DNA of 63,855 nucleotides, filler included, from Nemertoderma westbladi (lineage: Eukaryota; Animalia; Xenacoelomorpha): NCBI GenBank assembly GCA_032718475.1. It is 3 parts of 3 records of this genome, joined end to end, with 100 filler letters (N's around TTAATTAATTAA, not from the genome) between each part and the next. Parts side by side here need not be neighbours in the genome. Positions count along the whole stretch, not along the records: positions 1 to 27,513 come from JAUCBJ010002130.1; 2 more parts are not named here. The stretch is one strand, 5' to 3'. A program made the position numbers and the translations under genes. Positions 1-63,855 of this stretch are shown here, piece by piece. Numbering within the stretch: the stretch's first letter is position 1; each line of letters begins with the position of its first letter. The notes beneath the pieces were generated by a model that saw nothing but the letters and a program-made list of their open reading frames with translations, had not been told where the DNA came from and made no database searches.

Positions 1-516
1 CATAAAATACTATTATCGAAACTTGAGAGCTATGGCGTACGCGGAACTCCGCTACAACTAATCTCCAGCTTCCTATCAAATCGATTTCAGTTCGTCTCTG
101 TAGATTCTAATTACTCCTCTCTTCTACCCTTATTATGTGGTCTACCACAGGGTGGCACTCTGTCACCATTTATCTTTCTAATCTACATAAACGACTTACC
201 TAACGCTACAACTCTACTAACTACCTTGTTTGCTGATGACACTACTCTCAGCCAATCAGCTCCAGACATAACCAACTTAGCAAACATCACTAACTCAGAA
301 TTATCGAAACTAGCTGATTGGCTGATTGATAATCGTCTATCACTAAAACTAAAAAAAACTGAAATGACTATATTCTCTAACACCTTAAACAATCTTTCTG
401 ATTTTCCTTCGATACTAATTAGCAACCAAATAATTAAAATAACAAATAGTTATAAATTCCTAGGCATATACGTCGATAGTAAGCTCAGCTGGAAACCTCA
501 CATTAACCTTAATTAA
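1..516 (+). mobile_element. CR1/L2-group non-LTR retrotransposon, reverse transcriptase fragment (runs off window start)
   Basis: Frame +1 is open from base 1: HKILLSKLESYGVRG...GLPQGGTLSPFIFLIYINDLP...LFADDT...YKFLGIYVDSKLSWKPHI, typical of CR1/L2-group RT. Confidence 0.85.
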
Positions 517-546
517 AACTTTATACTAGATTCAGAGACCAATTAA

Positions 547-1446
547 GGGGGGGGGGGGGGGGGGGGGTATACCCCCCCTCAGGTAAAATTTTCAAATTAT
601 TGTTTCTTTATCTCACCTAGAGCAGAATTTAATGAGGATTACAAATCTGAAAACCGCTTAGTGAGACCTCTTTCAGTTCTCGAGTTATCACTGTTTTTCC
701 GTATGACGGTCTGTCCGTCAAATTGTAAGAAAGACAGAAGACCGACAGACAGACAGATAGACTAGATTCCACTAAAAATTAAAACTGACATCGGAAATGA
801 AATCAGCGACCCCGAAAACCCCAGTAATGAACATTTTAACTCGTTGGTGTGCATCATTCGTGCCAGAAATAATTAACCAACCAGAACACAGACAGCCAAT
901 TTTGGCGGGACGGTTTAAACTTTGAAGGGCATTTTCTCGGAATGACATTTTTCATTTTCAAATTACTACTCCTCCGTCATTTTTCAACCAATTTTCTTCG
1001 TTTATGGCTCATTCGAACGAGCTTTGGAAGCTCTTTAAAAGTTATCTTATGGAATTTTGATAAATATTACCATTTTTTCTAATTAGCCATTTTTAATTAA
1101 AAATATGATAATTAATTAATTAAATTAATTAATTAAAATAAAATTGGCTAATTAAAAATTCTATAAGATAACTTTTGTAGAGTTGATCACGCTGAGTCCA
1201 AAAAAGTTGGTTTCAAGAAATTTGGACCAAAATTGAGGGACTAGTAGCAATTTTAGTGAAATCTTTAATTCCGCCGCCAGCCGCTAGAGGGAGGCTACAA
1301 ATTTTCAAATTTTACTATAAAGGCTATTTGGCCTTCCATACAGTGGTTGACCATGACAAAATAGCAATATTATCATTTAACACTAATTGACAGCCATTTT
1401 AAAAAAAGGTTCATGGGGGGGTATCACCCCCCCCCCCCCCCCCCCC
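547..1446. mobile_element. Non-autonomous TIR DNA element with TTAA TSD and G-rich termini (Kolobok-like MITE)
   Basis: TTAA at 543-546 and 1447-1450. Termini G(n)TATACCCCCCC and GGGGGGGTATCA-C(n) are inverted. RR...YY ends plus TTAA fit Kolobok rather than piggyBac. Confidence 0.7.
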
Positions 1447-1474
1447 TTAAGGTGACAGAAAAATGGTGGTTTAC

Positions 1475-1512
1475 TGAGTAATATTTCAGCCAACAGGCCT
1501 TTATCAAACTCA
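1475..1512 (-). ncRNA. Minimal type I hammerhead ribozyme variant in the Penelope 3' terminal repeat
   Basis: Minus strand reads UGAGU-UUGAUAA-A-GGCC(UGUU)GGCU-GAAA-UA-UU-ACUCA: stem I, core with U3/A8, stem II and a tiny palindromic stem III. Confidence 0.6.
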
Positions 1513-1765
1513 AACATTCAGATATATCTACCAACAGAGAAGCACAGTACAGACTCAGAATGCAATTCAAATTTCCCTCTAACGACTATTGCACCAAAAA
1601 AGAAAAGATATACAGTACTTCAACTAATTTAATGTTTCTAATTTTAATTGCACCAAATTGAAAAATGATTGAAAAAAGTCTATTCTAAATTTAGCGTGTG
1701 TCGTAATAGTAAAAAATATATAAAAAATGTATATAAAGAAATTTTTTTTTGTTTTTGTGTTTATA

Positions 1766-2241
1766 TTACCTACCATCCCGTATCGAAATCTTTAGCGTGC
1801 TGTATGTTAATGCTTGGTGTTTTTGTATGTATATATATATAGATTGTGCTATTTTTCGATCTGGCCAGTCCTTACATTGCCGTAGAGTTAGTACTTGAAA
1901 AGGATTTTGTATTTTTAGACTATTTGGGTGTTCTGAAAGGTAATGTGATGCCATACTACTACTCGATGTGTTTCCTGATCTAACTGAATTACGATGTTTC
2001 ATTGTCCTGTCCCTAACCCTAAGATATGATTCGCCTATGTACGTTTTGCCACAGATGTTACATTTAAGTTGGTAAACTATGTTCTTCTTAATACAATTTC
2101 TACAACCGTTACTGCATGTATAACAATCAGTATTAGGGGGGGGGGGGGGGGGCACTTGGGTTTGTTAATGTTAGAACGTATAAGAGTATTTTTTAATTTT
2201 GGGCCGGGAATTGAGACTAATCTTACATTATTGTGGAAAGG
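1766..2241 (-). pseudogene. Penelope Cys-rich linker and GIY-YIG endonuclease (frameshift at a G homopolymer)
   Basis: KPKC..CYTCSNGCRNCIKKNIVYQLKCNICGKTYIGES..RVRDRTMKH..SSMASHYLSEH (CCHH-type PLE endonuclease). Confidence 0.85.
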
Positions 2242-2823
2242 TGTGAGCGTATTCAATTCCGCCTCACAAACCACATAAAGTTGGGAAACGGCGCCTTTAA
2301 GCAATATTGGGAAGCACGAGGTTGATTACCAATCAACCTCGTATCACCCCCAATAAATGGGGACAAAAAACCCCCAAAGGGCCGTATACAATGGAGGTCA
2401 GAGGTTAAGCCTCTGGGGAGAAGGAAAGTAACAGCAGCGGGGGAGGAAACACTCCCACAGAGGTGGGAGGCGAGAATTAGCATACTAGCCAATGAGGGGC
2501 GAGATAAAGGCATCCGCTGAGCAATAAGGCCAAGGTAGTGTAGGTAACCAGTATATATTATGTTGCATACCCCACTACCGGTCAGTTTACTCAGTGGTGC
2601 TGCAGTTTAGTTAGGGCAGAACGGTAACACTTTGTTACCGTAACCGCCGTCACCATCACATATTCTGTATATTACTGCTATCAATTGTGCTATCTATTTT
2701 ACTCGTGTACCTTATACATATACTCATCAAGAATATTACCGGACAGCAACAAACTCCTTTTCACTCACGGCGGGGATGCGTACATAAACCAAATACAGGT
2801 CGGGATCCTCTGATCCCGTCACA
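2242..2823 (+). repeat. 5' LTR (582 bp)
   Basis: TGTGAGCG...CCCGTCACA; near-identical to 9209-9792 with scattered substitutions. Confidence 0.95.
2552..2588 (+). promoter_or_regulatory. Putative LTR core promoter (TATA-like box + initiator)
   Basis: TATATATT at 2552 and Inr-like TCAGTT at 2582-2587, about 30 bp apart; present in both LTRs. Confidence 0.5.
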
Positions 2824-3759
2824 GTAACAAAGTTACCACTGCAAACTGTGACTGCCAGCCACCAGAAAGTCAAAGATGAGTCAAGAGGGAGAGAGGACAC
2901 CGCCGCGGACCCCGGACGACAACCTAACGATCCGCGAGACCGCGACGCGACGGTATCGACCCACGATGCACACCGGGTTCGTCGATGATAGATGATCTGG
3001 CAATCAGGTGAAGCTAGAGAAGCGGCTAGGTGAGTCGAATAAACATTTTAACTATCTAGTCCGCTTTGGACAAAGAGAGTTGGCGGGTGAAAGAGCAAGA
3101 GGGGTCGCCACCGAACTGTGGCGATCTAGGGGTATGGAGCCTGGTGTAGTGTACATAGGGCCATACTTAGTGGATGCCAGGGGAGTTAAGTTAGTGGGTT
3201 GGGCGGCACTGCATGAGGGTGAATCCGACGGTCTCGTCGGTCAGCGAGAATCCCGGAAAGCGGGGGAAAGTTAGTAGGACGGAAAGGCGACGGGAGTCCG
3301 TCGCAACCGATAAGTCTGCTACATCCTCCGCAAAAGCAAGATGGGTGCGGGAGATAAATCTGGCGTGTCAATTGAGAATTGCGGCGCATGACCAGAAAGA
3401 GTTAGAGAGGCGACTGAGTGAGGGAACCGCATTGTTGGAGAGAGAAAGAGAGTTGGCAAGGGAGTGTAGAGAGAGAGCCTAGGAGTGTAGAGAGCAGGAG
3501 ATGAGAGTAGAGAACGAGCCGGCGAGGCGGCTTGAGAGGGTTGCGAGAGAGGCAGAGTTGGCCGAGCAAAGTTTACGAGAGGACAGAGAGAGAGAGATAG
3601 AGGCAAAGCGTGTGCGGGATGATTTGCATGCCAGCCTAAGGGGGCTTATGCAATAACAAGCCAAACAGAAACGCCAACTAGAACTGGCGCAGTTGGGACT
3701 ATCAGAGAGTGCGGCTGGCTCGGGTAGTGTTTACGAGGAGCCAGAAGTAGTGAAAACGT

Positions 3760-6700
3760 TTGTTAATACCCCACTTACAAGCACCGGGCGACAGAACCAG
3801 AACTGGTGTAGCCGTACGGGGGGGGGGGGGGGGTAATAATAATACGTTAGAAGTAATTAATATTAATAGTACCGTAGTGGATAACCCTAATCAAACCTTT
3901 ATTGCAGATAATAACCCTTTACCTGGTAGTAGTAATTTAAATTTAAATATGAATAATTCAAATAATAATTCTAATTCAAATATTCAAAATAATCCGAATA
4001 ATATTAATTCAAATATTCCAAATAATTCGAATAATAATTTAAATTTAGAAAATAATAATAATTCTAATTTAAATAAATTAAATAATAATATTGATAATGG
4101 GGCTATTAATACTAATGTAGGAGACACAGATGGTCCGGCCAACGGTAGCCTGCAAGGCAACGCAGTTAGTGCGCAGAGAGTAGCGGGGGCGAGAGACCCC
4201 AACGGGGGCCTGCAAGGCCACGTAGTTAGGCAGGGAGCGTCGGGCGTGAGTCAACCCGACGGGGGCCTGCCAGGCCACGCAGTTGCACAGGGAGAGGCGG
4301 GGGTGAGTAGACCCAGCCGCAGTAGAGACAGTGCGTCGACTAGAGAGGGGTGTAGAAGCGAAGTAAGAGGTAGTGAAGTTAGAAGTGGCGAGTGGGGGGG
4401 GGGGGGGGGGCTACGGGCGCCCCACCACGGAAGATTAGTGGCGAGAGAGGGGGGGCAGAGAATGTCCAACAAGAGGGACGTAGAAGTGAAGTAAGAGATA
4501 GTGAAGTTAGAAGTGGCGGGTGGGGGGGGGGGGGGGGCTACGGGCGCCCCACCACGAGAGATTAGTAGCGAGAGGGGGGGGGCAGAGAATGTCCCACAGG
4601 CGTCGGCGGATAATGCGCGGGGCAAGTTAGGTGAACCGCGGCACCCGACGACAGAGAATAGTAGGGGGATGATGAGTATCCCCAGGAGGGTCCAGCTGGA
4701 CAGAGTAGAGTCAGATGTTAGCGCCGAGAGTGGGCGAGCGACGAGACGTCGAGCCCAGTCAGAAGAGAGAAGAAGATTAGTAGAGTTTAACCGAGAGGTC
4801 GAAGAGAGAAGAAGATTAGTAGAGTTTAACCGAGAGGTCGAAGAGAGAAGAAGTGAAGATAATAGAAGAGTCGTTGCTAGGAGCAACCAGAGAGCGAGGA
4901 CGGATAGCGAGCCGTCGGTAGTAGAGATGGAGTTAGGGAGTCAGTGGGGTCGAACTCCGGGAGATTGCCGTCGCCCCGGAGAAACGCACCGCACGCCAGG
5001 AGAGGGGTACAGGACGTACCGATACGAAGACGAGAATAGAAGAGGGGATCGAAGAGAAACTTCCCGACGGGATATAGCTGCCGATCGAGAGTACGGTAGT
5101 CGCGGGGAGATTCGAGATTCGAGAGAATTAAACTTCGGTTCGGAAGGGCACATGCAGACTGCAGGACATACTGTAGGCCTTACTGCACATACTATTATAG
5201 GCCATGCTGGGAGAGATAGAGTAGGCGATAGGGTAGCGCGGACGACGGGATTAAACCCGGAAGTCGCGGAGTACATACCGGTAGGTAGGCAAGAAGTGGA
5301 TAGGCCTATATCGGTACCGGCACAGCAGCATGACTATAATATCCAGGGACATAACATATATCCAGGGGAGGGGAGAGTTATTGCAGATAGATGTATGGGC
5401 CCCAATATATTAACATCAACCCCAGTACCAAACATACCGGTGGGGGGGGGGGGGGGGGGGGACAGGGTGACATTCCCCCATTACAATATCAACAATATAC
5501 TCGAACAGCAATGAGAACATCGAACCCCCTGGACGAGAACAGGTCGTGCGACACGGAAATATGGAGGGGGCCGTTACCCCCAATGATATATCCGACTCAA
5601 ATAAAGTCAACAGATAGGACGGGCGGACCGCACCCAACAGGAGAATCTGTACAGCATCCATCGAACCCATTGGAAGCACAGGCGATGGGAATGGCTACAT
5701 TAATCGATGCATTAAAGACCAGGATCGAGTTACCACCAGTCGAGCCATTTAAATTCGACGGAAGTAGGCCGGAAGAATACCTGCAATTTCGGCGCATGTA
5801 CAGCAACGAGATATTAAGTAAGAACTTGACGCAGGCGGAGTGCCTAAAATATCTACAGGTGTATACAGGAGGCCCAGCATACGACATCGTGAGGCAGTAC
5901 CAGGGCATCGAGGGCGGCTTCACGACAGCATGGCGGGCGCTAGACAGGGAATACGGACACCCAGCCAAGATCATCCGGCAAACCCTGAGAGGTATAACAT
6001 CGGGTGGCCTACAGGACAACCCCGTTAGCATAAAGACCTTTGCGAACAAGGTCGAGAAGGCGTTAATCGTGTTAAAGACGCTAGACGCGCCATACGAACT
6101 CAACGCATCTAATAACATCACCACGATAGCGCAGGCACTGCCGATCTGGCTGCGGAGCAAGTGGAGGAAGATCGCCTTCTCCACTCGGGAGAAGAAAGGT
6201 GCGGAGCCAGGGCTAGAGGAAATGTCAAACTTCCTCAACTACGAAGCCGAGTTGATCACAGACCCAGTCTATAGTGAGGATAGTTTGGGGAAGGCGCCAA
6301 AGACCGAATACAACAGGCCTAAACCCGAACACAATCCTGCAGATCCATTCCCGAGAGTAAGACAGTCGCTACCACACGCGGCCACACAGGGGGCTACAAG
6401 CCCACAGTTAGCTGGGAGTAGGGCCACACCGTGGCAGGGACAGAAAGAAAATAACACCACAAATAAACATAATCCCAACATACCCAGTAGGCCGAGTCTA
6501 GATAACCAAAACACTAAATCGGTAGATATAAACCTACGCGCGATACGTGAAGGACTATACAGGGAACGCTATAATCCAGGATTCGAATGTCAATTACATC
6601 GGGACGGAACCCATAAGACCATGAGTTGTAAGCACTGGCAAGCGTTGCCCAAACAAGATCGTGTAGCCTACACAGACGCAAACGGACTATGTCATCGATG

Positions 6701-6827
6701 TGTGGTAGAAGGACACAGATCCGGAGAGTGTAGAGAAACAGCGACAGAGAGATCGAGACTGGAGGCCAAACAATGGCTACAAGCACGACAGTGGCAAGAA
6801 AGAAGAGAAAAGTACTACTCGGGGTAG
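3760..6827 (+). pseudogene. BEL/Pao gag (Asn-rich and charged N-terminus, capsid-like core, zinc knuckles), split in frames at G homopolymers
   Basis: ELPPVEPFKFDGSRPEEYLQF..CLKYLQVYTGGPA..AWRALDREYG..LPIWLRSKW; CQLH..H..C and CHRC..GH..C knuckles. Frame breaks lie at or near poly-G runs. Confidence 0.8.
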
Positions 6828-7831
6828 TACCAGTGAAGATATCAGGAGAGGGCGGTCGATCAGTTACGACATTAATGCTGGTCGACAGCGGAGCAGCCTT
6901 CACGCTGGTGGAGAACTGGGTGGCCGAAGAGATAGGGCTAAAGACGAGGCCGAATAGAATGGCGGTAACTACCGTCTCAAGTAAGGATGAGGTCCTGGAG
7001 ATGAGGACGGGGCGGTGCAGGATATCAGCGATTGCACCGGGATGCGACTATGGGGCGACCATCGACCCCATCCAGGTGATAGAATCGATAAATATCAACG
7101 CCAGGCGACCAACCAACATTGAGGTCGAACAATATAGATTCCTGGACGGTATCGATTTCTCAATACCAGAGGTGGATGTTAGGAAGGTATCCATTATAGT
7201 AGGAATGGACTGCCCGACGGCCCACGAGAGAATGAAGACGGTCTTCGGCGAAGACAGACAGCGGGATCCGACGGCGATCCTCACGCCGTTCGGATGGACG
7301 CTTAGCGGCCCAGTTAAAACCAAGATTCCATCCAGAGTGACGGAGACATCAGGGTGCATGTTACCAGGCACCGTAGACGCAGAGGACGCAGAGGAGAGAC
7401 CAGAAACGGTAGATAAACCAGACGGGGAAGTAAAAGTAAGAGAGTGGGCGGAGGAGAATGGATTTGACGCGGAAGACTTAGAGGCAATGGGATGGAACAA
7501 GGGTCCCAGCAAGTATCGGTATGGGGATGGAGAGGAGCGGACGGCGAGATGTCCGGAGGACAACCCGGAGGAGTGTCCGGTGGAGTGTCAGGAGGACAAT
7601 AGTCCGGAGGAGTGTCCGGAGGAGTGTCCAGAGGAGTGTCCGGAAGAGACGCCGGTCCGGTTGAGAGGCATACCGACAAGGGGGAAGTCGAGTAAGGAAG
7701 ACAGGATGGAAAGGGATAGGATTACTATTGTACGTTCTGTTTTGTCTGTTCTTTCACTTTCTTTTCATTCTGCCGCCGGGAGACAACAAGGTGGGAGGTG
7801 GCATTTTGATGCCAAGAGACGAGGAAGTTAA
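6773..7831 (+). CDS. BEL/Pao aspartic protease followed by an acidic low-complexity tail
   Basis: VLLGVVPVKI..MLVDSGAAFTLV..IIVGMDCP..AILTPFGWTLSGP; in the -1 frame relative to gag. Confidence 0.8.
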   Translation: MATSTTVARKKRKVLLGVVPVKISGEGGRSVTTLMLVDSGAAFTLVENWVAEEIGLKTRPNRMAVTTVSSKDEVLEMRTGRCRISAIAPGCDYGATIDPIQVIESININARRPTNIEVEQYRFLDGIDFSIPEVDVRKVSIIVGMDCPTAHERMKTVFGEDRQRDPTAILTPFGWTLSGPVKTKIPSRVTETSGCMLPGTVDAEDAEERPETVDKPDGEVKVREWAEENGFDAEDLEAMGWNKGPSKYRYGDGEERTARCPEDNPEECPVECQEDNSPEECPEECPEECPEETPVRLRGIPTRGKSSKEDRMERDRITIVRSVLSVLSLSFHSAAGRQQGGRWHFDAKRRGS

Positions 7832-8059
7832 GAAGGCGGCGGAGAGACCCGATTTTAGGGTGGCAGAAGAGGGAGAACCAATTCCTGGTGAGTTGGAATT
7901 GGCGGAGAGAGTGTGGCGAAGAATAAGAGGACGTATAGGGGGGCAGTGGGACAGTGCCTCATGGAAGAATCGATGGAAGATCGAGGGGCACCTTAGAGTT
8001 TAGTCGTCCAAATTTTGGACTGAGGGGGGTGGGAATGAGGGCGAGACGCCCTTCCCACG

Positions 8060-8960
8060 CACAAATAATTATTTAAATAAATAATAAAATAATTAAATAA
8101 TAAATAAGTAGAAGGTAGAAAGTAATAGTTAGTAGAAGATAGTAAGAAGTTAGTAGTCAGATAGTTAGTAGTTAGAAGAAAGTAAGTAGTAGTCAGAAAG
8201 TTAGTTAGAAAGTTAGGTAGAAGTTAGTTAAGTTAGAAGTCGGTGGGTAAGGGAGTGTGGCATATTGACATGCCACGAGTAGCAGAGGGGTTGTGGGCAC
8301 TGAAAGCGCCACGTAGAAAGTAGTAGTAGAGAGGTTGTGGGCACCGGAAGCGCCACGTAGATGGAGGTAGTAGCAGAGAGTGGTTGTGGGCACCGCAAGC
8401 ACCACATAGATGGAGGTAGTAGCCGAGGGTGGTTGTGGGCACCGTAAGTGCCATGTAGAAAGTAGTAAGCAGAGTAGACTTAGTAGAGTTAGGAGTTAGA
8501 GACTTAGAAGAGTTAGTAGGAGTTAGTTAGAGCTAGTAGAGTTAGAGTTAGTAGAGAGTTAGAGAGTTCTAGTTAGAGCTAGTAGAGTTAGAGTTAGTAG
8601 AGAGTTAGAGGGTTTTAGTTAGAGCTAGTACAGTTAGAGTTAGTAGAGAGTTGGAGAGTTCTAGTAGAGTTAGGAGTTAGTTAGAGTTAGAGAAGCTAGA
8701 AAGTAATAAGTAGTAAGAGTGTTAGATAGTAGGTAGTTAGTAAGCTAGAGAGTTAGAAGATAGTAAGTAGTTAGTAAGTTAGAGACTTAGATAGTATGGT
8801 AGCATAAGTAGAGGAGTAAAGAGATAGTGAGAGGAGCTGTCGACGAGAGAGAGTGCAGACGAGTGCGATTCAGGTGTGGGGAGAGAGTAGAGTTGAGTTA
8901 GAAAGTAAGATAGAGAGGAGTTAGAGCAAAGTGGAGTGTGAAGTTAGAATTTGAGAGATA
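8060..8960 (+). repeat. C-depleted A/G/T low-complexity spacer with internal tandem repeats
   Basis: AGTTAG/AGTAG runs; four GTTGTGGGCAC units at 8290-8445; about three 46-bp units at 8524-8665. Confidence 0.75.
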
Positions 8961-9208
8961 TATTTAAAAAATTGTGTGAGAGTCCACAATTGTCTCAAAC
9001 CGAGATGCCAGATGTCTTGGTGCAACATAGGTTGCGGTTGCGCCAAGAGAGGGTAGCGACATCATACCCAGCGGGAGCGGCCTGGAAAGCCGACACCGAG
9101 TAAGATAACTCCACCCCACACCCGATAGTAGATCGAGTTTCCAGCGGAATTGAAGCGCACTCAGAGGTTGATGCTATCTTCTCACCGGGAAGATAGCATG
9201 GGGGGGAG

Positions 9209-9792
9209 TGTGAGCGTATTCAATTCCGCCTCACAAACCCCATAAAGTTGGGAAACAGCGCCTTTAAGCAATATTGGTAAGCATGAGGTTGATTACCAAT
9301 CAACCTTGTATCACCACCAATAAACGGGGACAACAAACCCCCAAAGGGCCGTATACAATGGAGGTCAGAGGTTAAGCCTCCAGGGAGAAGGAAAGTAACA
9401 GCAGCGGGGGGGGGGAAACACTCCCACAGAGGTGGGAGGCGAGAATTAGCATACTAGCCAATGAGGGGCGAGAGAAAGGCATCCGCTGAGCAATAAGGCC
9501 AAGGTAGTGTAGGTAACCAGTATATATTATGTTGCATACCCCACTACCGGTCAGTTTACTCAGTGGTGCTGCAGTTTAGTTAGGGCAGTACGGTAACACT
9601 TTGTTACCGTAACCGCCGTCACCATCACATATTCTGTATATTACTGCTATCAATTGTGCTATCTATTTTACTCATGTACCTTATACATATACTCATCAAG
9701 AATATTACTGGACAGCAACAAACTCCTTTTCACTCACGGCGGGGACGTGTACATAAACCAAATACCAGTCGGGATCCTCTGATCCCGTCACA
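9209..9792 (+). repeat. 3' LTR
   Basis: Copy of 2242-2823, preceded by the PPT and followed by AAAGG. Confidence 0.95.
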
Positions 9793-12170
9793 AAAGGGGA
9801 ATTTGCTATAATTTTCTTTACTTTGCGTAGGATGTTATCGTTGATGAAAGGTAGTGCTAAGGGGAGAGTATCTTTATGTTGAATTGTTTTCCAGGAAGGT
9901 CCTCTCGTTACCTGATAGATTAATTTAAGATAATTTATTTATAGAGTATTTAAACCTCTATTCTTACCCCCCGGGGTCGATCCATAGTTGTTAGCTCGCT
10001 TAATAGCGTTTATCGCGGTGTTTCTGATCATATGCTTGGGATGTTTACTATAGAGGTTTAGTAGCACTCCCGCATTTGATGGCTTTACATAAAGTTCAAA
10101 GTCGATCAAACCATCGTTGTTAACTATGGTAAGGACATCTAAAAAAGGTAATTTATAAAAAGACTTCTCCATGGTATATTTAATAGTGGAGTGGCAAGAG
10201 TTTAAATATTCCAAAAACTTATCCAGTTCATCCTCTCTGTGGCTCCACGTGGAACACCCGTCGTCAAGGAAACGGAACCAGGACTCAGGTGACAAGTGGT
10301 AGTGGTTGAGGAATATTGTTTCTTTAACGTGTATAAAGATAATAGCGAAAGGGGCCGCTGATCGGTTCCCCATTCCCATCCCATGTGACTGCTCATAATA
10401 TTTATTTTCAAAGTGAAAATAACCTTTAGCAACAGCCAATTGTAATAAACCGTAAAAGTCAGCCGTTGTAAGACCGAACATGTTTATTTCATGTTCATCT
10501 TTGGATAAAAAATGACTTCTATACCTTCAGGAATAGGGATATTGGTGTAAAGGTTAACAATGTCCGTACTGAAAATAATATCACCCGGTTGCATTGGTGG
10601 TAATTTTTTAACCCTGTTTATAAAGTCTATGGTGTTCCTTAAATGTTCTGGAACAAACTCAGCAGCCTGTGTTAAAATTTGCGCAATGAGCCACGCCGGT
10701 TTCTCTAAAATAGAACCCGTGCAGGACGAAATTGGCCGCATTGGATTACCGATTTTGTGAATTTTTGGAATTCCATATAGTTCTGGAACTCGGGGTTTAA
10801 CAGTTACAAATGAACTGGTTAATGTGTCAGGCATTGATCTACACAAAATAGATTTGATGCCGGAGTTAGTCTCTGCTGTAATACGTGGGGTTGGATCGCG
10901 TGGTAACACTTTATATGCGTTAGTGTCGCTAAGTATGTCGCTATGGATTTTATCAACATAACTGTTCCTGTCGAATACCGCAAAACCGCCACTCTTATCG
11001 GCTTTCTTAATAACGATGTTCTTCGACTTTGAGAGTTTATCCAGTGCTCTTCGCTCATCCGTGGTTAGGTTATCCTTATCGGGATGAGGGGTGAAATGAC
11101 TATGATACTGGTATATTCCCAGAATATTAGTTTTAAGTTCGAGCAAATCTCGTTCACCCCGTGGGGTAGTTTGCTGAGGTTTACATTTAATAATGTCCGG
11201 GAAAGGAACTCCTCCAAGAGAATTGCGTATTTGTGGGGTTGTAGGTTGCGTTGAGGTGCTGGCGGGTGTTACTGTTGGTGTTGTGGTGCTGGGTGCTACG
11301 GGTTGCGATGTGGTGGTAGGAGGTGCGGGTTGCGTTGTTGTGCTGGGTGCTGCAGGTTGCGATGTGGTGGTAGGAGGTGCGGGTTGTGTTGTTGTGCTGG
11401 GTGCTACGGGTTGTGATGTGGTGGTAGGAGGTGCGGGTTGCATTGTTGCGCTGGGTGCTGCGAGTTGCGTTGTTGTGGTTGGTGTTGGTTGCGGGGTAGT
11501 GTTGTTTGTTCTGCGTTGCAAAGAAACCTGTCGTTGTTCTTCTATCGAATCCTTCCAGCGAATACCATAGGCAAATCATTCTAACGCTATTTCGGCATCT
11601 ATCAAGACTTTGTCGTCAATTTGCCGGGTTGGAGCAAATTGCGGCCCCTTACCTAGTAGACTCTGTGTCGCAGTTGGAAGTGGTTCCGTTGTTAATATAC
11701 TAACCCTAGGTTTAGACGGCGAGATCGAAGTGTGTGTAGACGGCGAGATCGAAGTGTGTGTAGATGGCGAGATCGAAGTGTGAGTTCGTGCTATTGGTGT
11801 CGTGCACGTGTGTAAACGTTTCAGTTTATCGCGATGTATATTTGTAGTTTCAACTGAACTTCTTCCTCTATATCCTTGCATGCTGCGTAGATCGGGTGTG
11901 TAATTGCGTTACTTAAATTCCAGCTAGCGATTGCATTATGGGCAAATGCTATTCGCGTGGACGTGTAGTTGAGTTTAGAGTGTACAGACCTAATGGCGCA
12001 ATCTAATGATTGTTTTTGGAATGTTGTAACTGCTCTTTTAAAGCCGGGATGATCGATGAACATTTTAACGGAGTTGTCAATGAATTTAGGGATGAATCCG
12101 CGAGAACGGCAGGTGAGTAGAAACTTGTTATGCATCCTGTTCCTCGAGTGCTTCTCAGTTGATTTTAAAA
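9793..12170 (-). pseudogene. Penelope N-terminal domain and reverse transcriptase (several frameshifts/stops)
   Basis: ORF pieces 11821-12135, 11576-11881, 10484-11521 and 9939-10481 give LLGKGPQFAP, NLTTDERRAL, YGIPKIHK..PMRPI and RFLDD. Confidence 0.9.
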
Positions 12171-12193
12171 TGGTGGTTTACTGAGTAATATTT

Positions 12194-12220
12194 CACACAC
12201 ACACACACACACACACACAC
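12194..12220. repeat. (CA)n microsatellite at the Penelope 5' junction
   Basis: Perfect CA run directly abutting the 29-bp terminal repeat. Confidence 0.9.
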
Positions 12221-12243
12221 GTTATGTCAAGGACCGTGAACCA

Positions 12244-12750
12244 ATAGTACATTATGATAATGGTACCTAGGTTTCAAACTTCCAGTTATCATCAGCCGAA
12301 TGTGTGTCCTAATACCACTGAGCTACCAGGGCGTTAGAAGATTTATTCGCTTTGGAGTGGGCTATCATATTTAGGCCTTTTTCAGTCACTCATAGGAAAG
12401 TACAACGTTATTCCCATGCTCTGCCATAAATGGCAACCATGCTTCAAAGAATAACTATATTCAGTGTTGTAGAAACCACTGATACCCCGTATGCCGGCCA
12501 CGCTTGTTAATTAATTATAAATGAATTGTCCAAAGCGAATAAATCTTCTACCGCCCTGGTAGCTCAGTGGTCTTAGGACACACAATCGGCTGATGATAAC
12601 CGGAAGTTTGAAACCTAGGTACCGGGTTCGAGCCCCAATAGGGGCGGTTGATATTTTTCGCTATGGAGAGCATTATCATAATGTACTATAACATATTATA
12701 TTTAATTCGCCGTCACCCTCCCCACAACAATTCATTTATAATTAATAATT
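12244..12750. mobile_element. tRNA-like SINE containing a hammerhead motif; forward copy (about 12529-12750) plus inverted partial copy (12244-12356)
   Basis: A box TAGCTCAGTGG at 12560-12570 and B box GGTTCGAGCC at 12625-12634. 12263-12356 is the reverse complement of 12529-12623. Another fragment lies at about 61666-61715. Confidence 0.7.
12586..12625 (+). ncRNA. Minimal type I hammerhead ribozyme motif
   Basis: UCGG-CUGAUGA-U-AACC(GGAA)GUUU-GAAA-CCUAGG-UA-CCGG; palindromic stem III ACCUAGGU; one mismatch in stem II. Confidence 0.65.
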
Positions 12751-12844
12751 ATAATTCGTAAAATTATAATACAGTAGCTAACGGTATTAACAATCTGGGA
12801 AACGTTATACTGAATATCGAACACAAATCGGAGGGTTAAAAGTT

Positions 12845-13501
12845 ATGGATATCGAATTTGTGAAAATGTTATTTGTAGCTGTTTATATAGTTACAGAGGT
12901 AGTTATTGATGTGTCGGCTGTATCATGTATGAACCAACACAACATTGTTACCTATAAGACAGCTCGGCAGGAAGTGTTCCCAGATAGCGGCGGCTGGCAA
13001 GAAGAAAATCCAGGTTACAATGAAACGGATTGCTCAACATGCCGTCTGCATTATAATCAAATGCCAGGTAGATTCCCTATAAATAACGGAGACTTGAAAG
13101 GTTTGTTGTATACAAGGTCAGAACACTGCATGCTCAACGGCTGCAAGGATTACGATGAAGAGGAATGCCGAAAGATTAATAGAGACGAGTTCGAGACAGT
13201 TAGTTCAGAGTACAACATCGAGCTGAGACATCCGAGTTGCATGAAAATCTGCTGCAACGGAACAGAAGTCTGCAACAAAGTAGTAGACCTTGTGTGGGAA
13301 CACGACTATCTGTTACCCAATGGAACCGTGGATTGGAATGATCCCGTGTTTGATCCGGTAACAACCGAACCAGAAACAACCGAGAGAGAACCATCAACAA
13401 CCACTGAAATATTCACAACAACAGCTAGTTTGGCGAATCACCTCACTGGAGCTGTTGCATATATTCTGTTGGCAGTAACAATTACTATTGACTTCTACTG
13501 A
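12845..13501 (+). CDS. Single-exon secreted, probably GPI-anchored Cys-rich protein (Ly6/uPAR three-finger or quiver-like)
   Basis: Hydrophobic N-terminus, Cys-rich domain ending CCNGTEVCN, Thr/Glu-rich stalk and hydrophobic C-terminal tail; intact 218-aa ORF. Confidence 0.75.
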   Translation: MDIEFVKMLFVAVYIVTEVVIDVSAVSCMNQHNIVTYKTARQEVFPDSGGWQEENPGYNETDCSTCRLHYNQMPGRFPINNGDLKGLLYTRSEHCMLNGCKDYDEEECRKINRDEFETVSSEYNIELRHPSCMKICCNGTEVCNKVVDLVWEHDYLLPNGTVDWNDPVFDPVTTEPETTEREPSTTTEIFTTTASLANHLTGAVAYILLAVTITIDFY

Positions 13502-13704
13502 TATCCAATAACTTTAATAGTGTGGGTCGCCTTCTAAAATTGAATATCTTTAAATCCACACAGTTCGAAATTCTATTGTTATTCCCTCTGTAAATCTGAA
13601 AAATTGCTGAAACTATTCTGCGTTGTCTTACCACATGAAAACTGTTATGATATACTGTATATACGACCACACTGTAAAATAACTCAGTATGCTTGTTTCC
13701 TTAA

Positions 13705-15569
13705 CCCTATTAGTACCGGGCTATAAAATGTTGTACAATTACGTCTGACGAAAACGTCTGATTTTTTGTTTGTACGTAGATATCACTAGTCTGGATCCGA
13801 CCGAAAAAAAAATTTTCGAAAAAATGTACTGGGGTGGTTATATTGCAGCACCAAAATTACAAGTAGTGCACAATTTTCACAAAATTTGAAAGTTACATTT
13901 TTCGGCTAATTGTGTTTCAATACAGGTTTTCTGGGGCGCAAAATACATTGGAAAATATTTAAAAATGATATGATTACTATAAGTGGCAGTTTAGTCCTCT
14001 CTGCGTAGGAACAAAATGAAAAAAACAAGCAACCAGCACTTTTCAGTTAGAACACAAAATTTTTAATTCACTTTTACGATGCTATAAATTCACATTTTCA
14101 AGATTTCTAGGAAGCTGATTCTAATGGAATACATTTCTAATATGCCAGATCATTTTATAATAATCGTTGGGAAATCAAACTACCCATTAAATATACAAAC
14201 AATATAAATTGATTGGATGAATTGATTAGACTGTTATTCATTGTTATTTGGTAACATATTTAATGGATGTTTCTATTTGGAGAATACATACGAATAATCA
14301 ATAATCCCAACTAACTTTCTTTATTATTGAGGTAAGCAGAAGGGAACATTAGTAACAATTGCTTGGCTCAAATTACAGTGGTCTGTATGAATTTTATGCT
14401 ATTTCATAACCCCAACGTAAGCGAGCTAAATTTCTCCTTATACATGAGTAAAATTGGTAACAGTCGGCAAATTAGCGTGTATCAGTACATATTGTTAGTA
14501 AAGTGAGTGTGAGCGAATAGTTCTACATTCCTAAAGAATGTAAAACCGGGATGTCCCATAACCCTCAGTTGTAATTAGTATAAGTCATAACTTTGTCTGA
14601 TATTTAAAGCGCAGCACCTAAAAGGACTATAAGGAACTGTTGGTATTGCCATGAAAATAAGCATAGTTTTTGGAGATTATATAGTAGAGATCAATCGAAT
14701 GATACAAAGTAGGCTACCCCACTCTCGGCCATAGAATTTAGTCTCCCACACACAGTGGGTCACACGCCGCGCTAGACTGGCTTCTACTGTGGTCATATGT
14801 GTTTGTGTGTGGGCTGTCAGACAACATAAGACAATATGTAAATTAACAGGTTAAACTGTTAAAGGTCTAAAAGCGCGAACACTAGAGCTTCCGGTATTTC
14901 CATTGGTGGTACCGGCGATGCACGCGGTGTGACATCAGTAGAATCGCGAGTCCTCCTTCTGGGTTCATCTACTGTTGATCTGTCTGCATCACACGGGTTT
15001 CTCGTAGAGTGTTGTATGTCACTCAAGTCGGTAATTATATACGTCCAGTTTAGATAGTAATAATATTTAAATGTCAAAATGTCAAACTTACCTTGGTATA
15101 TATTTATATATACCCGAACCTGTACAAATAATATCTCTAATTATACTGTAGTATATAATAAAATAATAATTTAGCCTACCGGCTAAATCTGTACCAATAA
15201 GTAGGATAGTGGTATACGCTATCAAAATAGATCAACAATTACAAAAATAATAAGCCAAACACCAACGAATAGAGGAAAAATATCAAACAAATTCATAATA
15301 ATTTTGAGTAATACTGTGCTCTAATTTTAATCTACCCGAGTCGAAAAACTTACGCTCCTTTCCAGTCGAACAGATCCCCAGATAAAAACTGGACGAGAAC
15401 TGTTCCGTTCCAAGTGTTGCGGACGAATCCTTTATCTCCCAAACTTGCTGAAAAACGGCCTGATCTCCGAGGCGGTCCAGAAATGAGTCCTGAAAAAACG
15501 AAGGTGAGAGAGAGTTTTACGGGGACTACTCTACAAAAAAAATTCCTAGGTACCGATACTAATTGGTCT
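13705..15569. mobile_element. Possible degenerate piggyBac-like non-autonomous element
   Basis: Left end TTAA|CCCTATTAGTACCGG; an imperfect inverted match CCGATACTAATTGGTCT|TTAA ends at 15569. Confidence 0.3.
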
Positions 15570-17454
15570 TTAAACCCAAGTACCTTTTTTAGTACCAAAA
15601 AATAACACCGTTACACACACACGGCCCAAATACAAAATTAAATTACAGAATTAGCGTATAGCTAACCAAATACTGAATTCTACAATTCTACTATATTAAA
15701 ATTAAAACACAATGTACTTATTCTATTTTACAAATTCTACTGATATTAAATAATTTAATCTCACACGATTTACTGTAGAATGCCAACGCAGACAATGCCA
15801 ACGTACACAAACTCCTGCTGGCGAGATCGGTGCCTCATGTCTTCCACTAAACTTGGGTGAATCAATTGCCGCGGTGTGATTTATATGGGTATAATAACGA
15901 GCCAGTGAGTTGACCGAACACTAGCGTAAACGATACTGGCGACAGAAAAAACAGTCAAAGAAATAATATCAGTAGTAGAACATAAATCTTAAGACGCGTG
16001 TGTGTGTGCGTATGATATGGTGAAGCGCAATGTTGTACAATTTATATTACTAGGTGTTGGTGACTTTTAACAAAATATATCAAGTAATTGTTTACAATTA
16101 GCATTAATAAATAGCATTAATATTGAACATCGACTATATAAACAAGCAACACTGCAAAATAGAACAGCCAATAGGGCATAATAATACCTTCACCGGTAGT
16201 TACCAATGGGAGCCCAGCACTACCATAACTGCTGATAGGCAACATATAAACAAGGTTCACGGTGGTATACAACATGAGTTAGGCATAAATATCATACGCA
16301 CAGAAATTGAATGATTTTCTGATAAAAATATAAGATTTCACTATGCAGTTAGCGTATGCAGCAAAACCGTTCCCTAAAATCACGTACAAGTTCAACAATC
16401 GTTCTATGAGTAACACAATATTGAGATTTTTCTGAAATTTACATGAAATTCACGTATATACAATCTTTCAACGATCAAAGGTGACTTCGATATCAAATAC
16501 TCACTACATACAATTAAATGCGATAAACAATTAAACAAATTAATTAAGTACCGAGGAAAATTCTCAGAGGCACAGCATGGAGAACTGGTCCTTCACGTTG
16601 AGCATGTTCGCTGAAAACTCGATGCTGTGGGAGCAGCTCGGGATGTCCTTCCAGGAACTGGGAACCATAAAATGGAAAGTCACTAATAAACTTTATTATA
16701 TCATAGGACGTCGCGAGCTCCGGATGTATCTCGCGAAGGAAGCGTCGGACGAAACGGGTGTTGGTGCAGGAAGCTACACGGTTGAGGAGCTCGTAACTCG
16801 GTAGCCAAGCGCGCCGAACATCTGTTGTGCAGATGAAGGGGGCAACCGCGTATACTCCGAGGAGAGTTTTCGCTGTGGCGTATCGGGACGTGGTTATCGC
16901 GTTGGGATTACGAGCAGATATTTCTTGACATAATAATCTGTCATCATAAGATTGTATTGTATGGAACCTAAGGAAGGGAATGTATGTCGCATAAAACTCA
17001 TTCCTATACAACTGCAATATCAACACCCCAGGCATCTACAGTTTAGTAGCCTACTGACAGGCTTTATGAATCAATAATTCTTGTGGACTGTAATTCTTAA
17101 TTGCTTCCAGCATAAAGCTTATGTAAAAATTCATAAAAACTACAATATCTATGGACATGGTATTATAATCTTTGTACTGTAGCAGTAATATTGCGTTGTA
17201 TTAGGCAGCAACAGTAAGAGTTGTAGGGGGGTATGGAGGGTTACTTGCCCTTGGGCGCCTACCGAAATGCCAATATGGCATTTTGGAGTTTTCAAAAACC
17301 ACTCAAAAAGTTTGACTTTGAACGAACCTGTCTTATGGTGTTAGTTACATAGTTTAAAGAACACTAATTAATTCTACCTAAATACATTCTAAGTTCATAC
17401 ATAATTGGTTCGGACCACAGAGTCGTGATTGCAGAGATCAGACACACGCAGATG

Positions 17455-18500
17455 GACTTCCAGTACCTTGGGTCATGGATAGAGAGTACCAAAGAAAGAC
17501 ATAAGTTAGGATAGCAAAGGCATGGGTATTGATAGTTAAAATGTGTTGGCAAGCTGCATATTTCGAGGTGTTTGTTAACATTTATTATGTAGATCCCTTC
17601 CTATAATAAATGTATAATAACAAACACCTCGGAAAATGCAGCTTGCCAACACATTGTTACTATCAATAATCAAAAATCAGTGGCTAATAAAATGGCAGCT
17701 GGCTTTGAAATTAATACTCCATATCTCAAGAACCTGTGGCCTAGTGGTTGTAGTCTCGGCTTCTACCTCCAAGTCCTTCTACCTCCAGTAAGGTCGAAAC
17801 GCGTACGTGGTTTGGAGAGATATGAGATATTAATTTCAAGAATATTACGCGATTCCTAAATTTGTACACTACCCAGTTAAAAAGTATGCATGTGATGGGA
17901 TTAGTCCTACAATTGCGCCAATAAAAGATAAGTTATTTTCGGTAAAATAAACTTATCATTCGAGGTTAAGACCCCTAGATCCCTTCCTATAATAAAGGCA
18001 TGGGTAGCTCTATCGAAAATGGATACCAAAGCTGGAAATCAGACCTCTCCAGACACCTGTAGACTAAGTTCATTCGAGCCACAGTGGAAAGTTTATTTTT
18101 GTACGAGGGTGAGACCTGGAAACTGACTAAATCACTTGAACAACGAATTGATGGTTGCTACACAGGATTACTAAGGGCAGTCCTAAACATCAGATGGAGA
18201 CAACATATGACAAACGCCGAGCTTTATTGTACAATACCACCTGTTTCAACCACCGTCCGTGAACTCAGATTTTGATTCAGTGGGCACTGCTGGCGAAGTA
18301 AAGTCGAGGTCATACCAGATCTACTTTTCTGGTAACCAACTCATGGAAAGCGTAGTCATGGACGACCGGCTATAACATATATAAACCTACTTGAAAGGGA
18401 TACTGAACTTTAGAGAAACGAAATTGCGACAACTATGGAGAATTGGGAAGACTGGATGGATCTCATTTCCACTGTCTGAACTCGCTCGACCTAGCAGTAG
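17455..18500 (+). mobile_element. RTE-clade LINE (family A) 3' fragment, interrupted
   Basis: DFQYLGSW..VESLFLYEGETW..IDGCYTGLLRAVLNIRW; TAG-repeat tail. Confidence 0.85.
17529..17993. mobile_element. Short retroposed insertion with 13-bp TSD, inverted 5' segment and hammerhead remnant
   Basis: AAAGGCATGGGTA at 17516-17528 and 17994-18006; inverted repeat at about 17541-17654; TGGCCTAGTGG at 17737 and GGTCGAAACGCGTA at 17792-17805. Confidence 0.6.
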
Positions 18501-18769
18501 TTCATTCTCAGTTAGTCTAATAAAAAACATGAGAAGAAACCAATATAATGTACTTGGTACATATAATTGGTATATGCTCATGCTCATACGATCAGATTTC
18601 CTGAGAACTTAATAAGTTAACTAAGTCGTCAGCTAAGTCTAGACCCGTTAGTTATTTGGCTGGATTTCCTCCAATAAGTCATAGCCAATAAGTCGTATTA
18701 AAATCACCCCATCGTCATTATGATGATAGGATGATCGAAAGACATGTGTAGAATTTAGTCAACCACAAT

Positions 18770-20374
18770 TATGAAAAAGAAAGTTAAAATAGAAATCTTT
18801 CATAGCTTGGACTTTCTCTGGCTCACTAAGCTTTCTGTGGCTGTCCTGGTTCCAGCATCATTAAATTTACAGACATTCCATCCACTTCCAGGACCATCTC
18901 TTGAAGGATTTGGTCCTCATCCTCCTTCATGGGCCATCCTCCTCTTGGGGTGGTTAAGGGTTGTGTTGTTGTAGTCGATTGTAGTCGATCTTGACTTCTA
19001 GGATGTAGTTTGGTTTCTTAAAATAGCTCGCAATAATACACGGTTCTTCAATGACTTGTTATTTACCTGTTTCTTTCTAGATAAGATGAAAAGTACATAT
19101 AGCGCTGGTTCAACCCCCGGTGATGCGCTTTCTCATTTTTTCCATTTCTGAACAAAAGTATAATATTACAGTTGTTGAGATGCGAACGCTACTTTGTTTT
19201 CTGCTATTTCCCAGATAGCTTGCCTACTTTCTCTGACAGTCTGTGTTTTCCATTCTGCTAAGGCCTCATATCCTATGAAGTCCCTTATTTCCTCGTCTTG
19301 TTGTTTAGGATATCGAAATGCTCGGGGTATCTGAGTATCATATCCCTCATGAAATGAAAAGAAATGGCGCCCAGGACAAGACTCTTGGTTTGTAGATAAT
19401 ACGGCATTTTACTCATGTCGTACACCTTCCATAGGGACCTGAGTTCATCTTCCCAGACAGATGGTCGGCTGTCAGGGTATTTCTGCTTGTATTTCTGTAG
19501 GGCAGTAGCAGTTTTTCCCCAATGGTGCAGTTTCATATCCTCTCCACCCCAGTACGTAGGCCATCATTCCAGTTCCAACCTTGTAGTCATCTGGGTTGAC
19601 ATCATCGTCCTGGAGAGCCGCAAGGTCAATCATGTCCTTACTATAAATCCCGAGTTTGATTTTTTGTATGTCTACTATGGGGGTTATGGGGGAAACGAAA
19701 CCCTTGCTGAAATCTTGTAGAAGGTCCACACCAATCTCCGAACTGATTTCAATTCACAGTTTCCAGTAGGGATGTCCCCCGTATGATATCTCATTGATTA
19801 TTCGAAAAGTCGAAGATCAACATCCACCCCATTCCTGCAAGCTAATCTGTATGAGCGATGGTTGGACCTCTTCTTGTTCCTCTACCAGGCCTATAACACC
19901 TGACCTGGGAGCGAACTTTACCATACCAATATATTATTGCTGCATATTGGCCTGTGGGGGACCACCATATAGGTTGCACTATTCTGATAATATCCTTCTC
20001 TCTGTTGCATTCCTGTTCCTTTAGGATTCGTTTTTGACATTATCACTAGATGGTTTATCCAGATGGTTTTAATGTTGTAAATATCCGTCACATACCGGAG
20101 GACTTCATTGACTAGGGCCTGCCAGAAAGATTTCTCCTCTACTTCCTTGGTGATATAGGTGATACCCTTTTGTGCTCTGGAAAACCTACGGCCTTTAAAT
20201 CTTTAGGACGGAAATGACTGCTCCTATCCGCACTTATAATTCTCATTCTACTATTCTGCCCGCCAGGCAGCAGGAGTTTCGGGCTTTACTAGAGAGTTCG
20301 ATTTTAATTCCTTTATTATTTCATCTAGTTCGTTAACAATGTGTCGGGCCTCTCTTCTTAACTCAGGCCCACCA
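18770..20374 (-). pseudogene. Degenerate ORF downstream of a PBS-like site (possible gag)
   Basis: TGGTGGGCC at 20374-20366, followed by broken ORFs 19472-19729 and 19285-19536; no clear family motif. Confidence 0.3.
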
Positions 20375-20379
20375 TTTAA

Positions 20380-20828
20380 TATCGCATACACAGGGGTAAC
20401 CTAACCGTATATTTGGCCCCTCCTTTCATAACGAAATACCAAAATGCTTCACAGATAGAACCTCAAACTCCACTAATACCAGGAGTACTACAATGGAAAT
20501 GGGGCAACCACAGCACTTTGCGATAAAACGTAAAAAGGAGCCTTACCGGAATATCCATTCATTCATTTACAAAAGGCAGCAGCATGCGTCTATCATATCC
20601 AGATTATGTTGACTAAATCTATTCATTGGCTTTTGGCCTATTATAATATTAGGCAGCAGAAGTGGCATGATCCCCTGATTGCTGATTGGCTGAATTTTAA
20701 CATTAACATATCAGGTATCTTGCATTGATTCCTTTTCTAAGCTTCTCATTAGTTTCCAATTAAATTATACCTCCTGTGTGTGATGATATGTATGTGGATT
20801 TATTCTGAAGCAGTGGGGGGTTTTTGCA
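20380..20828 (-). repeat. Putative single LTR of the decayed BEL/Pao element
   Basis: Starts TG right after a PPT (CGGAGGGGA, 20837-20829) that follows the integrase end; ends just before a TGG PBS-like motif. Confidence 0.45.
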
Positions 20829-22640
20829 TCCCCTCCGATATCTTTTAATTTCCATTTATGCTCATATCCATTTATGCTCATGCTATCATTTACATTTCCA
20901 AATGTCAGAGTTTATAAACTACTCGACATAAGTTAGAATATCTTGACCATAGATGCACTGTATGAACAAACCATCTTCGCTTGTAACAACATCTTTAACT
21001 CGGCCCATTCTCCATTGGCTGCGTTTGGTATCTGGATCTATTATTAGTGCAATGTCCCCTATTTTAAAGTTCTTAACGGGACACAACCATTTCTGCCGGT
21101 TAATAGGAGTTTGATGGTATGTGATGCCCCATTGTTTCTTTGAATATAGGTATGCTTTGTCGTTGAACATCTTGGAGGGATAGCCTGGCTGACAGCGTCT
21201 CAATAACAAATGGTTGGAAGTTAACACATCACTTGAGTTGAGGTCATCGTTCTTCGGACAAAGGGATCTCGAGTTTATCAACAGTTTAACTTCCACGAAC
21301 ATAGTTCAGAATGTTACTTTGGCGATTACTTGATGATGTAGGTTTCTATCTGTTAATATACTCCGTAGAGTTTCTCGAGTTGTTCTGATCAGGTGTTCGG
21401 TTATCCCATTTTGGGGACTTCCTTTGGGTGCTGATCATTCCCAGGCTACTTCCATCCGGAATTCTGCCGGAATGCCCATGTCTTTCGCCCTGGTCACCAT
21501 GTCCTGTAGTTGATTCTGGACACCTGTGAAGTGAGTTCCTTGGTCCGAATACAATATTGAAAGATTTCCATATTGACAGATGAATCTTCTCAGCACTAGA
21601 ATCAGTGCATCGGCTGAATAATCCACCACTAAATCTAGCACTACAGCGCGACATATGTAACACGTAAATATCACTCTGTAGCGTTTGACTTCCACCCTGC
21701 CGCGCATTAGAGTTATATGGGTCTGAACAAATCCACTCCACAGTAGGTGAATGGTGGGTTGTACATTAGCATTCTGTTCCATGGTAGTGGGACCATTAAC
21801 TGTGAACCCCCTTTTCCCCATTTCCTCTGGCATTTAACGCAGGTATGTATTACACGCCTTACTTTGGATCTAAGTTTGAATACCCAGAAGCATTGTCGCA
21901 CCTTGTGTATATGGTGCAGTCGAAACCCTGGTGGACTATATCTTGGAGTGCCCCTCTGATTATCGCTGTTGTGATCAGCTACTCATCAGGCAACAATATA
22001 AAGAACTTCTCATTGAAGTCCAACTCCATATATAGGAACCTTGTGTTACATCTAATGACCCCAAGGGGGTCCGAAACAAACATAACTTCCTTAATGGATT
22101 GCTTCTAACCAGTTTTATGTTCCTTTCTAAATCATCTATAGTTGAAGGAAATTGCTTGGCTTCATTATGTTTCATTATGATTGTAAACGCCATTTCTTTA
22201 CAGTCTGCTCTAATCAGTTGGAATCTTATTGGTCTTCTTATTCTTATTGGTCTATTAATCTTATTTTATTGGAAAGTTATTATTTTTGCGTTGGGCATTG
22301 TAAAGTATCTTATACCGTAGGATCATTAGGCTTGCAAGCCTGTACACATTGATATTGAAGGAACCATTCCCGGTTAGAACTTTGTCTATAGGATGTTCAC
22401 TATCTGTCACTGTTCCAAGCATTACTGTATATGCCATGTCTTCCTTTTCTTTGTCAGCTTTATAGTCGTCCACCTCTTCTGGTTTCTTCCTCCTATGGAG
22501 GCCGCTGACAATTTCTGAAGGACACTCTTTATCAGTAAGTTTAAGGAAGTCTGATCCTTAGAACCAAAAATCGTGGAACCTTGTCATAAACTCTTCCAGG
22601 AACAATCCACGGCTCACACAGTCCGCTGGGTTCAGTTCTG

Positions 22641-24420
22641 TTGAACGTATCTCCATTCTCTTATCTCAGTGAACCTTCTTACTTTTCTTACTTCAGGGAT
22701 CCCATTGAGAGACTGCTCTGTGGAAATCAGAATGGGTTCCGTAAAGGTCGTGGGACCATAGAGCCCATTTTGGCACTTAGACTACTACTACTATGTCGAG
22801 CGAACTCGGACAGTGGAAATGAGATCCTTCCAGGCTTCCCGATTCTCCATAGTTGTCGCAATTTCGTTTCTCCCAAGTTCAGTATCCCTTTCAAGTTGAT
22901 CTATATATGTTATGGCCAGTCGTCCACGACTACCCTTTCCATGAGTTGGTTGCCAGAGAAGTAGATATGGTATGACCTCATCTTTACTTCGCCAGCAGTG
23001 CCTACTGAATCTTAATCTGCGTTCACGGAGGGTGGTTGATACAGGTGGTATTGTACCATAAAGCTCGGCGTTTGTCATGTGTTGTCTCCAGCTGATGTTT
23101 AGGTCTGCCCTTAGTAGACTTGTGTAGCAACCATCAATTCGTTGTTCAAGTGATTTAGTCAGTGTCAAGGTCTCACCCCCGTATAAAAATACACTTTCAA
23201 CTGTTGGCACTTAGAAGGATAATTGAAGAGTTATCAAAAAGAAAGACAGCAGGCATCTGGCTGTTTTCTTTGTTAACTTCTTTAAGGCCTTTGATTCAGT
23301 CTCTCGCTCACATATAGTCAGCATACTTTCATTATATGGGATTCCTGATGAAATTATTGCAGCAATAAGATCAGTATACGATGGTTCGACAACATTTGTG
23401 TATCTGTTGATGGTGACACAGATCCATTTGAAGTGTTATGGGGCGTCCTCCGGGGAGACACACTTGCACCATTCTTGTTCATAATTGTGGTTGACTATGT
23501 TCTACGCATATCCTTAGATTATCATAGTGATGATGGGGTGATGATAACTCCACATACTGGCTCCAGAAGTCGAGGAAATCCTGCCAAGTACCTAACTGAT
23601 CTAGACTTTTCTGATGACTTAGGAGTACACTCAGAATCACTAGAGGGAGCCCAACGGCTCCTCAGCTCATTAGAACATACTGCTTCTAGTGTTGGTCTTT
23701 TTATTAACTCCAGAAAGACCAAAATTTTTACAGTTAACTTTGAAAGTCCTCAGCAAGTCTCGGATAGGATGAGCATAAGCTCAAAGGATGGTATGCTTGA
23801 GCATGTGGACGACGTCTGTTACCTGAGATGATGGATCCGGAAGTCAGGTGAGACCTTCGAATATGTAAGGGAAAGGCATGGGCAGCCTTGAATAGGCTTT
23901 CCAGGATTTGGAAGTCACCGATAATTAATCGGAAACTTAAGGTCCGATTATTTAGAGCAGCAGTAGTTCCAGTTCTCCTCTATGGGAGTCCATGCTGGGC
24001 TCAAACTGCTGAGGACACCAAATCTCTGGATGGCACATTCACACGAATGCTACGCCGGGTTCATTGTGTCAAGCACAATGCACACATCTCCAACCAGACA
24101 CTATATAACATTGGAGGTGTCTCATTGGTTCACCCAAGCTTGACACTGGAACAAAATCGCCTCCGCTTTGCAGGACATTGCTTTCACCGTGAGGACCAGC
24201 CAATGCATAATCTTGTACTTTGGCAGCCTCATGGAGTGAATAAGCATGGTGGAGAGCCCATGACTTTCTTGAGACGCATTTTAAAGGATACTGACTTGAA
24301 GATGCGGATGATCTAGCAAATTTGATGGGTGATAGGGAGTTGTGGCAGTGCAATTTTGTAGACAAGCCGGCACAGCATTCTTAAAAATGCAGCTGCAATG
24401 CAGCATGCCGATCCTAGTAG
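22641..24420 (+). mobile_element. RTE-clade LINE (family B), 5'-truncated
   Basis: NQNGFRKGRGT..ALRRII, GVLRGDTLAPFLFIIVVDY, DLDFSDD, RLRFAGHC; ends CCGATCCTAGTAG. Confidence 0.9.
22782..23203 (-). mobile_element. RTE family A 3' fragment inserted in RTE family B
   Basis: 12-bp TSD TTGGCACTTAGA at 22770-22781 and 23204-23215; (TAG)n tail. Confidence 0.9.
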
Positions 24421-25943
24421 TTACTTCCTCTATCCGGTTCGCTACGAAGGTTACAAAGGATCTTGATTCATTCGATAGTTGACATAGAACCACCTCTGAA
24501 TCCGAATAGAAGTAATTGTGGTCGATTTTTAGTTCCAATGCACTGATAACTTCTGCATGTTCTTTTACTGCCAGTACCGCTGCTGATAACTCCATCCTGG
24601 GAACAGTCTGTGAGGATATGGGTGGGCGTCTCATTCTATAATATATGGTAAAACACGTCTTCTTCAGGCCACCATTTTACTCCTAACACACATGTCAATG
24701 GCATTTCGTCCAAATCCAGATCGAGGACTCCTTTAGCCACTTTGTCGGCTGGTAACTGGTAAGTTGTTCAGGAACTCTCGTGAGTTGGACAAGAACTTGG
24801 TAGCATTAAATCCTCTGCATTTTAGACAGTCTATCAGATTGTACGCTAACAACACATCTTATTCCACAGTAGACTCGCCTGTTAGTCCATCATCCATGTA
24901 AAAACGTTTTTGAATTGTCTCATTAACATTAGCGGGATATCAGTGGGTGTTGTCACTTCCTGTCTTTCTAAGCGGGAAAGCCGTTGATAATGGGGCATCT
25001 GTGGTGCCAGACATCTTGGCATTTATTTGAATGTGTTTGTTCTCAGTTATGGATTTGGGTTCCTCCTGTCCATCATACCATAGGATAGATTGCGAGACTG
25101 CATCTTCGGGAAATACCCTAACTTGATGAAACATCACTTCTAGGTCTAAGCAGAAAGCAACAGGGTAGACCCGAAATTGCATTAGGATCGCCACATTTGT
25201 GTTGAATAGGTTGGGCCTGGCCATTTGTTCGGAGTTTAAACTATGTCCCTTCCAGGTTGCCGCTACATCCATCACCACCCATACTTTATTGTTCTTGTTC
25301 GGTTCCAGAACATAATGGGTCGGGATGTATCTTTGGGGGTTGGGATTTAGAATCTCTTCTTCCATTAGATATTGTCCTATCCTTTTGGTGATGAACCCTT
25401 CAATATTCTCTAAAAACTGTTCCAATTCGTTGGCGTTTTACGAAGTCTCGACTTTCTCCATCGCAAACGTTTGATCGCTACATCGATGTTTGGTGTGAGA
25501 GGTTTTTGTTTGTCCCTCCATAACATTGGTACATAATAATGTCCTTCCTGAAAGGTAGTATCTCATTCCATCATCTTCAGCGATTTTGTGTCTTCCACTG
25601 AGCGAAATTTATCTTTCGTTGGTATTTCAAAGTGTTCCAAATCCAAATACTGTAATAATTGTGTTTTCAGAATGGGTGTCAGGACAATTTCGCTGTAACA
25701 AGGGCACGTAGCTGCGTGTTCGTCTTCTTTTGGATCCTCCTGTACTACGGCGCTATAGCAGTTCGATGTTACAGGTAGGTATTGTAGTTCAAATTGTATT
25801 GTAGTTATGACCCATCTGAGGGATGTTAACTCTGCGTTTAATAGGGTTAAACCCGGTATTTGCTTTGAGAATGCTCTGTATTATAGTGGGGTATAAATTG
25901 TATACAGTGGACTTTTTTTACTAGCAAATATTTATTGAGAGAT

Positions 25944-27181
25944 TAATCTGTATCTCATAAGATTGTATTGTATAGAACCTAAGGGAGGGAATCTATGTCG
26001 CATAAAACTCATATACAACTGCAACCCTCGCATCTACAGTAGTACTGACAGAGGCATAATCAATAATTCTTACTGCAATTCTTAATTGCTTCCAGCATAT
26101 AACTTTGTAAAAACTCATAAAAACTACAATATGTATGGACATGGTATTATAATCTTTGTACTGTAGCAGTAATATTACGTTATATTATAGGCAACGACAG
26201 TCAGAGTTGTAGGGGGGTATGGAGGTTTACTTGCCCTTGGGCGCCTACCAAAAGGGGCGCCAATATGGCATTTTGGAGTTTTCAAAAATCACTCAAAATG
26301 TTTGACTTTAAACGTATTGCCTTATGGTTTTAGTTACATAATTTAAAGAACACTAATTAATTCTACCAAAATACATTCACAGTTCGTACATAATTGGTTC
26401 GGACCACAGAATCGTGATTGCAGAGATCAGACTCACTCAGACGACTCCCAGTACCTTGGGTCATGGATAGAGAGTACCAAAAAAGCCAGAAGTTAGGAAA
26501 GCAAAGGCATGGGTAGCTCAATCAAAAATGGATACCATCTGGAAATCAGATCACTCCAGGCACCTAAAGACTAAGTTCATTCGAGCCACAGTGGAAAGTG
26601 TACTTTTATACGGGAATGAGACGTGGACACTGATGAAATCACTTGCGCAAATAATTAACGTTTGCTACACAGGATTACTAATGGCAACCTTAAACATAGG
26701 CTGGAGACTATACATACATGTCAAATGCCGAGCATTATGGTACAATAACACGTGTATCAACCACCGTCCGTGGACACAGATTAAGATTCAGTGGTTGCTG
26801 CTGAAGAAGTAAAGACGAGGTCATATCAGATCTACTTTTCTGGCAACTAACACATTGAAAGCGTAGTCGTGGAAATAATATATATACAATATAGTATAAT
26901 ATATATATAATATATAATATACTATATGTAATATAATATAATATATATAATATAATATATATATAATATAGCGGCTATAATATATATATAGACCTGCTTG
27001 AAAAGGATTCTGAACTTGAGAGAAACGAAATTGCAACAACTATGGAGAATCGGGAAGCCTGGAAGGATCTGATTTCCACTGTCTGAACTCGCTCGACCTA
27101 GTAGTAGTTCATTCTCAGTTAGTCTAATAAAAAACATGAGAAGCAACCAATATAATGTACATGGTACATATAATTGGTATA
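25944..27181 (+). repeat. Composite repeat copy 2 (RTE family A fragment at about 26440-27108 with an AT expansion at 26874-26990)
   Basis: Direct repeat of 16934-18574 lacking the 17529-17993 insertion. Confidence 0.85.
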
Positions 27182-27317
27182 ATTCAGCATGGCAAAAATC
27201 ATTTAAAAAGATCAATATTAACACTCGTATTAAATTGTTGAATATTGATACTAAATGTTTGCCATAGAAGTGCAGTACGGTAACCTTTGTAAAATTATTA
27301 AACAAACCTTTCACGAG

Positions 27318-27440
27318 ATTATCCGCATCTTCAAAGCCAGTGTCCTTTACGATGCGTCTCAAGAAAGTCATGGGGTGTCCACATTACTTATTTTCTCCAT
27401 GGGGCTGCCAAAGGAAAGATTGTGCACTGACTGGTCGTCA
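27318..27440 (-). mobile_element. Short RTE family B fragment
   Basis: MTFLRRIVKDTGFEDAD matches the RTE-B C-terminus near 24260-24310. Confidence 0.7.
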
Positions 27441-27613
27441 TTGGACGTATTATGTGTGACTTCAAAATCCTAGAAAGCCCAATATCAATAAATAATAAAA
27501 ATATCAATCAATANNNNNNNNNNNNNNNNNNNNNNNNNNNNNNNNNNNNNNNNNNNNTTAATTAATTAANNNNNNNNNNNNNNNNNNNNNNNNNNNNNNN
27601 NNNNNNNNNNNNN

Positions 27614-28172
27614 CCCGACCAGTTTGGTTTATGTACGCGTCAGCCGCACCGTGTGATGAAAAAGGAGTTTGTTGTTCCGATGTTCTTAATAGTATAAAAT
27701 ATGTATAATATAGGTGATAGCATATAGCACAGTTCAGCAGTTGACCGGTAATTGAATAAGGTATATGGTTGGTGACGGCGGTGACGGTCTTAAAATGTCA
27801 CCGTACTGCCATGACTGAGTGACTGAGATAACTACTGAATGATAAACACCAACCGGTAATATACTGCTCTAGGTTGGCCGTATTACTCAGCTGATGCCCT
27901 GCTGTCCCCCCATTGGCTAGTAACCTACTTCTTGCCTTTACCTTTGCGGGAGTGTTTCCCCCCCCCCCCCCCCCCCCGCTGCTGTTACTCTCTCTCCTTG
28001 AGGTAGCTTGACCTCTAACCTCTATTGTGTGAGGCCCTTTGGGGTTTGTCGTCCCCGTTTATTGGGGGTGATACGAGGTTGATTGGCAATCAACCTCGTA
28101 CTCCCCAATATTGCTTAAAGGCCCTGCTTGTCCAACTTTATGGGGTGGTTAGCGGAATTGAATTCGCTAACA
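27614..28172 (-). repeat. Diverged LTR related to the 2242-2823 LTR, running into the scaffold gap
   Basis: Minus strand starts TGTTAGCGAATTCAATTCCGC and shares blocks such as GATTGCCAATCAACCTCGTATCACCCCCAATAAA and CAACAAACTCCTTTT. Confidence 0.9.
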
Positions 28173-30920
28173 TACGAGGTTGGGTGCAACTTCTGTTGGT
28201 GGGGTATAGGTGCGTTCCTGCACCAAAGCGCTCTGGTCGGAAGCACACGAGGTCATTGGCCTCCCAAGTAAATCAGAAGGTCTGTGAATTCCGAGAACTC
28301 CAACTGGATCATGGTCCACCTGAGAATGAGTGAGTACAGTGAATGCGTCCCCGTTCGCGGACAGTCAATGATGAAGAACCTCTAGCAGCAGAGGTGGCAC
28401 AGAAAATCGAGGATGGAGACATCAAAGGAGCAGTTCGCCTTGCCTCATCAACAACAACTATCGCACTGGATACACCAGAGAACCTTGCGACTCTTCGACT
28501 GAAGCATCCACCACGTCCTGCTGATTACCGCACTCCACCGCCTCCTTTACAATTACCCCGGCCCACTTGTTCAGATGCCACTATCAGGGACCTGCTGCGC
28601 ACTTTCCCTCCGGGAAGTGCAGGTGGGCCGGACGGTCTCAGACCCAAAATCTGGAAGGACCTCGTGGCCCTACTAATGGGGAAACTGGTAGGAGACTTCT
28701 CAACAAGCTCAGCCGTTTTATGGAGATTGTGTTAGCTGGGGAGATCCCACCACTAATTCGACCAATTTTCTATAGTGCTAATCTTTTCTCCTTCACCAAA
28801 GAAGACAATGGGATTCGACCTATAGTTGCTGGCCTTGCCATCCGCCGCCTTGCAGCCAAGTGTAACGGACTACGTGTGAGACAGCAGCGGTTGAACTCAC
28901 ATGGAGACGTCCAGGTTGGAATTGGTGCAATGAATGGGGCAGAAGTTGCAGCACACGCAACCCGCACCATGACTGCCACATCCAACTTACCAGGTTCAGT
29001 GCTACTCAAGGTAGACTTCAGTAATGCCTTTAATGCTGTCCGTAGGGATTCGATGCTAGAGATTGTCTACGAACGACTACCTGAGATCTATGACTACACG
29101 CTTGCCGCCTACGGGGAGCCAAGCTACCTCATCCATGGGAAACGTATCCTTCTTTCAGAGGAAGGATTTCAGCAATGGGATCCTGAAGGCCCGCCCCTAT
29201 TTGGCGACAGTACCATTGAGATGGCACAATCCCTTAGCTCCATATTTAATGTGTGGTATCTTGACGATGCCAACCTGGCTGACCAGTACCAGGTGGTACT
29301 ACAGGACCTCCGACGGATCATCAAGGATGGACACAAACTGGGGCTGTCCATTAACCCTAAGAAGAGTGAGCTCTTCTTTATTGGGGGAGAGAATGCCAGT
29401 AGCCGCAGCACAATCACAGCTGAGTTTGATGCATTATGTCCTGGTATCAAGGTCCCACCCCTTGATGAACTTACAATACTAGGGGCGCCCCTCAGCCAAA
29501 ACTCACTTGAGAAGTGCCTGCGTAATAAGATTGGGGACCTTAATACACTTTCTGCCCGTTTGCCTCTACTTGATTCACACCATGCTTTTTACCTGTTAAA
29601 GAACTGTCTCGCAATGCCCCGGCTGATATTCTTTCTCCGGACTGCTCCATGCTTCACCCACCCCGATCTTCTGGGGGAGTATGACCAGACACTCAGGGAT
29701 GCACTACAGACAGTAACGAACTGCTGCATTAACGACCAGTCATGGGACCAAGCTTGCCTACCAGCACAGTTGGGGGCCTGGGACTGAGTTCCGCATGTAA
29801 GCTCGCACCATCCGCCTTTTTGGCTTCAGTGGCTGCATGTGCTCCTCTTTCAGACCGCCTATTTATTACAACTCAAGTGACTCCCAACTCTGACAAACTT
29901 GTTGATCTTGCCACCAGATATCGCGTAGCCCAGCTACCAGCCAATACATCACCATCAACCGCCACAAGACCGCACTCATTGATAACAGAGGTGCATGAGG
30001 CTAGCTTGGAAGCCCTCCATGAAGAGGCATCACCCTCAGACCGAGCCAGGCTCAACAGTGTCTCCAACCCAATCTCCAGCTTCTGGATGGATGCCATACC
30101 TTCATAGGCCTTGGGGCTGAAGCTTAGTGATACACAGTTCCGGATTGCCATTGCCATCCAACTTGGCTGTCGTGTAACCGACCCTCACCCCTGCACCCGT
30201 TGTGGGTCTCCCGTTGCAGCTAATGGGCTCCATGGCCTTTCCTGCCAACGGAGCGCTGTACGTTTTCCCAGGCACACCATGATTAATGAAATTGTAAAGC
30301 GTGCTCTCACTACCTGCGACATCCCCACCATGTTGGAGCCCCCGGGTCTGTGCCGCATTGATGGCAAAAGAGTCGATGGAGTCACCCTAGTGCCGTGGTC
30401 CAGAGGAAGAACACTAACATGGGACGCAACTGTGGTGGACCCCCTGGCAGCCAGCCATATATCTCGTACACTCTCTTCTGGTGGAGGAAGCGCAGCCGAG
30501 GAAGCGGAGGTCTGGAAGAACAAGAAGTATGGTGAACTGATGGACAGAGGCTACCTGTTCCGTCCAGTAGCCTTTGAAACGATGGGCCGGGCAGGACCTG
30601 AAACAGAAGAGTTCCTGGCAGAGATAGGGTCGAGGCTAAGAGACTCAACCAAAAAGCCTCGCTCCCACTTGTTCCTCCTGCAGAGGTTGCTGGTCGCAAT
30701 CCAGATGGGTAATGCGGCATCCATCCTTGGTACCATCAGTGAGGCGGGGGATGGACTGATGGACCTTCTAGGATGATTTGCATCTTATGTTTGTGATTTC
30801 TGTTAACTCTAAATGTTATCTTATTTACAGTTAGCTATAACATTTCTAGAACATAGTTACTATACTATGTGAAAGATTGACTTTTTACTTAAAATTTTCC
30901 ACGTTTATGATAAAAGTCTC
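28173..30920 (+). mobile_element. CRE-clade non-LTR retrotransposon (RT + CCHC + restriction-like endonuclease), few lesions, 5' end cut by the LTR
   Basis: GSAGGPDGLRP, GIRPIVAG, KVDFSNAFNAVRR, WYLDD, GGLGL, CTRC..HGLSC, RHTMIN, RVDGVTLVPWSRGRTLTWDAT, AEEAE..KNKKY. Confidence 0.88.
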
Positions 30921-31279
30921 TAATTTCATTGATGATGTTCTTTACATCGAATGTATTTTATAATATTAAAGGGAGTCGTCTTCATTTTTATATAATATTT
31001 GTTAACGAAATTAATCAATAATAGATTGAACAACGCAATGCTACAAGTTTTAAGAAATAATATCACGATTTGACTGTGAATGGAAGTGTTTTAATGTCGT
31101 ACTCCAAATACTTCTTACAGTTCGGCAATATCATCTACGAGTTAAATATAAAAAAAATTTAATTCGTAACTCCATGTTGTACGTTATTACCAAAAATTGT
31201 TTACTGTAAGAAAAAATTATAATTTTAAGTTCACTCAACCCATCGATATCAATGTCATCCACTCATCTACAGCTTTGGA

Positions 31280-33330
31280 TACCCTTCGAAATGGATTCTA
31301 CGTAAAATTTTACATATATAGTGAAAAAATGGTGCTTTCCTCACCTTTGTCGTGATTTTTTCCCTAAGCCACCTGTACCTACACAGTCCTACCCGCACTC
31401 ACCGGTACTCAATATACAGTGAATGTATACTTATCCTGCTTCCACATGATAGAGTTGGGTACTGTACATACTTTCTCAATAGTGCAGTCTCAATACTGTG
31501 CATAAAAGATATTTCTTTACCGTTACAGTCCCTATCTCATTCTGAATAATATTTCTCAAACTGGGTATCATTTCTCAAACCTTTTACTAATGATAGTCAA
31601 CGGAGAATTTCAAAAGGTAAGACTGGGGTAAGAGTTGAGAAATCAGAAAGATGCAGCCAGCTCAATCTAACTCAAACTAGAGTCTGGCGCCATGGTTTGA
31701 GTTAGGTTGACTTCCAAATGTGCCATACTCAGCATTACTCTTCCTGTACGGGATGGATAATTACTCTGGTTGAGTGAGGCACCACCACATGGGGAAGGGG
31801 CCTCTGTCTGTTGCTTGGGCTCTTGAGTTAATGGGTTGAATTACATAAGCTGGGCAGGCCGGCTTGCCTGTGTCTCATAAAAGACATGTCAATCACGCAG
31901 TTCCTTTGTGGGCTCTACTAAATGTATGTTGTTAACTAAACCACACTGGCTCGGTCTGTTTGTAGAGAAGTTTTAATTCTGGGAATATTGTTGTGGGAAA
32001 TTGGTGCTCTGTTGTCTGTCTGTTTGATGTAAATTGGTGCCTTACAAGACATATCAGTTTAAAAATCTAATGGTTAAATAAGAATTATTAGTGCATATGG
32101 GACCTCGGATTCCCCGTACTTAGTTCCAATTTAAGCCTCATGCGAATTTAGTTCCAATGGAAACGAATTTAGTTCCAATTTAGGCGAACTTAGTTCCAAT
32201 AACTGGAGAAAAACGAAAACGAATTTAGTTCCAATGGATGCGAATTTAGTTCCAATGGATGTGAATTTAGCTCCAATGGATGCGAATTTAGTTCCAATCC
32301 CAGAATATCAAAACGAACTTAGTTCCAATGCATGCGAATTTAGTTCCAATGGATGCGAATTTAGTTCCAATGGAAGCGAATTTAGTTCCAAAGGGGCGAG
32401 CCACGTAGTTGGCGAAGAATCTGTTTAATGACACTATTAAGAGGCTGGTTAAACAATAATTGTAAATAACTAACCCAAAACGCCCAACCTCCTAACGAAA
32501 ACAATCTTATCCCAAACAACGCCCAAGCTCATAACCCAAACTACGCCCAACCTCCTAACCCAAACAACGCCCATCCACCTAAACCGAGGTTTCCTCTGGC
32601 CCCTTTGCCCGGTATACCCACCCCACACCCGGATGTATTGCGAATAATTGTGTTGACGATGTAATAGAGAATTAAACATTAGTAAAACATTAGTAAAACA
32701 TTAAAGTTAAACATTAGAAACATTAGCGAAATATACGCGACATTAAATTAAATTTATAAAATTGGTTGGTTATATTATATGGTTTATTTTAATTTAAAAT
32801 AACGTTAATATGTTATGAGTCATACATACTTAATAAATGTAATAAAAAATTAATAAATCTTCAGTTTAACAATTTAGCATATAATTTTTTTATTCTGAAA
32901 TTTAAAAATAAATTGAGTCACTGAGTCTGCAACTTAATTCTCACTATCTACTGGAGTTAATTACACACAAACAAATCAAGTTTAGGGAATGTTATAACAG
33001 CAGGAGACCATCAAACCCGTAGGCAGAGTATAACAGAAGCGAGTGGGCCATTAAACACAGACAGCTTATGTTGTATGAATGCTACACAGTGCACAGTGGG
33101 TGGTTATGCGAGTTTGAGTTGGGTTTGAGTAAACCAGACAGGTTTGAGTTAGTAAGAGTGAGGTAAGAGAAAAGGTACCCAGTTTGAGAAACAGTATCTA
33201 GAATGAGATAGGGACTGTAGTTCTGTAATAAGAAATGTTACTTTCTTTCCCTACCGTATATGTCCTAGAGTGGTAGGTAGAGCAGGTAGATAAAATTATG
33301 GAAACTAAAAATCCATCTAAAATCATTGTA
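31280..33330. mobile_element. Old foldback/MITE-like element with long diverged inverted arms
   Basis: CCCTATCTCATTCT..TTTCTCAAACTGGGTA (about 31530-31568) is inverted at about 33176-33214; boundaries are approximate. Confidence 0.55.
32119..32391. repeat. About 21-bp minisatellite (GCGAATTTAGTTCCAATGGAT)
   Basis: Repeated TTAGTTCCAAT cores. Confidence 0.85.
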
Positions 33331-33936
33331 AAACAATAACAATCGAATAATCTGTTTTTAATTTTCCAATACAGAAATGCCAAAACCATGGCATAAAAAA
33401 ATTTATAAATTCCACCACAATCCATCTATCCAAAACCACCTGTAACTCGAAAAGTAAGATAAGATAAGTATAAACCATTTTCAGATTTAAATGCGTGATC
33501 ATATTGGAGTCTAGAAATGGCAAAAAAAATATATTTTTTGTACCTTGGTAGCCCCCCCCCCCCCCCCTCCCTCTCCCAAATCTATTTATAAGTAATATTT
33601 GTTACATTTAAATTATAAAAAAAATTATAAATATACGTATTTTTAGTTAGCTTTTATTCTTCACTTATCTGTTTGGACATTTTTTACAGAATATGTGGCT
33701 TCAGAAATGAAATGTTACCTTTATTGGTACTATTTTACCTTATGTGTCATATTTGACACATCTGGCCTTTCTAGTAACTTTTTAAAATTTTCATAGTAGA
33801 GATAGCTGTAAAAAAAATTTACTCCATGAGCTTGAAGAACTTTCTAAAGTAGTAAGACTTCGGAAAATGTGTGCCTTTGGGAGGCATGGCCAAAGTCGGA
33901 TTTGTATCAAAAAGACACACTGGCCTTTCTAGTGTT

Positions 33937-34154
33937 AACACTAGAGGCAAAAGTCGATATTCCGATTGGGAAGCGCATACACTATAGCGAAACACTAGAG
34001 GCAAAAGTCGATATTCCGATTGGGAAGCGCATACACTATAGCGAAACACTAGAGGCAAAAGTCGATATTCCGATTGGGAAGCGCATACACTATAGCGAAA
34101 CACTAGAGGCAAAAGTCGATATTCCGATTGGGAAGCGCATACACTATAGCGAAA
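33937..34154. repeat. 54-bp tandem repeat, 4 identical copies
   Basis: AACACTAGAGGCAAAAGTCGATATTCCGATTGGGAAGCGCATACACTATAGCGA x4. Confidence 0.95.
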
Positions 34155-34688
34155 TGTGAGCACTCATTACCCGAACTCATGTCTATCATCAATTACCAGT
34201 ACAATCATAAACATCATTTCTCGCGGTTGAGTCGTATGGCCCCTCTAAATGTGCACAAATGTCAGGCGAACTAATATAGGATTCACGGCTCGTCAGGAGA
34301 GGATGAGAGAGTTCTTGGGTTACTAACTCATTAAATGTATGTGTATTCCATCAATTCGTTTTAATTATGCATCATTTATTCCTGTCGTTGATTTAGCCGT
34401 ATTTTTTTTTTATTCATTAAATGATGCTATGGTATGGTGCGTTTTACTTGTCGTGTCGCCAGAGAGCGAATTAAATGAAATTATTATTATTTGCTCTGCT
34501 TTTTTTGAAATTGAAAATTTTTATAAAAACGATCAAATTTTAAAAACACCGCAGGTTTGCAATTGGAATCTAGTCTGTATTTATAACTGTCTTTAATAGG
34601 GTGGTAGTGCAGGAGTTTTATCGCCCCGATTAGAAAAGATGTTACTTATTGTTACTATTAAAGTAATGGAACACTGCGACACCCTTAA

Positions 34689-37600
34689 GGGGGGGGGTAC
34701 ACCATTTTGGTCCAAAATATGTCGAAATTTTTTGTATGGTCTATTATAATGCACCATTGAATGGTGTTTCCATGTAAATTTCCATTTAGGGAATCCTTTT
34801 GAAATTACTATTACTATGTATAATGAAAGGTCGATTATCTCCAAATTTTTTTTTCATGAAATTGTCAACTTCAAAACCCTACTACTTCTACAATTTTTGA
34901 GTAATTAGTCTGAAACTTCCTGTGGGTGTCTAGATAGCCACCCTGCATAAAAGTATCAGGCAACTTTTCGAAATTTTTTGTTAATAAAATTTAATACTAT
35001 TTATAAAAAACCTAAAAATTAGCATAAATTTGCAGCGCCACCTAGCGGTGCAGAATTATTTTCACAAAATTTCGCCTGATAGTTATGTTGCCCCATCTTT
35101 GATCTATCATATAAAAAAACTTTCATGTGATTAGGTTCAAAACTGTAAAAGCCTTAGGGTTTTAAGCACAACCAAGTTTTTTTTATTGTTAACTAGTATT
35201 AACTAATATTAAATAGCGGAAAATTTTTTTTTTCAGACCTGTCATGTAGAATAGCATCATACCCTGCAAACCATAGCAACATTAAAATAATGTTTATTAA
35301 CATCTTTATTCAAATAATAAAATATTAAAATTCAAATGTTAAACTAATGCCAGTTTTAATATTTTTTTGGCAAAGCGCTCGGACCCTGTGCAATAAAAGT
35401 GCACTTTCGGCAGTATTCGGTAACCAATGTTAATCAGTGTTATTTTAACATTGGAATTCTAATAGTTTGTAAATTTCCCACCCTTAACATTCTAATGTTA
35501 TTCTAACATTAAGCTAATATTGGAATTATTTCATAGTATTCTCATAGCATTCCTGATTTAGTTTCTCACTATTTTCTCATTATTATTCTAACATTAGTAC
35601 ATCAATACTAAAACATTATGATTTTAATGTTATTAAATGCATGGTATCTTGTAAATAAGCCTACATAGAGTTCCCATATAAACACGGTTATTTCTATAAA
35701 TGCAATAACTTAATACACCTGAACAAAATTGGTGCGGTTTGTTTTATAATATTACAGAATAAAAATGGGTAAAAACGCTATTTATTAATATTATAATCAT
35801 AATATGAATAATAATATTAGCATTATGTGTACACCCGTTGAAAATATGGAAATGAAATCCACCAACCCAAGACGCAATGCTTTATCTTATTATCTTATAC
35901 AGTAGTAAATATCTAACAACAGTAATTTACAATAACGTCTGGTTAATCCCCAATGTAGTGCTAATCTCGTAGGTATAAAAACACAGAACGTTCCGATACC
36001 TAATAGTACAATCTATTACAATTGTATTATTAATTTATAAGATATTACAAGAAACAAACAATTAAAATTTGATATAAATAAAGGTTGACCTATTTTATGC
36101 ACATGTAGGCCTATACAGTATAAGTTCTTATAAGTCCAATCAAAAGTTAAATTCCAGTCTCTATTTCGTTTTCTATCTTTTCGATTGCGATACACTCCTC
36201 ACCTCCTCCAACTTTTCTAGCACTGTAAAGTAATTAAGATTATATTAATTAAGATTACATTATTAGATTACCATAATATTAAGTTGACAGCGACATGGTA
36301 TTCCGTCATATAAGTTAATAAAATTATGTTATAGATACTCAAACCTAAACCAACCCACCCACATACATAATATTTAACACACAAATCCTCACCACAATTA
36401 TTTATCTAATACAAAACTAATCTTTCATTATATATACACATATATCATAATCTATACATTATAATATAATTATACATAATATATATATATATAGTTCAGT
36501 GAGAAAGCTAGAAGAAATTTAATTGAAATTTAATTTAAATTTGTATCTCATGACTGAGCCTCGTGCTGCACGAAGGCCCCACGGACGTGTTTTGTTAGGT
36601 TATTATGTTACGAGCTTCAAACTATAGCAGTTCTTCCTAGGGTACAGAATAAAGTTATTTACTTTACTTTCTTTACATAAAATGAAACACAATAATATTA
36701 TGTTCAAATTATCCTACTGCGTGAATGTGGGGCGAGCCACGAAAGTAAGCGTTCTCTAGATCTGTGGGTCTGTGTTTTTAAATGTGAATAACTCGGCTAA
36801 ATCTCGATGAAATCTAATCCAACTTAGTACACATGTTGTTTGGCAAAAGTTTATCAATTTTCCAAATAGAATTTGCGTGGGGTCTTCAGGATGAGCTAAT
36901 GAAGGAGACTAGTATTATGTTGAATATACTTGCAACTTTAGTACAGAATATCGGACGATATGTCAATTTGATAGCACCGGTGGTGGAATGTCTTATGCTA
37001 GTTATTTAACAATAACTCGTAAACAACCTGGTTGAGACGGTGTGTCATTTTATCCAATATTGCCAAAGGAAGGTTTTAAGGCATATATTTGGTGACCAGG
37101 TTGTATAGGACGAACGCAACAAGTTTTGTAGTGGATACAAGTATCCATCTTCTATAAATCGTGTTAAGGCAGGTTAAATACTCAAGTCAAGTTAAAATAG
37201 TTAAAAAGCGTGTATGGTTCAACTGAAATGGACCTCTGTTTTTTACAACTAGTTTATGCATCACTGATTGATATCTTGGAAATGACGGTTTTCGTTTATC
37301 TAATAGAGATTAGTAACTTTCTTATAGACTTTCGAGCTGCGCGAAGGCCCTACAATGTGTCAATAAATGTCAGAAATAAATAAATCAATGTCATATACCA
37401 ACTTGCATTAGCGTCAATGTACTGTATGCATACCGGCGTAGCCTATATGTACTGTAACAATTCCATATCGGTATGTAACAAATATGAAAAATTGCCTAAC
37501 CTTTAAAACATCTTAGAATGATTAATTTTCCCGATGGCATGTCTAGCGGTTTTTCCATATTTCTTGGCGTATGTGCTTCCATCCATCGTGCACAGATGGC

Positions 37601-38992
37601 AAAACTCGCAGCCGATAGTGATTGTGAGAAGTTGGAGATTTCGTCAATCTACAAAAATTAGAATAAACTCTTCGCTTACTAACATTTTAATGCTAAAATA
37701 TATAAACAGTTATTACATTAGTAAAAATTATTAATTACTGATCTAGAATAAATAATATGAAATCAAAAGAATACGTTTCTAGAACGTATCAAGCAAAGCA
37801 AACAGGTCGGCTGAAGCCGGAAGCGACCAGAAGGCTCCCCTTTCGATAGCTACTACCCGAAGGTATTGTAGTAATCTTCAACAATTCATTATTCTGTTTT
37901 ACTCAATTTGTTAAATAATTTATTGTCAATTTCGACTTCCTATATAGGATAAAAGGATAAAGATGCCATTATCATTCTCACCTTACTGTATATTTTGCCA
38001 GTGCATTATTCTCCTTTAGGGCCTTTTCCCATTTGGCTAAATCCTCAGGAGTATCCTACCGGCTGGTCGGGGAACAGGACTTCTGAATGAAGAGTCTCTC
38101 CTTGAATCCATTCCATTATTTTTAAAGTTCCTTGGACACTTTTCAACTCCTCCTTCCTCCTTTATTTCCTCCAAGGAGGGAACAATGTTGTTACGGTCCG
38201 GGAAATCCAAAACATGAACACATTTGGTTCATGTGGATGCAAATTAAATAATTAAAATTATATAGTTGTACACCCTACAGTTATGTAGGCCTAGTTGACA
38301 CGCACTGGGTAGGTAGGTGTGTTAAACAATCTGCACTGGCAAGGACTGGACAATAACGATAATGAAAACAATGGACATACACGTGCAAAGTTCTGTACCA
38401 CAGAGGGCCTAATAAAGATAACATTAGGACAACATTATAATAATATTGTTATTCAACGCAGTTGAATTATGACCCGCCAACATTCGAAAAACAACGTTAG
38501 AATAACCTTTTCGCATCATTGTTATAACAATGCTATGATTCATTCCCAATGCAAATTATTTCCAAAGCAAATATTTTGATTTGAATATTTCGATAACATT
38601 GGAAATAGATTATAATATCAATAGTATGGAATATAGTATTAGAATATCATTCAAAATATGTTGCGATTAAGTGTGTTAAATAAAAAACATTGCTGTTCCA
38701 ATGTATTCTGAATGTCATTTCACTATCTGAATTTTAATATTAGTATTTAAATATTATTTTAGATTATTTCAATATTAAAATGTAAAATTTCGGGTTTTTC
38801 TCAAATAATTTGTCTCATTGCACTATTGCACAACTTTTTAGCAGCATTAAATTTCCAATACAAAATTAATCCTCGGATACTTCTGGTTTGCAGGGTAGGC
38901 TCTTATATGCCAAATTTTAGCCAAAACCAAACAATTTTTAAACGCTGAGAGTGATAAATCGAAGAGTTGTCCGAAAATGGTGTACCCCCCCC
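34689..38992. mobile_element. 4.3-kb non-autonomous Kolobok-like DNA element
   Basis: TTAA at 34685-34688 and 38993-38996; TIR G(n)TACACCATTTT / AAAATGGTGTAC-C(n); no transposase ORF. Confidence 0.75.
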
Positions 38993-39185
38993 TTAAGTCG
39001 GCTTGTCACTCCATAACTACATTTAATTTATGTCTGTCTGTCCGTCAGCTGATAACAGATTGTATACAAATTATACCCCCATGCCCCCCCCCCCCCACCC
39101 CCCAAAAAAAAATATTTTGGAACTATTAATACCAAAGAACTATATAACTGCTTTAATTAATTATTTATCGCTGCTTTTATTCTAG

Positions 39186-39493
39186 AATTGGAAGGCGCTC
39201 ATAGAGCGAATATTAATAAGAAATTACGTAAGAAGAGAGAATCCACGGTGGTTGTTGGCGACCTTCATCCCTTACTGGAGACCATCGCCGATATAGCTGA
39301 TACTAACAAACATAAAGATATCAAACTCGTAAACAACTCAAAGATTTCAAAACTCAAACTGAAACAGCGTGTTAAAGAACATAAAACCTCAGTTAATTTG
39401 TTTAAACAGGTTTTACAGCACAAAGACGTTAAGGCCAATCCTTGGGAAACCATACGGCGTCACCTGGAGGTTAAAATATCAAAAGACATTTAA
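39186..39493 (+). CDS. SLX9: Ribosome biogenesis protein SLX9/FAM207A homolog, terminal coding exon (upstream exons not located)
   Basis: Acceptor TTTTATTCTAG at 39185; KLRKKRESTVVVGDLHPL...FKQVLQHKDVKANPWETIRRHL matches the SLX9 C-terminal pattern. Confidence 0.75.
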
Positions 39494-40794
39494 ACTTCCT
39501 AAATTATTTAATATAATCCATGTATGTTCAGAAGTTGTCTCTTTAATTAGCATACAATATTATTTAGTGTTAAATTAATCGGCCAAGGTTCTAGGTGTGA
39601 AAGCTAAGAAAAAAAAGCCTTAATAGTGGGTGACCTAGATTTTGCATGCAACTACTACTACTAGGATCGGCATGCTGCATTGCAGCTGCATTTTTAAGAA
39701 TGCTGTGCCGGCTTGTCGACAAAATTGCGCCGCCACAACTCCCTCCCCATGACATTTGCTAGATCATCCGCATCTTCAAGGCCAGTGTCCTTTAAGATGC
39801 GTCTCAAGAAAGTCATGGGCTGTCCACCATGCTTATTCACTCCATGAGGCTGCCAAAGTACAAGATTATGCACTGGCTGGTCCTCACGGCGAAAGCAATG
39901 TCCTGCAAAGCGGAGGCGATTTTGTTCTAGTGTCAAGCTTGGGGGAACCAACGAGAAACATCCAATGTTATATAGTGTCTGGTTGGAGATGTGTGCATTG
40001 TACTTGACACAATGAACCCGGCGTAGCATTCTTGTGAATGTGTCATCCAGAGATTTATATTTAAATGGGAAAGAAGTCGAAATGATGCCGTTCGTGGCGT
40101 ATCCATAGTTATAGCTTCAGGGATAATGACTGTAGAAAGGGTCTAATGCCACTGTTAACAAAATCAGTTTCAATTTATAAACCTAAACCAAAATATTAAA
40201 TTCAACGTACGGTACCACTAATTATTATGCCACCAAATTCCGATATAGACAGTATGATAGGATGTATTAGATTAACATATTTAGATTTATCGTAATACTG
40301 TATGTAGGCCATTAAATGATTAAAAATTGTTGGTTCCATTATTAAGTCGTTGAATTACAAATTTACAAATAAAAGTGAGGCTGGTAAAAGAGTAAAAAAA
40401 TTATAAAAAATGTTGGTTCTGAAATAAAAAATCATTAAAATATATAATTTAAAAGAAAGGAAAAGAATACCTAAACCACGAGCTGCATAAAATTGAGGGG
40501 GATAAAAAGACATATTACTGTTACTAAATAAAAGGAATCCCTACAAGATTATGGTAAGTCCGATGAATAATATATTATAGGCAATGTAATATATAATAAT
40601 AGAATCGGGCTAACTGACTGAATAATAATAGCAACTACTGAACTAGCAGACTAGCACGGTACTCCTGCACTACATGTGCAGACTGTCCAGACCCAGCACC
40701 AATGTAATATGTCTGAGTAATACCACGGTACCCCTAGGCCCTGTGTCCATTAATTAATACATAACATCTCCCCCATTTTTGAGATTTTAGCAGT

Positions 40795-43200
40795 TTAAAA
40801 TCTTGACACCGATATTCGATCATCAAATCTGACAATCGGGTTTCGAACTCGGGTGCTTCGACGAGGGCTATTATGGTTATTCGTACCTTCCATAGAGTTC
40901 GGATATTTACTTTCAGTTTCTAAATTACTATCAATAAAATTCGAATCGCAAGCAGTTTCATTACTCCCATCTATAGGTTTGTTGTAAAGTCGTATAAAAC
41001 GTCTGTTTCTCCAAGTGGTACGTCCAGATGGGAACTTCAGTTGATAATCTCGCATATGGCCGATGCCGACAATAGTTCCAAGGCGGTCCCAAAGTTTCGT
41101 CCTTGGATCCTGAACGCGAACTGTGGCGCCAATACGTAGAGGTTTTAAGTCATGAGCATTGAGGTTATAATGCTCCACAATTTTTTCGCGCGAAGTGGAA
41201 TATTTCAAATCGGCCTCATCGGCTGACTGACGCCATCTAGCGTCGAAAGAGCTATGGTGGACTGGTAATCTTGAACGTAAGTTATGGCCAAATATGATTT
41301 GATTGGGCGAACGCCCGTCAGGTCGCGGTGTATTCCGGAGTTCTAGAATAGCTTCCAGGAATGGTTCCGAGCTAATATCTTGATCCGTTAATTTCGCTAA
41401 CATTGTTTTAATGATTTTCACATGGCTCTCAGCGTGGCCATTACTCGATGGGAAATATGGGGTGCTGGGACCCCATCTCACACCCCACCGTTCTAGAAAT
41501 TTTCTAAATGTGGTAGCAGCGAATTGTGGTCCCCTGTCTGTCCTTAAAAAAGTTGGAACGCCGAAATCTACAAAAAATTTCCGCATTACAAAAGTAAGTT
41601 GTTGTGCAGTCGGGTCCTGCCGCCATTGGGCCACTATTGGGAAGCCGGATAACAAGTCAGTATAAACAAGGTAGTGACGTCCAGCCAGTGCAAATAAATC
41701 CACCGAGCAACATTGAAAAGGTCGTTCAGGAACAGGGTCGCACATCAATGTCTCCTTAGGAAGGCTGGGTAGGTGTTCCTGACATTTGTTACAACGCGCA
41801 ATATAATTAACTATATCACTGTTAATACCAGGCCAATATACTGTAGAACGTGCCCGCTGCTTTGTACGTACGATTCCCTGGTGTGAGGAATGTAAGCGTT
41901 CTAGAACGTATTGCCGTTTTTTTTTTGGAATTACCAAACGTGGGCCGAATAGGACAAGATTATTGTCCACAGATAACTCGTGATGGATTGACTTGAATTG
42001 TTGGACGAAACCTGAGTATTTCTCCAAGTTTATAAATCCATTTAAAATTGACTCGACGAGTTGTTTATAATCAGAATCGACTAGAGCAGCTGATCGAATT
42101 TCCTCAATAGCTGGGTCGTTGTATACATCGGCAATGGTGTCACTTCCACTGGATTGTTGAAGTTCAGATGATATTGCAGCTAATGTGCATATTGTATCAA
42201 AATCATCTCCAGGTTCGGGATCATTAACTGGCGCTCGACTTAGGCAATCTGCAACACAGTTTTTATTTCCCTTTTGCCATTCTAGAACAAACTGATATTT
42301 TGACTGTAAGTCAGCCTTAATGCGCTGTAGTTTTAAATTCTCGACTTGGTTAAGCGTATGTTGATTGAATATTGGAATGAGTGGCCGGTGATCGGTAATG
42401 ACTCTGAAGAAGTCGATTCCAGATAGATATAACCTGCACTTCTCTATTGCAAATTTAATCGCTATTGCCTCCAACTCAATTGTCGCATATCGAGATTCGG
42501 CATCTGAGAGAAACCGACTACCGCACATAACTAGCCTCCAATTGCCATCGCAATGTTTCTGCATTAGGTTAAATCCGAGGCCATTTAATCTACTTGCATC
42601 AGTCTCTAACCGCGTTTCATCTCCAACCACAAATGGGGTGAGTACCGGTGGACTTATTAATGCTTTCTTTACATTATTAAACGAAACATCATTGTTTGGA
42701 GTCCAAATGAATTGATTCCGTGACCGTAATAATTCTCGTAAAGGAACCGCTGCAGTGCTAACGCTGGAGGAAAAACAACCTAACTGGTTTGTTAGTCCCA
42801 TAAAACTCCTTAGTTCTGTGATGTTTGTAGGTTTTGGGAATTCAAAAATCGCCTTGACCTTTTCTGGGTCGGCTTCAATGCTATTATGTGATATAATATA
42901 TCTGGCAAACTGAATTTCGTTTTGCGCGAATTGGCATTTCCGGGGGTTGAGGGTTATTCCATGCAGGCGACATCTTTCTAGTACAGAACGAACACGTTCA
43001 ATATGTTTATCGAATGAGGAGTCCTCTATCAGTATGTCATCAACAATCTTTTTTATATTGCCAATTCCCTCTAAAGCGATATCCCCACGGTAGCTGTATG
43101 AGTCTCCTGTAGAAATAAAACCCATTGGGGCTCTGCAGTATCTGTAGCGTCCCCATGGTGTTAAAAAAGTCGTATAATCCGCGACTCCTCTGCCAGGTCC
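40795..43200 (-). pseudogene. Gypsy RT C-terminal part, RNase H and integrase
   Basis: TTFLTPWGRY, IVDDILI, ETDAS..GLG, YATIELE, TDHRPL, LHSSHQG..YWPG..CNKC, TDRGPQF, SNGHAE. Confidence 0.92.
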
Positions 43201-45300
43201 GGTCCACCTGCCAGTACCCTGACTTGGCATCTAGTTTAGTAAACCAACGGGCGTCTGGGGTACGGTCGGAAACAATGTCGAATGGGGATCGTGTGTTGTG
43301 GACTGTACGCTTGACCTGAGTGTTAAGTTTAGTAAGGTCTACAGTCATTCTGATTTCCCCCGGGTTGTTTGGCTTAGCGCAAACGACAATGGGATGGCAC
43401 CATTCCACCGCGCGGTCGCCAACCCGTTCGATTATACCTTTATTTAACATGTCATCAATCTCGGCTCTAGCTTTTTCCATAAAAGCGAGTGGAATTGGAC
43501 GTGCTGCATAAACGCAGAAAGGTTGCGCTCCATCCTTTAACTCTATTTGCATTGGGGGTCCCGCCATGACCTTTAACTCTCCCGGTACGGCGAACACATC
43601 AGCGAATTCTTCCCACAGTTTAGTTTTGGTCGCATCAATAGATTTCAGGGTAGGTACATTCTGTATGGTTGATGCAATATAATTAATTCCAAGAGAATTT
43701 AATGGAAGAGGGAACGACTGAAGGACAATGCCGAGTCCGATACATGCTTTCAATGATAAATAAATATCACTTGTAATAGATTCGCATATATAAACCCAGT
43801 CAGTATGATATGTCTCGTTTATTTTCAGTCTTAATTCTATGCGCCCCAGACAATCCATTGATGAACCATTGGCCCCCTCGAGTTCAATATCTGTAGGTTG
43901 CAGTTTATTTTTTGACATTCTGAACCATTTTAATAGTTTTGAGCCGGCCACAATTACTTGCGCCCCAGTATCGGCTATGCAAGTTTTTCTCCCCAATAGT
44001 CCACCTTTCAGCCGATAGAATTTCACGTCAATCGCTGGTCGTGGATAATCTGAACTCGTCCCACCAATGCCAGCTACAACGATAGCACCAGTCTTTTTCG
44101 GAACGGGAGGTTTTTTGGGAAACCGGCATTTGTGAGTGTAGTGACCTTTTCGGTTGCAGTTTTTACACTTTTGCCCTATGGCACTGCATGGTTTGTTGGG
44201 ATCATGAGGATAAATTCTCCCGCAGTGGTAACACTCTCTAACTTTTTGGTTCGACTCTCTAAATTCAGGGGAATTTCCCCTAGATTTTCCCCTAGAATTT
44301 CCCTTACTCCGCGTCTGGCTCTTTCCACATTTGCGATACGATCGCGGGTGCATGGCATTGACTTTTTGTTTTAGTCGCTGCTCATCGAGGATTGCAAGTT
44401 CTTTATTCCTGCAAAAATCCACTGTTTCATCACGTGATAGAGCTGGTTTTTTCGCTAAGAGTTCCTGGCGAGTTTCGTCGTTACGAATTCCGCATATAAT
44501 AAGGGTTATTATCCAGTCATCCTTGGACATTGTTTCAAGAGTAGCGTCGTCGGCCATCTCGCACAACTGGATATAATAGTCATCAAAAGACTCGCGTTCG
44601 AGTTGACGTTTACGTACGAGTTTAAACCGATCTACTGTGATGTTCTGTTGTGCGGGCAAATGGGTTTTAATCGCAGCTAGAATATCATCCATAGACAGTT
44701 CGGTATCTTGGGGAATATTCATGGCATATTGAACACGGTTAAGGAAATCTGGAGAGCAGTAAGAAAAAAACGTTGCAAGTTGATCTCCTCTTGGTTTGGT
44801 TTCGAGATTTGTTATTCGTGCATAGTTTTTCCATGTCGTCTCCCAGCGTTTAAACTCTTTATACTCGATATCGTCCTCTAGTTGATTAGGGGGTCGGACG
44901 GTGAGTTTAGTAGTTTGCGATTCGTGGTGATAGTTGGGCCGATTATCTACGTGATTCCCGCCATTATTTCCACGGAAAGCTTCAAGTATGCGTAGTTGTT
45001 GCTCCTCCTGCCGGATTTGTAACTCCTGTATTTGGGCAAACATAGTCTGTTGCTGTTGGTGAGCGATCATCTGTTGTTGCTGTGTAATTAATGCCGCCAA
45101 ATTTACACCAGTTGCTGTCGCATCTCCCGGGAGGGCGTCATCATCTTCGAGGAGAAACTTACAAAGTCGCTGTTTAAGAGATTTTGTAGATGTTTTATCC
45201 TGGAAATTAATTCCAGCATTCGTTAGATGATATTTAAGCTCAGCTCTACCGAGGTCATCGACGGTGTCCGGATCGAGGTTTAGAGTGTCCTCTTCCGTTG
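43200..45300 (-). pseudogene. Gypsy gag-protease-RT N-terminal part
   Basis: CYHCGRIYPH..C, CKNCNRKGHYTHKC, ADTGA, IRMTVDLTKLN, LDAKSGYWQV; frameshifts near 45245 and 43200. Confidence 0.88.
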
Positions 45301-46752
45301 GTTGGGCTATTATAAGTTAGGCTACGGGTACTGAAGTTAGTCCGAGTGGGCCTACAGCAATTTATGTTGTAATGGTCACGCAGAACACCGCTACGTTCAG
45401 ACAGTTTTTTAGGTTCCAAAATTATGGATATATTCCATAATTCAGCCATTACTGCGCCATGGTAAGTCCGATGAATAATATATTATAGGCAATGTAATAT
45501 ATAATAATAGAATCGGGCTAACTGACTGAATAATAATAGCAACTACTGAACTAGCAGACTAGCACGGTACTCCTGCACTACATGTGCAGACTGTCCAGAC
45601 CCAGCACCAATGTAATATGTCTGAGTAATACCACGGTACCCCTAGGCCCTGTGTCCATTAATTAATACATAACAGATTACATATTACAATTTTTAAAAAA
45701 TGGTTTTTGTTGTTCTTGTACTGATTCCTTTTATTTAGTAACAGTAATATTGCAGCTGCAATGCAGCATGCCGATCCTAGTAGTTGTAGTAGTAGTATCC
45801 CCCTCAATTTTATGCAGCTCATGGTTTAGGTATTCTTTTCCTTTCTTTTAAATTATATATTTTAATGATTTTTTATTTCAGAACCAACATTTTTTATAAT
45901 TTTTTTACCATTTACCTCACTTGCCTCACTTTTATTTGTAAATTTGTAATTCAACGACTTAATATTGGAACCAACAATTTTTAATCATTTAATGGCCTAC
46001 ATACAGTATTACGATAAATCTAAATATGTTTTTATTTTTGTTAACCGTGGCATTAGACCCTTTCTACAGTCATTATCCCTGAAGTTATAATCCAGAGATT
46101 TGGTGTCCTCAGCAGTTAGAGCCCATAGAGGAGTACTGGAACTACTGCTGCTCTAAATAATCGGACCTTAAGTTTCCGGTTAATTATCGGTGACTTCCAA
46201 ATCCTGGAAAGCCTATTCAAGGCTGCCCATGTCTTAAATGCATGCATGCATGAATGTTTGCATGCAAACCATTATGACGGCATTCAAATATAATGTGTAG
46301 GTTTAAACCCACATCTAGGTAGATGTTGAACGGGGTTCTTGCCTCCTGATAAATCCACCATCTCCACTGTTACATCTTCTTTCGTTATGGAATCTGAACT
46401 TACATTTTTGTTGTATATTTTCTATCATTGTGGAATTTATTGATATAATTTTACCGACATAAATTCCTCATAAACTATAAATTGTACTTTTTTTGAACAT
46501 TCAGTAAATACAACAGACTTTATTTACCGAGCGCAGTAGGTTATACATGTATCCGTTTTCTACCGGTCTGTCTGTCGGTAAATTTTCGAAGGCTAATAAG
46601 TCAGTCAATATTTGATTAAATTAAACCAAACTTGGTACTTACCGGTATTTGCGAGGGGGGCTCAGTTATCCAGTCTCCCTCTAGAGGGCGATAACGGTTT
46701 TTTCCTTCCACGTGGGATAATGAATGGGAGCGGTTGAATAAGTTGAAGCGAA

Positions 46753-49700
46753 CGAGATGGATCCACACTGCTGCACAGTCGAGATGGATCCACACTGCTG
46801 CACAGTCGAGATGGGTCCACACTGCTGCACACACAGTCGCGATGGGTCCACACTGCTGCACACACAGCCTAGATGGGTCCACACTGCTGCACAGTCGAGA
46901 TGGATCCACACTGCTGCACAGTCGAAATTGGTCCACACTGCTGCACAGTTAGATGGGTCCACACTGCTGCACACACAGTCGAGATGGGTCCATACTGCTG
47001 CACACACAGTCGAGATGGGTCCACACTGCTGCACAGTCGAGATGGGTCCACACTGCTACACAGTCTAGATGGGTCCACACTGCTGCACAGTCGAGATGGG
47101 TCCACACTGCTGCACAGTCGAGATGGACCCACACTGCTATACAGTTGAGATAGATCCACACTGCTGCACAGTCGAGATGTATCCACCCTGCTGCGCAGTC
47201 GAGATGGGTCCACACTGCTACACAGTCGAGATGGATCCACACTGCTGCACAGTTGAGATGGATCCACACTGCTGCACAGTCGAGATGGATCCATACTGCT
47301 GCACAGTCTAGATGGATCCACACTGCTGCACAGTCGAGATGGATCCACACTGCTGCACAGTCGAGATGGATCCACACTGCTGCACAGTGGACATGGATCA
47401 AAACTGCTCCACAGTCGAGATGGATCCACACTGCTACACAGTAGAGATGGATCCACACTGCTGCACGGTCGAGATGGATCTACACTGCTGCACAGTCGAG
47501 ATGGATCCACACTGCTGCACAGTCGAGAGGGATCCACACTGCTATACAGTCGAGATAGATCCACACTGCTGCACAGTCGAGATGGATCCACACTGCTGCA
47601 CTTTCGAGATGGATCCACACTGCTCAACAGTCGAGAGGGATCCACACTGCTGCACAGTCGAGATGGATCCACACTGCTGCACTGTCGAGATGGATCCACA
47701 CTGCTGTACAGTCGATATGGATCCACACTGATGCACAGTCGAGATGGATCCACAATGCTGCACAGACGAGATGGATCAACACTGCTGAACTTTCGAGATG
47801 GATCCACACTAATGCACAGTCGAGAGGGATCCACACTGCTGCACAGTCGAGATGGATCCACACTGCTGCACAATCGAGATGGATCCACACTGCTGCACAT
47901 TCGAGATGGATCCACACTGCTGCACAGTCGAGAGGGATCCACACTGCTGCACAGTCAAGAGGGATCCACACTGCTGCACAGTCGAGATGGGTCCACACTG
48001 CTGCACAGTCGAGATGGATCCACACTGCTATACAGTTGAGATAGATCCACACTGCTGCACAGACGAGATGGATCCACACTGCTGCACAGTCGAGAAGGAT
48101 CCACACTGCTGCACAGTCGAGATGGATCCACACTGCTGCACAGTCGAGACGTATTCACACTGCTGCACAGTCTGGGTGGGTCCACACTGCTGCACAGTCG
48201 ATATGTATCCACCCGGCTGCACAGTCGAGATGGGTCCACACTGCTACACAGTCGAGATGGATCCACACTGCTGCACAGTTGAGATGGATCCATACTGCTA
48301 CACAGTCGATGGATCCACACTGCTGCACAGTCGAGATGGATTCACACTGCTGCACAGTTGAGATGGGTCCACACTGCTGCACAGTCGAGATGGGTCCTCA
48401 CTGCTGCACAATCGAGATGGGTCCATACTGCTGCACAGTCGAGATGGGTCCACACTGCTACACAGTCGAGATGGGTCCACACCGCTGCACAGTCGAGATG
48501 GGTCCACACCGCTGCACAGTCGTGATGGATCCACACTCCTATACAGTCGAGATAGATCCACACTGATGCACAGTCGAGATGGATCCACACTGCTGCACAG
48601 TCGAGATGGATCCACACTGCTGCACAGTCGAGATGGATCCACACTGCTGCACAGTCTGGATGGGTCCACACTGCTGCACGGTCGGGATGGGTCCACACTG
48701 CTGCACAGTCGAGATGGATCCACACTGCTGCACAGTCGAGATGGGTCCACACTGCTGCACAGTCGAGATGGATCCACACTGCTATACAGTTGAGATAGAT
48801 CCACACTGCTGCACAGACGAGATGGATCCACACTGCTGCACAGTCGAGATGGATCCACACTGCTGCACAGTCGAGATGGAGATCCTCACTGCCGCACAGT
48901 CGAGAAGGGTCCACACTGCTGCACAGTCGAGATGTATCCACCCTGCTGCGCAGTCGAGATGGGTCCACACTGCTACACAGTCGAGATGGATCCACACTGC
49001 TGCACAGTTGAGATGGATCCACACTGCTGCACAGTCGAGATGGATCCATACTACTGCACAGTCGAGATGGATCCACACTGCTGCACTAGTCGAGATGGAT
49101 CCACACTGCTGCACAGTCGAGATGGATCCACACTGCTGCACAGTCGACATGGATCAAAACTGCTCCACAGTCGAGATGGATCCACACTGCTGCACAGTAG
49201 AGATGGATCCACACTGCTGCACGGTCGAGATGGATCTACACTGCTGCACAGTCGAGATTGATCCACACTGCTGCACAGTCGAGAGGGATCCACACTGCTA
49301 TGCAGTCGAGATAGATCCACACTGCTGCACAGTCGAGATGGATCCACACCGCTGCACTTTCGAGATGGATCCACACTGCTCAACAGTCGAGAGGGATCCA
49401 CACTGCTGCACAGTCGAGATGGATCCACACTGCTGCACTGTCGAGATGGATCCACACTGCTGTACAGTCGATATGGATCCACACTGCTGCACAGTCGAGA
49501 TGGATCCACAATGCTGCACAGACGAGATGGATCCACACTGCTGCAAAGTCAAGAAGGGTCCACACTGCTGCACAGTCGAGATGGATCCACACTGCTGCAC
49601 AGTCGAGATGGATCAACACTGCTGAACTTTCGAGATGGATCCACACTACTGCACAGTCGAGAGGGATCCACACTGCTGCACAGTCGAGATGGATCCACAC

Positions 49701-50472
49701 TGCTGCACAATCGAGATGGATCCACACTGCTGCACATTCGAGATGGATCCACACTGCTGCACAGTCGAGAGGGATCCACACTGCTGCACTGTCGAGATGG
49801 ATCCACACTGCTGCACAGTGGAGATTGATCCACACTGCTGCACAGTCGAGATGGATCCACACTGCTGCACAGTCGAGATGGATCCATACTGCTGCACAGT
49901 CGAGATGGATCCACAACGCTGCACAGACGAGATGGATCCACACTGCTGCAAAGTCAAGAAGGATCCACACTGCTGCACAGTCGAGATGGATCCACACTGC
50001 TGCACAGTCGAGATGGATCAACACTGCTGCACTTTCGAGATGGATCCACACTACTGCACAGTCAAGAGGGATCCACACTGCTGCACAGTCGATATGGATC
50101 CACACTGCTGCACAATCGAGATGGATCCACACTGCTGCACAGTCGAGATGGATCCACACTGCTGCACAGTCGAGAGGGATCCACACTGCTGCACAGTCGA
50201 GATGGATCAACACTGCTGCACTTTCGAGATGGATCCATACTGCTGCACAGTCGAGATGGATCCACACTGCTGCACAGTCGAGAGGGATCCACACTGCTGT
50301 ACAGTCGAGATGGGTCCACACTGCTGCACAGTCGAGATGAGTCCACGCTGCTGCACAGTCGAGATGGATCCACACTGCTATACAGTCGAGATGGATCCAC
50401 ACTGCTGCACAGTCGAGATGGATCCACACTGCTGCACAGTCGAGATGGATCCACACTGCTGGACAGTCGAGA
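46753..50472. repeat. 27-bp satellite array (GAGATGGATCCACACTGCTGCACAGTC), about 3.7 kb
   Basis: Continuous tandem units with higher-order duplicated blocks. Confidence 0.97.
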
Positions 50473-50684
50473 AATGTCGACAATCCTGAACGGCGGCATA
50501 TGGAGGGATTATCGGCAAATAATCATTCCTTCTATGGAGGGAGGGGGATGACTCTTTATTTTAATTAAATATTTCCCATTTTCGAATTACAGTTATCTTC
50601 TCTGACTCTCGGAATTTATAACGCCTCGCAGCTCGCACTGTTATCTTAAAGTATTACATTATAAGTCTTGAAGTAAATATTTAT

Positions 50685-51654
50685 TAATATAATAATTGTG
50701 GCTGGCATTGAATTATTATATTGTGACACAGAAGCGCAGGTACTCTCACTAGATGGTGAAGCTGAGTTTTCTCAATCCTGGTCAATCCATAACTATTTGT
50801 AATTGTACTGGATTACGCAATGAGGACGGCCACAAAGGGTGAAGATCTGGGATTCACACTACAAGAATGCAGAAGTAGTAGATATCCGGCAACTACAGTC
50901 ACAGACACCGACTTTGCGGATGTCATCGCCCTGCTCTCAATACGCTAGCAGATGCACAGCTTCTACTAAATAAAGTGGAGAGGGCTGCTAAGGAGGTTGG
51001 ATTGCATGTGCTACCAAGACCGAATTTATGACTTTGAATGTTAATGGAAACTTGACAACAATTGATAATAATCAACTAAGGAAGGTTGACGACTTCCAGT
51101 ACCTTGGGTCATGGTACCAGTAGTAAAAAATACATAAGTTAGGACAGCAAAGGCATGGGTAGCTCTATCAAAAATGGATACCATCTGGAAATCAGATCTC
51201 TCCAGGCACCTGAAGATTAAGTTCTCTCGTGCCACAGTGGAAAGTGTACTTTTATACGGGGGTGAGACCTGGACACTGACGATATCACTTGAACACCGAA
51301 TTGATGGTTTCTACACAAGACTACTAAGGGCAGCCCTAAATATCAGCTGGAGACAACACATAACAAACGCCGAGCTTTATGGTACAATACCACCTGTATC
51401 AACCACCCTCCGTGAACGCAGATTAAGATTCAGTGGGCACTGCTGGCGAAGTAAAGACGAGGTCATACCAGATCTACTTTTCTGACAACCAACACATGGA
51501 AAGCGTAGTCGTGGACGACCGGCCATAACATATATAGATCATCTTGAAAGGGATACTGAACTTGGGAGAAACGAAATTGCGACAACTATGGAGAATCGGG
51601 AAGCCTGGAAGGATCTCATTTCCACTGTCCGAGTTCGCTCAACCTAGTAGTAGT
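50685..51654 (+). mobile_element. RTE family A, 5'-truncated
   Basis: VLDYAMR..TDTDFAD..VESVLLYGGETW..RRLRFSGHCWR; (TAG)n tail; TSD AGTAAATATTTAT at 50672-50684 and 51655-51667. Confidence 0.88.
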
Positions 51655-51799
51655 AGTAAATATTTATAACGTAACCAGGCGCTCAGATTCGAAACTGGTT
51701 TAGAGTTGATATCCTGAAAAAAATAGTTAGCGGCTTATGGCCTGTAAAAATATTAGTTTCGGTGTGGTTTAACTTCGGTTCCTTCACGGCGTCTTGACG

Positions 51800-52460
51800 C
51801 CGTCTTTAATGGAAATGCTGTATTGGATCGGATACGAAATAGGCAGGGAATAGCTAAAGGTTCAAAACGAATCCGAGATCAGGATGTTAATATGAAAGGT
51901 AATACATGTGCTAAGAAATCTTGCTCGAGGTTGGAGCTTGGTTGGCTTCACTACCGATCTGAGGATCGAGGTATTGTTCAAGTGCAGCAGAAGTCCGGAG
52001 GTGGAATAGGCCATCTGACTGAAGATAAGAAAACGACATTGCGAGAAATTTTAGATAAGGGGGTATCTCTATTTTTCGTTGGGGGGGGGGGGGGGGGGTC
52101 GTCTTGGTGTGCTTTATCGGACATGGGTGTTGATATCCGAGATTTTAAAGGGTCGGTTTTTACTAACCTTTCTGTTAGTATTGGAGAATTTTATGAAGAA
52201 ACAAAGCTGCGTATACTTCGATTATATTTGTTCTAAATAAACGTTTTAGTTGCCGCTCACCAATGTTTATCCCATGATCATTGGCGAGTACAGACGAAAT
52301 ATCTTTATAAGGCATGCTAAGGTCAAAATAAATTTTGAGAAGCGGCATTAACTCGGGCCACATAATGTCAAAATGTGCTGGGCATGCAATAGTTCGTGCT
52401 GCTAAGTTGAATTACTGCGAATTCAATTAAGTGGCAAACTTCGAACTGTTGTCATACACG
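51800..52460. mobile_element. Internally deleted IS3EU-like DNA transposon remnant (two convergent ORF starts)
   Basis: Minus: LLKIYFDLSMPYKDISSVLANDHGINIGERQLKRL (Clr5-like HTH of IS3/IS481-like eukaryotic transposases). Plus: RLELGWLH..VQVQQKSGGG..ILDKGVSLFF. Confidence 0.5.
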
Positions 52461-52610
52461 AAATATACAGGAACAGAACAGAAACGTAAGAACCACTGAG
52501 ATACAATTTTAATATATATTCCCTCCAATTTAGTTCTCCTATTTAACTACAACCAATCAAACAACTCCAAATTTGTAATATTAACGTAAATGGTCGTTAG
52601 AGCTATCATC

Positions 52611-52794
52611 AGGGCTCGTGTTACTAACATGGGGGCTCGTGTTAGCTAACACGGGGGCTCGTGTTAGCTAACACGGGGGCTCGTGTTAATAACATGAGGG
52701 CTCGTGTTAATAACATGGGGGCTCGTGTTAATAACATGGGGGCTCGTGTTAATAACACGAGGGCTCGTGTTAGCTAACATGAGGGCTCGTGTTA
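52611..52794. repeat. 21-23-bp minisatellite (GGGCTCGTGTTAATAACAT)
   Basis: About 8-9 tandem units. Confidence 0.9.
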
Positions 52795-52952
52795 GAAAAA
52801 TATTTTTTTCATGTCCCTTCCCTCGCACCGTAAATAACGGCACTCCAGTGTCTGTATCAATATATATATGAGTCATAAAAGTAATAATTATATACAACTA
52901 AAGAATAACGTTATATTATTCGAATTCTAATTGCACAGACGACATATTTAAA

Positions 52953-53170
52953 TCAGCTTTTTCCGCCCCCGAATGACTTTGAAGGTTTTAAGAAGTTTTT
53001 ATTCTTCGATCTTAAGTTCTTAAAGTAAATCCTGACAGTTTCAACAGGGAGGTTAACCTGATTGGCCAGAGACATCCTCTCGGTTGGCGATAGGTAATGG
53101 GTTTTCGTCATAAAATACTGAGTTAATACGGATTTAGCGTGTTCCGAAAATGTTGTGCGATGTCTTCGTT
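52953..53170 (-). CDS. Divergent K50 homeodomain protein, terminal exon
   Basis: Acceptor TTTTTTTCCTGCAG; RRHRTTFSEHAKSVLTQYFMTKTHYLSPTERMSLANQVNLPVETVRIYFKNLRSK. Confidence 0.85.
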
Positions 53171-53543
53171 CTGCAGGAAAAAAAATAAATATATTAATAA
53201 TTTTTTGCTTGAATGACATATAAAAGCATTATCGCATTATTTAAATAAATTATAAAGATAATAAAATTGTATTTCTCGATTGGTTGAGAAGGATTCAATA
53301 TTGTATAACACTAGCAAACCTAGCTACCTTGCTAGTCTACAGTAGTATCTATTAATACTGTAGATACTACTTAGATGCTCACAAATTGAGTTTGGATTGT
53401 CAAGCTGCCGTTGATGACGATGTGTTTCACCAACATTAATTAATTTTCAGTCTCTCAGAAGCAAAGACACTAATCAAATTGCAATAAATACCGAAAAACT
53501 ACTAAAAGTACCGAAAATATTCACTGCATGTTGGTGAAAATTA

Positions 53544-53876
53544 CTTTATACAAAGCCCAGGACCACGCTGAATCCAACGGCTTTATACAGAGCCCAGGAC
53601 CACGCTGAATCCAACGGCTTTATACAGAGCCCAGGACCACGCTGAATCCAACGGCTTTATACAGAGCCCAGGACCACGCTGAATCCAACGGCTTTATACA
53701 GAGCCCAGGACCACGCTGAATCCAACGGCTTTATACAGAGCCCAGGACCACGCTGAATCCAACGGCTTTATACAGAGCCCAGGACCACGCTGAATCCAAC
53801 GGCTTTATACAGAGCCCAGGACCACGCTGAATCCAACGGCTTTATACAGAGCCCAGGACCACGCTGAATCCAACGG
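53544..53876. repeat. 37-bp tandem repeat, 9 near-identical copies
   Basis: CTTTATACAGAGCCCAGGACCACGCTGAATCCAACGG x9, no spacers. Confidence 0.95.
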
Positions 53877-56084
53877 TATTTTCCCCATATCGCGAGAGCC
53901 AGTAGTTTAGATATAGATAGAGGAGCAAACAAACATAAAAACATATCCAATTTGAACGCGCGCGTGGGAGACAACAACCAATATTTTATATGTTGAAATA
54001 AATTATAAAAAAGGCCATATTTCAAGCGCTCAAATATAATTCAAATATTATAGGGGGCCTATATGATCTCAATGCGTCTATTCTGCATTTCCAAAAGATT
54101 TTTTTTTTTGTAAATGTTCTGGCGAAATTCCATCATACCATACAATCTAACAATGACCTGTCGCATAGTGTCAAAAGTGTAGGCTATATAGAAAATCAAT
54201 CCTGATAATATTTATTATACCTGCGTTCAAGGTAATTAATAAAAATTTAAATAGAATTTAAGAACAATATGAAAAGTAAGTANNNNNNNNNNNNNNNNNN
54301 NNNNNNNNNNNNNNNNNNNNNNNNNNTTAATTAATTAANNNNNNNNNNNNNNNNNNNNNNNNNNNNNNNNNNNNNNNNNNNNCACCCAGCAGCACTACTC
54401 ACTTAATAGCCCCAATTCAAATAAATGAATTAACTCACTTTCATTGATATTCTAATAGCATTCCCAACTCACCATTAGGGTATAGAGACAACTCCAGGCA
54501 ATAAAATGCCTTAATCCTGGCTTAAACAATATCTTATATATATTTATTGTAAACATATTATGCACACGTCGTCTTAACAACACCGCGCGGATTCATTTGT
54601 GTCGAGTATGCCAATAGTGTGAAGTGTCTCCAATTCTAATATAGCCAGGCAGTTTGGGTGTGTCTGAAGGGATCAATATGTTTGTTTATATATCACCGTG
54701 TATTTATTATCGAGCAGGGATCGAACCTCGAGCTCAATCAGAATGTAACATTGGATTTCCGAATTTCCAACAGTTAGGACCACCTTATTATTTTTGTGTC
54801 AGCGTAATTTTGCAATTCTCTATCAAAACCAATCCACCATAAAGTAGTAAAAAGTATAAAAACGATGCAATACAATATATTTAAAAAACTTTATTTCCCA
54901 AACTTTATTATTAGGTCAACAAACTATATTTTTATATTTTTAGAATAGTACCATAATATTATCTATCGATTAATACCTACACGGTGCTACTATTTGTGTC
55001 CAAGGTTGCTATGGAAGCAAGCAATGACCTAACTATATAAACAAACCTAACCAATTATTATAAGCACCATTTGAACTGTAATATTTCGTAGCATAATTTA
55101 TATCAATCCGATCTTATCCCCTGCACCAGTGCGAATACAGAGTTAATAGCAGAAAGCAATCCTTTTATTTGTAGAATAGTATCCATAGCGATAAAGTTGT
55201 TCTTGTATAAAATATATCGCTTTATTTCAAGCTATTAAAAGGTTATTGCTGGTGATGAGTTGAGTAATCTTTTTAAATATGTATGAGGCATACCACGCTG
55301 CCGTATGGGGTGTATCATTAAGGTGGACGCGGTCAGGTGCCGCCAGTATTGGTTGCTTTCCATGAATTAATTAAATGCTTGACCAATCATTGAGGCCTGG
55401 TGGCCGTGCATACAAAGTAATCGATTGACCCCAAACCCTCTCTCACTTGTGTTTGTATAGGTATGGATGGAATCCCATTCAATTTCCGGCTGAATGTGGT
55501 TTCGGTTTCCAAAACAGGATTTTAGATCTGTTGACCGTTTTTTGGATCCGTCGAAAGGGTTTTGGACTCATCGACTGGTTTACTCTGATTCCTCCAGTGC
55601 GAACAATTGGTTGGCGATACCGAAGGAAGCCGCCGGTTTCTCTGGACCGCTCCGTCGACGGTAGGTCGTTTCGTCCGATTTCCGACGGTTCTCATTCGCC
55701 AGCCGAATGGCGTTCCGAGTCAGTTCTCGTTGTCGGACTTCAGTCTCGTCTGAACGTCGTCGTTCTACCGCGTCCCGTTTCCTCTGTGCCGTGACGTCAG
55801 ACGCCCCCTGGTTACACAAAGTCTCCGTGGAGGAAGCTGTTTGTTTGCTCGACTGTTCCTCTGGGCTACAATCGTATACCAGGTGACTCTGTAACAAAGG
55901 ATTAAACAAAACATGTTACATGGCCCGTTGTAGCTTTCCTGTTAAAACATAAGTTAAGAAAGGATCACAATGGATCGGATCATGTTAAAAACGTATATAG
56001 GATGATAATTATATTACTATATTTTGGTTAAAAAAAGGCCACCGAAACCTGTTACTTTAATAGTTTATGAGCTAAGCTGCGAGC

Positions 56085-56460
56085 GATTGTGTGGGGCGAA
56101 CCACACTATAAATCTCCGTGTGCCATTGCGTAGCTGTATAATTAGTGCGGGCCGCCTGTTATTTTTGGAAAAGTTTGAACGCTAATAAGTCTGTCAATCT
56201 TTGATGAAATGGAAACAAACTTGGTACACATGTAGTCTATGAAAAGTTTAGAAATTCTACACACAGACAGGCTTTTATAGTTCCACTGTCGGCCGCAAGG
56301 GGGTGAATTGTAAGAAACCTAGAAGTAGCTAAAATCGTAGAACCAAACCATCAGATTAATCTGTTGGTTGGTAGGAATGATTGGTCCCCTAATTACACTG
56401 CTACCCAAAGGGTCATCTAGCCGTCGTAGATCTGCGCGAAGACCCCACGAATGTGTTGTA
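56085..56460 (+). mobile_element. Short non-autonomous repeat with subterminal inverted motifs (HINE/DINE-1/pearl-like); related pieces at about 36565, 36720-37360 and 46525-46640
   Basis: GTGGGGCGA.CCAC 5' motif, AAACTTGGTACACATGT core and CTGCGCGAAG.CCCCAC 3' motif recur in the window. Confidence 0.45.
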
Positions 56461-58029
56461 CATTTTGTGCTGAACTTTTTAAACTGTTGTTGGGCTATAG
56501 TTTGGTGAATAACTCTCCACTAATATATTCCTCACATAATTCAGGACGTATTAAATATTTAAAATAAATGAAAAAATATTTTGGTTCGATTTTATCTATT
56601 TTATACCATCTCAAATATTTGTTACTTTACCCTTAATTGTAATTCAATAGGCTCAGGTCAGGTTCATGGGATATTCCCAACCACAACTCACTACTCACCC
56701 ACTCCCCTACTCACTTGGCTTCTGTTTTCGGTTATTATTAATCTATCTATCTACATCCAAGCTAAAACCGGATAAGAAGGCTATCATGCTCCGGTTTGAG
56801 AGATCTGAATGCTGATCAATATTTTATCTTTGGGCTGAGGTGAATTTAAATTAGTGACTTGACTGACTATACATCAAAGTAGGTGTCTCCATTAGGCCCG
56901 ATGCACACCAAATAATCAAATAAGCATTATGGATGCAAGCAAGAAGTTTCAAAATGGAAAAAAGGCACAAAACAAGAAATTCAATATCGTGGATATTATC
57001 TTGTATTTCATCTTGCCTCAGTTATGTTATATTCTAGTATTCTTTGGATTTATAGAAAAATTAGGGTGGAGCTGAATTACGATTATATTTCAGAGTAGAA
57101 TTTATAATGGTAGATCTAACTAGTAGGACTATCTCAGTAGTTCTTAGGACTGCTGAAAAACTAATGTACATAATGTATAAACCTGTTTTATGCCAAAATT
57201 CATTGTCCAAATGTATGTATAATGCGGTCAGGGGTGTGTAATTTTGTGGATAAATTTTACACATGAATGGGTTAATGGATTCTTGGCTGATCGGGACGCG
57301 CCTTTGTTGTGGGGTAACCATATTGACAGTGTATATGCTTAGGAACATTTATTGTTACTGGCTATTGATTTATTTACACAGTAGGTATAGTAGCACCTGC
57401 AGGCTCAACCACAATGTCCAACCCAAGGACATCTTGGTCCAGCCCCCGTTACGGAACAAGGGGGTCAATGATATGTGTGTTAAACACACAATAGGGAGTT
57501 AGTTATTCAATATTGGGTGGATTACAGTAGGGGCCCTTTGGCCTTTAGTCTGATGTAAGCTATTGTACTAGATTTGAAATGACTGATAATGTCAAGATAC
57601 ATAAATCGCTTATAGGCTATTATCAAGTGAAAAACACAAACTGGTTGCGATATTATTATCCTGCATCGAATGATGCACTATTTCTCACGATATGATGGAA
57701 CCACGAGCAATATCAGAAATAATCTCAGGGATGGCAAATCTAAATGCATTGTTATTATTGTTGTTATATATTGTTATTATTAAGTTAGCAAATAATTTAT
57801 TGTTACCAAAGGTGAAAATAACTATATGCCCGTGAAAAACTAACTGACAGCGAACTACTACCACTGCATCAGTAGTACAGCATTGATTGCTTGACTAAAT
57901 TTATACAATTCCAAATCATTGATTTAAACTATTACAACACACTTTAAAATCTTTCACATTATTATATATACATTATTATTAACCTGTTATATCAGTATCA
58001 CAGGTTCATACATAAGAAAATAAATCAAA

Positions 58030-60906
58030 TTATCCTACCTCTTCCTCAGAATGGGGTTTATCTGAATCATTATCATCTTCTTCCCCATCACTCTCATTTA
58101 TAGCATCAAGTTTAATAATCTTTTCGGATCCTATTGTAACACTTCTGAACCTAACATCGCTAGTAGCTTTACAGGCTACACTATCTCGCAACTCAAATTG
58201 ACGATTCTCTTCTTCCAAACGCGTCTTCCACAATGCCATATTCTCTTTAAGATAGATTAATATAGGTGAGGTTACAGTTAGAGGAAGACCTTCTGTAGTG
58301 TTACCATCTACAGGATTCGAATCATTGGGGTCATCGGATACTGTTGGTTTCCCTGGGAGGATGTTTGCCCTCAAAAAAGAGTTACAGAGGGGCCGCACTA
58401 AGTGGTTTATAAAAGAGTCCTGCAATTTGGCGAGTTGTGGAGACCTGCGGTCCATATACGGCGAAATGACTAGGTGGTGATTCAGTTCATCATCCCCTTG
58501 TTCATAAAATTCTTGTGTTATTCGTCTGGTCCAGTTTAAATGAATTGCGGTGGGTTTCGATGGGCCGCAAATATCCGCGAGTTTAATGCACATTTGTGTA
58601 ACAAGAAGCCTGTCGCCTTCATCCAACCAATTAATTCCTGAGCCGGCATCCATTTTGTTATTAAATTCCGATAAAAGGTCAAAATGTTTCTTCAGATCTG
58701 TAGCTAAAATAGCTTCAAGCACTAGAAATCTAAAACGTTTATACTCTGCCTTATCGAGGTGCTTGATAAAGTTGTGACTCTGATTTTCTGTTAGTAATTT
58801 CCAGGAAGCTGCTGCATGATGGTTTTCAAGCACAGATCTATCATTGTATAGAATAGCTAGTGGATCATTTGTTGCTACGAGAAATGCATTAGTTCTTCCT
58901 GGGTGATTGTAATCATGCATTGCCGCAGCCGTGTATATAGCGAGTAACTCCAAGGCAGGAAAGTTTCCAGCCAAGATGCCACCAGTTGAGCCCCCAATTG
59001 AGTTCGTTCCTATATGAAAGTCTCCATTCAATGCATCCATGTCAATGTCAGTTGATGTCTTCCTCATAACAATTGGGTCAATATTGATCAGACCAGGTAC
59101 TGGTTTGGTTGTGAGGTAATACACAGCATGTAGGACATCTGTGGCATGTGCACTGTTGTGATATGGGTTATTGTTGTAACCAGCCTCTAAGTCTAAGAAG
59201 AACGTGCGAAATTCCTGTGCTGGCAATTTAAAGGTTTCAAATAGCCCCAAATTGTTAAATATTCGCAAAGCAACCTGAGTAAGTAAACTTGATTGAAACA
59301 TACTTGCTGCATCAAATATTGGAAATTCCCAGTTATCTAAAAGGTCTAACAAAGAACCATTTGAATCGTCAGTGGATGGTATGAGGGAGACACTCTGACC
59401 TTGTACTGCACTGGTAACACAATTGCTATATCCATCATCGCGGCCATCGCTAGCATCACGGCTATCACTAGCATCACTACTAGTGGGATCTGGTGAGTCT
59501 GTTTCATAATCGGATGTAGAGTTCTTTCGGAGGGGATCAGGTTCCTCGACTAGTTGAGGCAAGGATAAACTCTTAGTTTCAGTTTCAGCATTCACATGAT
59601 TGTCCTGGTTATCATCATAGGACAAAGAATCTTGTTTTCCCTGCAAAGCCAATGTGTGCAGTTTGTTGAGGCGGTTGGAGTCTTCATGGCTTGGTGAATG
59701 AAATGATGCAACAGAAAATGAACGACCAACCAACAGTGATTGACTTTGTGTTGATGGTATTGCTACTGCATCAGTCACATAAGATTCATTCTCACCAATG
59801 TCACTACAGCCCTTTCTGTTGAATGCCATTGCAGTTTTTGTATTACGTTGATGCTTGGGTGCGGGCTCTTCAGTAGGCAGACCAGTAGCAGCTGTTGTTG
59901 TGGTCCACACTGATGTTGACATGCGTCTGATAAGGCCGGGTGGAAGGCTCTTTCGTAGACGACGTGGCAGACTAACATGAATCTGCCCAATGTATGGTGT
60001 TTCTTCTAAGTCCTGCATGTCCATGCTAGTGCATTCACTAAGTGCCGCGAGTGGGCTTGTGCGACTTTTGTTGAGTCCCTGCGGTGTGTCAGGTGGTCCT
60101 CCATGCCTATCCAGCAGAGCCTTCACATCATTTAAACTGTCTATTATTTTCGGACTTAGTTCTGTGGGTTTTGCCAAAATTGTATTTATAAGTCCATTTG
60201 CTTTATCCATTACTTCCTTTGAGGTCGATCCAGAAGATGACTGCAAGTTAGACTTCATGAGAGGAATAGCTGGCAGACTGATTCTTCTGTTGCCTTTTAC
60301 TGGTGTAGAAGAATTATTGTGATATCCTTTCGTTTTCAACATTATAACATCCTCATCTAGTTTTGTTTGATTACTAATTAGCTTAAATTTGCTTTCAAGG
60401 TATTTGCTAACCATATAAGCGGCCATGAAACAGGCGTACGTTATATAGGGTCTGGTGAACTCGGGCAAAGGTTGCTTGGTTGTGGTAACCAGGAAACGGA
60501 TGGTGGCTAAGCCGCAAACAAGCGTGGTTGCATGCGAGGGGCCCAATGGTGTGAGTAGAACAGCCAGACTACAGCAGCCCATTACAACCCCAATACATAA
60601 AGGGTGGTTGTGAGATTGGTTTGGAAACAACATATTGTTTATAATTTCACCAGCTGTGCATGCTATTGCCATGGTTATTGTGTGTAGTGCATCCCATTGT
60701 GGGTGTGATGCCAGTATAAATATTGCGAGGAAAAGACAAATATAACTAAATAGTGGCAAAAGGAGATTAAATGTTTCGTAAATTATAAAATCTAAATCCA
60801 GGACGAGTATGAGAATGGCCCCTCCAACCACGGCGATGGCTACAACTTGGTTAGCCCTAGTCAATGGCGTTTCTTGGCGTGAAGTAACTCGATTCAGGAA
60901 TTCCAT
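58030..60906 (-). CDS. PDE3: cGMP-inhibited 3',5'-cyclic phosphodiesterase 3, single exon (958 aa from ATG 60906)
   Basis: N-terminal TM helices, RRISLP, PRRLRKSLPPGLIRR..WTTTTAATGLPT, PYHNSAHATDVLHAV, PDE3-specific insert, MHDYNHPGRTNAFLV, CIKLADI..EFYEQGD..LQDSFINHLV. Confidence 0.95.
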   Translation of the reverse strand: MEFLNRVTSRQETPLTRANQVVAIAVVGGAILILVLDLDFIIYETFNLLLPLFSYICLFLAIFILASHPQWDALHTITMAIACTAGEIINNMLFPNQSHNHPLCIGVVMGCCSLAVLLTPLGPSHATTLVCGLATIRFLVTTTKQPLPEFTRPYITYACFMAAYMVSKYLESKFKLISNQTKLDEDVIMLKTKGYHNNSSTPVKGNRRISLPAIPLMKSNLQSSSGSTSKEVMDKANGLINTILAKPTELSPKIIDSLNDVKALLDRHGGPPDTPQGLNKSRTSPLAALSECTSMDMQDLEETPYIGQIHVSLPRRLRKSLPPGLIRRMSTSVWTTTTAATGLPTEEPAPKHQRNTKTAMAFNRKGCSDIGENESYVTDAVAIPSTQSQSLLVGRSFSVASFHSPSHEDSNRLNKLHTLALQGKQDSLSYDDNQDNHVNAETETKSLSLPQLVEEPDPLRKNSTSDYETDSPDPTSSDASDSRDASDGRDDGYSNCVTSAVQGQSVSLIPSTDDSNGSLLDLLDNWEFPIFDAASMFQSSLLTQVALRIFNNLGLFETFKLPAQEFRTFFLDLEAGYNNNPYHNSAHATDVLHAVYYLTTKPVPGLINIDPIVMRKTSTDIDMDALNGDFHIGTNSIGGSTGGILAGNFPALELLAIYTAAAMHDYNHPGRTNAFLVATNDPLAILYNDRSVLENHHAAASWKLLTENQSHNFIKHLDKAEYKRFRFLVLEAILATDLKKHFDLLSEFNNKMDAGSGINWLDEGDRLLVTQMCIKLADICGPSKPTAIHLNWTRRITQEFYEQGDDELNHHLVISPYMDRRSPQLAKLQDSFINHLVRPLCNSFLRANILPGKPTVSDDPNDSNPVDGNTTEGLPLTVTSPILIYLKENMALWKTRLEEENRQFELRDSVACKATSDVRFRSVTIGSEKIIKLDAINESDGEEDDNDSDKPHSEEEVG

Positions 60907-61665
60907 TTCAGTATGATGAAACGAAATAATAAACAAACAATTATTTAATCAAATAATGATTATTACCAGAATAACAACATATTATTGAATACTAAGTAAA
61001 GTGAATAACTGCGAATTCGTAGAAAAATTGTTTTAATATTATTAATTAATAAATAAATTTTAGTAAATAATTGTAATTTCATAAACATTAACAATATCAT
61101 AACCCACTCAACCAAACTATTAAATGATCAAATTATTACTATCAGTGGGTCTCCATCTCCTTATCTATAATATAAATGCTGTCCAATGGCCTGCGATTAG
61201 GACACTATAATAATTATATCACAGTTCACAACATTCTTGGCAGGCAGTAGTGCAGGGCATAAGTACTATGTCCTAGTTATTCATTTATACCGGGGCTGTC
61301 GGAGGGTTATGGTTCTGCCAATGCTGCATATTATATGCATAACTTTGCCCTCTTGATATTAGGCAATGGGAGTGCACTGTTGAGATAACATTAATGATCC
61401 GCCCTCATTGGCTGTCCTGTATGGCTAAGGCTCACTCTATACGCCACAGAGCGGGAAGCTGGAATCCACGCTAAGGACGGGATCAGCTGGGACATCCGTC
61501 ATAACGTTCCACAGTTTATCATACGAATGTTACTTATAATATACCAGTGTTTGCCTGGTAAGGATAAAATCGAACAATATAATATTATTGTTGTTGATAA
61601 ACATTGTTAGACCATTCTGCATGATGAATAACATCAGCTGACAGCAGGATTATAATCTAATAGGA

Positions 61666-61715
61666 TAATATGATAATGCTCTCCTTAGCGAAAAATATCA
61701 ACCGACCGATAGGGG
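61666..61715 (-). mobile_element. Fragment of the hammerhead-SINE family seen at 12529-12750
   Basis: ATGATAATGCTCTCCTTAGCGAAAAATATCAACCG matches the reverse complement of 12645-12680. Confidence 0.7.
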
Positions 61716-62222
61716 ATATAATAATCTTACCCGTGTCAAGTGAAATCGGCCCATGTGAAGAATGCCAGACTTTCTGACTTTCTGTCGTTTGCTTTTTAAG
61801 CTCATGCATAGAGACTCTGGAGGGTCTGAAAAAAACAATTTTTAATATCATTCCTTACCATTTATATACATTAATTGAATAAATCATGCTATTAGCTGAT
61901 TAGTACGGCAGATATTGAATTCTACCTTGCAAGGAGGCATACACTAAATGTGTTAACTCTTTTGGGTAGGCAATATTATCATTAATAATCAGACAGATGC
62001 CCAACTGTCACTGAGGATTTTCCTAAAAGTGACTAAATTCTTCAGGATCATGTCTTTTTCTTGCACTGCAAAATCAATCCGATTTTCTATCCCATATGTT
62101 CCAAAACATTTTTTACTCATTATTATTCCGTGACACTAGCTGGGCAGTGGTACCCAGCTATGCCATTTTAAATAATGAGCTGTTTAAAACGTTGCGGTTA
62201 CCTGACACCTTACAAAATTGTT

Positions 62223-62950
62223 GGCCCATGTTAAGTATACCGAACGTCCTGATGTTATATTTCACTTTGCAGTTTAACCTCATGTGGAGAATACCAGGTT
62301 TTCACTAAAAACCTTGGATACAGGAGGGCTGAACCTAACCAAACAATAAACGAATTAGCATCTGAACGAACATCTTAAGGTAGAAGAAATAAGCGCTATA
62401 AAACACTTAAGGAGAAATTGAAAACCTGGTATTCTTGAAAGGGCGCCCAAAATCCGCACATTCAAGCAAAAATTCCAACTATTTACTTCAAATTTCGAGA
62501 CATTAAGTAAAATAGAGGTTATTGAAGTCCCAGTGGGGTAACGTAATCGTAGTAAAATTATAATAATTAGCGCGAATGAAAATAACATGTATAATAAATA
62601 ATGCCATTAATTATGGCATTATTTTCATTCGCGCTAATTATTATAATTTTACTACGATTAGGTAAAATTTATGGCCCATGTGAAGAATACCAGACTTTCT
62701 GCCGTTATATTTCACTTTGCAGTTACCCCCGTGTGAAGAATACCAGGTTTTCACCAAAAACACAGGTTACAGAAGGGCTGAATCTAACCAAAACAATAAA
62801 CGAATTACTATATGTACAGGTTATACGAACGAAATAAGCGCTATAAAACACTTAATAAAGATAAATTAAAAAAAATGAAAAATCTTCATATATAAAATTC
62901 CAATAAAAAGTCGACCGAAAAGTGAAATCCTGGTATTCTTCACATGGGCG
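62223..62950. mobile_element. Two MITE copies (62223-62445 and 62673-62950), possibly PIF/Harbinger-like; solo end at about 61749
   Basis: TIR GCCCATGTGAAGAATACCAG / CTGGTATTCTTCACATGGGC; the internal sequences align. Confidence 0.7.
62544..62660. repeat. Perfect 42-bp inverted repeat
   Basis: 62544-62585 is the exact reverse complement of 62619-62660. Confidence 0.9.
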
Positions 62951-63855
62951 AAATGTATGCTTATATTTATATTATTTTACACCGGTATATATAAAAGTTA
63001 AATTATATTGCCACATTGACAACACAATAAAAAATAATAATATTTCTTATCGTTAATGAAATCTTGTGTACCAATAGGCTGATAGGATATAGGAAGATCA
63101 CGTCTGATGAAATGTTATGTTTGTTTTATATTTTATCCTGCTACAATACCAAATACATCAATTCAATTTGCAACTAACGGCCTATTTGAATCTCACGTTA
63201 TAAGGTAAATAATATATATACTCCTGCAATCTTATCTTATTCCTTGTTTTACAGCCTGTTAGGACAATCTTAGCGGTTCTGTGATCCCATTGGCCGTTTC
63301 CTCTACGGATATCTCTGCCATTATTGCCAAGCCCCCACCCCTTCCTGCTCTACTATTTTGGCTTTGCTATATTGACACTTTAACAAATAAGAATGTTTGA
63401 AAATAGGAGAGATAAGGCAACATAGAGCAGATCTGATAGGTTCGGTCAGAAACTCAATGAATGTGCTTCGCCACCCCTTACAACGAGCCATTGCATTGCA
63501 TTAAAGAATTGGTAACACACGAATAGATTAAACAAGTTGTAAGCATTCAACATCCACAAGTAATTAGTTTCGGCAAACACTCGAGCCGTGTTACTCTACC
63601 ATTTGTGCACTGTGCTGGTGGTGTTTGTATTTCAGCGTAAATTCCTGCGGCCATCATGGTGGTGTGGGTGGCAGCGGTGCAAATATTGAACCCTCAAATG
63701 GGGTAGGAAGGAATGCGCCGCCCATCCATATTCAAAATGGAAAGAAATCTTATTGATGCTGTTCAAGGTTGTATCCATAGTGTTATAATGTTTAGGATAG
63801 TGACTCGAGAAAAGGTCTTGATTTTGATTGAGTCGATTACCCCCCCCCCCCCCCC

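Follow-up and report, generated by a model that had tools for sequence, protein, structure and literature searches.

A BEL/Pao-type LTR element of Nemertoderma westbladi with a leader complementary to its own LTR: a candidate for self-primed reverse transcription

According to the ICTV, the Belpaoviridae carry an 18-nt primer-binding site (PBS) for tRNA-Arg or tRNA-Gly and rely on tRNA-primed replication (PMC8742986). Priming by the RNA of the element itself has so far been shown for the Tf1 group alone and predicted for a few plant lineages. In the available portions of the papers concerned, the first 11 bases of Tf1 pair with the PBS and RNase H makes the cut (PMC7175516), Tj1 of S. japonicus is similar to Tf1 (PMC4600332), and Tcn1 and the Copia TAR lineage are predicted to prime themselves (PMC6317226). 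A literature search, outside whose coverage lay subscription journals, Repbase, GyDB and supplements, returned no report of BEL/Pao self-priming: the words primer, PBS and tRNA are absent from a survey of BEL/Pao elements (PMC3118150), the Sinbad paper mentions neither PBS nor tRNA, and the available portions of PMC3601003, PMC3286476, PMC8220671, PMC5443660 and PMC13524379 hold nothing on the subject.

The window, a stretch of 63,855 nucleotides of Nemertoderma westbladi DNA including N gaps, contains at 2242-9792 (+) a 7.5-kb LTR element with the marks of BEL/Pao: TG...CA LTRs, a target duplication, a polypurine tract and the corresponding type of Gag (Table 1). The two LTRs are identical at 563 of 582 aligned bases. 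Its pol consists of protease alone and not of the PR-RT-RH-IN series of the Belpaoviridae; no RT, RNase H or integrase was detected in the element, and the polyproteins of three full-length relatives found no match downstream of the protease. The 3' non-coding region (7860-8960) consists of purine-rich tandem repeats, with units of 46, 49 and 34 nt, in the place expected for pol. The element is a young, non-autonomous derivative of BEL/Pao and no complete member of the Belpaoviridae. A HMMER search with its Gag returned 1758 relatives at E up to 0.001, with identities of at most 35% among the 150 matches listed; named relatives come from a ribbon worm, a limpet and a pipefish (about 30% identity), and PF05380 and PF18701 (Pao-type) are present in all 10 long Gag relatives scanned. 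Word-based protein searches for relatives gave 0 and 1 matches.

The spacing of the TATA and initiator motifs places the predicted transcript start at A2584, about 45 nt 5' of the 10-mer at 2629-2638 that is the subject of this study. The only AATAAA of the LTR (2352-2357; 28063 in the sister LTR) lies in U3, 5' of the TATA box and between C and G runs; normally used, it would end the RNA before R, and it must therefore be masked or act from a distance. U3 also contains a perfect 10-bp palindrome (2318-2340) that is kept in the sister LTR and falls within the part of the LTR with the deepest coverage in all four DNA runs.

Elsewhere in the window, a Gypsy element at 40551-45674 (-), whose 216-bp LTRs are identical and whose primer site is an ordinary TGG, offers an internal contrast to the BEL/Pao element and lies within an inverted repeat pair (40274-40504 / 45796-46030). 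A MITE-like element that ends in TTAA and has terminal inverted repeats of poly-G lies at 543-1450. At 46752-50491 is a tandem array of 27-bp period in which both strands contain long open frames, and an uninterrupted frame of 972 codons with a cyclic nucleotide phosphodiesterase domain runs from 58030 to 60948 (-).

Table 1. Features of the element and of its sister LTR, in window coordinates
Feature	Position	Strand	Remarks
Target site duplication AAAGG	2237..2241		Second copy 9793-9797
5' LTR	2242..2823	+	TG...CA ends
CCAAT	2489	+	Putative promoter role, from motif spacing
TATA-like box and initiator-like TCAGTT	2552 and 2582-2587 (region 2552..2587)	+	Putative promoter role, from motif spacing
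Predicted 55-nt 5' fragment, would-be primer	2584..2638	+	Duplex with leader -41.8 kcal/mol
Stem CGGT.AC/GT.ACCG	2622..2628 / 2640..2646	+	11-nt loop, one A.A mismatch; perfect in sister LTR
Candidate primer 3' end	2629..2638	+	Exact complement of PBS; contiguous in DNA
CATAAA, candidate variant poly(A) signal	2783..2788	+	Conserved in sister LTR; putative role
GC-rich 7-bp hairpin, U5 end	2801..2818	+	Pair probabilities 0.73-1.0
Primer-binding position GTAACAAAGT	2824..2833	+	Abuts LTR end; no TGG
Leader remainder to first ATG (2876)	2834..2875	+	Rough colinear inverted copy of 2584-2628
ACTGTGAC	2845..2852	+	Complements U5 end 2818-2825 (U5-IR-like stem), also CAGT blocks in R
Gag frame	5391..6827	+	DUF1759 (BEL/Pao capsid), E 6e-11; Cys-His motifs
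Aspartic protease frame	6734..7831	+	Nothing of RT, RNase H, integrase downstream
Polypurine tract	9200..9208	+	Abuts 3' LTR directly
3' LTR	9209..9792	+	TG...CA ends; copy of same 10-mer at 9598-9607
Sister LTR	27614..28172	-	72% identical; end and leader in N gap
Sister stem	27803-27797 / 27785-27779	-	Perfect
Sister loop 10-mer ATTTTAAGAC	27796-27787	-	Differs at 4/10

The leader of the element starts with GT and not with the TGG of an 18-nt PBS for tRNA-Arg or tRNA-Gly. Its first ten bases, GTAACAAAGT (2824-2833), are the exact reverse complement of 2629-2638 inside the 5' LTR, and both 10-mers are unique within the window save for the 3' LTR copy at 9598. When the LTR was shuffled with its dinucleotides preserved, a match of at least 10 arose in 6 of 20,000 shuffles flush with the LTR end and in 27 of 20,000 at offsets 0-3; shuffling R-U5 only, the counts were 21 and 37 of 20,000, respectively. 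The flush match is thus confirmed as real and not due to chance, and it provides a PBS complementary to the LTR RNA of the element and flush with U5, one of the traits of the Tf1/sushi group. The original prediction had claimed this substitution for TGG, and all of its coordinates hold; the stem in whose loop it had placed the 10-mer was likewise located; it contains one A.A mismatch, and its loop is 11 nt long.

The primer could instead be a host small RNA such as a tRNA half, with the LTR match being incidental. Half-tRNA priming is known in Copia lineages, according to the available portion of PMC6317226. In half-tRNA-primed elements, among them Osser, Bryco and Bianca, the PBS complements the 5' half of a tRNA. 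If its end is set at tRNA position 38, the present 10-mer fits pyrimidine-32, U33 and purine-37 with the anticodon GUU. This anticodon-loop pattern is a loose one, passed by the 10-mer in one of seven frames and by the sister loop in three of seven, and the proposal leaves an exact LTR match (6/20,000) to chance. The PBS also varies among copies and differs among relatives, in which its complements lie across their own splice joints (see below). Searches of the element with Rfam (E up to 5) and ARAGORN yielded neither an Rfam nor a tRNA-like match, and the element therefore encodes no tRNA of its own. We regard a host small RNA as the least credible of the primers and roles considered here.

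The complementarity reaches further than earlier noted, since the entire 52-nt leader resembles an inverted copy of the first 55 nt of the predicted transcript. With the 10-mer excluded, an end-to-end comparison of 2834-2875 with the reverse complement of 2584-2628 was equalled by 26 of 3000 shuffles for the 5' LTR and 9 of 3000 for the 3' LTR copy, both values being optimistic because the bounds were picked after the fold was known; against R of the sister LTR there is no mirror (434/3000). None of 5000 shuffles reached the local-alignment score of the leader, and the two of 312 internal control windows that equalled it are both purine-rich repeats. In the minimum-energy fold of 2584-2880, 2595-2638 pairs with 2824-2864 in one bulged helix (z = -2.46; 0/200 shuffles), and the 10-mer pair probabilities are 0.57-0.98 for 2584-2870 and 0.42-0.72 for 2584-2900.

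Constrained folds rank the competing states. The colinear register (2595-2638/2824-2864) comes to -74.5 kcal/mol, a 9-bp inner hairpin that buries the 10-mer to -71.8 (2.7 kcal/mol above the minimum) and a U5-IR stem to -67.1 (7.4 kcal/mol above the minimum). With the outer stem closed, the energy is -60.1 kcal/mol and the 10-mer is left unpaired from the PBS; in the folds computed, a shut closing stem prevents the loop from pairing over 10 bp. The original prediction had the bases after the 10-mer pair with the transcript start (2583-2599/2834-2848), a register that is possible but disfavoured at -60.5 kcal/mol, 14 worse than the colinear one, and it is rejected as the favoured state. Tf1 reportedly forms a U5-IR stem, and a similar stem is possible in the present element, where the 8-bp complement 2845-2852/2818-2825 is matched by 7 of 500 shuffles; a significant U5-IR stem is found in none of 12 BEL/Pao relatives. 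In the window element and in all nine relatives checked, the base after the primer is unable to pair with the base opposite, so that the duplex ends at the LTR boundary.

A long, bulged helix that ends just 5' of the first ATG (2876) and has a near-equal, switch-like alternative fold could have been selected for packaging, dimerisation or translation control, with priming achieved by other means. Against such a role, an exact core of 10-13 nt occupies the position of TGG, flush with the LTR end, and stops at that boundary both here and in eight relatives with different letters; no other primer site is visible in the element. We consider a purely structural function improbable.

Within the family, the sister LTR differs from the element at four of 10 loop positions and four of 31 flanking positions, and two matched changes leave its stem perfect. 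Its leader falls in an N gap, and the signs of covariation within the family are therefore indirect. Degenerate BEL/Pao RT, RNase H and integrase sequences, with stops and nested insertions, lie on the same strand at 25730-20967 (-), 1.9 kb past the sister LTR and with the N gap between; no second LTR matching the sister LTR was found for these remains. A reverse transcriptase frame at 28525-29787 (+), probably of a non-LTR element, adjoins the sister LTR on the opposite strand. Searches for further family members by DNA patterns gave 1 chance match and 0 in viral contigs, 44 matches in metagenomes, none of which aligned past the pattern, and 0 in prokaryote genomes; a BEL/Pao alignment against viral contigs gave nothing.

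Contigs of four DNA runs, from at most three samples and with variants unphased, reveal an abundant family. No variant of the first two leader bases is listed in three runs of two samples. The largest variant in the PBS 10-mer is C>T at 2828; this change and the G>A found at 2832 complement two of the four changes of the sister loop. Transitions are common anyway, and the variants 2828>G, 2832>C and 2833>A or C, also present, are not predicted by the single sister loop. The variant table is empty at 2596-2639 although the contigs differ there, and loop variation is not readable from it. A 441-nt contig with a sister-type U5 end aligns up to 2825, leaves the alignment right after that base, where the sister loop predicts, and rejoins it at 2842-2863 without change after 57 unlike letters. 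A PBS that varies among copies fits a fixed host primer poorly, an argument that is indirect.

The leader could also be a functionless inverted duplication of R, left by a template switch in a defective lineage. Its mirroring of R along the whole length, the non-autonomous nature of the element and the high variability of 2832-2837 among copies would be in keeping with such a relic. The insertion is young and its target duplication clean, however, and it follows that the element was primed with its present leader. The core is exact and the remainder degenerate, the core is also found in coding relatives, and the divergent contig preserves 2842-2863. A relic duplication is very unlikely for these reasons.

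An alignment of 20 full-length BEL/Pao relatives led to 23 loci (L046-L068) in prokaryote assemblies, most of which are most likely animal contigs binned into MAGs. The LTR and leader could be defined in 12 of the 23, which come from seven assemblies and include some sisters. Those dropped were seven short internal pieces (L046, L051, L054, L062, L063, L065 and L066), L059 and L068 for want of an LTR pair, L067, in which the leader was not found, and L060, which has a leader starting with GT and an incomplete LTR. Of the 12, a single element has a TGG PBS; it spans L053:9071-15050, with 95% identical LTRs and the target duplication ATCAG. The 1.4-Mb contig in which it sits bears the title of a Wolbachia chromosome and is either a nuclear Wolbachia insertion assembled as a bacterium or symbiont sequence containing a host element.

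The relatives were compared with a strict splice model, in which the match has to be flush or one base off, the donor GTRAG or GTAT and the acceptor pyrimidine-rich; this donor set was fixed after a lenient run. Eight of the 12 (L047, L048, L050, L055, L056, L058, L061 and L064) have a leader with an exact complement of 11-13 nt in their own LTR, the letters of which differ among relatives, and each match spans a predicted GT-AG intron of 338-1022 nt. Between 0 and 2 of 400 shuffles reached the match of each relative, the TGG element reaches only 4 nt, and a match of 10 is attained by four of 156 non-cognate leader-LTR pairs, three of which combine sister families. LTR ends were placed by eye in five relatives; among the seven with ends set by two LTR copies, four pass. 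These relatives lend independent support to the view of the original prediction that the RNA of the LTR, in place of a tRNA, acts as primer.

Three of the 11 non-TGG relatives fail the strict test: L057 has one mismatch, the match of L049 lies five bases off, and L052 passes only if any GT-AG is allowed (4/500). The LTRs of these three likewise contain a predicted GT-AG intron whose joint forms a complement to the leader. The sisters L047 and L050 differ in matched bases on both sides. Leaders of the relatives begin with GT (or AAGT), and in the GT types the primer ends in AC. A long helix beyond the core is present in two of nine relatives, the other seven having no pairing past it.

In the window element, the match is contiguous and no AG precedes any suffix of the 10-mer; a splice-joined primer is therefore rejected here for lack of an acceptor before any part of it. 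Cleavage at a splice donor after 2639 is rejected as well, because the sister LTR and many contigs have GTCACC where the element has GTAACC, and G>A changes are found at 2640. This family probably represents an intron-less version of the splice-joined primer of its relatives. In the capsid tree, the element forms a long branch that joins no supported group and lies outside the group of the splice-joined relatives, and its descent from a spliced ancestor is accordingly something that we infer.

Taken together, the evidence from sequence makes it rather likely that the element primes reverse transcription with its own RNA in a Tf1-like manner, with an internal primer end and a helper reverse transcriptase. 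In a transcript starting at about 2584, the first 55 nt would fold back to pair with the leader, and a cut after C2638, possibly made by helper RNase H by analogy with Tf1, would free a 3' end flush with U5 that the reverse transcriptase of the helper element could extend. The resulting strong-stop DNA, covering 2823-2639, would then move to the 3' R and allow the upstream LTR to be restored from it; this transfer needs an R that extends past 2639, which is consistent with CATAAA at 2783 as the poly(A) signal. Plus-strand synthesis that copied the attached primer would write changes of the loop into the PBS, and occasional read-through past the 10-mer into the attached primer could build the mirrored leader, which would then be kept as an anchor. 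We conjecture that the mirror is most simply a trace of plus-strand synthesis beyond the 10-mer.

The self-sequence primer might act in trans, if solo LTRs or the R copy at the 3' end of a partner genome supplied a short or separately processed LTR transcript that annealed to the PBS. The DNA signature would be identical, the family is very abundant, the contig depth is far higher over the LTR end than over the leader, and the hairpin would keep the 10-mer looped where no PBS follows. The cis fold is the minimum-energy state, however, and the part of the RNA that the leader mirrors is exactly that between the predicted start and 2638, as expected for a capped 5' fragment. A trans-acting primer has a small but appreciable chance of being correct, and priming in cis is the reading that we carry forward.

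More speculatively, and with more doubt than confidence, we suggest that a large part of marine-animal BEL/Pao has swapped tRNA priming for an internal self-primer that is mostly assembled by host splicing. The present family would then be the intron-less end state, in which a conserved hairpin holds the end of the primer, all of the capped 55-nt 5' fragment serves as primer, and copying by the reverse transcriptase into this attached primer turns the leader into an inverted copy of R, keeping primer and PBS matched. If true, a BEL/Pao self-primer would extend the mechanism to each of the three main LTR superfamilies and inform the question, addressed in the available portion of PMC3601003, of whether tRNA priming is the ancestral state. 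Self-priming would account for the failure of tRNA-based annotation to find a PBS and, as we see it, might release elements from control by tRNA fragments. The enzymatic question would become which activity can cleave an RNA duplex internally, and the intron-less family is the simplest version to test because no splicing is needed.

The element resembles the Belpaoviridae (Semotivirus) in its LTRs, DUF1759-type Gag, protease, polypurine tract, type of animal host and length of 7.5 kb, and differs from them in being without a tRNA PBS, RT, RNase H and integrase (PMC8742986). With its splice-joined BEL/Pao relatives it shares a match to its own LTR (11-13 nt in the relatives) and a duplex ending at the LTR boundary; the match spans an intron in the relatives, whereas here it is contiguous, in two subfamilies that are 72% identical. 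The plant Ty1/copia TAR lineage (Houba, Osr-1) is comparable as a case of sequence-predicted self-priming outside Tf1/sushi, but belongs to Copia and to plants, and the available portion of PMC6317226 describes no splice-joined or hairpin-held primer. Like Tf1/Tf2 (Schizosaccharomyces pombe), Tj1, Tf1/sushi and Tcn1, the element has no tRNA PBS, and as in the Tf1 group about 11 nt beside the 5' LTR pair with its own RNA and a freeing cut is needed (available portions of PMC7175516 and PMC4600332). The Tf1 group is Ty3/gypsy, whereas the present Gag is of BEL/Pao type and not that of a chromovirus; self-priming of Tf1 has been demonstrated by experiment, whereas the present element is known from its sequence, in a copy without RT or RNase H. 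As read here, the feature works like the self-priming of Tf1, stands outside that group and departs from the ICTV account of the Belpaoviridae.
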